NCBI GenBank assembly: GCA_965153355.1
Contig: OZ231126.1
Span: forward strand, 34,906,001-34,970,000
Source: Flaccisagitta enflata
Lineage: Eukaryota
Length of the DNA: 64,000 nucleotides
Direction of reading: 5' to 3'
The notes beneath the pieces were generated by a model. The model was not told the origin of the DNA. It searched no databases and saw only the letters and a list, made by a program, of their open reading frames with translations. Both the position numbers and the translations under genes were made by a program. Below are positions 1 to 64,000 of the stretch, piece after piece (within the stretch, counting starts at the first letter, position 1; each line of letters starts with the position of its first letter).

Positions 1-1477
1 AGGTGCTGCGTGCGTGCGTGTGCGTGTGTGTGTGTCTGTGTGTAGGGAGGGGTGCGCACCCAGCCACCTGTCCAAGTTAATTACTCAATGGCCAAGTCTA
101 ACAAAAAGACAGACTGACCAATGCACGAGGCTTATGTTGAGTCAGAATATGTTACTTTTGTCTCACCACCATGATAAATAATTATTTTTAAAGATCTCCG
201 CAAATTAATCTAGCAGTTTCAAGCTTATTGAAGTGAGAATTCTAAACCCATCGGCGCTGATCATGCTAAAAACTGAAGGAAAACAATACTGACCATTTAT
301 ATTATTTTTTCTAATTCAATTTGGCGTCATTCTATTGCTGTTTCTTTTAGCAGATCATTGGAGACTTTAGGAGATTTTTCTTTACTATTCATTACTAACA
401 AGGCCGGATACACAGCTACCCTAGTCGCGTGTGGGTGGGCAGGGGCAGTGAGGGAAAAGGTCACTGGGGCATTTGGGCAGGAGCTGAGAGCTCACAACGC
501 TCAAAAACCTAATAGTCGCAAAAGCGTTGAATGGTCAGCAGTACCCGTTGCCCCTAAATGAGTGTATGTGGGTGTGATATAGTTTGAGGGGCAGCGGCCC
601 TGAAGGACGATGACCTATGCTTTGTTTCTGAGATTTGGGCCTCAAGGCTGGGATTTGGGCCTTAAGGCTGGAATTTGGGCCACAGGGCTGAAATCAGGGC
701 CTCGAGGCTGGGATTTTGAGCTTAAGGCTGGGTTTTAGGCCTCAAGGCTAGGATTGGGCCTCTAGGCGGGGATTTGGGCCTCAAGGCTAGGATTTGGGCC
801 TCAAGGCTGGGATTTGGGCCTCAAGGCTGGGATTTGGGCCTGGAGTCTAGGACTTGGGCCTGGAGTCTAGGACTTGGGCCTTAAGGCGGGGGTGGGGGGA
901 CAGATAGACGGAGGAGGAGAAATCTCTGCATATGTGAAAGCATAGGTCATCAGCCCCTTTGGGGCCGCTGCCCAAAAAGGGGACTGACCGAACAAACAAA
1001 CTGATTCTAAGAGAGGATTTCCTTTGATCGTACGTTAAGAGGCGGCATGGTAGAATGCGTTTGGGTGTCTCCCTATCAGCCCCTTAGGGACCTGAGAATA
1101 ATCTTCAGGGTCTATTTAGCTATTTGCATGAGAGATCACCTAGGAGATGGAGAGAAGCACGTTCAGAAATAACGGCAATGGCAGCAATCCTCAGCGCAAG
1201 AAAATGCTAAAGTTTCAGACTAATTTCTCTCTGAGACGTTGTTATTCCAATCTGATAACCTAGCAACTAAATGAATATCTAAAGAGGGGAAAGGAATATA
1301 TAACGATATTGAAAATGACTGGCAACAAAATATATATCATTGGCAAAACAGATCATTTCCGTTTCAATCTATCTACTGGCATGATCAATGATCAACTGAT
1401 ATCACGTAGGAGAGTTCATCAGGGAATCCACGCTTACACAACCGACCAGCAAGGCTTTTAAACCTGCGCCCCAACCA

Positions 1478-2482
1478 ACCTAATCTCAGCCTCAGTGACC
1501 TAATCCCAGCCTCAGTGACCTAATCCCAGCCTCAGTGACCTAATCCTAGCCTCAGTGACCTAATCCCAGCCTCAGTGACCTAATCCCAGCCTCAGTGACC
1601 TAATCCCAGTCTGAGTGACCTAATCCCAGCCTCAATGACCTAATCCCAGCCTCAGTGACCTAATCCCAGCCTCAGTGACCTAATCCCAGCCTCAGTGACC
1701 TAATCCCAGCCTCAGTGACCTAATCCCAGCCTTGGTGACCTAATCCCAGCCTCGGTGACCTAATCCCAGCCTCAGTGACCTAATCCCAGCCTCAGTGACC
1801 TAATCCCAGCCTCAGTGACCTAATCCCAGCCTCAGTGACCTAATCCTTGCCTCAGCAAATTTATTCTGTTCTCTGTGACCTAATACCCGCACTTGCAGTC
1901 TAATATCAGCTTCAGGGACCTAATACCATCCTCAGCGAACTTATATTGGCCTTAGCAACCTAGCATCAGCCTCAGCATCTCAATACTGACCTCAGCGACC
2001 TTATACTGGCCTCAGCAACCTACTACTGGCCTCAGTGACCAAATATTAACCTCAGCAGCCTAATACTTTCCTCAGGGGCCTAACAATGGCCTCAGTGACC
2101 TTATATCAGCCTAAGCAACCAAATACAAACCCAAGCGACCTAATAACAGCCTCAGCGACCCAATACCAGCTTTAGTGACTAAATCCCAGCCTGTGACCTG
2201 ATATCAGCCTCAATGACTTAATACCAACCTCTGCAACCTAATTTGGTCCTCAGCCACCTTATCCCAGTCTCAACAACCATGTGCCAGCCTTAGCGACCCA
2301 ATACCATCCTCAGCAACCTAATACTGGCCTCATTGCCCTAATTCCTGCTTTATCAACCCAGCCCCAGCTTCAGCGACTTATTCCTGGCCTCGGCGACCTA
2401 ATCATGGTTTCAGAATCCTGGTTTCAGCGACCTTAAACTGGCCTTAGTGATCTTATATTGACCATAGCAACCTAATCCCAGC
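1478..2482. repeat. 20-bp minisatellite (GACCTAATCCCAGCCTCAGT), homogeneous to ~1850 then degenerate
   Basis: Direct reading; 20-bp period kept through the degenerate part. Confidence 0.95.
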
Positions 2483-4186
2483 CCCTTTCTTACCTGTGCC
2501 CACAGACTGACAGACTGACTGATAGACAGACGGACAAAGGCTCTTACAGAGTTGCGTGTCCGCAACTTAAGAAAGGGCTTACAAAGAAATCAAATTTGGT
2601 TAAACCTGCGTTTGAGTAAGGAGGCTTCTGTTTCTACTTGTGCGCTGCGTTCATACACTCACACCACTCACTCTGCTCACTAGCTCTGCTCACTAGCTCT
2701 GCAGCACTCCGCTTCGCTACACCCACTGAGCTCGCTTTCTCAGCTCATAAGACAATGGTAATTCATATATGAAAGTCGAAACGCATTTCACGTGAACAAT
2801 AGATTCTTGTCAGTGGAAACAAACCCACTTAGACGTATTGTGCTCGTGGCACAGATATAAAACAAGGCCATTACACAGCAGGATAGTCATGGAGGGTTGG
2901 GGAGGAACAGAAATGTAAACAAGGTCATTAGACCTAAGTTGCGTGCGTCGGTACTTACACAAAACATTGGACAAGCAGACAGGCAGACACACTAAAACTG
3001 TCAAAATGACCTTTGAATTAGCCAACATGTTTTTATTGATACCCTAAAACCTTTGAAATGTCTTTAAAACGTTTGAAACGCCTTTTAAACAACTTTGGGA
3101 CGGATGGACAGGCGGACCAACTGACAGACGGACTATGAAGTTGAAGCACTCGCAGCACGCGATTAAAAACTGCTTGCAATATGAAAATGTTAAAGAAGGA
3201 CCTACCAACCATCTGACTGACATGGTAAGGTGTAGAGTTACGTGTCCACGACTAAAAACTATGAAAGCACTCTGTGATAAATATATCACCAATGGCAAGA
3301 CCGAGTGTGGACCAACAGATAGAAGTAACAACCAAACAGTAGCAAATGAACAGATGGACTGACCCACTGAAAGACAAATGTATATAATCACATGCACAGG
3401 ACTGAAAATTGTTCTTTAATAGTCGCGTGCTGGTCTGTCGGTCACTAAATTGTTTTTCGAGGTTTTCCACTCCTGCTCACCCGTCCGGGACTAATGCTGC
3501 CGTGTATACGGCCTTGTTAATCTTCTCTCAGAAAAGTAGTTTAATTTCATTTCCTTTTTTCAAAAAGAAACTCAATTTTCTCCGCAACCATTTGATCGAT
3601 TGAGATGAAATTTTGCACAGATAAACAACTGAAAAAATGCTGTCGAATAAGACCAATCGCAAAATTGTGACTCAATTAGAAATAGATTTATGATTTTCTA
3701 AAGGTTTAAATATTCCGACAATATTGGTCAAATATTTGTCATTTCCATTCCCCTCATCAAAGTGTGTTTAACAAAAAGTTTGCCTTAAAAAAAACTTACG
3801 GAAGAGTGATTTGTGTTCCCAGAGTTAGTTTTGCTAAATGGAAAACTAGGAGTGATGCGCGTAGTAACTAGTCAGTGAGGGCTCACAAGGCCCTCTTCCA
3901 TATTTTTCACTTCTGATTAATACGGAGTATGTAGACCGTCGTGGGGAAGATAATCAAAGGCAAGGGGGAAAATCAAAAGCGACTCAATAATATACACCTA
4001 CTTACACACTCAGCAATAAACCCTACATCCGTGGACAAAGGCATCTACTTTGACGTTGTTGATTTGCAACTGGGAGATGATGAACATGTTACCAAGAACC
4101 CAATGACAAAGTCTTAGAGAGAGATACTTGGGGTTGCTACATGTCAGATCTGGAAAAAGCTGAAACTGCATTTTTTTATTTACCAG

Positions 4187-4283
4187 GAGTGTGAAGTGCT
4201 TTGTGACCGTTTATGCATCATGGTTCGGGGAAAAATCAAGTGCATCGGAAGTCCTCAGCACCTCAGGGCCAAATTTGCCCAAG
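4187..4283 (+). CDS. ABCA-subfamily ABC transporter, third-last coding exon (end of NBD2)
   Basis: ttttatttaccag acceptor; reads [33 protein letters not shown], matching the ABCA motif ECEALCxRxxIMVxGxxxCxGSxQHLKxKFG; GT donor at 4284, phase 1. Upstream exons not seen in the window. Confidence 0.93.
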
Positions 4284-4738
4284 GTTTGTGTCCACGTGTA
4301 TGCGAAGTACTGATATTGATATTGCTTTCAGTATCATTGTACAGCATGAATGAATTCTCACATAAATCAACAGTATATTCAGGTGTGTTAATATTTAAAA
4401 GGTCTTCTGATCAACCATCGATGTTAAAGAGTGAAAATAAGTTATTTCTAAGACCTTTCAAATTTTATTCATCTTCTTTTTTTTCCAAACCCTGTTTATT
4501 TCTTTGTTGATGTGGCATTTGAAAAAATTGTAATGGTGATCAACGGCGTTTACATTAGAGCTTAAGTTCTAAGAGTGGCCACTTTCAGTGTATGTCCCAA
4601 TGAATACTAATTTGTTGAAATTATACATTTATCTAAAGCCAACATTAATTCATTTGATTATTTGAATAAATAAAAGTAATTGTTAAAGTTTTAAGTAAAT
4701 TGATCTCTCTCTTTTCTTTCTCTCTCCTGTTTTTTTTT

Positions 4739-4858
<120 letters not shown>

Positions 4859-6212
4859 ATTTGTGTTCGACAGGGGTTGCCATAGCTACCCTGGCGACCC
4901 CTTATAACATGCACCTGATGATGATGGTAAGAGTTGAAATACTTTTAATTTTGATACTTGTTCTTGTATGTAAAGAAAAATGTATTTTCCCTCGGAGCTT
5001 ATAGGCTTCATTTTCAAGGAAACTGAGTGCATTTACTCAAAATATATGTTTTTTGCCAATCTTTTATTGTGCTAAAAAAATAGAAGATTAATGAATTATA
5101 ACAAAATAAAAAGTTCTTAGAATTCATTCTGCTAAACTCCCTAAATTAATGATCAGATTAAAAGAACTTTTGCATATTGACACATCCAAATGGTGCATAC
5201 TCTCGTAACTGTCATAACCAATGTGTGTGTCGTTGATGCAAAGTTTGTTTGATTTTGAACTTTCACCTCGAGGGTGTGTGGGGGGGGGGGGGTAAATATG
5301 GAGAAAAACCGTACATGGCCTCTTTTCTCGGAGCTTTCCAGTTTTTAAAGTTTTGATGAAATAAACATCCATTAAACAATGCATTACAACGATACAATCC
5401 ATGACACTTGAAAATATTAGGACTGTCGGTCTAGTACACAAATGTATGTATAGATTAATAACTAGTCATCCAAGGATCGCAGATGGTCAGCGGTATCCGA
5501 TGCCCTGCTGGGAGTGATCAGCTGAAGAAGTGGCGTAAGAGCAGGGCAGTGGCCCCAAAGGGCCGATATCCTGTAAGACACAAGGGTGAATTTCCTTACA
5601 TCCATCCATCCTGAGAGGTCAGATTTTATGCTTGAGAGGGCAAATTTGAGGCCTCATCAGGTTTTTCAGGCAAGAGAGAGCTGAATGCAAGCCTTGGAGG
5701 ATTGATTTTGGGTCAAAAGAGGACTGATTTTGGGCCTTATAAGGTTGATTTTTGATGTGAGAGAGTCAATCTTGGACCTGAGAGGGGTGATTTTAGGTCT
5801 GAGAGGGTTGATTTGGGTCCCTGGAACTGATTTCAAGCCTGAAAGAGCCAGATTTGAGCCTGAAAGGCCTGGGGGGGGACATACATACATATGGAAGGAC
5901 AAACAGATGGACGGACCAATGGAGAGATACTTATAAGGAAATTCTCTCCTGTGTCTTACAGGACATCGGCCCTTTGGAGCTGCTGCCCAAAAACTAGTTA
6001 TCCAAGGATAACCCATGGTCAGCGGTTCTGATGCCCTGCTCGCAGTGAGCCAGCGAAGAAGTGGAGTGAGAACAGGGTAATGGCCCCAGAGGGCTGATAT
6101 CCTGTAGAATTTCCTGGTGAATTTCCAGATGTCGTGAGGGGGCATATTTCAGGCCTTAAAAAAAAAACTGATTTAGGCCACTGAAGGTATATTTGAGGGC
6201 TGGAGGGCAGAG

Positions 6213-6495
6213 TTGGGTGCTTCACATGCTCTTTAATAGCTTATGATCTGATATCTTTATCTATTTTTATAAATAGTATGATTTTCTGAAATAAATTAAA
6301 GCTCTATTTGTACCAAAACTACACAGGATTTTGCTGAATTCTGGGAAATCTGTGGAAACTTTAAGGGCGAAACAAAAACGGAAGATGAAGGAATTTTGAA
6401 AAAAAGAAAATGGTAAGCTTCATGATTTTTGTTCCTCCATATTCCCCCAGTAGGGTGAGAGGATACTCCCAATTTTTGCTATGTGAAGCACCCAA
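6213..6495. mobile_element. TTGGGTGCTTCAC-TIR MITE, 9-bp TSD (internally deleted copy)
   Basis: TTGGGTGCTTCACAT / ATGTGAAGCACCCAA; flanks AGGGCAGAG / AGGGCAGTG (one mismatch). Confidence 0.8.
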
Positions 6496-6956
6496 AGGGC
6501 AGTGTTGAGGCTTGGAGAGCAGATTCAAGGACTGGATGGCAAATTTGAGGCAAAGAGAGATGATTTTAAGCTTGTAGGGCTGATTGTTGGTCTGGAGGAA
6601 AGATTTGAGGTTTGTAGGGCAAATTTGAAGCATGGAGGGCTGAGTTAAAGCTTGAAGGCCTGATTTGAGGCCTGGAAGGGTTATTTTGAGGCCTTGATGG
6701 TCAATGGGGAGTGGAGGGACAGACAGAAGAACGGACAGATTTCTGGAATTTCCCCCTTGTGTTCAACAGGACATTGGTCCTTCGGGGCGCGCTGCCCGAA
6801 AGGGGACAGAAAAAGTAAAATCAGATCAATAAAAAAAAAGATATTCTTTTGATAAGCAAAAAAAAAAATAAGCAAATGGACTTAATTTTTGATCCTTGCA
6901 AATAAACTACTCCCTTGTTTCCACAGGGATTTATGATCAATTTATTTTCTCATCAG

Positions 6957-7090
6957 GTCATACAGTACTACTTGAGTTTGCTTCAAGCAGTGACGCAGAG
7001 ATGTATTTTGACGACGCCTTTGCCTTCATGAAAAATCAGTACAGCGACGCTCGACTGAAGGGCAAGAAAAGTTTGGGAGCGTCTATCTTG
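6957..7090 (+). CDS. ABCA transporter, penultimate coding exon (R2 region)
   Basis: ttttctcatcag acceptor; phase 1 joins the previous exon (G|GT); reads GHTVLLEFASSSDAEMYFDDAFAFMKNQYSDARLKGKKSLGASIL; gtaagc donor at 7091, phase 0. Confidence 0.85.
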
Positions 7091-7146
7091 GTAAGCATGT
7101 CGAGTCATTTTTCTATCGTCTTACCGCATCATTGTCTTCATTTGAT

Positions 7147-7349
7147 TTTTAGTCGTGTGCTACGCGACTCTGTACCTCGCTTTGCAGGTCCGTCCGTCCG
7201 TCGGTCCGTCCGTCCATCCGTCCGTCCGTCACACTTTACTTTTTTTGCGGTCTTTGGCCTCACTGCTCCTGCCCAAATGATCAAGTGACCTCAAATATGG
7301 CCCCTGCCCACCCGTACGCGACTGGGGTAGCCGTGTATCCGGCCTTGTT
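7147..7349 (+). mobile_element. HINE/DINE-1-like element, family A (representative)
   Basis: TTTT-AGTCGTGTGCTACGCGACT 5' hairpin, (GTCC)n microsatellite, 3' subTIR ACGCGACT, GCCG-TGTATC-CGGC stem-loop, TTGTT end. Other + copies: 3418-3518, 7592-7996, 11449-11628 (5' part), 16458-16657, 19030-19722, 21976-22120, 35092-35289, 40003-40161, 41659-41886. Confidence 0.8.
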
Positions 7350-9624
7350 TGATGAAATCAAGGTCGGATATACGCAGGCCTGAAAATAAAGCGTACCCGC
7401 GTGCCCGGTGCACGCAGTTTTGCTGTTGGGCACGCAGTTTTTGCTTGCTGCGGGCCCGGCGACCCCGGCGTGCACGCTCTTGTTTTTTATTTCCGGTGCT
7501 TTTGAAAAAACCATGCAAGATGGGTGATCTGGGTATTCTTTTTGCCTTCTCGCTTTCATTCCTTTTATCAATCACTCAATCATTCATTCATTTTTAGTCG
7601 CGTGCACGCGACTCTACACCTTGGTCTGTAGGTTGGTCCGTCCGTCCGTCCGTTCCGTAATATTTTTAAATTTTCTACGTTTTTCATCATTTTTTAATAT
7701 TTTTTAGCATATTTTAACATTTTTCAACATTTTTTAACATTTTCTGACATTTTTGGCATTTTAACATTTTTTAACATTTCTTAATATTTTTTAACATTTT
7801 TAACATTTTTTAACATTTTTTAACATTTTTTAACATTTTTTAACATTTTATAACATTTTCTAAAAATTTCTGAACATTTTTTAACATCTTTTAACATTTT
7901 TAACATCTTTAAACATCTCTGAACATTTTTTAACATTTCTCAACATTTTGTTTGTCATTTCCAGACGCACGCGACTGTTGCCCTTTTGGGCTTGTTTCAT
8001 TTATTCATTCATTCACTTATTCACTTATTCATTTATTCATTCATTCATTCTAACATCATGACGCAAGTATTGGCGTTAAGTTGAACCCTCATACGATGAA
8101 TTGATGTTATTCTTTTCAACTGGGCGTTGGGTGTGGATTGGGATTGGCTGCCCCTGCCTACCTGTCTGCAACAATTGTGACTTGCCACTTGTTTTAGTAT
8201 GTTTGAGTGTGTGTGTGAGGGGGTTGGGGTGTCGATGGGGGTTGCAAACCCCTGCCCACCCATCCGCAACAATACTTTGGCAAAGTGTGCCAAAGTGGCC
8301 AAATGTGGAAGTGAAGATGGTAAAAATTAACAAATATGGTAATTATACCACACAAGCTGACCTTTTCAGTTCTGTCAAATTGAGATGCCAAAACATATTG
8401 ACATTCATGGACAGTACATGCCACATCACAATGCCAATTTTTTCCCGATTGGCTAATTCAAAGCAAAGATCTATTAGAAAACATGAAATATGTCAAAATT
8501 GCCACTAAAATTCTGAATGCAAAATGAGCCACATACCCTTCTATCTTTAAAATCATAAAATGCTCTCAAAAAATGATAAAAATATGTGGATTGCACCACT
8601 GATTAGCTCTTGAGCTCTATCTTTATGATCTCTTTGAGTTTTTAATGATTTCCACGGCAAAAAGGCTTAAAATTGAGGCCAAACTGGCCAGAATTCGCAA
8701 AAATTGTCATTTTGACATACACTTGGATCTTTGAAGTTCTATAAGATTTAAATGCAAAAACGTAGATTGCAGAACGCAGATTGCACCACTAATTAGCGCT
8801 GGAGCAGAACTTTATTTTGCTCATGGATTTAAAGTGTTTTCTAAAATTCGAAGTGGCCAAAGTTTTCCTCCAAACTTGCCTAATTTGCAAAAAAAAATCG
8901 ATTTTTTAGTGCCTGCTTCTACAATCTCTAAATAAAATATGGGGAAATATTGATGATTTTTATTTTTACCATCAGCTAGAGCAGGAAAAAACTCTTCAAT
9001 TTGATCACCAACACTAAGCAGATTGCACTATGCATCCTAGGAACCGCCAGGACGATTTTTGGATTACTGTAAGTTTCTCTTTTGTTTTGTATAGTTTTAA
9101 GGTGTAGGAATCGATATCCAACCATTAAAAAATATTTTATCTGGCACTTATTGAAAAATCTCTAAAATTGACTAATTAATGTCTTGCTTTGCATATATAA
9201 TTCACTAGGTAGGTAGAAACTCATTTTTGATAGCATACCTGAATTCCTGATGTAATTTCCTTTCATTTGATAGGTCGCAATGTATATTTTTATAAAAAAA
9301 TAAAGATTTCATTTTTTTAGCCACCGTTACTTATATTTTACGGTAGCTTAAAAATTGAAAATTTGATTTTTTCATGAAAATATACAGTGCGACCTATCAT
9401 ATGAAAGGAAATCACATCAGGAATTTGAAAATACTGTCAAAAAATATTTTCTATTTACCTATTGGTCCATCCAAAGCCGAGAAATATTGAAATTTGTGAA
9501 AAAAGTCAAAATTGCCCTTGAAATTGAGGTTGCAATTTGACCTTCATACCCTTTCATCTTTGAAATGCTCTCAAATCTAAACAAAAAATGATAGAAACAT
9601 GCGGATTGCACCACTGGTTAGCTC

Positions 9625-9904
9625 CAGGCCTGTATATAGATGAGCAAAGGGTTTGGAGATGGGGAAAAAAATCAAAAACTTGAAAAAAAGAAAAAAGAAA
9701 ATTTTTGAAGATTCAACATTTTTGGTAGTACCAAAAGGTAAAATTTAATTAATTTAACACCATTTAAACCTATAATATACTGTTTTATTGCTTTGTGGGG
9801 CAGAAAATCAAAGATTTTGTATCGCGACGCAACGCGTCGCAGGGAAGGAAATCAAAGGCAGGGGGGGAATAAAATCAAAAGCCGCTCAATTATATACACC
9901 CCTG
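9625..9904. mobile_element. 280-bp hAT-type MITE
   Basis: CAGGCCTGTATATA...TATATACACCCCTG termini; TSD GTTAGCTC (9617-9624, 9905-9912). Relatives at about 3925-4000, 15981-16273, 25992-26298 plus 39913-39928, and 59725-62240. Confidence 0.88.
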
Positions 9905-10297
9905 GTTAGCTCTTGACCTCTAGTATTATAATTTCATGGATTTTTTGTCATTTTTATTAGGCAAATTGGCCCAATTTTGAGGTTAAAATGACCTAAAAAA
10001 CTATTTTTGGACCACCACCACTTTACTGGGCGGGTTGGCGGCGCCATCTTCCCGACATCCAACGATGTCCAAATTTTTTTTGGTGCATTATACTATGAAA
10101 TGGGGCGCACATCTCCCGAACTTAAAGGTTCCGACGATTTCTAGCCACAAACCTGCGTGGTTGGCATGGTTGGCAAATGTCGCAACTACCGCTGACCAAC
10201 ACCACGTGAAACCTAAGCGCTTACCCACACAGAAGAAAGCTCGCTAAAAAATTTATGTTTCCCTAGTCCGAACCTTGGCTTCATTTCTTCCACTCAG

Positions 10298-10471
10298 GTT
10301 CCAGTTGGAGAAGGGCGATCGTGGGGCAACGTGTTTGAGTACATGGAATCCGTGAAGGAAAAATTCCTGTTGACCAACTACTCTGTGACACAAACAACGC
10401 TATCGGAAATATTCTTGTATCTCACACTGGAATCCAATCAGCAAGACGGCATGGGCGGATATGAAGTCTAG
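10298..10471 (+). CDS. ABCA transporter, terminal coding exon
   Basis: ttcttccactcag acceptor, phase 0; reads VPVGEGRSWGNVFEYMESVKEKFLLTNYSVTQTTLSEIFLYLTLESNQQDGMGGYEV-TAG, containing the ABCA C-terminal YSVsQTTLExVF motif. Too short to appear in the ORF track. Confidence 0.92.
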   Translation, partial: VPVGEGRSWGNVFEYMESVKEKFLLTNYSVTQTTLSEIFLYLTLESNQQDGMGGYEV

Positions 10472-10720
10472 ATTATTATGCAACTGAACTTAAAATTGAA
10501 AATACAGAATATTGTTGAAATGAATTTATGGCTTTTGAGGCTCAGCTTTGCCATAGTTTATGTCTTGAGGTTTGAGAAAAATTGGAAGCGATAGAAGTTT
10601 ATTTCGAGTTGAAATCTTGTAAAATAACCATTGTATTTGTAGACGCTTCCAGAGCAACAATGATGAATACATCGATATTGTTTTGTAAACAAGATAAGTT
10701 CGGGCATCGTCAGTTTCATC

Positions 10721-10753
<33 letters not shown>

Positions 10754-11692
10754 CATTGTAGAACAGGTCAAATGAAATAGCTTGTCATTCACTTGAAAGA
10801 TAGAAACACTGCATTAAATTGAAATGGTCGCTTGTACGGTTGTTCAAAGGGCAAAAATTGAAAATGTGCCCAAATTTATCAAATAATGCTCATTTAGGGC
10901 CTACAATGCTTGTTTAGGGCCGGTTGCACCAAAAATGGTAGTCAAAGATTCCTCAGGCCATCACCAACGAATTCTACAGTAGACGTCGGGAAAATATCAA
11001 AAAATGGTAAAAACTCCTCAACCACCGGCTTAAATGATGACCAGTTATTTTGAAATGATATAACAATCATAAAAAGTCCTTTATCTTTAATATCCTATCA
11101 ACGGAAAAAATAATGCGTCAAGGACTACAAACCAGAGCAAATTGATTAACTTTTTAGATAAATCTTTGGACAAATTCTTTTGTAACCCTGTAATAGCTTA
11201 CGTTTCTTGGGGAAAAATCCGAATTCTATTCTGATTCCAACATAATTTTTTACCTAGAATCCAAATCCGGCGTCAAAAATGAGTTTGACTGACGCTAGAT
11301 GGCGAAAAATGACGCCTTTTATCGGCGCGCCACTTCCGGTTATGGTGAAATCGCTAATTTGGATATAATTCCGACCAAGCGCATAAGAGAAAGTGGTTAT
11401 CTATACTATTTCAGGTGGAACAAACCCAGTTTCACTCAGTAAGCCAGCTTTTTAGTCGCGTGCTACGCGACTCTGCACCTCGCTGTGTCCGTCAGTCGGT
11501 TGGTCGGTCGGTTGGTTGGTCAGTCGGTTGGTCGGTCGGTTGGTTGGTTGGTCGGTCGGACGGTCGGTCGGTCGGTCGGTCGGTCGGTCGGTCGGTTGGT
11601 AGGTCGGTCAGTCGGTCAGTCGGTCCCCTTTTGGGCAGCGGCCCCAAAGGGGCCAATGACATATGCTTTCACACATTGGGGAAATTTCCCCT

Positions 11693-12176
11693 TTTTGGGC
11701 AGCGGCCCCAAAGGGGTTGATGACCTATGCTTTCACACATATGGGGAATTTTCTCCTCCTTCTTCTCCTTCTCCTTCTTCTCCGTACCCCCCCCCCCTCC
11801 CCCAGCCTCCAGGCCCATATCTCAGCCTCGAAGCCCATATCCCAGCTTCAAGGCCCAAATCCCAGTCTTGAGGCCCAAATCCCAGTCTTGAGGCCCAAAT
11901 CCCAACCTCAAGGCCCATATTCCAGCTTCAAGGGATTTGGGCCTCAAGACTGGGATTTGGGCCTCGAAGCTGGGATATGGGCCTCGAGGCTGAGATATGG
12001 GCCTGGAGGCTGGAGGGAGAGGGGGAAGGAGAAGGAGGAGAAAATTCCCCATATGTGTGAAAGCATAGGTCATCGACCCCTTCGGGGCCGCTGCCCTGCT
12101 CCCCCCTCAACTTCAACCACAACCTACTTAAGCAGGGCACGGGTACCGCTGACCATCTAACGCTTTTGCGACTATT
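11693..12176 (+). mobile_element. HINE-like family B (GGGCAGCGGCCCC terminus), nested in another family B copy (11629-12827)
   Basis: TTTTGGGCAGCGGCCCC..., ~55-bp internal inverted repeat, 20-bp tandem units, tail with CCGCTGACC subTIR and a small terminal hairpin; absent from the paralogue near 49815-49835; no TSD. Other copies: 511-978, 5460-5992, 5992-6800, 13484-14066, 19144-19626, 30855-34642 (split), 49213-49888. Confidence 0.7.
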
Positions 12177-12939
12177 CTTCATCTCCCTATGTCCCCCCTC
12201 TTTTAAGGCTCAAACCCCAGCCTTGAGGCTCAAATACCAGCCTCAAGGCATAAATTCCAGCCTTAAGGCTCAAATTCCAGCCTCAAGGCTCAAATTCCAG
12301 CCTCAAGGCTCAAATTCCAGCCTCAAGGCTCAAATTTCAGGCTTGAGGCTCAAATTCCAGTCTCAAGGCCAGCCTTCCGTCCCCCCCCCCTTGACGAATG
12401 GAGCCTCAAGTCTGCAGTCTCAGGCCTGATTTTGGAACTCTGAGCCCTCAAATTAGCCCTTTCAGACCTCAATTTAGCCCTTTAGAGCTCAAATCAGCTC
12501 TCCAGACCTCATATCTGCCCTCCAGACCTCAAATCAGCTATCCAGACCTCAAATCCGTCCTCCAAGGCCTCAAATCAACTCTTCAGGCCTCAAATTTGTC
12601 CTCTAGGCCTCAAGCCTGCCCCCCAAACCTCAAATCTGCTCTTTTGGACTAAATTCTGCCATCCTGACTTCAAATCTGCCTCAGGACGTCTCGAAATTCA
12701 CCCCTGTGTCCTACAGGACATCGGCCCTTTGGGGCCGCTGCCCTGCTCTCACTCCACTACTTCACTTGATCACTCCAAGCAGGGCATCAGGTACCGCTGA
12801 CCATGTGCGATCCTTGGATGACAAGTTAAAGTTGCGATAGAAAAACGTGCGCCGGATCATACGTTCAGTTGTGGAATTGTCTACTGAAGATGATGAGCAA
12901 ATTTGTGTTGCTTGTGCTAATCGGGATTCTCCAGCCAGG

Positions 12940-13410
12940 TTTCAATTGGTTCGTCGAGCCAACTGTACCGACTCCAAGTGTAGCTAAAAAGTGTGGGGAT
13001 CGTTCTCCAATTTGTGATGCAAGTGTGTAGTTGGGTTCCTGAGGTGTCATATTCATGGCTCCTTCAATGGTTACATGTCTTTAAATGCCTACTTTTCTGC
13101 ACTACTACATTCGTTTGATCATCAAATGGTTAGTGCGTAAGACTTTCCTATTAAAATTTGTATGACATTTCATTATAATGAGTGTACCACGACAACACGC
13201 TTAGTTCTGTGTAAGTGATCAGTGACGATGCCAGTACTAGGGGTGTTATCTCCTCAGATGGATACCACAGATGATTTTGCAAACGCTCTTTGGCGGCATC
13301 AACAAGTGGGTACGGAGTCTTCGACGGTCTTTGAAAAGTCGCAATTGATGAAATGCAGCATCGGCGCCGTTTGTATTGAGGAACCAAAATTTGAGGATTG
13401 CTAACACGAG
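12940..13410 (-). pseudogene. Frameshifted hAT-related (hATm/Cc8K15.2-like) transposase fragment
   Basis: Pieces LKFWFLNTNGADAAF, AAKERLQNHLWY(P/L)SEEITPLVLAS and TLASQIGERSPHF(L/F)ATLGV resemble the recalled WF...HLWYLSE...GERS motifs; second copy at 48754-49100 (+). Confidence 0.55.
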
Positions 13411-13433
13411 AATCAAGTTGATCCGCGCGAGAG

Positions 13434-13475
<42 letters not shown>

Positions 13476-14406
13476 GGAGAGAGAATAGTCGCAAAAGCGT
13501 AAGATGGTCAGCGGTACCCGTACCCTGCCGAGGTAGATTGTGATTGAAGTTGTGGTAGCAGGGCAGCAGTTCCAAAGCGGCCAATTACATGCTTTCACAA
13601 ATGAGGAAATTTCTCCTCCTTTTAGCGGTAGAGATTTGGGCCTTTGAGCTGAGATTTAGGCCATTGGGCTGGGACATGGGCCCCACGGCTAAAGTTAGTG
13701 CTTGAGACTAGAATTCAAACTTTGAGGCTGGCATTTGGGCCTTGAGGTTAGGACTTGGGCCTTGAGGCTGGCATTTTATTTGTGCTTTGAGGCTGGGATT
13801 TGGGCCTTGAAACTGGGAATTGTGCCTTGAGGCTGGGAATTGAGCCATAAGGCTGGGAATTGGGCCTTGAGGCTGGGAATTGGGCATGAGGCAGGGACTT
13901 GGGCTTGGGCTTTGAGGCTGAGATTTTGTTCTCAGGGATGGAATTTGGGCCTCTAAGCTGGGATATGGGCTTGAAGGCCGGGATTTGGGTCTCGAGTACG
14001 TAAGAGAAGAAGGAGAAATTTCTCCATGTGTGAAAGCATAGCTCTTTCGAGGCCGCTGCCCAAAAAGAGAGAGAGAGAGAGAGAGGAGAGAGAGAAAGAG
14101 AGCATAATGTTGGGTGGACAGACAAAATGAGTGACAGATTGTGCCAAAGACACAGAGACAGACAAAGACATGACACGCGGCGTTATTTGTACAAACTTGT
14201 TAATTATTCAGTCAGACTGCAGCATATTTGCCGCCTTCATAAGATGATGTAGAATCAAAATCACAAGTTTCTAGTCACCGTCTTTTTAAATCTGTGTCAA
14301 ACAAAAGCCGAAAGAGTTGGGGATGGACAGAGCCACTTCTTGGTTGAAGCGATGCCGAAAATAATTTGACGCAAGTTGCAACAAACGGAGAAGCGAGATG
14401 ACAAGA

Positions 14407-14590
14407 AACAAGGCCGGATACACGGCTACCGAAGTCACGTGCGGGTGGGCAGGGGCCTTATTTGAGGTCACCAGATCATTTGGGCTGGAGCAGTGAGTTC
14501 AAAGAAAGAAAATCATAAAAAAGTAGAGTGTGACCGACCGACCAACCGACGGACAAAGCGGGTTGTAGAGTCGCGTGCACGCGACTAAAA
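14407..14590 (-). mobile_element. HINE/DINE-1-like family A, minus-strand representative
   Basis: AACAAGGCCGGATACACGGC...AGTCGCGTGCACGCGACTAAAA. Other - copies: 397-510 (partial), 2861-3168, 14698-14934, 15059-15231, 17295-17473, 20188-20360, 23251-23437, 32812-33168, 56320-56496, 59397-59595. Confidence 0.8.
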
Positions 14591-15384
14591 ATCATGATTC
14601 ACAGCGATTTTTAAAAGTCAAACCGAAGGTGGCGCACTGCTTGGGAGGAACCTTAAAAACTGAGAACTGCTAAATTCCACAGACTTCTGTTTTAACAAAC
14701 AAGGGTGGATACACGGCTGCCCCAGTTGCTTAAGAGCGGGCAGGGGCACTGATAGAAAAGGTGACAAGGGCATTTGGGCAGGAACAGTGAGCTCCAAAAG
14801 CTCAAAAATGCCGATAAAGTAGAAAGGGGAACAACTGTTCAAACAAGCAACCGACCAACGGACAGATGGACGGACAGACAGATGGACGGACAGATGGACA
14901 GAATGGGGTGTAGAGTTGTGTAGCACACGACTAAGAATACCTTCTGAGCCACGCATGTGCTCCTACTAAACTAGGCTTAAAAAAACATTTTTTCGCTTAC
15001 CGGAAGTGACGCGCCACATTTTGACGTCATATTTTGGCCATTTACCGTAGTAACAAGAAACAAGGCCGGATACACGGCCAATACCAGTCGCGGACGGGTG
15101 GGCAGGGGCGGAAATGCGCATTTTCCCACTTTTCGACTCGTGCTCACCGACGGACCGACGGACCAACGGACGGACGGACGGACGGACGGACGGACAAAGC
15201 CTCTTTTAGAGTCGCTTGTCCGCGACTAAAAATGTTTTTTTGGCGCAAAATTTGGATTCTACACTGAAATCTACATCATATAGGGTTGTCTGCTAAGATT
15301 TTCTCCTCTAATCTAATTCATGTATAAAAGTAGATTTTATTAAAAATCTTGAAAACAATATGGTCAATCCATTCTGGTTTATAG

Positions 15385-17111
<1,727 letters not shown>

Positions 17112-20100
17112 GTTTATAGTCCTTGACGCATTATTTTTTCCGTTGATAGGACTTCAAAAGTTAAGAACTTTTTATGATTGTCATATCATTACAACACATT
17201 TGGTCATCATTTAAGCCGGTGGTTGAAGGTTTTTTACCATTTTTGAATATTTTCCCGACGTCTACAGCTTTACTTTAATTGATTCACTTGAAAAAACAAG
17301 GCCGGATACACGGCCACCGGTTGCAGACGGGTGGGCAGGGGCGGAAATGCAACTTTCCGCCACTAAAAATGTTCTAAAATGCTTATTTTCCTACTTATGG
17401 ACTCATGCTGACGGACGGACGGACCAATGGACGGATAAAGCCTCTTATACAGTTACGTGTCCGCAACTTAAAAAGTGGCTTCCCATAAACAAGCTCAAGA
17501 AGAAAAAAAATGCTCACTCCGGGGCCCATATGCTCGATCAGGGCCGAGTGTAAGAAGGGAACCCGCCAGATTTGGCCATTTTTGACCTCAGAATCGGCTT
17601 CTACGGGTCAAAAAACCCTAGGATATGCTTCCTCAAATTATTCTTAAGTGAACCGGGCATAGTCTAAAAATGTCAGAGTTTGATCTTGGGGGAATTCCCC
17701 GGGGATTCCCCCAATTAGACTAACTTATTTTCTTCATTTCAAAACTAAATGGGGCATATGCCCCGTTAAGTCCCTTACGATAGAAATCGACCTGAAGAAA
17801 GCCACTGAAAAAAGGGTTTACTGATTTTTGACAAAACATTTTTGATCAAACAAAACTAAACTAAATGGGGCATATGCCGAGCTAGTCACTGAATCACGAA
17901 CTTTGAACTGGAAATGAGGCCAGTAAAGTCCCATTCCACTGAAGCACGACTTCGTGCTTCAGTGGAATTGACTTTTGACCTCTTTTCATAATGCAATGAA
18001 ACAAAAAATCAGTCCCGTTTTTCTTTGATTGGTCACAACAATTCATTTCAGTGCAATTAAAAACTTTTCTATTTCTCTTATTTAAATGAAAATAGGTTTT
18101 TTTTGTTGTCATAAATTGTTGTCTTTTGAAAATTTCTCTCAATTTGCTTTCTTTTTTAAAATTTTTTTCCCATGACAAAAATGTTTTTCTATCACATGAA
18201 TGTATGCTTTTATGAAAAAAAAGAGTTAAGTTTTTATTCTGATAAAAACTTGATAGATGTGAAAATATATTTTACTCTTGATATCAACATTCTTTTTATC
18301 TAGAAAGTCAACTTAGATGAAGAGAAAAGGTAAGAGGTAAGTAGAAACGAGATGATTTCTTCAGATAAAAGTTAATGAAAAATACTTTTACTATCTTTGC
18401 TTCAATGAAAAAATCAGTTATGACTAATTCCATTGAAGCTCAAATTGCAGAGAGCACTAGTTAGTCTTCATTCCACTGAAGCACGACGTCGTGCTTCAGT
18501 GGAAATGATTTTAACTTAAGCACAATTTTCGTGATTGAATGGTTGCCTGCATATGCCCTGTTAAGTCCCCGTTTAGTACCTGAATCATTTTTTTCACTAA
18601 TTTTTGATGGGGCATAGATTCGGGCATATTCAAACTAACTTTTTTTTACCGGGGATATTGGGGCTTTTGCCCGGGGCATTAATGTCACTTTTTTGTACTA
18701 CAGATTGCGCTGTGACCCGCCAGATTTGGCCATTTTTGACCTCAGAATCGGCTTCTACGGGTCAAAAAACCCTAGGATATGCTTCCTCAAATTGCCTGTG
18801 ATATTCCATCGGCATTCTGGACCCCGTTGCATCAAACCAGGTTTCCCTTTTGTCACATGAAGTTGATCTTTTCTTCGCCAGGGCATTTTCGTTATGTCGG
18901 CTCAAAACTAGTACTTTTTTTTTGCTGGAAAAGATAGAAAGAAAAGCAACAAATAAATAAAATACAAGTTATGGCGGCTGTCGCTATGAGGAAAAAAGTC
19001 GTAAGCATTGGTCACTTTTCACCAAATTTTTTAATTGTGTGCTACGCGACTGTACACCCCACTTTGTCGGTCCATTCGTTGGTCGGTTGGTTGGTTGGTC
19101 CGTCGGTTGGTCCCCTCTTAACTTTTTTGGCGTTTTTGAGCTTTTTTGGCAGCGGCCCCAAAGGGAACAAAGTCCTGTAGAATACAGGAGGACTTTCGTT
19201 CGTCCGTTCGTTCGTTAGTCCCCCCCAGGCCCTCTCAGGCCTGAAATCTGCCCTCTCAGGCCTGAAATCTACCCTCTCAGGCCTTGAATCTGCCCTCTCA
19301 GGCCAGAAATTTGCTTTCTAAGGCCTGAAACCTGTCCTCCTAGGCCATAAATCTTCCCTGCAGATTCAAGGCCTGAGAGGGCAGATTTTAAGCTTGAGAG
19401 GGCAATTTTAAGCCTGAGAGGGCAGATTTCAGGCCTGAGAAAGCCTGAGAGGGACTAATGGACGGACGAACGGACGAATGAACGGACGAACAAAAGTCCC
19501 CCTGTGTTCTACAGGACTTTGTCCCCTTTGGGGCCGCTGCCCTGCTTCCTCTCATTCCGATTTACAACCATGCAAAGCAGGGTAACGGGTATCGCTGACC
19601 ACATATTGCCCTTAAGCAAACTGTTAAGCATACGGCTCCTGCCCAGATGCTCTAGTGACTTTCTCCAGCACTGCTCCTGCCCACCCGCACGCAACTAGGG
19701 TAGCGGTATATCTGGCCTTGTTATTTTTGGTCATTGCAATTTTGTTAGATCAAATTAAGAGCAAATTGCAATGTACAATGTACATATTGGTTACATTGAA
19801 AATCAGGAAAAATTAGACAGAGCCAAATGAGCTAAAATACTCAAAATCATTCAACAAGACAACCAGCTATATTCACTGAAATGATTTCTTGATTTATATG
19901 TTTATGTCTAAACATTTATCTTATTTAAAATCAGAAAAAAACTGAGCTAAATTAGCTAATTGAGCTAAAATGTTGAAAAACAACTTTTCACATAAACAGC
20001 TATGCTCATAAACATGTTTCCTTGTATTTGCATACTCAAACAATCATCAATATATTTCTTTATTGATCCTACACAAAATCATAAAAAAAAATCCACTAAC

Positions 20101-21002
20101 AATCATCAATATATTTCTTTTTTGATCCTACACAAAATCATAAAAAATAAAAAAAAATTTCAATTTAAATTTTCCATCACCATCAAAAACAAGGCCGGAT
20201 ACACGGCCAATACCAGTTGCGGACGGGTGGGCAGGGGCGGAAAGGCGCGATTTCACACTTTTCGACTCGTGTTCACGGACGGACCGACCAACGGACGGAT
20301 GGACCGACTGACAGACGGACGGACAAAGGCTCTTATAGAGTTGCGTGTCCGCAACTAAAAAAATCATCAAAAAATCATAACTCCAAAAGAATTTGTCTTA
20401 GATCATTCTGCTTTGCGCCAAATGAAAAAGAATTGTCAAATTTACTTACCCTATTAATTTCATCTGAAATTGCAATCAAGCAGATAAGTTCCAAAACATT
20501 CAAATAAAAAAATAAAAACCATGTTTCTGGCGATTACGTCAAAAAGTCGAAGACTGACTTTGACTTCCCGATAAATGCATAAAGAAAGATACATCGGAAA
20601 AGAAAATTGAACAAATGTTGAATGACAGCATATAAATGAATGGAGCCTCCACTCTGTATTTTTGGAAATTAGCTTATAGAAGCCACTTTTTCTCAAGTCA
20701 GCATTATCTTCTTTCTAATTAATATCCTTGCTCTCGACTGGGTGGGCGTGGGCTGTTAAACAGTTTTTATTCAGGCTGAGTAGAGGCAGTGATGCTCAGA
20801 TGACTGCTTTTCGATCATGTACAGAACGATGGGAGCAGTAAGAGCAGTTGAAAGAGGGTTCCGTATATTCTGACTGTTCAAAGGAAGAACCTAAAGCTTA
20901 GGTTTTTCTGAAAGCTGACGGTCCAAGGTAATGAGTGAACATAAAATTCAACACCATGTGGTTCAAAATAAAACGGCCAATTGATTTATCCTAAGTGCTT
21001 GT

Positions 21003-21088
21003 GGCGCAATAGCTCTGTTGGTAGAGTGCTGAACTTTAAAAATGCAATTTCTCTCTTCAGTGTCACAAGTTCAAATCGGGAGAGGTGC
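21003..21088 (+). pseudogene. tRNA-like relic (A box and B box) at the centre of an imperfect palindrome (about 20870-21208)
   Basis: TAGCTCTGTTGGTAGAGTG D-arm-like segment and GTTCAAATC; acceptor and T stems do not pair properly; flanked by GTTTTTCTGAAAGCTGA / TCAGCTTTCAGAAAAAC. Confidence 0.5.
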
Positions 21089-21469
21089 TGCACTTTTTTT
21101 CTTTTTGCTTAACAGTTAGAGCATGAGGAATAAAACTATATTCACTCAAAGCTCTTGCTCATCAGCTTTCAGAAAAACTATAATTGATGCTACTTCATTT
21201 GAATAGTGAAGCAGGAAATGACCCTCCATCTGAAGTTCTCATTGCTCCTATGGTACTGTAGCGTCAGCCGAATTTCCGCTTTTCCAATTTACCAACGGAA
21301 GGACAAACTCAAGCGCCTATCGGGCAAAAAGTCGGAGTCGGTCTTTTACTTTTTGACATATTCCAGAGAAATACGGGGCAAAGGTGTAGGAGATGGCCGC
21401 AGTTACGTAAATGTTCATTTTCGCATTTATTCATGCGATGCCACTCTTACAATGAATTTTTAGTGACAT

Positions 21470-21880
21470 CCCTACCCCTAAACCCAACCATACCCCTAAA
21501 CCCAACCCTACCCCTAAACCCAACCCTACCCCTAAAGTCCTAAACCCAACCCTACCCCTTAACCCAACCCTACCCCTAAACTCAACCCTACCCCTAATCT
21601 CAACCCTAGCCCTAGACTACCCTACCCCTAAGCCCAACCCTACCCTTAAGCCCGACCCTACCCCTAATCTCAAACCTACCCCTTAACCCAACCCTACCCC
21701 TAAACCCAACCCTACCTCTAAACCCAACCCTACCCCCACCCAACCCTACCCCTAAACCCAACCCTACCCCTAAACCCAACTCTACCCCTAAACCTAACCT
21801 TATCCCTAAACCCATTCCTACCCCTTAACTCAACCCTACCCCTAAACCCAACCCTACCCCTAAACCCAATTCCAACCCAT
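21470..21880. repeat. 18-bp CCCCTAAACCCAACCCTA tandem array inside a short-TIR element (about 21383-21959)
   Basis: Direct reading; flanked by GTGTAGGAGATGGCCGC / GCGGCTGTCTCCTACAC. Confidence 0.85.
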
Positions 21881-24810
21881 CCAATTGTTCAACCGTGTTG
21901 AAATTGGTGATTTAGCTATGATTGGAAAGGTTTAAACTTAGTGCGGCTGTCTCCTACACGTAGACCAAATACGGCTTTTAGTCGCGGACACGCGACTCTA
22001 TAACCCACTTTTCTGTTGGTCCGTCGGTCCGTCCGTCGGTCGGTCACAAAGCTCTTTTTCGAGGTCTTCCGCTCCTGCCCACCCGTCCGCGACTTATGCT
22101 GCTGTGTATACGGCCTTGTTATTTTCTTACCAGTAATAGCGGCTGTCGCCGTAAGGAAAAAAGTCGTAAGCATTGGTCACTTTTCACCAAGCTTTTGTCT
22201 TTAGTCACTGCAAATCTTTTTTTCTATTAGATCAAATCAAAAGCAATTGTATGTATTGATTGCACTGAAAATCAGAGAAAAATATTACTGAGACAAATGA
22301 GCTAGATGAGCTAAAATGCTCAGAATCACTCAACCAGACAATCAGCTGTGCTCACTGACATGCCTTCTTGTATTTATATGCTCCTATCAAAACATTTATT
22401 TATCTTTCATTAGAGGCCACATTCGGCACATTCGCTTGGTGAAGATTCAGAACTTCCTAAAAAGAAAATGAAAACCCTATTTGTCTCGAATATGTCAAAA
22501 AGTCAAAGACTGATTTCAACTTTTTTCCAAATAAAAAAATTTTAGCTTCATTTAGCTGATGGAGGTCTCAAATATTATTGATGGTGAAAGTAGATTTGAT
22601 AACTTTCTATTGACGCTAAGCGTAATGCTTTACTAATATTTTTTCCATGTACACTGCGAACCATAAAAAAGATCACAGCTGTTCTAAAAGATATTCTTAT
22701 GAAAAAAAATAACTTTTCAATATTCTTTTTGTGAGAAATGGAAAGAGTGTCATCAAATGAAGCGAATGTCATAAATCCCATGAGTTTTCATCAATTATTT
22801 CAGATTTTATGATAAAAAGAAGATAATGGTGCCAGAATCTGTGTCCAAACTATAAATTCTTCAAAAAGTATTAATAAGGGACCTTTTTTATTTGATTTTT
22901 GTCATTAGCAGTGCAAGAAACCAATTGAAACCATAGACCATTCGAAAGATATTCAAGAGAGCTTTCATTTGCCGCCAATCTCACATTTCTAGCTTAATTT
23001 GTATAGATGCAGAAAAGAAAAGACGGAAGAGTATTCATTCTCAAGTTTGAAAAGGCGCATCACCAAAACGTACCTATTTTACTTCAAATGAATGTCATTG
23101 CCAAATGAATAAAGCTAGGAGGCTGGGATTCGCCTAGAATGAAAGATCATTTGAAAATCTTTCTAATGGTGACTGAGTCTTACTTTTTTTATTCAAACAT
23201 GGATATTTTGAGAGAAGAAAAAGATCAATATTTTTTTGAATTTGTGTGATAACAAGGCCGGATACACGGCTACCGAAGTCGCGTGTGGGTTGGCAGGGGC
23301 CATATTTGAGGCCACTCCATCATTTGGGCAGGAGCAGTAAGGCCAAAGACCCCAAAAACCTGAAAAAAGTAAAGTGTGACGGATGGACGGACGGACCGAC
23401 AAAGCGGGTTGTAGAGTTGCGTAGCACGCAACTAAAAAAGTTCCCTCATTTATCATTCATAAAAGGTTCAAATCAACTAAAAACTTATCGAAATCATTGA
23501 CATTGAGTAAGCCCTTTGAAAAATCTGTTGACCATTTCTGGAGTTACTAGCTCAACTGGTTTCCAAATTAAAATAGTTTTAATAAAATTTATCATTTACA
23601 AGCTATAACAGAAAATCTGTTGTTTTCCCACTTAGGTTATGATACATTTGTCTTCATTTTAACCTAAAATCCAAACAAATTGATCAAATTCCATGAGACT
23701 GGTAGCAAATTGTTAATTTTTTGAAGCTATTTAAAATGCTCATGAATAACAATAAGATTTGTTAAATATAAACTTTGAAAAACTATACTGAAATTTGTAA
23801 CTTTTTTTATAAGTCGCACTGTAATTTTTCAAAGATTTTTTTTGAAGAAATTCAAATTAAATTTTTTTTTATTTTTTTCTGATTTTATGTAAGATCAATA
23901 AAGTAGTTTATTTTTAGTTGAGTATGCAAATATAGTTGAACCTATTTATGAGCCTAGCTACTCATCTATGTAGGTCACAGTGCAAACAAAGGCAAAATTA
24001 GACAACCATACATATTCATAAACTGCTCTACTTTTAACTTATAACACATCAAAGTATACTTTGTTTTTTTAGTTTCATTATTTACATATACAATGCTTGG
24101 AAATAAAAACAAACCAAGAAACTTGATATTGCATTGATGAGAGACAGAAACAAACACTCATTTGCAAGAATTCCCTAAAAATATAGTGGCGAGAATTTAG
24201 GAAGCAGTTGGGTGAAATTTTTACACTATCTCCAGATACAAATATTTGCATTTTTAAGAACATAGCCTCATTCTTTCATGTTTTTGGAATGAGGCTATGT
24301 TTTTAGAAATGAAAATTTATCTTATTAGAAGCCGGCGTAGAATTTCACCTAAGACAACTCCGATTAGGAAATCAAATTTTCTTTATAAATCCACAATTTT
24401 TGCGTCTTTATCTTTATTTTTCTTACATTCAAGTGAGATATCAATTATCTTTCATGCAAAAATATCATAAATAAAAATAAATAAACCTATTTTTAGTTTA
24501 AAAAATTATCATTTCATGATATTAAACATACAGTGGAGAACTGCCTTTTCGGCACCAGATACAATGGTAAAACGGATTTGACGGCAGGCATTGTCAGGTC
24601 CCGAAATTTTCTAAGCTTGTGTAGTGTTGATTTCTTCGGGTTCAGCGGCACCAGTAACAAAGGCCAAACCGTATTGACCAACCGGAATTCCTTGTCCGAT
24701 TGACCACTTTCTTCGGAATTACCGACCCTCCGACCCTCGAACTCAGCGACCCACCAACCTCCAATCTGACCGACTTCCAAAATCGAGCGGTAAAGGCTCG
24801 TCCTCATCAG

Positions 24811-24895
<85 letters not shown>

Positions 24896-24950
24896 CAGAG
24901 AGACAGAGAGAGAGACAGAGAGAGAGCGCGAATGAGAATGTCGGGGAGTA

Positions 24951-25384
24951 CACGCTGTATTTTGTCTAAGAACACTGTTTATAAGAACATTAGCCTCAAA
25001 TTTGGTGAAAAAATAAGAACATCCTAAGAACATGCTCAGGCTCAGATTTTGGCATAAATATATTCTTAAGTACGTTTTTATATGATTATTTAAAGAAAAA
25101 ATCATAGAAAATTGTACAGAATCCTCCTTCCCAAAAATTTAACCAGTTACCCTTATCATTTACAATTTTTTTATTTCATAGTCTATAAAAACAAAATTTT
25201 ATATGGATTGAAAAAAAAATATATCTATTCTATTGAATATATATAGCTAGCAACCTTAATAAATAATCCTGAAAGCTACAAAAATAAGAACAGGTTAAGA
25301 ACGTTTGAGCCTGAAAATTGGCCAAAAAATAAGAACGCTGAGCCTCACTTCAAAAAACTGTGTTCTTATAAAAAATACGGCGTG
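24951..25384. mobile_element. TA-flanked MITE
   Basis: TA|CACGCTGTATTTTGTCTAAGAACAC ... GTGTTCTTATAAAAAATACGGCGTG|TA. Confidence 0.8.
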
Positions 25385-26643
25385 TAATCGGAATCAGCAT
25401 TGCTGTCAACCTCAGAGGCTCTGATTTGCGGGCCTAAACTTCTATCCTGGAATGAGAAGCCTCAAAAAGCTTATCATGAAGCTCATGATAAGAACGCACT
25501 CAAACCATGTCATCACAGTTTTTTCATAACCATCGAATGTTTTTTTTGTACAGGTTACAGTTTGATCGTCGTCATTTGATTCATAATAAGTAAGAATTTC
25601 TATAAGGAGTTTCTTTTGTTAAAAAGTGGTGCATTTACCCAACAAATATAAAGGATCTGAGCACATCAGTTCAAAAGCTCTAAAATTGTTAATTTGTCAT
25701 ACAAACATAGAAAAGTCATACAAACATTCAATTCAGCTACATTCAAGTGCATTTCAAAGGACTGAGCAAAACTAAGCTTTAAAAGCGATTGCAGCTTTGT
25801 CGGCACTGCCTTATAGTATAATCTTTATGTTTAGATAGTAAACTAGATAGTGAAGGAAAAAATTTAACTACTACCTAGATAGTAATAGCCATCAACTCGG
25901 ATAGTAGCTCCAAAAACCACTTGGGGACACTGATTTTCACAGTCTGTGTAAATTTCATTCAAGTTAAGTCAAAAATAATTCAAAAACTAGGCAGGGATGT
26001 ATATAGTTGCACGACCTTTGATTTCTTTCCCCCCCCCTGGTCCTTTGGTTTTCTTCCCCGCGGGGTCGAATTACACTTGATTTTCTTCCCCATATACCCC
26101 CAATATAATATGATAATATTTTGGTTTTAATAGTAAAAGTTAGTGTTGTGGTGACTAAATATTACATTTAAGTACTGTCAAAGTGTAATATTTTCCATAT
26201 TTTTCTGTTTTTAGTTTTTCTACCCTTTGATTTTCTTCCCCATTTCCAAATCCTTTGATTTTATTCTCCCCCCTGCCGGGGGGGATATGCAACTATATTA
26301 AGGGAGTACAAGATTCAGGAGAAAATCACTTTTTTCAAAATATCACTCTTGCTACCCAATTAACATGTGTGTAGGGCTTAGAGAAGATGTTAGAAACTTT
26401 TTTCAGCTCGATCGGTTGAAAAAAAACCCTGGGATCGCTTAAAAAACTGATTTTTCTATGATTTTCGATATTTTTTTCATCAATTTCTTGCAATAAAATG
26501 TTATTACTTTTTCATTTAACTATTTTTTATATCTTAAACTAGTAAGTGTGCCTGAAATAGTGAAAGGGCCCTGCCAGTCTAAGAATTGACAAAAAAAAAT
26601 CAATTTTTTCTCAAAAAATGGACGCAGAAATGATGCAATACTA

Positions 26644-28608
26644 ATGAATTTTGGTCGACAATGCAAACCATCCCTCAAAGTCCTTGAAATGAAGAACAGT
26701 CTTATGGCATATCTGGATCTTGACACAAAATGTCAAAATGAAGTGGCCAAACTCCTTCACTCCCAGCTTCCTTCCTCTAAAGTTCATTATGAATGGACTG
26801 TAGAAGTTCTTGTTGGCTATCATTTGATGGGGCCACTTCTTGGCATTCTGTTGGATCAGTAACCTTGACCAACTCATTTGGCTCTTTAAAGTATCTTTCA
26901 AAATCTGTATAAACAAATGATGGAACCAAACTCAGGTTGAAATTCAGCTCAGTTGAGAGGCATGCTCTTCCAGCTCTCGAAGATAGATTTGGAAGAAAGT
27001 ACAGATAAGAATCGATGGAGTCTTTTCATAAACATCTTAAGCAGTATGATGTCACTGGAAAGTGCAATGAAAGTCTTGATGAAACAGCTTGTTGCAACTC
27101 TGTCAAGGCAACAAGGAATTCAGTATCATCCCTGTGGACAACAAAGTTTGAGAAAATTATTTTGGACATCTTTTTAAACAGCAAAGAAGCAAAGGATGCT
27201 CTGCTTTCCAAGCTATCAGTAACAGACTTGTGCTAAAAAAAGTTCAGATCTTGCTTTTGGTAATGAGGGAGCCAACTTGTTGAAAGACAAGGAGCTCAAG
27301 GTCAAACTGAAAAAAGTTCATCAAATTGAAGCAGATTTTTCAAAGTCTTAACGAGAGATCATGAAAGACAGTGGATCAGATAAGCTGGCAAGAGATATAG
27401 CCAAAAATAAACTGATTTCTGTATGTTTGCAAAATGGAACAAAACACAAGTATATTGCACCGCTCTCATCTCAAGCTGAGGTTCAAAAGTGCTATGACAA
27501 AATCAAAAAGCGGAGTGAGGCAGATCAGTTGGTTATTCTGCGCCGAGAAGTGAAGTTGAAAAAGGTTTTGTCTTCAGAAATGCCAAATGATTTTGTCTAT
27601 TTCAAGCAGTACAATATCACAGCCGAACTGATGTATGAAAATCTGCTTGCTTTGAACTCAGTTGACCTATTTGACCAAGAGGTTATTACTGTAGAAGATG
27701 TTTATGTGGCTTTTGAGTCAGTAGATACTCAGTCTGCCAGTAAGCAAGTTAAGAGGTCTAACACCCCTGACAAAATTAGGCGAACTGGGAACATATGCCT
27801 TAGAGAGTGAAATATTGGCCCCTGCTCTACAAGATTTGGCATGGAAATAGCAAAAATATCATACTTTGACAAAGCGGAGCAACAGAGTGAAGTTGTTAAA
27901 CGGTAGAAGGGTGAGGCGGTAATAAGTCAGAATTGGCAAATCGGATTTTAACTGATTTTCCCCATATCATTGCTACATGAAGATGGCACGTATTTATAGC
28001 TGTTTTTCGTGGTCTCTACCCAAGCCATTTGACTTGGAGTGATGGAGACTTATCACTTTGATGATTATAAGGAAGTTGGGGTCAAACGATGGTCAGGGGC
28101 AGCCCCTTAAACAGATAAAATTGTGCTTGAAGTAAATTATTAATAATGGACAAAGTGGGACTGTCTTCTGTCAGAAAATGGTGTCATAAGGATTTTTATA
28201 GGCTTTAAACCTGGATATTGAATATCTTTTGACAGAACGTGAATGGAATTTACTCCAGATTATGTTGAAATATCCCAAACGGTCATTCAAATCACTTTGT
28301 TAAACTCAAATAGATGATATTCAATTCGCCTAATTTTGTCAGGGGTGTTAGGGTACCTGTGGAGGAGCCTCAGCAACAAGATAGCATTTGTGTGCTAGCT
28401 CTCACTACTCTGAAAACAAGAGCAAATGATCATCTCGATGAAAGGAAAAAAATTTTGGATCTATCGCAATGATGAAGTTTTGGATGACTTTGAAAGGAAA
28501 CGCATCCTTGAAATCAGGCGTTCAATAACATTGGCTAAAAATGGAAAAAGAAAAGATTTGGTTTTTACCCTTCTCAATTGTGAGATCATTGAGGCCATGT
28601 CGGTCTAA
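26644..28608 (+). pseudogene. Decayed transposase-like coding region of the composite element
   Basis: Chain of protein-like + strand ORF pieces (26644-26862, 26953-27236, 27361-27757, 28426-28608) broken by stops, frameshifts and a TIR insertion; lies just inside the left terminus; catalytic residues not identified. Confidence 0.55.
27758..28351. mobile_element. 594-bp MITE with perfect 27-bp TIRs inserted in the transposase relic
   Basis: CTAACACCCCTGACAAAATTAGGCGAA (27758-27784) and its reverse complement (28325-28351); flanked by GGT/GGT; a second, interrupted copy lies in reverse at about 40200-42578. Confidence 0.8.
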
Positions 28609-31130
28609 TATCCACTAGCCCAAAACCCTTTGAAAAAAAAAAAAAATTAAACCGTCTCCAATTTTTTGCATACTAGTCCTAAAAAAGGTGTAGATTAAGA
28701 ATATCAACTTTATTTTACCCGATTGCGAGCCGAAAAAATTAGAAGCACTTTTTTTGGCAAAAAATGGTGGTTTTTTGAGATAAATAGTATAAAGATACAT
28801 CTCTGAAGAAGTAACATGCCCTGGTATTGATAAATAATCATCTGCTGAATATTTGTGAGAAATTTCACAAAATTTTGTCGACGTTAAGATGCCTAAAATG
28901 CATTATAAAACTCCAAAAATAAAAAAATCAGCCTTGATGAAAAGATAATGTCTAAAAGAGCTCATGGGATGTTAGAAATCATAAAAATATACTTCCCCAC
29001 AAATTTTCAGGCATACCTGATAAAAATTGGACAAATTATAACCAAAAAACCAAATTACGACAATATGCAAATGAGCTTTTGAGTGAAAATTGCTAAAAAC
29101 CCACAAAATCGCTCTTTTTTCTCAAAATATGATGATTTTTGCTCTGTTAACCTACTTCGAACCTAGCATTTAATGGTCCTAGCAAGCTTTCTTTTGATGA
29201 AAAATAGAAGGAATTTTGATCATGTCATGTACATGACAGTGTTGTATACATGCCAAAAGACACTTTTTGAGTTCTTGACAAAGGAAAAATTGCTAAAAAC
29301 TCATTAAAATCGTTCTTTCTTTACAACACATGTCATTTCTACAACCTTGGGGATGATTTTAACAAAACTGCTGGTTTTATTACTGTTTTGTATAGCCTGT
29401 AGGTGCAAGAACTGGAATCCACCAGCTTTTAAATCATCCTAGGGCCGGATTTTGAGAAAAAACACTTTTTTACCATCTTGAGGTACAGGTCATTGAATTT
29501 TCCCATTTTTATCTTGTTTTGCTCATATCTTTTAAACAAAAAGAGCTGGAAATACCAGATTGGTCTCATTTTAAAGATCTGCTCAAGATCTTTCCAACCG
29601 TCACCAATTTTTTGTAAATCCGTTGAAAAATGCCTGAGATATAAGCACTCAAACATAGGGTATGTTATGAGGAATATTGATTATTTTCCTGGTCATTGAT
29701 TTTTTGTCATGATTCTACTTGTTTTGCTCATAACTCTTGAACGAATAAAGCTAGAAATGCCAGATTGGTCTCATTTTAAAGATTTTTTCAAGATCTTTCT
29801 AACCGTCACCATTTTTTCGTTAATCCGATAAAAAATGCTTGAGTTATAACTTGTCAAACATAGGTAATGTCATGAGATTCTTGGAGGATTTTCCCAACTC
29901 TTCTTCTTGCTTTGTCTATTGGTTTTGTCCATCAGTCAGTGGGTTGGTTGGTTGTTCAGTTGGTCCATCAGTTTGTAATACTTAGCTTTTTTGAAGTTTA
30001 CAGGCATTTTTTGCATCACTGCCACTGCCAAAATGTTTACTCACCTGTAAAACACAGGAGGAATTCCCATATCTCAAACCCAAAATCATCCCTTTTAGTC
30101 CTCAAATCAGTCCTTGCAGGCTTTGATTGGCCCTTTAAATCCTCAAAACAAGTCCCTCAAACTTCAATTAGCCCTCTCAGGCTTCAAATTAGTCCTAGAC
30201 TTCATGTCAGCCGCCTGTCTATCCATTTATCCTCCCCTCTCAGGCCTGAACTCCACCCTCTCAAATCTCAAAATGGCCCCCAATCCCTCCAATCAGCCCT
30301 TTCAAGCCACAAATCATTCCTCGCAGATCTTAGAACCCCTCCCAGGTCTCAAATCTTTCCTTTTAAGCAGCGCCCCAAAAGTAGGCAGGAAATTTTAAGC
30401 TAAAAACGCATAGCACCAGTGAAAGATTCGGATAAGTGAATGCAGGGCTGTCTTAACTTGCTGTGTGTAAGTGGACAATGCTTGGTTCAAAGTAAAACAT
30501 ACTGCGCCTTTGAGTTTTAAATGTGTACTATTATCATAAATTCCTCAACGATCAAGAGACCGCAGCTTGTTTTTAAATCCTCTGCCGCTGCTCCTGACGC
30601 TGCCGCTGCCATGTTCATTTGTTTTTTGTGTTTTCTGCCTTGTGCTCCTAGAGGGCCGCTAAAACAGAGAGCAAGAAGAAGGCAGAAGAACAACTTTTGC
30701 TAGTGATTTCTTTATAGATGATGACATAGGCACAGGCGCTTTATGATTTTCGATATAACAAGGTGAAATTGGTGTCTAAACCAAAAGTTAAGACAGCTTA
30801 TGGCCCCCCGATGTGCCCTGAATCCTGGGATTCTCGCCATATTGGATGCCTACCAAAAGTGCCAATGACCTATGCTTTCACATATGCAGAAACTTGTCCT
30901 TCTTCTCCTCCTCCTTCTTTGTACCCCCCCTCAGCCTCAAGGCCAAAACCCCAACCTGGAGGACATCCCAGCATAGAGGCCCATATCCCAGCCTTAAGGC
31001 CCATATTCCAGACTTGTGGCCAAAACCCCAGCCTCAAGGTCCAAATCCAAGTGTCAATGCCCAAATCCTAGCCTCCAGGCTAAATTCCTGGCCTCAAAGC
31101 CAAATCCTTGAAACTTAAATCATATCCTTG

Positions 31131-32403
31131 CCCTCACGTGCATATCTTCAGCTAGCATGTAAAAAAAAAAAAAATCTTTGAGGGTGGCAAAAAAAAAGTG
31201 ATTTCTATGTAAAATTGCATCAGGAATCCATTTTTGATGTTTTTAGGGCCCTACGAGGGGGCCCCTAGAAACGCACCAAAAAAACCAGCCAAAAATAGCC
31301 TATTTTGGCTATTTTTGTTGAAATTTTTTTGCTTAATGAGACCCCAACCCCCAAATTTTTTTGGTGGTAATACTTCTTGATGTAAGAGACTGAAAAAAAA
31401 ATGATCATGATGGTAAGTGATGGTTTGGGTACCTAAAAAGGCCCAAAAAGGGCCCGTAAAACATAGAAATATCACATTTTTATTCATTGCGCGTCTAAAA
31501 ATGCTTGGATTCCTACAAAATTTGAAATGGAACTTCTCATTTTATGCAACAAGCTTCCTAAGTTTTATGGCCACTTTTGAACAGCTTCATGTTGAAATTA
31601 TGCTAAAAAAAACAACCCGACCCAAAAAAAAAACCAATTCTTGAGTTTTCTTACATGAAAACACTATTTCAAGGTCCCTGAATCCAATTTTTTTTGAAAA
31701 TGGTTAGTCATGCATCTTGGGAGATCCCAGAAAAAATTTCAGCAGATATTTCCAAAAAATGGCCGAGTTATTACGGTTAATGACCTGGTAAATGAAAAAA
31801 ACACAATTTTGTAACTTCAAGGCTGTAGTACTAAAGAATCATACTAAAAGTACCTGGAAAATAGACATATTAAAAAGAAAATGCATGGGGAATCCATTAC
31901 TGGTGGTTTGGGGGCTCTATAAGGGGGCCCCTGGAAACAACCCCCCAAAAAAAGCTAAAAATGACCTATTTTGGCTCTTTTTTGTAAAAATTTCTTGTTC
32001 AAAGAGACCCAATCCTTCCCAATTTTTTTGGGCTATACTTCTGGATGTAAGAGACTGATGGAAAGAGAATCATGATGGTAGAGATGGTTAGCATTTGGTA
32101 GGCCCAAAAGGGCCCGTAAACATAAAGATATCATTTTTTTATTCACTGCACGTCCGAAAATGCTTGATTCCTAAAAAATTTGAAATGGAAATTCTCATTT
32201 CATGTAAATAGCTTCCTGCAAAATTTTTTGGTCACTTTTGAACAGCTTCATGGTAAAATTATGCTCAAACAAAATTCGCCCCAAAAAGGGCCCCTAAAAC
32301 CATTACTCTTGGGTCTGACATAGTGGGTTACAACTATACAGACACAAAGGAATCTCATAACAGGGGAGGGATGAAAATGGAAAGATGGCAGTGAGTAACA
32401 AGG

Positions 32404-32453
<50 letters not shown>

Positions 32454-32468
32454 GGAGGAGGAGGAGGA

Positions 32469-32504
<36 letters not shown>

Positions 32505-34365
32505 GAGGGAGAGAGAGAAAGAGAGAAAGAGAGAAAGAGAAAGAGAGACAGAAGACTTTTTACCAAATATAAAAACAGGCTATTTGGCTTAGGCCCTTAT
32601 AGGAACCTTAAACCATCTGAAATAGATTCACTATGCATTTTTAAATACATTTAACTTTTTTCCAGTTACTCTTTGTAGAATTTTTCATGCAAACAGCCTC
32701 TTTACTTTTTTCATTAACCAGGTCATTTTAAACAGTACTAGCATGTTCTAAAAATATCTGCTTAAATTTTTTCTGGGACCTTTTAAGATACATGAGAAAC
32801 CATTTAGAAAAAACAAGGCCAACACCTATAAGTCGCGTGCGAGACATAGATAACTTATGATGACTCAAATTGACTTAAAATGACTTAAGATGACTGAAAA
32901 TAACTTAAAAAGACATAAAATGATGATAAATGACTTATACGACTAAATTGACCAAATTGACATGTTTACTTGATATAATGTAAAATGACTCAAAATGACT
33001 TACAATGACTTACAATAACTTAGAATGACTTAGAATGACTAAAAATGGCCTAAAATGACTAAGAATAACTAAAAGTAATAAAAAGAATAATGTTTGACCA
33101 ACAGACTGGACGGACAGACAGAGAGGGACGGACAAAGCGGGTTGTAGAGTCACGGCGCGTGGCAAAACTGGATTCCATGACCTTGAAATAAGTGTCTACA
33201 TGTGAGAAAACTAAAAATTGGCTTATTTTGGGGCGAATTTTGTTTTGAGTACACTTACCTATGAATCTGTTCAAAAGCTTTACATAAAATGAGAATCTCC
33301 ATTTCAAATTTTTTTAATCCAAGCATTTTTGGATGCGTGAATAAAAAAATGATATCTTTATGTTTTACCCCTTTCGGGCCTTTTAGGTACCCAACCATCA
33401 TCTACCATCATGATTCTCTTTCCATCAGTCTCTTACATCAAGAAGTATAGCCCAAACAAATTTGGAAGGATTGGGTCTCTTTAAATAAGACACTTTCAAA
33501 AATAGCCAAAATAGGCCATTTTTAGCTTTTTTTTGGGGTGTGTTTCCAGGGGCCCCCTTGTAGAGCCCCCAAACCACCAGTAATGAATTCCCCATGCATT
33601 TTCTTTTTAATTTGTCTATTTTCCAGGTACTTTTAGTATAATTTTTCAGTTCTACAGCCTTGAAGTTACAAAATTTTTTTCATTTACCAGGTCATTTTGA
33701 ACCGTAATAACTCGGCCATTTTTGGGAAATATCTGCTGAAATTTTTTCTGGGATCTCTCAAGATGCATGACTAACCATTTTCAAAAAAAAAAAATTGGAT
33801 TTAGGGACCTTGAAATAGTGTTTTCATGTAAGAATACTCAAAAATTGGTTTTTTTTTGGCCGAATTTTGTTTTTTGGAGCATAATTTCAACATGAAGCTG
33901 TTCAATAGTGGCCACAAAACTTTGCAGGAAGATTGTTGCATAAAATGAGAAGTTCCATTTCAAATTTTGTAGAAATCCAAGCATTTTTAGACGCGCAATG
34001 AATAAAAAAGTGATATTTCTATGTTTTACGGGCCCTTTTTGAGCCTTTTTAGGTACCCCAACCATCACTTACCATCATGATCATTTTTTTTTCAGTCTCT
34101 TACATCAAGAAGTATTACCACCAAAAAAATTTGGGGGTTGGGGTCTCATAAAGCAAAAAATTTTCAACAAAAATAGCCAAAATAGGCTATTTTTGGCTGT
34201 TTTTTTTGGTGCGTTTCTAGGGGCCCCCTCGTAGGGCCCTAAAAACATCAAAAATGGAATCCTGATGCAATTTTACACAGAAATCACTTTTTTTTTGCCA
34301 CCCTCAACGATTTTTTTTTTTCTTACAAGAAATAACGCAGCTAGCTGAAGATATGCACGTGAGGG
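31131..34365. mobile_element. Foldback-type element with ~1.2-kb inverted arms
   Basis: Ends CCCTCACGTGCATATCTTCAGCTAGC / GCTAGCTGAAGATATGCACGTGAGGG; CTTG on both flanks (31127-31130, 34366-34369); arms are internally duplicated; the centre holds (GA)n and a HINE-like copy. Confidence 0.85.
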
Positions 34366-34750
34366 CTTGAGGCCCAAATCCCAGCTTCAAGGTAAAAAAT
34401 CCCAGCCTCAAAGCCTCAAAGGTCAAAGCCCTAAGGCCTAAATCCCAGTCCCCATTCTCACCTCAAAGCCCAAATCCTAAGCTAGCGGCCCATATCTTAA
34501 CCCCTCAACCCATCATTCACCTTTTACAACCACACTTACTGAAGAAGTACAAGTTATTGGCCCCTCTCACCACCTCACAACCACATACACTCACATAGGG
34601 AAAACGAATGCTGCTGACCAGCTAACTCTTTGGCAACTATTAGGTATCAAATCTGCTTATTCAGACTACAGGTTAAACAATAGACATCCAAGGCCCCAAA
34701 TTCACCCATTTCAACCTTTGATCAAATATCTACAGGACCACCCCTACTAC

Positions 34751-35320
34751 CACGCGTATCAATAAAAAAGACACCCTTTTGAACAGCATATTGTGACAAC
34801 AAATTTCAGTAAATTTTAGACCATTGGAAAGCTCTTCCAAAATACTTTCATTTGGTTTCAATCTGGTATTTCTATCTTTTTTCGTCTAGAAATGGCATTA
34901 ATTTGAATGAAAACTGGGCGTTTTCATTTTCACAATCCCTATGTATCAAGTGCATTTCAGCAAAATAAAGCTTCTCTTTGGAAGGCTCTAGCTCCTAAAC
35001 CGTTTGAGTTACAGACCTGGGATTGGTCTAGATTGAAAGATTTTTTTTAAATCTTTGGAAATATTTCTTTTTAAAAAACGTTGTATTCATTTTTAGTTGC
35101 GGACACGCAACTCTATAAGAGGCTTTGTCCGTCCGTCCGTCCGTCCGTCCGTCCGACCGTCCGTCCGTCCGTCGATCCATCCGTCCGTCGGTCCGTCCGT
35201 CCGTAACCATCGAGTCGAAAAGTGGGAAAATGCGCATTTCCGCCCCTGCCCACCCGTCCGCAACTGGTGGCCATGTATCGGGCCTTGTTTGTATATGTTT
35301 TTTTTTTTTTATACGCGTGG
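34751..35320. mobile_element. TA-flanked MITE interrupted by a HINE
   Basis: TA|CCACGCGTAT ... ATACGCGTGG|TA; internal sequence shared with about 45915-46342. Confidence 0.65.
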
Positions 35321-37692
35321 TATGACAAGTAGAACAATATCCCTCACTATACCCAAATTGAAAAAAAGATCCTGTAGATAATAGAAATCTTTAAGCCTTG
35401 GATGTCTAAATAAAGGTCTGAACAGGTGGATTTGAGTCCTGGAAGATTTAAAGTCTATGAAGGCATATTTTATGCATGAAAGTGTGAAAGCCCTCCAAGC
35501 CTTTATTCAGCCCTTTCAGACCAAATCTGTCCTTTCAGGCATCAAATCTGCACTCACAGACTGCAAATCAAACCTTCCAGGCCTCGAATCCACCTGTTCA
35601 GACCTATCATCGGACATCCAAGGCTTCAGATTCTAATGTTCTACAGGATTTTTTTGGTAGATGCCCTAAGAAAGGCAAAGTCCTGACATTCGGAACTTCT
35701 GATTTCACCGTCTTTCTCTAGTCTTATTTTCTATTCAAAACATTCTCTGTTATGGATAAGATGAAAGCCATTATCTTAAACATTAACAAGGGATGTAAGA
35801 TAGAAGATTGAAGTTGTTATCTTTCAGGGGAATTCATTTGAATTTCTTTTGACTCTTAACTTGATAGAAATAGATTTTAAAAAGAATTTCAAACTTCATG
35901 GAATATGCCTTTTTTAGTCTTTCCCAGCAGCACGAGTTGTTATTCATGAGATGTTTGATTTAAGGATTTTAGGCCTTTGAAGTTGAAATTGGGAGGGCCT
36001 AGAAAAAGATTAAATGGAGGGGTTCTAATTCTGAGAGGGCTGATATGTGGCTTGAGAGGGCTGATTTGAGGCATGACAGGGCTGATTGGGGGGCTGAGGG
36101 GGTCATTTTGAGACTTGAGAGGGTAGAGTTCAGACCTACGAGGGGAGGATGAGTGGATAGACAGAGGGCTGACATGAGGCCTAGGACTAATTTGAAGCCT
36201 GCGATGGCTAATTTGAGGTTTGAGGGAGTTGTTTTGAGCATTTAAAGGGCCAATCAAGGCCTGGAAGCACTGATTTGAGGACTGAGAGGGATGATTTCAG
36301 GTTTGAGATATGGGAATTCCTTCTGTGTTCTACAGGTGAGGAAACATTTGGGCTGTGGCAGTGATGCAAAAAATGCCTGTAAACTTCAAAAAAGCTAATT
36401 GTTACAAACTGCTGGACCAACTGAACAACCAACCAACCCACTGACTGATGGACCAACCAATAGACAAAGCAAGAAGAAGAGTTAGGAAAATCCTCCAAGA
36501 TTCCCATGACATTACCTATGATTGACAAGTCATAACTCAAGCATTTTTTATCGGATTTACAAAAAATTGGTGATGGTTAGAAAGATCTTGAAAAAATCTT
36601 TAAGCTGAGACCAATCTGGCATTTCTAGCTTTATTCGTTCAAAAGTTATGAGCAAAACAAGTAGAATTATGACAAAAAATCAATGACCAGGAAGATAGTC
36701 AATATTCCTCATAACATACCCTATGTTTGAGTGCTTATATCTCAGACATTTTTCAACGGATTTACAAAAAATTGGTGACGGTTGTAAAGATCTTGAGCAG
36801 ATCTTTAAAATGGGACCAATCTGGCATTTCTAGCTCTTTTTGTTCAAAAACAAGATAAAAATGGGAAAATTCAATGACCTGTACCTCAGGATGGTAAAAA
36901 AGTGTTTTTTCTCAAAATCCGGCCCTAGGATGATTTAAAAGCTGGTGGATTCCATTTCTTGCACCTCCAGGCTATACAAAACAATAATAAAACCAGCAGT
37001 TTTGTTAAAATCATCCCCAAGGTAGTAGAAATGACATGTGACAAATCATGATTGTTTTTAATTGTGCAATGTATTCCAAGCTTAAAGAGCATTAATTTGT
37101 TTAAGAATAGAATAAAATTTCTCAATTTAATGTTTATAGCAGTGATATTTAGATAGCCTACAGACATTAACCTGGATTGAAAACCTATTGAATGAGATAA
37201 TTGAATGTTTATACATCTAACATGAGTGAATGTAGCTAATACAATCTTTATTTATCTCAGTACATGCAAATATCAAGGTCATGGTGAAAAGCATGAATCT
37301 TTTGTTTGCTTGTTAGTCCAATGCTTGCAAGACACAATTTGGAGGGAAGTAGTTTAATTGTTCATTGCATTGTTTTATTATAATATTTTTTGCAAAGACA
37401 GTTAAATAACAAATACTTAAGATTGGAAAAAACTGGGATGAAGAAATAACTAAGACAATACTTGATGCTTAAGTCATTTGATTTTTTAACTGTAGCAATC
37501 TAGAAAAGCTGAGGCGTGTATGGATGTTAGTAGCAAATGTACATAACTGAATACATTGAAAACAGAACCCCCTCATCTATGGGGCAAGCATGGTCACATG
37601 ATGATGCTCGGGGGTTGAGAGAGATTCAACCAATGAGAGAACAGGGGGGAGAGAGAAGCAGAGAGAGAGAGACCGGGAGAGAGAGAGAGACC

Positions 37693-37731
<39 letters not shown>

Positions 37732-37823
37732 AGATATCTATTGACCGCGTGGATGATAACTAATTCTAATACAAACATTGATATCTAAAATCCCCCTGTA
37801 AAATTTGTTATCTATCCCCCAAA

Positions 37824-38360
37824 TCACCTGTTCAACATCCCCCCATCAACACCATTGAAAACATTGACACTGGAACCATTACGATTGCAACACTTTGAGA
37901 GGCAAAGATAGCAGATAACGCACTTGACAGTAATCCCAATGAATGATACAATGACGCAAGTGGCGACAAATGGATTTTTTAAGTAGCTAAGTGGAGAAAC
38001 GCCATTTTGAAAATTTGTGACATTTTTGAAAACTTTGGGATTTGGAATAAAAGGCAGAGAAAAATTTTTGGGCGTCATAGATTCAAACTTGATCGGTCTT
38101 GCACGTGCGGTTTTAATGTCAATCACCGGGGATTTTGGATAAAGGTTTAAGGTTTCTGACCCCATTTTAAACCCAAGGTTTTGCCTTTTTTGTATATACG
38201 AACATTTGTTTCCATGTAAACTGAGCAAAACCTTCCCATTATCCAGGTTTACAATTTGTCCATCCTCTTGCGATTGAATCAAAGCACCTGCCTTTCCATA
38301 AGAAACAAAAAATTTCGAGGGGTCACTTTTTGCAAAGCAAGTTCCAGTTTTACAGAGCAA
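37824..38360 (-). pseudogene. 5'-truncated fragment of a putative viral/retroelement envelope (F-type fusion) glycoprotein
   Basis: Stop-free 178-codon frame in non-repetitive DNA, no ATG start; N-glycosylation sequons (NFS, NVT), hydrophobic segment PFVATCVIVSFIGITVKCVICYLCL and a short Cys-rich tail; motif order resembles the pneumovirus/paramyxovirus F C-terminal ectodomain (visual comparison only). Confidence 0.45.
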
Positions 38361-40612
38361 AAATGTTTTTAGTTATGAAATTTCTTTGTATGTCAAGAAC
38401 TCAGAAAGTGATCTTCAGCTCGTATACAACACTCATGTACATAACATGATCAAAATTTCCTTTTAATAACAGAAAGCTTGCTATGTTTTGAAGTAGGTTA
38501 ACAGAGCAAAAACCATCATATTTTGGCAAGAAACAGCGATTTTTTGGGTTTTTAGCAATTTTCGCCCAAAAGCTCATTTGCATATTGTCGTAACTTGGTT
38601 TTTTGGTTGTAATTCATCCAGTATTCATCAGGTATGCCTGAAAATTTGTGGGGAAGTATATTTTTATGATTTCTAACATCCCATGAGCTCTTTTAGACAT
38701 TATTTTTTCATCAAAGCTGATTTTTTTTATTTTTGGAGTTTTATAATGCATTTTAGGCATCTTTACGTTGACGAAATTTCGTGAAATTTCTCACAAACAT
38801 TCAGCAGATAATTATTTTTCAATACCAGGGCATGTTACTTCTTCAGAGATATATCTTTATGCTATTTATCTCAAAAAAACCACCATTTTTTGCTAAAAAA
38901 AAGTGCTTCTAATTTTTGCGGCTCGCAATCGGGTAAAATAAAGTTGATATTCTTAATCTACACCTTTTTTAGGACTAGTGTGAAAAATTTGGAGACGGTT
39001 TAATTTTTTTTTTTCAGAACTCTTAAAATTGAGCTTTTGGGCTAGCGGATATTAGACCGATGTGGGGACAACTGATTGGCTCAGATATGGCTGAATAATG
39101 GTTAAAAGTGATATCCACATATACTGCAGGGCGCGGAACTCTATGAGAGAGCTTATGAGTTTCAAAAAAATTGTGGCAGAACAATCATTTGTAGTCATAT
39201 TACATTACACAAAAACTGGTGTATGAAATGGTCTCCCTGTTAGTGCCCCATGCTCAGGTCTTTGATCTTCCCTATGATGCATTTCATTAGGCAGTTGCAC
39301 ATATGCAATTTTTTGGCAATCATACAAATCAAAACACATACTTTTTATCTTAGCTCATCCAAATTGTCTGCTTGATCATTAGATCTCCTATTCAAGAATC
39401 TTACTCAGTTGCCTTTGGCATCAAATCTTTTTTTATGTACTCTATTGTTTTATGCAATTTTTTTCTGAATGATGGTTGATGTGATAACAGATATATACAT
39501 GAACTGAAAAACCTATCTGAACTTTTTTCTTTCATCTTCATTCAATTGATGGGGTTTTGATCAATTCAAATTACAGAACAGTTAGAAAAACACAGTACTA
39601 ATTGAAATGCTCAAGAATCATACTGTAATTGTGTAATATTGACTATTTTTTTTCTAGGTTAAAGAAGCTACTTTTTTAAAATGAAAAAAATGTATTCTTT
39701 GCATTTAAATGCATGAAATAGTACATGAAAACTTTAGGAAGTAATGTATTTTTACTTAAAAACCAATATTTTCACTCAAAAAGGCTATAAAATTACTGAA
39801 GATATTGGCACAGCCCCCAAATTGGTACAAACCCTAATATTTTGAGTCTACTGAGCCAAAAATAGGGTAGCAAGCTCATTTCGTTACGGTGACCCCTTCT
39901 CGTACTCCCTAAACTATATACAGGCCTGATTAACTAGGTTTAAAGCCCATTCAAGTCGTTATATCGCCATTTTCTGATAGGAGACAGTTCCACTTTTTCC
40001 ATTTTTAGTTGCGGACACGCAACTCTATAAGAGGCTTTGTCCGTCGGTCCGTCGGTCGGTCCGTCGGTCCATCCGTAACCATCGAGTCAAAAAGTGGGAA
40101 AATGCGTATTTCCGCTCCTGCCCACCCGTCCGCAACTGACGGCTGTGTATCCGGCCTTGTTACTGATTTGCTTAATGCACAATTTTGTCAGTTTCAGGGG
40201 CTGCCCCTGTCCATTTCTTGGTCCCCTTTTCCTTAAAATCATTAAAAGAATAAGTCTTTAACCATCGAAGACAAATTGCTTGAGTATAGGCCACGTAAAA
40301 CAGCCGTAAAGACGTGCCATCTTCATGTAGAAATATTGTGGAGAAAATCAGTTAAAATCCGATTTGCCATTTCTGACTTATTACAGTAGATGTCGTCTAG
40401 ACTTGGAAATATGGGGGAGCTCATAACCTGAGCATCAGTATAATGAGGGGACTGATATTTTGCTGGTGTTATGTATAGACCTTAAGGGGTTGACGATGGG
40501 GTATGGCATCCCCCTACGGCTTACCTTATAAAAAAAACTTTTAGTATAAAACATTAAGATTAATCATTTTTATAGCAGAATTTCAGCTACATCTATTTGC
40601 TTTAATTGCAAA

Positions 40613-40710
40613 ACCAGCTTGGGATTCAAACCTGGAACCTTCAAAGAAATAAACTGATCATAATAAATCTGAAGTCAAGTGAATAAACCACTAGACCAAT
40701 TCTAACAGCT
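40613..40710 (-). pseudogene. tRNA-like relic at the centre of the 40384-42416 MITE
   Basis: Minus strand reads TTGGTCTAGTGG (A box)...CTTGACTTCAGA...spacer...CCAGGTTTGAATCCCAAGCTGG (B box-like). Confidence 0.5.
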
Positions 40711-40780
40711 GTCCCAGTGAAGCTAATATGATTTAGTATATTCAAAAAAATTTTCTATCCACAGAGCTGCCATACCCCAT

Positions 40781-41541
40781 TTGGGTTCTTCACATAGCAA
40801 AAGTTGGGAGTATCCCTTCACCCTATTTAGGTAATGTAGAGGAGCAAAAATCATGAAGATGACCATTTTCCTTTTTTTAAAATTCCTTCATCTTCTGTTT
40901 TTGTTTTGGCCTTAAAGTTTCCACTGATTTCCTAGAATTCAGCAAAATCCTGTTTACTTTTGTTACAAAAAGAATAATTATTTGTTTTAAAAATCATGAT
41001 GTATGAAAAAATAAACTAAAATATCAGATTATAAGTTATTAAAAAGCAAATGAAAAGGCTGAATTGCAATTCTATAAAGATTAAAAAATTATGAAAGCTG
41101 ATTCAAACAATGTCAGCATATTGTTTTATCCCACTGCATTATGCAAATTAGGTCCTCAAAAGCAATTTTTTAAAAAACAGTAGATGAATGATTTTTGATA
41201 AAATAAAAATGTAAAGGGTCTTAAAATTGGTCACTCTATATTAGGTAAAAAGGGCAAAAAGAAATAACCGACTTTTGCTATGCCACCTTGATCTGGGGGC
41301 TGAGAAAAACCCGAGATGAATCTAGCGTGTTTCAATAGCTTAATTTACATGAAAAGCATACTTCTAGTTAACCCAGTGAGATGAAATTTTAACTGAAGCT
41401 CTGCTAAACCATCGGCTTTCTTCATGTAAAATTTCATCCCACTGGGGAAATTAGATGTATGCTTTTTATGTAATTTAAGCTATTGAGATTCATCTCGGGT
41501 TTTTCTAAGCCCCCAGATCAAGGTGTATGCGAAGCACCCAA
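40781..41541. mobile_element. TTGGGTGCTTCAC-TIR MITE, third copy
   Basis: TTGGGTTCTTCACATAGCAAAAGT...GAAGCACCCAA; left TSD ATACCCCAT; right TSD split by a later TA insertion (ATA|...|TACCCCAC). Confidence 0.75.
41284..41525. mobile_element. 242-bp palindromic MITE, CAC termini, 5-bp TSD (Transib-like)
   Basis: CACCTTGATCTGGGGGCT / AGCCCCCAGATCAAGGTG; TSD TATGC at 41279-41283 and 41526-41530. Confidence 0.8.
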
Positions 41542-41544
41542 ATA

Positions 41545-42296
41545 CACTTTTTCTTTTATAAGAAAGAGACTTTTTTATAAGAAACATGAGGCTGAGATTC
41601 ACTGAAAATTTAAGAACAAAATAAGAGACAGCTCAGGCTGACTTTTGCCTCAGCTAATTTTTAGCGTGCATGCGACTCTACACCCCGCTTTGTCCGTCCA
41701 TTGGTTGGTCGATCAGTTGGTCAGTCGGTTGGTCCCCATTTTACTTTTTTTATATATTTTATTTCTTTAAGTCATTCAAGTCAAGATTTTTAGGTTAAAC
41801 TAAGTCATTCTAAGTCATTCTAAGTCATTCTGTTACCAACAGATTCTGTTTGTCTCGCACGCGACTTTTAGGTGTAGGCCCTGTTTTTCCTTTTATTACA
41901 AGTGAGAGTAGTAAAAGTAGTAATAGTAGCAGCAAAAGTAGTAGCAGTATCAGTAGTAGTAGTAGTAGTAGTAGTAGTAGTTGTAGTAGTAAAAGTAGTA
42001 GTAGTAGTAAAAGTAGTAGTAGCAGTAATATTAGTTATATGTTAGTTGTAGAGTAGTACTAGCAGTGGTTGAGGTAGTAGTAGTAGTAGTAGTAGTAGTA
42101 ACAGTAGCAATAACAGTAGTATCAATAATAGTAATATCAGTAGTAGCGATATTCATATCATTGATAGTATTAGTAGTAATGGATTAAGTCAGGGAAAATA
42201 AGAACAAATTAAGAGAATTTGAGGCTGAAAATGACTTGGAATTTAAAAACACTCAGGCTGAGTTGAAAAAAGGTTGTCTCTTATAAAAAAAAAATC
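41545..42296. mobile_element. TA-flanked CAC-ended MITE containing a HINE and (AGT)n
   Basis: TA|CACTTTTTCTTTTATAAGAAA...TCTCTTATAAAAAA; GAGGCTGA/TAAGAACA motifs shared with 24951-25384; right end degenerate. Confidence 0.6.
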
Positions 42297-42589
42297 TACC
42301 CCACCGTCAACCCTATAAGACATAAGCATTATAAACACACAGTTTCATTGCATTGGCACAAATGGTAGTTATGATATGAGGGCCCCCGTATTTCCAAGTA
42401 TAGACGACATCTACTGTACCTTCCCACCCTTCTACCGTAAATAATTCCTCTCAGTTACTTTACCATGTCAAAGTAGATATTTTTGCTATTTCTTTGTCAA
42501 ATCTTGAAGGGCTTGGGCCACTATTTCACTCTTTAAGGCATATGTTCCCTGTTCGCCTAATTATGTCAGGGGTCTTATAACCACTGATG

Positions 42590-43072
42590 CACAGCGCAAT
42601 CTGTAGTGACATTAATGCCCCGGGGAATTCCCTGGAAATTCCCCCGTTACAATTATTCATAAGTGAACCGGGCATAGTCTAAAAATGTCAGAGTTTGATC
42701 CTGGGGAATTCCCCGGGGAATCCCCCAATTAGACTAACTTATTTTCTTCATTTCTAAACTAAATGGGGCATATGCCACATTAAGTCCCCTATTTTATCCC
42801 TGAAGATTTTCACGATAGAAATCGACCTGAAGAAAGCTACAAAAAAAAGGGTTTACTGATTTTTGACGAAGCATATTTGATTAAACAAAACTAAACTAAA
42901 TGGGGCATATGCCCTGTTAAGTCCCCGTTTAGTCTCTGAATCATTTTTTTCACTAACTTTTAACGGGGCATAGAACCGGGCATATTCAAACTCTAACTTT
43001 TTTTTACTGGGGACATTGGGGCTTTTGCCCGGGGCATTAATGTCACTTTTTTGTACTACAGATTGCGCTGTG
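42590..43072. mobile_element. 483-bp MITE, CAC...GTG termini, 2-bp TSD (CMC/EnSpm-like)
   Basis: TG|CACAGCGCAATCTGTAGT ... ACTACAGATTGCGCTGTG|TG; internal GGGGCATATGCC repeats; left-truncated relative at about 17638-18714. Confidence 0.8.
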
Positions 43073-43891
43073 TGATTTTATTAAACAGCTTGCGACCCTC
43101 AAAAAAGATAGAAAATAACAAGCAGGTAAATTCAAAATGATAATAATCAGGCTTAAAAACATACCAAGTCTAGATATCATATTGCTAATTTTCAATTGTA
43201 GTTGAAAAAAAGATGGAAAATGGTAAAATTTGCTAGGAAAGCAATTGTTTTCTAGATAGTAGATAAAATTAGCTAACATTAGCTAGATTGGCTAGATTTT
43301 TTTTCAAAAAAATTGCTAAAATTAGCTAGGAACAGCTAGATTCACAAGGTGTATCAGAGAAAATCGCTAGATAATTCGCTAGTAGCTAGATAGCAAAAAG
43401 TTATCGCGAGTAGGCCCCAAAATTCACTAGAAATAGCTACAAAATGGCTAGTTTCCCAGCAGATTTCTTATTCTCTCTCACACTTTTCCTCTCTTATTTT
43501 CTTTCTTTCCCGGTCGGTCGCTCAGTCGCTCGCTCGCTCGCTCGCTCGCTCGCTCGCTCGGTCAGTCGGTCGCTCGCTCGGTCGCTCGCTCGCTCGGTCG
43601 CTCGCTCGGTCAGTCGGTCACAACCGTTCTTTGAAAAAGATCGGCTAATCAGAGAGGGGAAACTTTTAAGAGCGGTTTGGACATGCAGCAATCAGCGACA
43701 AGCCGACAGCATTGAAACCGTTCATAAATTGTCCTCTTCTCTTTGCCTCCTCCCTCTTCCTGATATGAAGAGGAATAGCTCATGATTTTCGATTACTGAA
43801 CAAGTGCTTTTAGAATCCTCTTCCTTTCGACTATCAGTTAACACGGTGTACTCCTCTTCCTGCTCTATTGAAAGAGAATGAAGAACGACTG

Positions 43892-43963
<72 letters not shown>

Positions 43964-44169
43964 TGAATTCCGTCTCTCAAATCTTCTTTTAGTTTTTTAA
44001 TTTTTTTTAATTTTTACTACTATAAGAACGTTATATTCTTAATTGCGCAACATCGAAGTTTTATATTTCATATTTGTTGGTCCGCCCAATTTATGCAAGA
44101 CCTTTTTTCATTATTTACAGACTGGTAGGCACTAACACTGGGCCTAGACTAGCGATTTTCTCACTTTCA

Positions 44170-44512
44170 ATGCCGGGCGTCGTCCCTCCCCGTTCGGATT
44201 GTAGTCTCCCTCCGACGCTGTCATCGACTTTTCCCATGGAGGGCGCCTCAGTGATGGCGTCTCCATCTGTGCCTCCGCCAACTCCCGACTCCGCTGCCAC
44301 GCTTCAGGCTCTCGACGCTCTTTTAAACGAATTCTTTTCTCCGTCAACGAAAAACGAACGGAAGCGAGAAATCGAGACGTTACTGAACGATTTCGGAGCT
44401 CAAAAAGATTCCTGGAGAATGGGTTTTTACTTCTTAGCCAATTCGACCAACGAATACGTAATGATGTATTCCATGACTGTCGTCGAAAATGTTATCAATA
44501 AAAGATGGCAAG
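44170..44512 (+). CDS. XPO6: Exportin-6, first coding exon (start ATG uncertain: 44170, 44236 or 44254)
   Basis: TLQALDALLNEFFSPSTKNERKREIETLLNDFGAQKDSWRMGFYFLANSTNEYVMMYSMTVVENVINKRWQG closely matches the recalled XPO6 N-terminus (SLRALESLMTEFF...NERKREIEELLNNF...NDYVMMYSLTVFENLINKMW); gtaatc donor at 44513; possible acceptor (ttatttacag) ending 44120. Confidence 0.92.
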
Positions 44513-44932
44513 GTAATCCTATCCATGTTTTTCGTAACTACACTTTCTTTTACAAGAACGTCACTTTTTTCTTTAAATATAAGGTAGTTTCAAGTTCATA
44601 AGTTGTTTTCAAACCTTTAATTGCTGGCGATGTCAGGGGCGTTCCCCTTGATATCGTACACAAAATCTGACTGACGGACCGTTTTTTTTTTTGTTTTTTT
44701 TTTTTTTTTTTTTGCCTCTTGACTTTCCTTTGCAAAAAAAAAAAACGTTCTTAATTGAGTTTATATTCAAAGGGAAAATGAAGGAAAATATCAATGAAAC
44801 TATAGGGCAGGTCTTAATGTTTCAAGTGAATGTGAAGATCAATGGAAATAAAATAAAACACGCTGTAAAAACAAAGATTTACACAACAATATCCATGGAA
44901 AAATGAAGCGTTTTAATATCTTTATGTCAGGG

Positions 44933-45447
44933 TTGGGTGCTTCACATAGCAAAAGTTGCTTATTTCTTTTCGTTCTCTTTACCTAATGTGGAGTGACCAA
45001 TTTTAAGACCCTTACCATTTTTCTTTTATCAAAAATCGCTTATCTTCCGTTTTTTAGAAAATTGTTTTTGAGAGCCTAATTTGTATATTGCAGTGGGATA
45101 AAAAGATACGCTGATCTTCTTTAAATTAGCTTATACAAATTTCTGCTCTTTAAAGAATTGTTAATCTGCCTTTTCACAAGCTCTTTCGTAAGTTATGCTC
45201 TGATATTTTAATTTATTTTTACAGAAATAATGATTTTCTTAAACAAACAATTGTTCCTTTTGTAACAAGACAACACAGGATTTTGCTGAATACTGGGAAA
45301 TCTGAGAAAACTTTAAGGCCAAAATAAAAACGGAAGATGAAGGAATTTTGAGAAAAGGAAAACGGTCATCTTCATGATTTTTTTCACTCCATATTAGGTT
45401 AGCGGAACGAGAAGAAAAGCCAATTTTTTGCCATACGAAGCGGGCAA
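44933..45447. mobile_element. TTGGGTGCTTCAC-TIR MITE, 9-bp TSD (MULE- or hATm-type), in XPO6 intron
   Basis: Exact TSD ATGTCAGGG at 44924-44932 and 45448-45456; internal sequence shared with 6213-6495 and 40781-41541. Confidence 0.85.
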
Positions 45448-46712
45448 ATGTCAGGGCCATTTTCTTCGCAGCGTGCTCACTATGGCCCTAAATGGTCACT
45501 TTTCCAGCTCCCAGGCCTAATTGAAGCCTAATTACCTATAACCTCAACCTTCAAACTTTCTACCCCGAACCTATGATCTAATTGACTCAGGACCGACTGT
45601 CCCATGACATGTTACGCATGAGGCCTCGACTTATTCGTCTGAAAAAACTACAGGTTTCGGTTGCCGGGTGTGCCAATATGCAATACATAATGCTATGGAG
45701 ATAACACACTAGGACAACTTGGGGCTACCAATTTTAACATAACGCCTTTACCGTTTTTCTTTTTTTCACATTTTGCTTATTCTTTTTTTTTTTTTTTTTG
45801 CATAACCCCTATTTTGCCCACCTAATTTTCATATTGTTGTAATCGTGTTATTGACTTATTTTCATTTCCTGTATATGTCTAGTTCGAAACATTTTTATTT
45901 TACCATGAGGTGTACCATACTACTAAAAAAAAGAGACGCACTTTTGAATCACCTATTTTGCCCATGAATCTTAGAAAAAGTTGTAAAAATGTTAGATCAT
46001 TTGAAAGCTCTTTGAAAGAACCTTCACTAGGCGTCAATCTGGTATTGCTATCTTTTTTCGTTTAGAAATGGCATTGATTTGAGTGAAAACATTGCCCATT
46101 TCAGTTTCGCAATTCTCATGTAAAAATGCATTTTAGCAAATCAGTGCTTCTCTTTGCAGAGTTCTAGCTCCCAAACTGAGATTGAGATTGAAATACAAAC
46201 CTAAGATTGGTCTAGATGGAAAGATAATTTGAAAATCTTTCAAAATGTCTGTTTTGAAAATAGTTAAAATTGATTTTTATATCTATTTCCTCAATCAATA
46301 AACAGGTGCGTCTTTTTTTTTTTTTTTTGGATCCACGTGGTAACACTGAACAGCAGCTTACTTATTTTATCGTATCAGAAATCTATAATTGTAGAACGGT
46401 ATCCCTATGAGCCAACTATATGTCTCTTGACAAACAAGAGAGCGGACATGTCTCAAAAAAAAAGTTTGCCAATCGATTTTTGAAAAAAAGGATACCACCG
46501 ATCGTCAAAATTGTCCAAATTCTCATTTTGAATGACGGTCATCACCCTCTATTTGGCACACCTGACTGCCGGGTTGCATCTTCCAACATTTCAGCCGCTG
46601 GAACAGCCTACATTTATCAGTGTTGTGTTTTGCCTAGTTAAGACTACATGACATGATTTATTTAAATCTATTATTCGATATATTAAAATTGCTGAAATTT
46701 CCATTAACTTAG

Positions 46713-46933
46713 GTTTGGATACGGAGACAAAAACTCAGATCCGCACAACATTAACGTCTTTCTTACTCGAACGGCATGCTCAGTTGCTCTACTTCGTAAA
46801 GAATAAGCTCGCCAAGTTAATAGTCGACGTTGGAAGGCACGATTGGCCCCATTTCTATCCCGACTTCATGGATAACATCTTCTCGTTGATTCAGACACCG
46901 TCAACTTCTCTGTTGGGATTAGTATTACTTCAG
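46713..46933 (+). CDS. XPO6: Exportin-6, second coding exon
   Basis: AG acceptor at 46711-46712, phase 1 compatible; reads GLDTETKTQIRTTLTSFLLERHAQLLYFVKNKLAKLIVDVGRHDWPHFYPDFMDNIFSLIQTPSTSLLGLVLLQ (XPO6: YFIRNKLCKVIVDIGRQDWPMFYHDFF); GT donor at 46934. Confidence 0.92.
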
Positions 46934-48743
46934 GTTCGTCTTTACTAATGGTGAATCATCATGACTAATGATTATAGTACGCGACTGTGATAGCCATTTA
47001 GGTTCACAAACTTGCTTGGAAAAATATTATTATCTGAAGAAATGTCACATAGATTGCATGGTAGCTTCCAAACGAGATTGGTCCCATTTAAAAGATCTAT
47101 GTGCGGTAGCTCCATTTTTTAGCAGCTATCTTCCATCATACTAAATTAACCCCCGGTATAATTATGACGGATCCAAGAGTTATTGATATCTGCCTATACT
47201 GGATCTAAAAACTTAGTCCCTTCAAGTCAATTTCTTTTCATTTCTATGTTGGCAATAACAGAATTCTGCTTGTACAGTCAGTGGACAAAACAAAATAGGT
47301 AGAGGGCTCACTTTGTTAGTTTTGATCCAACCTACTGTTATCAAAATTACAGCCGGCTGTTATGCTACAAAGTCGCCAAAAATACAACTTTCACCAAATA
47401 GAACGAGATTTGCAAATTCATAATCCTGGTGAAATTCTGACAAGTTTGATATATCATAGCATATAATTTTATGTGAAAAAAAATTTTATTCAATGTTTAA
47501 TAAAGTTATAAAACAATGTTTAATGATTTTTTTTTTTATAAAAAGTGCTAAGTGTGACATGTCAAACTTCTAAGAATTTCATCAGGATTATGAATATGCT
47601 AGTCAGGCTCTAATCTATTTAGGTTGGATTTTTGCTGACTTTGTAAGATGACAGCCAGTGACAGCCGGCTGTAATTTTCACAACCAGTTGTTAAGTCAAT
47701 GGACCAAACGAGAAAAATAGATTATGCTGATCACCAGTTTGATGCTTAGGCATAGTTGATTTTAAGATGTATGCTTGTAATTACTTCATAGAAAATGACT
47801 GAGGACTGAAAGAAACTAACGCAAGAACGATTACTACAGGTAGTAATTGTTCTGTTTTAGGCATGGAGGGAATATTTGGAAGTCCGAAATATTTCGGACA
47901 AATAATGCATTTTTTCTGTTCTTTCGGATTCCCACAAATAATTTCATTATTCCTCCGAATTATCCCAAATGTTTTGGCAACTGGCTAAAAAACAATGACT
48001 GTGCTCACTTCTACTTTAAAGGTATCACACACAATCAAGCTTTTAAAACTATTAAATTGAACATTTTTTCAATAATTTCACAAAATTCAAGATAACATGA
48101 GGTCACAGTATTGTCGCGGACGGGCGAGCAGAGGGGTCTAACCTCCATGCACACCTCACGCGCCCTCCCCCCGCCGACGGCATACGCATTTACAAAAGGT
48201 ACTTTTTAACGCTAGTTTTCCCACTTTCTGACTTGTGCTTTTGCGGAGCGCGGATGGACCAACAGACGTATGGACAAAGTCTTTTTTAGTCGCTAGTCCG
48301 CAAGCATTGTTGTAGTGATGCAAATGAGAACAACTAACTTGGTGTAAAGAAATCATTATGGATGGGTGGATGTAAAAATAAATTTTTTGTTAGATTTTCC
48401 CAAACGAGAAAAAGATAACGTTAAATTTCTTCATCACTCACCGCTTAAAATGACGCAGGTAGTGAAACTTTTCTGGGTACGCAATTCTGGCTTCTGGGTT
48501 GGGTCATGGCACTGTCCCATTGTAAGGGACGAGCTACAACTTCAAATATCTAAGGCTGGGTGCGCATCTCATTTAAAAAAAACTCGCCCCCTGAAGTGTT
48601 GAGTCATTGAAGGCGCAATCACCGATTCAGGTGTTTCGGGTTTTGCTCGCCAGAGATTTGATTTCTCTCAGCCGTCAGGCTTTAACTGCAGTTATCATTT
48701 TAGGTGCCACAGTTACCATTACACCGGCTGTGTCCAGTGCACC

Positions 48744-48753
48744 NNNNNNNNNN
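48744..48753. other. Assembly gap (10 N)
   Basis: Run of n in the sequence. Confidence 1.
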
Positions 48754-50561
48754 ACTCCGTACCCACTTGTTGATGCCGCCAAAGAGCGTTTGCAAAATCA
48801 TCTGTGGTATCTATCTGAGGAGATAACACCCCTAGTACTGGCATCGTCACTGATCACTTACACAGAACTGCGCGTGTTGTCGTGGTACACTCATTATAAT
48901 GAAATGTCATACAAATTTTAATAGTAAAGTCTTACGCACTAACCATTTGATGATCAAATGAATGTAGTAGTGCAGAAAAGTAGGCATTTAAAGACACCTC
49001 AGGAACCCAACTACACACTTGCATCACAAATTGGAGAACGATCCCCACACTTTTTCGCTACACTTGGAGTCGGTACAGTTGGCTCGACGAACCAATTGAA
49101 ACCTGGCTGGAGAATCCTGATTAGCACAAGCAACACAAATTTGCCCATCATCTTCAGTAGACAATTCCACAACTGAACGTATGATCCGGCGCACGTTTTT
49201 CTATCGCAACTTTAACTTGTCATCCAAGGATCGTACATGGTCAGCGGTACCTGATGCCCTGCTTGGAGTGATCAAGTGAAGTAGTGGAGTGAGAGGACAC
49301 GGGGGTGAATTTCGAGATGTCCTGAGGCAGATTTGAAGTCAGGATGGCAGAATTTAGTCCAAAAGAGCAGATTTGAGGTTTGGGGGGCAGGCTTGAGGCC
49401 TAGAGGACAAATTTGAGGCCTGAAGAGTTGATTTGAGGCCTTGGAGGACGGATTTGAGGTCTGGATAGCTGATTTGAGGTCTGGAGGGCAGATATGAGGT
49501 CTGGAGAGCTGATTTGAGCTCTAAAGGGCTAAATTGAGGTCTGAAAGGGCTAATTTGAGGGCTCAGAGGGCCAAAATCAGGCCTGAGACTGCAGACTTGA
49601 GGCTCCATTGGTCAAGGGGGGGGGGGGGACGGAAGGCTGGTATTTGAGCCTTGAGACTGGAATTTGAGCCTCAAGCCTGAAATTTGAGCCTTGAGGCTGG
49701 AATTTGAGCCTTGAGGCTGGAATTTGAGCCTTAAGGCTGGAATTTATGCCTTGAGGCTGGTATTTGAGCCTCAAGGCTGGGGTTTGAGCCTTAAAAGAGG
49801 GGGGACATACGGAGATGAAGGAGAAGGAGAAATTTCCCCAATGTGTGAAAGCATAAGTCATTGGCCCCTTTGGGGCCGCTGCCCAAAAGGGGACCGACTG
49901 ACTGACTGACCGACCGACCGACCGACCGACCTACCAACCGACCAACCGACCAACCGACCGACCGACCGACCGTCCATCCGACCGACCGACCAACCAACTA
50001 ACCGACCAACCGACTGACCAACCAACCGACCGACCAACCGACTGACGGACATAGCGGGGTGCAGAGTCGCGTAGCACGCGACTAAAAAGCTGGCTTACTG
50101 AGTGAAACTGGGTTTGTTCCACCTGAAATAGTATAGATAACCACTTTCTCTTATGCGCTTGGTCGGAATTATATCCAAATTAGCGATTTCACCATAACCG
50201 GAAGTGGCGCGCCGATAAAAGGCGTCATTTTTCGCCATCTAGCGTCAGTCAAACTCATTTTTGACGCCGGATTTGGATTCTACGTCAACAAGGTCAACAA
50301 ACCTTAGTCGCGTGGTAATAAGGGTAATAAAGGTAATAAAGGTAATTAAGGTAATTAAGGAAATTAAGGTAATAAAGATAATGAAGATAACTAAGTACCT
50401 AAATCTTCCTATAATTACCCACATTTACCTACAACTACCTGTAAATACCTATAATTACTTACAATTTGAAAAAGAGAACGAATTTTCAATGATGCGTTTA
50501 AAGTGTAATGAAGGAATGATAAAATCAACGACAGTTTTGAAGCATTTGTTAAACATGGAAT

Positions 50562-50596
50562 CGTCTGACTAGTTTCACATAAGCTCTTCAGAGACG
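50562..50596 (-). ncRNA. Minimal type I hammerhead ribozyme (inverted copy)
   Basis: Exact reverse complement of 50882-50916, inside a ~130-bp inverted repeat. Confidence 0.85.
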
Positions 50597-50881
50597 TTTC
50601 TAGGCAAAAAGAAAAGAAAAATTGATTAACAGATAGTAACAAAATATTCATTACTACTTAAATCAGTCCAAAGTTTCGAGGATAGACGCAAAAATGCATG
50701 AAAATCCAAAGAAAATGACTTGGAGAAGATTGAGGGAAGAAATTCAAATGGATTCCAACTGTCAAAATGATGCAGAAGAGAGAAAAAAGAGCATCAAATA
50801 TGATCACAGGTGTCACTGTAATGGAGAGATTGACTTTGTTACTATCTGTTAATCAATTTTTCTTTTCTTTTTGCCTAGAAA

Positions 50882-50916
50882 CGTCTCTGAAGAGCTTATG
50901 TGAAACTAGTCAGACG
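50882..50916 (+). ncRNA. Minimal type I hammerhead ribozyme
   Basis: CGTCT-CTGAAGA-GC(TTAT)GT-GAAA-C(TA)G-TC-AGACG: stem I CGTCT/AGACG, CUGANGA and GAAA cores, short stem II, palindromic minimal stem III, GUC triplet ending 50911. Confidence 0.85.
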
Positions 50917-51407
50917 ATTCCATGTTTAACAAATGCTTCAAAACTGTCGTTGATTTTATCATTCCTATATTACTTACAATTACATTAAATTACCATAAAT
51001 TATCTATGATCACCTATAATTACCCATTATTTCCTATGTTTCCTACAATTACCTCAATTTATAGTCCAAGACAACTTTTCTGACTTTTATTATACAGATT
51101 ACTAAAATACCCATATTTACCTATAATTACCTAGAATTACCTAAAATTACCTATAATTACTATAAATTACCTATAATTACCTTTAATAACCTTCAATAAC
51201 CTTTAAAACGACTATAAAGCCTATATTTCAAAAAAGTTACCGACCGACCGACCGACAGACAGACAGACCGACCGACCGACATAGCGGCTTCTAGAGTCGC
51301 GTTCACGCGACTAAAAATTATGTTGGAATCAGTATAGAATTCGGATTTTTGCCCAAGAAACATAAGCTATTGCAGGGTTACAAAAGAATTTGTCCAAAGA
51401 TTTATCT

Positions 51408-52311
51408 AACAAGCCCGATCAGGCAACGATGCGTCCTCTTCTTTTCTCTATTTAGAAGGAATTTCACGGATTTTGCATATTGCAGTTCCTTTTGTTAACA
51501 TCACTTTTCATGGTTAAAGAATACATCATTCTATAAATATACCAATTAACAAAATATGCATTTCTTGTTCTTTGAATTAATACTTAAATAACATTAAAAA
51601 AAAAAGAACCAATACTGTTAAATGGTAAGAGACCAGATTTATATGATAATTGACCAACAAGTTCAAAGACTCTAATATAAAAAAAAATGAGTTCTGGAGG
51701 TGGGAGGGATGGGGGCAGAATCCTGGCAGTCAGAATTAAAGATATGGGGGATGATTTCACATAACTCAAGAGATGCGAGGACGCATCTAAAAATGATAGG
51801 GAGGGGTTGTTGGTTGATTTGAGATGGATACTAGTGATTTTTGAACATGTGTAACGGAGAGACGGACGGACAGACCCTCTTATAGAGATGCGAGGACGCA
51901 TCTAAAAATGATAGGGAGGGGTTGTTGGTTGATTTGAGATGGATACTAGTGATTTTTGAACATGTGTAACGGAGAGACGGACGGACAGACCCTCTTATAG
52001 AGATGCGAGGACGCATCTAAAAATGATAGGGAGGGGTTGTTGGTTGATTTGAGATGGATACTAGTGATTTTTGAACATATGTGTAACGGAGAGATTGACG
52101 GACAGACCTTCTTATAGAGATGCGTGAGGACGATCTAAAAATGATAGGAGTGTTGCTAAGGATTTGAGATGGATACTTCAGTGATTTTTGAACATGTGTA
52201 CCTGAGAGACGGACGGACAGACCCTCTTATAGAGATGCGAGGACGCATCTAAAATGATAGAGGGGTTGTTGCTGATTTGAGATGATACTTCAGTGATTTT
52301 TGAACATGTGT
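51408..52311 (-). mobile_element. HINE-like family C with tandemly amplified 115-bp terminus
   Basis: AACAAGCCCGATCAGGC-AAC-GATGCGTCCT end; hairpin AGATGCGAGGACGCATCTAAAA repeated about 5 times at 115-bp period from 51769. Confidence 0.75.
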
Positions 52312-53097
52312 TCGAATACACTTGTTCTGAAAACGTCATCAACTTCTAGATCTTATATCTCCTATAAACGGCATTTTAAAGAGCTGTGTCTGCTCTTTAA
52401 AATGAGCCCAAGTTGAGCTCAATCGCTCAATTTATTCAGGAGAAATAAGCTTAAGATTTAAGGGTATTGTATTATTAAATAACATCAACTTCTGGGAAAC
52501 ATATCTCATATACAATTCCCTTGAGTGAGCTCCACTTGAACATTTACAAAGAGCTGTGTCTGCTCTTCAAATGAACTTATGTTAATCTGTACTCAATTTG
52601 TTCCAGAAGATATAAGCAAAAATAGGAAGGTACAGTAGGCGCTGCTGCCTTGTCATCACCCTATTTCGCGTCATTTCCGATTCTTCGTCATGGTGTTAGG
52701 TCCGGGTACTATGGGCATAGTGTTAATTTCCTCCGATTCAGCGTCACCTGATTTGACGTCCAAACCCTATTGACCGTCCATAAATTTTGGTCCCAATTAC
52801 CACTTTCTTCCTATTTATCGACCCTCCGGTGAGGGCTCCGATATGGGAACAATGCACCATATGCTTCGATATGAGAACAATACACCATGGAGAGAGAGAG
52901 AGAGAGAGAGACAATACACCAATACACGCGACTTTTTTCATGAACAAGAATGCCGACGAATTTATCTACACCAGCTAAGATCTCAACTTGCCTGAACAGG
53001 GTGAGCATGTAAATACTTTGCTTTACTTTGCAACGAATCCATATCGCCGTGTTGTATTTGTTGGATTGCGCTGTATGCCTTCTTTCACTCACAATAA

Positions 53098-53364
53098 GGG
53101 CGTGTTTCTAGTGAGCGCCAAAAACGCGTTTGTTCCCGTGAAACGCGATAACAGCGTGAACACATATTCAAGATTTTCAACTGTCCCAGGAGGGAGTGAG
53201 CAAAGTGAGTGAGCGAGCCCGTGAACAGAGTGGAGCGAAGCGAGCGTAGCGAAGTGGACCCCTGCGATGCAAGTGAGCGGAGTGAGCAGTGTGAGCGAAC
53301 GAACGTAGCGAGCGACCGAGTGGCCCGTTCAAAACACGGTTATCTGTGACTAGAAACGCCCTCT
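53098..53364. mobile_element. Small TIR element rich in GAGCGA repeats nested in the Tigger relic
   Basis: GGGCGTGTTTCTAGT / ACTAGAAACGCCC, TAA near both ends; decayed relative in reverse at about 2600-2830. Confidence 0.55.
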
Positions 53365-53399
53365 AAATGTCATTCAATTCAGCTAAGTTCCCAAATGAG

Positions 53400-53900
53400 A
53401 GTTTGATTGGAGTCGCGACAAAAAGTAGAAATTTTCAACTTTTTGGCCACCAGGGAAAGAACATGTAGAGGCTGCAAAACATTTCAACATCCCTCAGACT
53501 ACCGTCTCAACAGTGGCCAAAGACAAAGAAAATATCTTGGATGAATGTTCCAAAAATCGAAATTCCACTGCAAAATCCTTCAAAAAGTCTCCTGATCCAC
53601 GAATCATTGGCGCGATGTGTGAATCTCATGCGGGGAAACAATGTTCCCATCAGTGGCGATTTGATACAGAGAAAGCTCTCAAGTTTGTGGCTGAAGAAGA
53701 AATAAAAGATTTTTTTCGCATCTGGTGTTTGGTTGTCACATTTAAAAGCCAGACATAACTTTTGTCAAAAACGCATTTGAAGAGGAAGGTGACGCGGACA
53801 CGGCATCGGTAGAGAAATGGCGAAAGAGGCACTTCCAACTCTCTTAAACGGATACTCAGATGACCAAATTTACAACGGAGATGAGACTGGACTCTTCCAC
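53400..53900 (+). pseudogene. Tigger/pogo transposase N-terminal relic (HTH domains and first catalytic Asp)
   Basis: AAKHFNIPQTTVSTVAKDKENIL (HTH), EKALKF...FASGVWLSHLKARHN (CENP-B-type HTH) and LLNGYSDDQIYNGDETGLF (the IxNxDETGLF motif), frameshifted and truncated after ~53900. Confidence 0.88.
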
Positions 53901-55548
53901 CCGTCTATAAAGTTACAGTGTGATTTCTGTAATTGCTAAAACTGTCTTTGATTTCTGTAATTGCTAAAACTGTCTTTCCATAATTTTGACTGTTATATTG
54001 AATTGCCATTATCTGTACGTAAAAGCTTGTTATAGCCACAGTAATACTATAGCTGAATTTGTATTGGTAATTTTCATCTATTTCATTTTTTTATTTTACA
54101 ATCCCTCCTAGATAATTTTTTTCTTTTAGTTTTTTCACTATTTGTTTTTATGTCCATAGGCTCAGAATATCAATGATGCTTTTCTTAAACATAGTTAGTA
54201 AAAAAGAAAAAAATAGTAGAAATATTAGAATTCGATTTAACAACACTCGGATTTAACGTCCAAAATACCCTGGTCCCTTCAAGGACGTTAAATCGGGTTC
54301 TCACTGTATTTGCCATTGATCAGAAACAAAACATCAACTTCAAGAGCTTATATCTCCTAAATGAATTGAGCAATTGAGCTCAACTTGAGCCCATTTTAAA
54401 GAGCTATGTCTGCTCTTTAAAATGAGCCCAAGTTGAGCTCAATTACTCAATTCGTTTAGGAGATATAAGCTGTAGAAGTTACCTTCTTCTTATGCAAAAG
54501 GCTGATAATGACCAGTACCACCCACCCATCCTGACATGAAGCTGTATCAAAATTCGCTCAGCCAAATATTTAAATTCCTTTTGAACATTGTTAGTTAACC
54601 CAAATAGTGTACCAAACCAGCAGAAAAACCAGAGTAATTAAGGTCATTAAGGTAATAAAGGTAATAAAGGTAATAAAGTAGGACTCGCAATAGTTAAGGT
54701 TTTCAAATAAACTAGTTAACAGTTAACTAACTACAACTTACACCTAGTTAACTAGCTAAAATAGTTAAAAATTTTCCCTAATAAAAAGCAAGACTTAAGC
54801 AAAACCTTAACTTATTTGATGCAATTCTTGCAGAAATGAATACTTTAATATTTGTTCTATTGTTTGTGGCAAGAAATATTTGAGTTTCTATGTTTGTGTG
54901 TTACATTTGTCCAAATTTTTCTTTGAGACCAAAAAAATTCACCAAAAATCATGTCATTTGAGTTAAATAAGTGATTTTTTCCCAAATTTCCATAGAAATT
55001 TTTAACTGTTTTAACTAGTTAATTTCTACTAGTTAACTACAGGGTCTTCAATCTGATTTCAGTCCAATGTGCGCCTGTGGGCGGTCCCACTGCCGCCTCT
55101 GTTTATGCATGTGTGTGTGTGCGTGTGTGTGTGTGTGGGTGTGTGTGTGCATGTGTGTGTAGAAAACAGGGTTATGTGACATACATTGGAGAAAACCAGT
55201 CTGTGAGACATACAGTGGAACAAACTGGGTGGTGTGACATACATCAGAGAATACAGGGCTGTCTGACATACATTGGAGAATACAGGGCTGTGTGACATAC
55301 ATCAGAGCAAACTGGGTGGTGTGACATACATCGGATAATTTTGGGCTGTGTAACATGTATTGGAGAAAACTGGGTGGTGTGTAGACCCTTGCGAGTTAAT
55401 CGAAAAATCCAATCGGATGACAATTTTGTCTTACCAATCGATGGACGATTTTGCATTTTAGAAACCGCCATCAATCGGTTATCTGCTTGCCTCTAACAAC
55501 CCACTTGCCAATCTGCCATTCACTGCCTATTTGTGTGTGTCTGTGTGT

Positions 55549-55688
<140 letters not shown>

Positions 55689-55750
55689 CTTCACGCCAAA
55701 TACTAGGGTCGGTTAGTTCATTAGTCTCTCTCATGGTCATGACTCTCTCT

Positions 55751-55848
<98 letters not shown>

Positions 55849-55985
55849 GACTTCAACAGTACATTTTCCATACTGCCGTACCGCGAAGTGTCCTCGATGC
55901 GTCTGATGAGTGATACGAGGATTCATAAACTGACCCCTGAGTTAATGGCGTCTTTGTCAATCAATGAAAACCTCGTCTACCTTTC

Positions 55986-56091
<106 letters not shown>

Positions 56092-56178
56092 TTCTTCCTA
56101 TCTAGCTCCCTCATGATGATTTTGCATAAAATAAATGCTGGCATGTGATAGTGCCGACCAAATTATGTTGTACCTATT

Positions 56179-56211
<33 letters not shown>

Positions 56212-57514
56212 CCTCTTTACAAGAAAATGGAAAAATCTATAGACAAAATTGCCAAAAACAGGGAAAGTGACTTAAAATCAAGCCCAATTTGGGCGAGGTG
56301 TTCAAGAGGCAATGATCAAAACAAGGCCGGATACTCGGTGAGCAGGGCTATATTTGAGGTCACTAGACCATTTGGGCAGAAGCAGTGAGGTAAAAAAAAA
56401 TCACAAAAAAAAGTAAAATGTGACCGACCGACCGACCAACCGACTGACCAACTGACCGACAAAGCAGATTGTAGAGTCGCGTGCACGCGACTAAAAAATT
56501 AAGCGTGATGTGGCATAATTTGCAATTGTGCCATTCAGTACAAAATAGATCAACAACTGCAATGATAACGGATTTAAAGAAATGAGAAGCAACAAGTGAT
56601 AAGTGCCCCGAAAAACCGGAAATGGTAACCGGAAAACCGCGGTTTCAGCGCCAACCGGAAACGGAAGTCGCGTGGCGATTAGGAGGCGCGTCGAAATCGC
56701 GTCGAAATCGTGGCGGAAATGCTCTGTCGCAAGGCTCTAGTGGTGTGACATATATTGGAGAATTCTGGGCTGTTACATTTATCAGAGAAAATAAGGTGGT
56801 GGGACATTGGAGAAAATGGGCTATGTGACTTACATCGGAGAAAACTGGGCTGTGTGACATACATTGGAGAAAACTGGGTTGCATGACATACTTCGGAGAA
56901 CACTGGGATTTGTGACTACTGGTTTAAGTGGTAATGTTGTCCAATTTTCATATATTTCAGTACCATGGTATAGAATGCCAGCGATCCCATATGGTTGATT
57001 CTCGATTCTTGCCTCTAATGGTATGGTTTTTAACAACATTGCCTTTGATATCTAGATTATCTTTGGATAGCTACATCATCATTTGGTAATTTGTTCACTG
57101 TAAATAATAGATATATGTTAACTACTTTGCATTTTTTTATTTTGGGTTGACATGGAATGTTTGAGGGAATGGTCTCAGTCAGTGGAAAGGATTTTGATTT
57201 TAGGTTGTGGGTTGCATGAACCTTTTACAATGGGAAGATCAGATGGATGTGAGGGACTAGGTGCCCACAGTTCAGCACAATCATCTGGTACTCTTTCTTG
57301 TCAATGGTAGTTGTAGCAAACAGGTTGAAATTATGGATTTTTTCTTTCTGGTTGGATTGTTGTCTTGAATCATTTCATGATAATGTTAAGATAGACCTGG
57401 TTATCTTGAATACTAAGGATAGTTGTGATGGGTCCGGATTAAACACCAGTGAGAGCTCCAAAGGCTCTCATCCTTAAGTAAAGTAGGGTTGAGTGGTAAT
57501 GTTGTCCAACTTTC

Positions 57515-58512
57515 ATACATTGGAGAAAACTGGGTGGTGTGATATACACTGGAGAATTTTGGGTGGTGTGACATACAATGGAGAATTCTGGGTGGGGTGA
57601 CATATATTGGAGAATTCTGGGTGGTGTTACTTACAGTAGAGAATTTTGGATGGTGTGACATACATTGAAGAAAACTGGGTGGTGTGACAGAAATCAGTGA
57701 ATCTTGGGTTGTGTGACAGACATTGGAGAATCTTGGGTTGTGTGACAGACATTGGAGAATATTGCGTTGTGTGACAGACATTGGAGAGTTTTGGGTTGTG
57801 TGACAGACATTGGAGAATCTTGGGTTGTGTGACAGACATCGGAGAATTTTGGCTTGTGTGACAGACATAGGAGAATTTTGGTTTGTGTGACAGACATCAG
57901 AAAGTTTGATGCTGTGTGACAGACAACAGAGAATGTTGGGCTGTGTGACAGACATCGGAGAATTTTGGGTTGTGTGACAGCCATCGGAGAATCTTGGGTT
58001 GTGTGACAGATATCGGAGAATTTTGGCTTGTGTGACAGACATTGGAGAATTTTGGTTTGTGTTACAGACATTGGAAAGTTTAGGGCTGTGTGACAGACAT
58101 CAGAGAATTTTGGGCTGTGTGACAGACATTGGAGAATTTTAGGTTGTGTGGCAGACATCGGAGATTTTTGGGTTGTATGACAGACATTGGAGAATCTCGA
58201 GTTGTGTAACAGATATTGAAGAATTTTGGATTGTGTGACAGACATCGGAAAATTTTGGGCTGTATGACAGACATCGGAGAATTTTAGGCTGTGTGACAGA
58301 CATTGGAGAATTTTGGGTTGTGTGACAGACATTGGAGAATTTTGGGCTGTGTGACAGACATCGGAGAACTTTGGGTTGTGTGACAGACATCGGAGAATCT
58401 TCGGTTGTGTGACAGACATCAGAGAATTTTGGCTTGTGTGACAGACATTAGAGAATTTTTGGTTGTGTGACAGACATCGGAGAATTTTGCGTTGTGAGAC
58501 AGACATTGAAGA
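57515..58512. repeat. 29-bp minisatellite (CATTGGAGAATYTTGGGTTGTGTGACAGA); shorter arrays at about 55160-55382 and 56740-56915
   Basis: Direct reading of the period. Confidence 0.95.
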
Positions 58513-58683
58513 ACCCCAATTTTTGCAAAAGACGTACTGACACACGTGGAACACAAACACCCAAAAAGAATTGATATTCGGAATATAAACTGATAAAAGG
58601 ATGCTTTGTTGACGATAGGTGTCAGTTGCCTTTTCTTTCGACCTATGGTTTGCCCGTTTGTCTGTTCGTTGGTCCCCCTAGGC

Positions 58684-58880
58684 TCCTCTCAGGCCTGAAA
58701 TCTACCCTCTCAGGCCTGAAATCTGCCCTCTCAGGCCTTGATTCTGCCCTCTCAGGCTTGAAATCTGCACTCTCAGGCCTGAAATCTACCCTCTCAGGCC
58801 TGAAATCTGCCCTATCAGGCCTTGTATCAGCCCTCTCTGGCCTGAAATCTGCCCTCTCAGGCCTGAAATTTGTCCTCTCA
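58684..58880. repeat. 21-bp tandem array (CTCTCAGGCCTGAAATCTGCC), internal repeat of HINE-like family B
   Basis: Same unit as at 19230-19440. Confidence 0.9.
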
Positions 58881-59045
58881 AGCTCTGCTCTCATGTATTC
58901 CCGCTAAAATATCAATATTCTTTAAATTTTTTTGAGGGAACATTGCTATAACTTTTCCATAGTATGTTCTGTAAGATTATTGCACATTTAGCAGTTGCTA
59001 GGGAGCGAAACTATGTGTGACAACCCTGTGATGCTCCCTAGCAAC

Positions 59046-62297
<3,252 letters not shown>

Positions 62298-64000
62298 CAC
62301 AGTCCATCAAATCCCACCCTGATGGGAAAAAGCCACCTAACGCCTCTTTATCCCACTCAACCCACCTACACAGTCCATCAAATCCCACCCTGATGGGAAA
62401 AAACCACCTAACGCCTCTTTATCCCACTCAACCCACCTACACAGTCCATCAAATCCCACCCTGATGAGGAAAAAACCACCTAAACCTCTTTATCTGGCTC
62501 CAACCCGCTACGCGGTCCATCCGTCCGCCCCTGATGGGAAAAAACCACCTAACGCCTCTTTATCCCTCAACCCTACACAGTCCATCACAAATCCACCTGA
62601 TGAAACACCCCTAACGCCTCTTTATCCCACTCGGCCCACCTACACAGTCCGTCAAATCCCACTGATGGGAAAAACCACCTAACGCCTCTTTATCCCACTC
62701 CAACCCACCTACACAGTCCATCAAATCCCACCCTGATGGGAAAAAACCACCTAACGCCTCTTTATCCCACTCAGCCCACCTACACAGTCCATCAAATCCC
62801 ACCGATGGGAAAAACACCTAACGCCTCTTTATCACTCAACCCTACACAGTCCAAAATAAATCACCCTGATGGAAACCACCTAACGCCTCTTTATCCCACT
62901 CAACCCCACCTACACAGTCCAATAATCCCACCTGATGAAAAACACCTAACGCCACTTTATCCCACTCAACCACCTACACAGTCCATCCAAATCCCACCCT
63001 GATGAGGAAAAAAACCACCTAACGCCTCTTTATCACTCAACACACCACACAGTCCATCAAATCCACCCTGATGGGAAAAAACCACCTAACGCCTCTTTGT
63101 CCCACTAACCCCACCTACACAGTCCATCAAATCCCACCCTATTGGAAAAAACCACCCTAACGCCTCTTTGTCACTAACAACCTACACAGTCCATCAAATC
63201 CCACCCTGATGGGAAAAAACCACCTAACGCCTCTTTATCCTCAACCCCACCTACACAGTCATCAAATCACCTGATGGGAAAAAACCACCCTAACGCCTCT
63301 TTATCCCTCAACCCACCTACACAGTCCATCAAATCCCACCCTGATGGGAAAAAAACCACCTAACGCCTCTTTATCACTCAACCCACTAAGTCCATCAAAT
63401 CCCACCCTGATGGGGAAAAAAACCACCTAACGCCTCTTTATCCCACTCAACCCACCCACACAGTCCATCAATCCCACCCTGATGGGAAAAAAACCACCTA
63501 CGCCTCCTTTATCCCTCCAACCCACCTACAGTCCATCAAATCCCACCCTGATGGGGAAAAAAACCACCTAACGCCTCTTTATCCCACTCAACCCACTACA
63601 CAGTCCATCAAATCCCACCCTGATGGGGAAAAAACCACCCCTAACGCCTCGCTATCCCACTCAACCCCCTTTACACAGTCCATCAAATCCCACCCTGATG
63701 GGAAAAAACCACCTAACGCCTCTTTATCCTACGACCCACCTACACAGTCCATCAAATCCCACCCTGATGGGAAAAAAGCCACTAGCAACCTCTTTTATCC
63801 TCGACCACCTACACAGTCCATCAAATCCCACCTGATGGAAAAACCACCCTAACGCCTCTTATCCCACTCAACCCACCTACACAGTCCATCCAATCCCACC
63901 TGATGGGAAAAAAACCACCTAACGCCTCTTTATCCTTCTCAACCCACCTGCAGTCCGTCAAATCACCTGATAGGAAAAAAGCCACCCTAACGCCTCTTTA
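62298..64000. repeat. 71-bp satellite running off the window end
   Basis: Unit CACAGTCCATCAAATCCCACCCTGATGGGAAAAAACCACCTAACGCCTCTTTATCCCACTCAACCCACCTA; CGCCTCTTTA recurs at 62341 and 62412. Confidence 0.95.

Follow-up and report, generated by a model that had tools for sequence, protein, structure and literature searches.

What kind of sequence is the roughly 500-bp unit at 50467-50968 of this stretch of the Flaccisagitta enflata genome, in which a hammerhead-like motif occurs on each strand, and could either motif cleave RNA? The initial annotation proposed an inverted pair of intact minimal ribozymes within a Penelope-like element (PLE) insertion. The evidence for insertion, for PLE origin and for activity is taken in that order below; "the window" is the whole 64,000-nt stretch.

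Anatomy of the insertion

The unit at 50467-50968 is a real insertion, and a recent one. Its parts, with the flanking duplication, are:

50454-50466, unstranded: left copy of the target-site duplication (TSD), ATTACTTACAATT, by direct reading an exact match to 50969-50981
50467-50511, minus strand: 45-nt "tail", a 3' extension of the minus-strand copy that is missing from the right arm (the insertion starts at 50467, the inverted repeat only at 50512)
50512-50643, minus strand: left arm, the pseudo-LTR-like (pLTR-like) 3' end of the minus-strand copy, 132/132 identical to the reverse complement of 50835-50966
50556-50467, minus strand: twin open frame by translation, 30 codons including the tail
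50644-50834, unstranded: unique centre, 191 nt, with neither internal palindrome nor protein relatives
50835-50966, plus strand: right arm, the tail-less pLTR-like 3' end of the plus-strand copy (repeat search, blastn)
50922-50966, plus strand: ATG-initiated open frame by translation, 15 codons to the arm end, candidate N-terminus of the element ORF
50969-50981, unstranded: right copy of the TSD, 13/13 identical to the left

The repeat search returned arms of 139 nt at 50505-50643 and 50835-50973, 99% complementary and 191 nt apart; blastn gave 98.6% over the same 139 nt and placed the exact portion at 50512-50643 and 50835-50966 (132/132 as reverse complements), so that the two reverse-complement arms of about 130 bp initially described are indeed there. 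An inverted repeat of this kind is far beyond chance. As a general feature of the region, inverted repeats are abundant: 223 further pairs of at least 60 nt lie elsewhere in the window.

The target was an AT-rich 10-bp minisatellite, a TACCTATAAT array, and when 50467-50981 is taken out this array comes back into phase, with a lag-10 identity of 0.64 as against 0.34-0.36 at lags 9 and 11. The likeness between the two TSD copies reaches 19-20 nt if one 1-nt indel is allowed, and because CCTAT is common to the left copy and the element end, the exact junction could shift by up to 5 nt. The insertion is recent because its arms (132/132) and its target duplication (13/13) are identical throughout.

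The centre either belongs to one of the two copies, as its 5'-truncated inner part, or is captured sequence. Its alignment to its own reverse complement is no better than that of shuffled sequence (286/300 shuffles reach the same score), and a Pfam search with its ORF gave no match. For the 70-aa ORF at 50640-50849, the sole phmmer match among 1.84 billion representatives (P0001) was judged spurious: it is a 45-residue-repeat protein, aligned in eight stretches at 23-26% identity.

Each arm ends in an open frame, and the tail prolongs this frame by 15 codons, open up to the element end. The frame by itself is weak evidence, since at least 30 open codons follow 474 of the 2220 ATGs in the window (21%). 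An Atlas embedding search with the 30-aa candidate N-terminal peptide was uninformative (best score 0.79), and an ORF-level search with the 84-aa frame that runs across the centre and right arm yielded one candidate, with no significant match. Reverse transcriptase (RT) and GIY-YIG Pfam domains were absent from the 66 ORFs of at least 100 aa in the whole window and from the 124 ORFs of 50-99 aa between 44.5 and 64 kb, 270 ORFs of this size class lying upstream of the scanned part. Blastn found no second copy of the element within the window, and a pattern scan of prokaryotic contigs, a collection not expected to contain it, gave 0 matches.

A hammerhead core with a crippled helix II

One copy of the string CGTCT-CTGAAGA-GCTTATGT-GAAA-CTAG-TC-AGACG lies in each arm, exact at 50882-50916 on the plus strand and 50562-50596 on the minus strand; the two copies are one event. 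The motif is laid out as follows:

50878-50920, plus strand: hammerhead-like motif, with stem I at 50882-50886 and 50912-50916, GAA at 50878-50880 and TTC at 50918-50920
50887-50893, plus strand: CUGAAGA
50894-50901, plus strand: helix II segment
50902-50905, plus strand: GAAA
50906-50909, plus strand: CTAG
50910-50911, plus strand: TC
50558-50600, minus strand: hammerhead-like motif, with core and stem I at 50562-50596

Much of the initial description holds when both strands are read directly. Every residue of the hammerhead core (C3 U4 G5 A6 N7 G8 A9 ... G12 A13 A14 A15.1 ... U16.1 H17) is in place at 50887-50911 and in its minus-strand mirror. Stem I consists of the 5 bp of CGTCT/AGACG, within the 3-7 bp of the published descriptor, and can be extended, as had been proposed, by GAA/TTC, here beyond an A.A mismatch, by which the motif grows to 50878-50920 (plus) or 50558-50600 (minus). 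The palindromic CTAG of stem III is also as stated: it sits within ACTAGT, a 6-nt palindrome that is its own reverse complement, so that positions 15.2-16.2 and loop 3 are self-complementary. The predicted cut sites fall after C50911 (plus) and after C50567 (minus); the ATG lies 11 nt past the predicted cut, and the motif 10 nt upstream of the candidate ORF start.

Helix II was not mentioned in the initial annotation. The spacing from CUGAAGA to GAAA is only 8 nt, leaving a helix II of one G.U and one C-G pair that close a UUAU loop, i.e., 2 bp with a G10.1·U11.1 wobble. The minimal hammerheads (min-HHRs) of PLEs typically have a helix II of 6-8 bp in which the G10.1-C11.1 pair is highly conserved (Cervera & de la Pena; PMC4209133), and the published min-HHR descriptor sets a stem II minimum of 3 bp (PMC4209133 supplement). 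As implemented here, that descriptor has 0 matches in the window, and the locus fits it only after two constraints are relaxed (stem II of at least 2 bp, 4-nt loop 3). If the G that follows A9 is taken for a bulge, what remains is CUUAUGU, with at most 1 bp. A check with hammerhead models, suggested at the outset, was equally negative: in a search run without a PLE min-HHR as positive control, no Rfam hammerhead family reached the gathering threshold on the window, or E<=10 on 651 nt or even on 69 nt, and across these three scales no ribozyme family of any class appeared, only sub-threshold snoRNA, miRNA and other noise. The word "intact" is not supported, given the 2-bp helix II with G10.1·U11.1, the failure of the published descriptor and the silence of the Rfam models: the motif is a complete catalytic core with a crippled helix II, an ordinary relic rather than a proven ribozyme.

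How surprising is it to find such a motif at all? A loose descriptor (stem I of at least 5 bp, helix II free) has one or more matches in 66/300 dinucleotide shuffles of the window, falling to 12/300 when the helix III segment must be palindromic; a descriptor fitted post hoc so as barely to admit the locus matches in 2/1000 shuffles, with a palindromic match in 1/1000. Occurrence by chance in one window is thus unlikely, while chance matches are expected at whole-genome scale.

Among known motifs, the closest are the minimal type I hammerheads of metazoan PLEs (Cervera & de la Pena 2014), which share the CUGANGA...GAAA...UH core, the short stem I, the lack of loop-loop contacts and a palindromic helix III implying dimers, and which occur in pLTRs as opposite-strand pairs 100-700 bp apart, also at 5'-truncated PLEs (PMC4209133). 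The present motif departs from these in its helix II, 2 bp (G.U, C-G) where they have 6-8 bp, and in lacking both the bulged nucleotide that follows A9 and the G10.1-C11.1 pair. The "HHR_core" motifs of Naiad and some Hydra-clade PLEs, as characterized in passages of Craig et al. (2021), resemble it in the gap from CUGANGA to GAAA (7-17 nt there, 8 nt here), in lying close to the 3' end of a PLE whose targets are AT-rich repeats, and in falling outside stem and loop descriptors, but differ in that stems I and III are well formed here. In the metadata table of that paper (PMC8557442) the "HHR_core" rows number 10, none of them from a mollusc. Three motif strings from the locus have 0 occurrences each in the supplement text of PMC8557442, and three (one motif as RNA and as DNA, plus another RNA string) likewise have 0 each in the PMC4209133 supplement. 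A third group, the double-hammerheads of newt satellite 2 and ASBVd, also has a single-bp helix III with a palindromic tetraloop cap, stabilised only in the dimer; those, however, stand in direct tandem within a single transcript and have a normal helix II and loop-loop contacts, whereas the copies here are inverted.

Origin of the insertion

The locus is probably a dead-on-arrival, non-coding, head-to-head insertion of a PLE 3' end (the pLTR and ORF-start region) into the minisatellite, with a motif that is non-catalytic where it now stands. The 3' ends of the arms face outward, the arrangement of a pLTR with an adjacent inverted 5'-truncated copy; the tail is at the left end only, and at 45 nt slightly above the quoted 30-40 bp; and a short TSD, here 13 bp and exact, in an AT-rich or microsatellite target, here the TACCTATAAT array, is what PLEs leave. 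Descriptions of individual PLE insertions in the literature agree with this. In the section of PMC3846280 on Penelope of A. vaga, a 9-bp TSD accompanies the inverted pLTR, one copy of which bears a 31-bp tail on its 3' end; the first 12 aa of the ORF are encoded within the pLTR, or 22 if the tail is counted, and what lies between solo pLTR pairs is non-coding. Passages of PMC8557442 list 5' truncation, a tail of 30-40 bp, an inverted copy that is itself 5'-truncated, and a microsatellite bias. The initial statement that PLE insertions often show inverted pLTRs agrees with these descriptions. The hammerhead is placed at the pLTR-ORF junction in the relevant part of PMC11167929, and the presence of a second, opposite-strand min-HHR at a PLE truncated at its 5' end has already been published (PMC4209133, supplement legend S4A).

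Set beside Pen2a_Av of Adineta vaga, Penelope of Drosophila virilis and Poseidon PAc of Anolis, the locus shares head-to-head inverted ends, a pLTR ending with the first ORF codons (a candidate frame here), an AT-rich or microsatellite target, and a hammerhead motif at the pLTR-ORF junction. The TSD is 8-10 bp there and 13 bp here, and the extension at one end 31 bp or 30-40 bp there and 45 nt here; unlike those insertions, this one has no RT/GIY-YIG ORF between or beside its arms, and only about 500 bp were inserted. The lack of such an ORF in the window is expected for a heavily truncated copy: it limits proof of membership and excludes nothing. Of the initial proposal of a recent truncated PLE "or related retrozyme-like" insertion, then, the recent date and the PLE-type anatomy stand; the second half is very improbable, the copies being inverted rather than direct tandem.

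How might such a structure arise? By analogy with Poseidon of Anolis studied in vitro, whose protein cleaves and extends both strands from two internal RT start sites with the tail between them (according to passages of PMC11167929), the element's GIY-YIG nuclease would nick both target strands 13 bp apart, and each 3' OH would prime the copying of PLE RNA into DNA, starting at either of two internal sites separated by 45 nt, which would leave a tail at the left end only. Both cDNAs would then end early (132+45 nt for one, 132 up to 323 nt for the other) and be joined 5' end to 5' end, again by analogy with the Anolis element, and repair would yield the 13-bp duplication, as is general for staggered cuts. 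The hammerhead-like motif would be the pLTR hammerhead of the source family, its helix III palindrome suited to dimerisation.

Another possibility, an unlikely one, is that the unit is no PLE: a foldback or MITE-like DNA element, or some other hairpin-forming repeat, could carry a hammerhead-like string fortuitously. Long perfect inverted repeats around a short unique centre, with a TSD, are typical of such elements too; PLE coding sequence is not linked to the locus in the ORFs scanned; the loose hammerhead descriptor matches 22% of shuffled windows (the 66/300 above); and the window is rich in other inverted repeats, with its 223 pairs of at least 60 nt. Yet in a foldback or MITE the inverted repeats should abut the TSD at both ends, and here the left repeat begins 45 nt inside the TSD-defined boundary, so that the repeats are not terminal on both sides. 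A TSD of 13 bp is also unusual among DNA transposon superfamilies. The one-sided tail, the motif joining stem I to a palindromic helix III (1-2/1000 shuffles) and the ATG frame that runs into the tail form together the combination seen in PLE insertions.

Activity of the motif and setting of the locus

If the PLE origin is right, could the hammerheads nonetheless be functional, as ultra-minimal 35-nt ribozymes with a 2-bp helix II that dimerise between molecules via ACUAGU, in single-arm transcripts or mainly in tandem source copies? This is quite unlikely. The core is complete, with a stem I of 5+3 bp and a 6-nt palindrome for helix III, and a domain-swapped double-hammerhead can be written without steric objection, at -15.6 kcal/mol about equal to the -15.2 kcal/mol of two free monomers. 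Engineered minimal hammerheads tolerate a 2-bp stem II when 10.1-11.1 is G-C. That pair, conserved in PLEs, is replaced here by G10.1·U11.1, and stem II is under the published 3-bp minimum; no Rfam model matches; and the predicted minimum free energy (mfe) of the dimer, -23.6 kcal/mol, belongs to a different fold that lies 8 kcal/mol below the double-hammerhead. The monomer is no better placed, with a fold z of +0.64 and a hammerhead conformation at -5.9 kcal/mol as against an mfe of -7.6. The motif bears no sign of selection, because the arms are identical throughout.

The arrangement at the locus is a further obstacle. PLE min-HHRs are reported active as dimers (PMC4209133), and the initial annotation likewise took them to cleave best as dimers; this route fails here, in that it needs two sense copies and each strand has one, so that a dimer in cis is impossible. 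In read-through RNA that single copy would be sequestered by the whole-element hairpin, a 132-bp perfect stem of -259 kcal/mol on either strand. Self-cleavage and a long dsRNA hairpin, first proposed together for the same transcripts, are accordingly competing folds, of which the model favours the hairpin by about 250 kcal/mol. These nearest-neighbour energies take no account of how the hammerhead core folds in three dimensions, and in vitro even canonical hammerheads of PLEs cleave poorly (PMC4209133); for both reasons inactivity is inferred rather than demonstrated, and the motif at this locus is described as most likely non-catalytic. Any biological effect would more plausibly come from the hairpin, through dsRNA and small RNAs, than from cleavage.

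A long shot is that the source family carries a natural ultra-minimal hammerhead of about 35 nt (2-pair helix II, one-pair helix III, no loop contacts), kept by selection and able to cleave only where tandem PLE transcripts let it form a domain-swapped dimer. If true, it would be among the smallest self-cleaving hammerheads in nature, and would stand between canonical PLE min-HHRs and the "HHR_core"-only state of Naiad-type PLEs; were the family consensus helix II to be 2 bp and still to cleave, the lower size limit of natural hammerheads would be extended.

It is very improbable that the unit is a non-LTR retrozyme or an Sm-alpha-like SINE, i.e., a non-autonomous hammerhead element spreading via circular RNA. 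Animal retrozymes do stem from PLE pLTRs, in units of 170-400 bp with type I hammerheads, according to passages of PMC7229834 and bioRxiv 10.64898/2026.07.22.740005, and monomeric derivatives exist; the copies here, however, are inverted, where a retrozyme would show 170-400-bp repeats in direct tandem, each with a canonical type I hammerhead, and the motif is without the canonical helix II and loops of retrozyme hammerheads. The element has no poly(A), no tRNA-like or SINE module and no tandem direct copies, which together argue against LINE/SINE and retrozyme alike. Still less credible is an assembly error that made a palindromic chimera close to where scaffolds were joined. A gap of 10 Ns does lie 1.7 kb upstream, and PLE-type inverted structures are said in part of PMC8557442 to disturb assemblies, but a chimeric palindrome does not come with a clean TSD of 13 bp, a minisatellite restored in phase, an asymmetric tail and a unique centre of 191 nt.

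The same gap separates the element from two upstream exons:

44266-46933, plus strand: exportin-6 coding exons 1 (44266-44514) and 2 (46709-46933), from Pfam IBN_N and Xpo1 and tblastn with six full-length exportin-6 homologues

The gap (48744-48753) follows exon 2 and precedes the element. Downstream of the element, tblastn finds no later exportin-6 exon at E<=0.01, and at E<=50 only 26 scattered, non-collinear plus-strand matches with E>=5. If the element does lie in an exportin-6 intron, its 132-bp perfect hairpin could matter for annotation as a source of dsRNA.

Truncated PLEs with inverted pairs of pLTRs that bear hammerheads have been on record since 2013-2014, and the locus in itself matters little. 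With a PLE origin, the 30 residues encoded at 50556-50467 should form the start of the source element's ORF. As an example of its kind the locus is clean and young, and its boundaries fit recent in-vitro work in which a PLE protein was found to prime on both strands of the target, using two internal start sites.

Boundaries and arms of the insertion

The hammerhead element (50467-50968) is a real insertion. It is flanked by ATTACTTACAATT at 50454-50466, repeated at 50969-50981 as a 13-bp target-site duplication (TSD), and removal of 50467-50981 restores a 10-bp minisatellite of TACCTATAAT type in phase, identity in the rejoined minisatellite being 0.64 at lag 10 versus 0.34-0.36 at lags 9 and 11. 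If one 1-nt indel is allowed, the flanks are similar over 19-20 nt, a stretch that overlaps the terminal CCTAT of the element, so that the right junction is ambiguous by up to 5 nt. The right arm reaches its junction (50966) and the left arm starts 45 nt inside its own, making 50467-50511 an extension, or tail, at one end only. Direct reading found no poly(A) at either end; the unit contains no tRNA-like module, and has no direct tandem copy.

The reverse-complement arms and hammerhead-like strings described in the initial annotation are present. An inverted-repeat search gave arms of 139 nt (50505-50643 / 50835-50973), 99% complementary and separated by 191 nt, and alignment of the unit to the window with blastn matched 50512-50643 to 50835-50966 exactly (132/132), with no further copy within the 64 kb (remaining matches ≤43 nt, E ≥ 0.007). 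The 191-nt centre is without internal palindromy, 286/300 shuffles equalling it. The motif in each arm reads:

50882-50916 (+): CGTCT CTGAAGA GCTTATGT GAAA CTAG TC AGACG; predicted scissile bond after C50911
50562-50596 (-): the mirrored copy; predicted scissile bond after C50567

Stem I is lengthened by GAA/TTC beyond an A.A mismatch, extending the motif to 50878-50920 (+) and 50558-50600 (-).

Condition of the hammerhead-like motif

The same annotation called these hammerheads intact, and here it went too far. The motif has the hammerhead core, stem (helix) I and, for helix III, a palindromic ACUAGU; what falls short are helix II, the bulge after A9 and agreement with an Rfam model. Only 8 nt lie between CUGAAGA and GAAA, with possible pairs G10.1.U11.1 and C10.2-G11.2 around UUAU. 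For the minimal type I hammerheads (min-HHRs) of Penelope-like elements (PLEs), Cervera and de la Pena (PMC4209133) give four hallmarks that were not imposed, among them covarying consensus families, a highly conserved G10.1-C11.1 pair and a palindromic 15.2-16.2 / loop 3; helix II they put at 6-8 bp, which is unusually long. The RNAmotif descriptor of that study (supplementary Fig. S7) asks for the box gaaannuh and for 3-7 bp in stem II; implemented on the window, it gave 0 matches, and to admit the locus it must accept both a stem II of 2 bp and a loop 3 of 4 nt. Rfam hammerhead models likewise gave no match at the gathering threshold in the window, nor at E ≤ 10 on 651 nt; on 69 nt there was none at E ≤ 10 among listed matches down to 7.6 bits, and these models may have limited sensitivity for the PLE min-HHR subtype. 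The motif is not recorded here as an intact hammerhead; that it is a working ribozyme seems very improbable. U11.1, just before G12, could derive from a C-to-T change at a CpG; since both arms carry it, the change at 11.1 would be older than the insertion.

Could the motif be a chance match? A loose descriptor (stem I of at least 5 bp including G.U, CTGANGA, 4-30 nt, GAAA, 0-12 nt, TH; helix II not demanded) finds these two copies as its sole matches in the window, and at least one match in 66/300 dinucleotide shuffles (12/300 with a palindromic helix III segment). A tailored descriptor, fitted post hoc so as barely to admit the locus, matches in 2/1000 shuffles, with a palindrome in 1/1000. 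The two copies are a single event; a chance origin is unlikely within a single window, and at genome scale the motif is not convincing alone.

Predicted folding is unremarkable for the 60-nt monomer (mfe -7.6 kcal/mol, z = +0.64; 148/200 shuffles fold at least as well). The hammerhead conformation is put at -5.9 kcal/mol, or +0.6 with a single helix III pair, and a domain-swapped double-hammerhead at -15.6 kcal/mol, about that of two free monomers; the predicted dimer mfe is a different fold, 8 kcal/mol lower. These energies are weak evidence, because the models leave out the tertiary structure of the hammerhead core. A whole-unit transcript of either strand is predicted to form a 132-bp perfect stem (-259 kcal/mol) with the motif inside it. 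Self-cleavage and a long dsRNA hairpin, proposed together in the annotation, thus do not go together: on these predictions the hairpin buries the motif, and one transcript cannot do both. The min-HHR dimer route requires two sense copies (PMC4209133) and the window holds one per strand, so cleavage would need short single-arm transcripts meeting in trans.

Comparison with Penelope-like elements

The unit is most probably a truncated PLE insertion, as the annotation proposed: comparison with known PLE anatomy gives five structural features in support, but the defining coding link was not seen among the ORFs scanned. According to Arkhipova et al. (2013; PMC3846280), a typical Penelope insert has pseudo-LTRs (pLTRs) with an adjacent inverted pLTR and a 9-bp TSD, head-to-head is the commonest inverted arrangement, solo pLTR pairs with TSDs can enclose non-coding sequence, and the pLTR encodes the start of the ORF, 12 aa by itself and 22 when the 31-bp tail is included. 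Craig et al. (2021; PMC8557442) describe PLEs as often 5' truncated, with an inverted 5'-truncated copy, a 30-40 bp tail at one end and a microsatellite bias. Opposite-strand min-HHR pairs 100-700 bp apart have already been reported, as has a 5'-truncated PLE with a second, opposite-strand min-HHR at its 5' end (PMC4209133). As in PLE insertions, the 3' ends of both arms here point outward, the tail (45 nt) is on one arm only, and a TSD (13 bp) is present, in an AT-rich minisatellite target.

An ATG 11 nt past the predicted cut is open for 15 codons up to the arm end (50922-50966, +), and the same frame in the minus-strand copy for 30 codons, through the tail (50556-50467); the frame alone is weak evidence, at least 30 open codons following 474/2220 ATGs of the window. 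Frangieh et al. (2024; PMC11167929) place the hammerhead at the pLTR-ORF junction and report that the Anolis PLE ORF begins at stem II; here the usable ATG is 24 nt beyond the AUG of the stem II segment. That AUG, in the helix II/loop II segment (50898-50903), has UGA as its next codon, which makes a start-stop of one codon.

RT and GIY-YIG domains were sought without success in the 66 ORFs of 100 aa or more in the whole window and in 124 ORFs of 50-99 aa at 44.5-64 kb (270 such ORFs lie upstream of that scan). A search of 1.84 billion representatives gave no credible relative for the 70-aa ORF of the centre, and an Atlas embedding search none for the candidate N-terminal peptide; an ORF-level search found no other copies of the element, and a pattern scan of the prokaryotic DNA collection gave no match.

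In vitro, an Anolis Poseidon protein cuts both strands of the target and extends each of them, and reverse transcription begins at two internal sites, with the genomic tail between them (PMC11167929). The mechanism proposed for the unit is that a PLE GIY-YIG nuclease acting in trans nicked the target with a 13-bp stagger, and that both strands primed on PLE RNA, with a choice of two internal start sites separated by 45 nt; both cDNAs would have stopped early and been joined head-to-head, and fill-in would have generated the TSD. The product would be a fragment that neither codes nor moves, with a hammerhead-like motif, deficient in helix II, carried over as a passenger of the source pLTR. This overall reading is a reasonably probable one.

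Exportin-6 and other repeats in the window

Features of the exportin-6 region
44266-44514 (+): exportin-6 coding exon 1 (Pfam, tblastn)
46709-46933 (+): exportin-6 coding exon 2 (Pfam, tblastn)
48744-48753: 10-N gap, after exons 1-2

Pfam matches on these exons are IBN_N (E 6.2e-4) and Xpo1 (E 6.5e-7), and tblastn with six full-length homologues gives exon 2 identities of 51-56% to Lymnaea, Candidula and Aplysia and 48% to Penaeus; on these values the host is probably molluscan, or else from another lophotrochozoan group. Later exons (the remaining ~990 residues) were not found downstream within the window, indicating either a very long intron 2 or a wrong scaffold join; if the element is in intron 2, its + strand motif has the sense orientation of the gene. 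Inverted repeat copies (40832-41282 / 44945-45396; arms of 293 nt at 81% and 162 nt at 85%) bracket exon 1. The segment 46427-46945 is 98% identical to P0004, an unnamed 181-aa database ORF in a stop-to-stop frame that apparently includes exon 2 flanks, so the protein collection contains ORFs called on genomic DNA from this organism or a sister one; no equivalent database ORF was found for the hammerhead element.

A repeat terminus in which GACAWAGCGG..AGAGTCGCG comes after a (GACC/GACA)n microsatellite is dispersed through the window, with 11 occurrences versus 0 expected:

Copies of the dispersed terminus
11466-11489
14552-14575
16475-16498
19045-19068
23398-23421
33131-33154
41671-41694
50048-50071
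51278-51301
56458-56481
59555-59578

In the two copies read (50046-50090 and 51268-51318), the sequence continues into a short GTCGCG..CGCGAC hairpin and CTAAAAA, an arrangement that we take to resemble Helitron/Helentron-type ends. The hammerhead element has a + strand copy of this terminus on either side and therefore lies inside another repeat unit. The same architecture recurs in a tandem array at 51769-52311 (115-bp unit, 4.7 copies, 91% identity), each unit having a GATGCG..CGCATC hairpin, then TAAAAA and a GACGGACGGACAGACC tract.

A nested inverted repeat of ~3.2 kb (31158-31559 / 33926-34327, 402-nt arms at 97%; 31795-31982 / 33498-33685, 188-nt at 91%) contains no hammerhead-like motif, and its ORFs of 100 aa or more have no Pfam match; it is probably a further mobile element, one whose inverted ends are long. 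Weak sub-threshold DNA-binding domain matches at 53429-53755 (+) and 57416-58677 (-) (CENP-B_N, E 2.9e-4; HTH_24, E 6.9e-5 and 4.4e-4), one of them within a 327-aa open frame and with no RT seen, may be what is left of transposases, pogo/Tigger-like or other. Minisatellites at 49326-49794 and 50314-50390 comprise 20-bp units of two types, GGCAGATTTGAGGTCTGGAG and AGGCTGGAATTTGAGCCTTG, that are partly self-complementary, and an array of 9-bp GGTAATAAA units. Read in reverse complement, the 9-bp array approximates the TACCTATAAT-type array into which the element was inserted.
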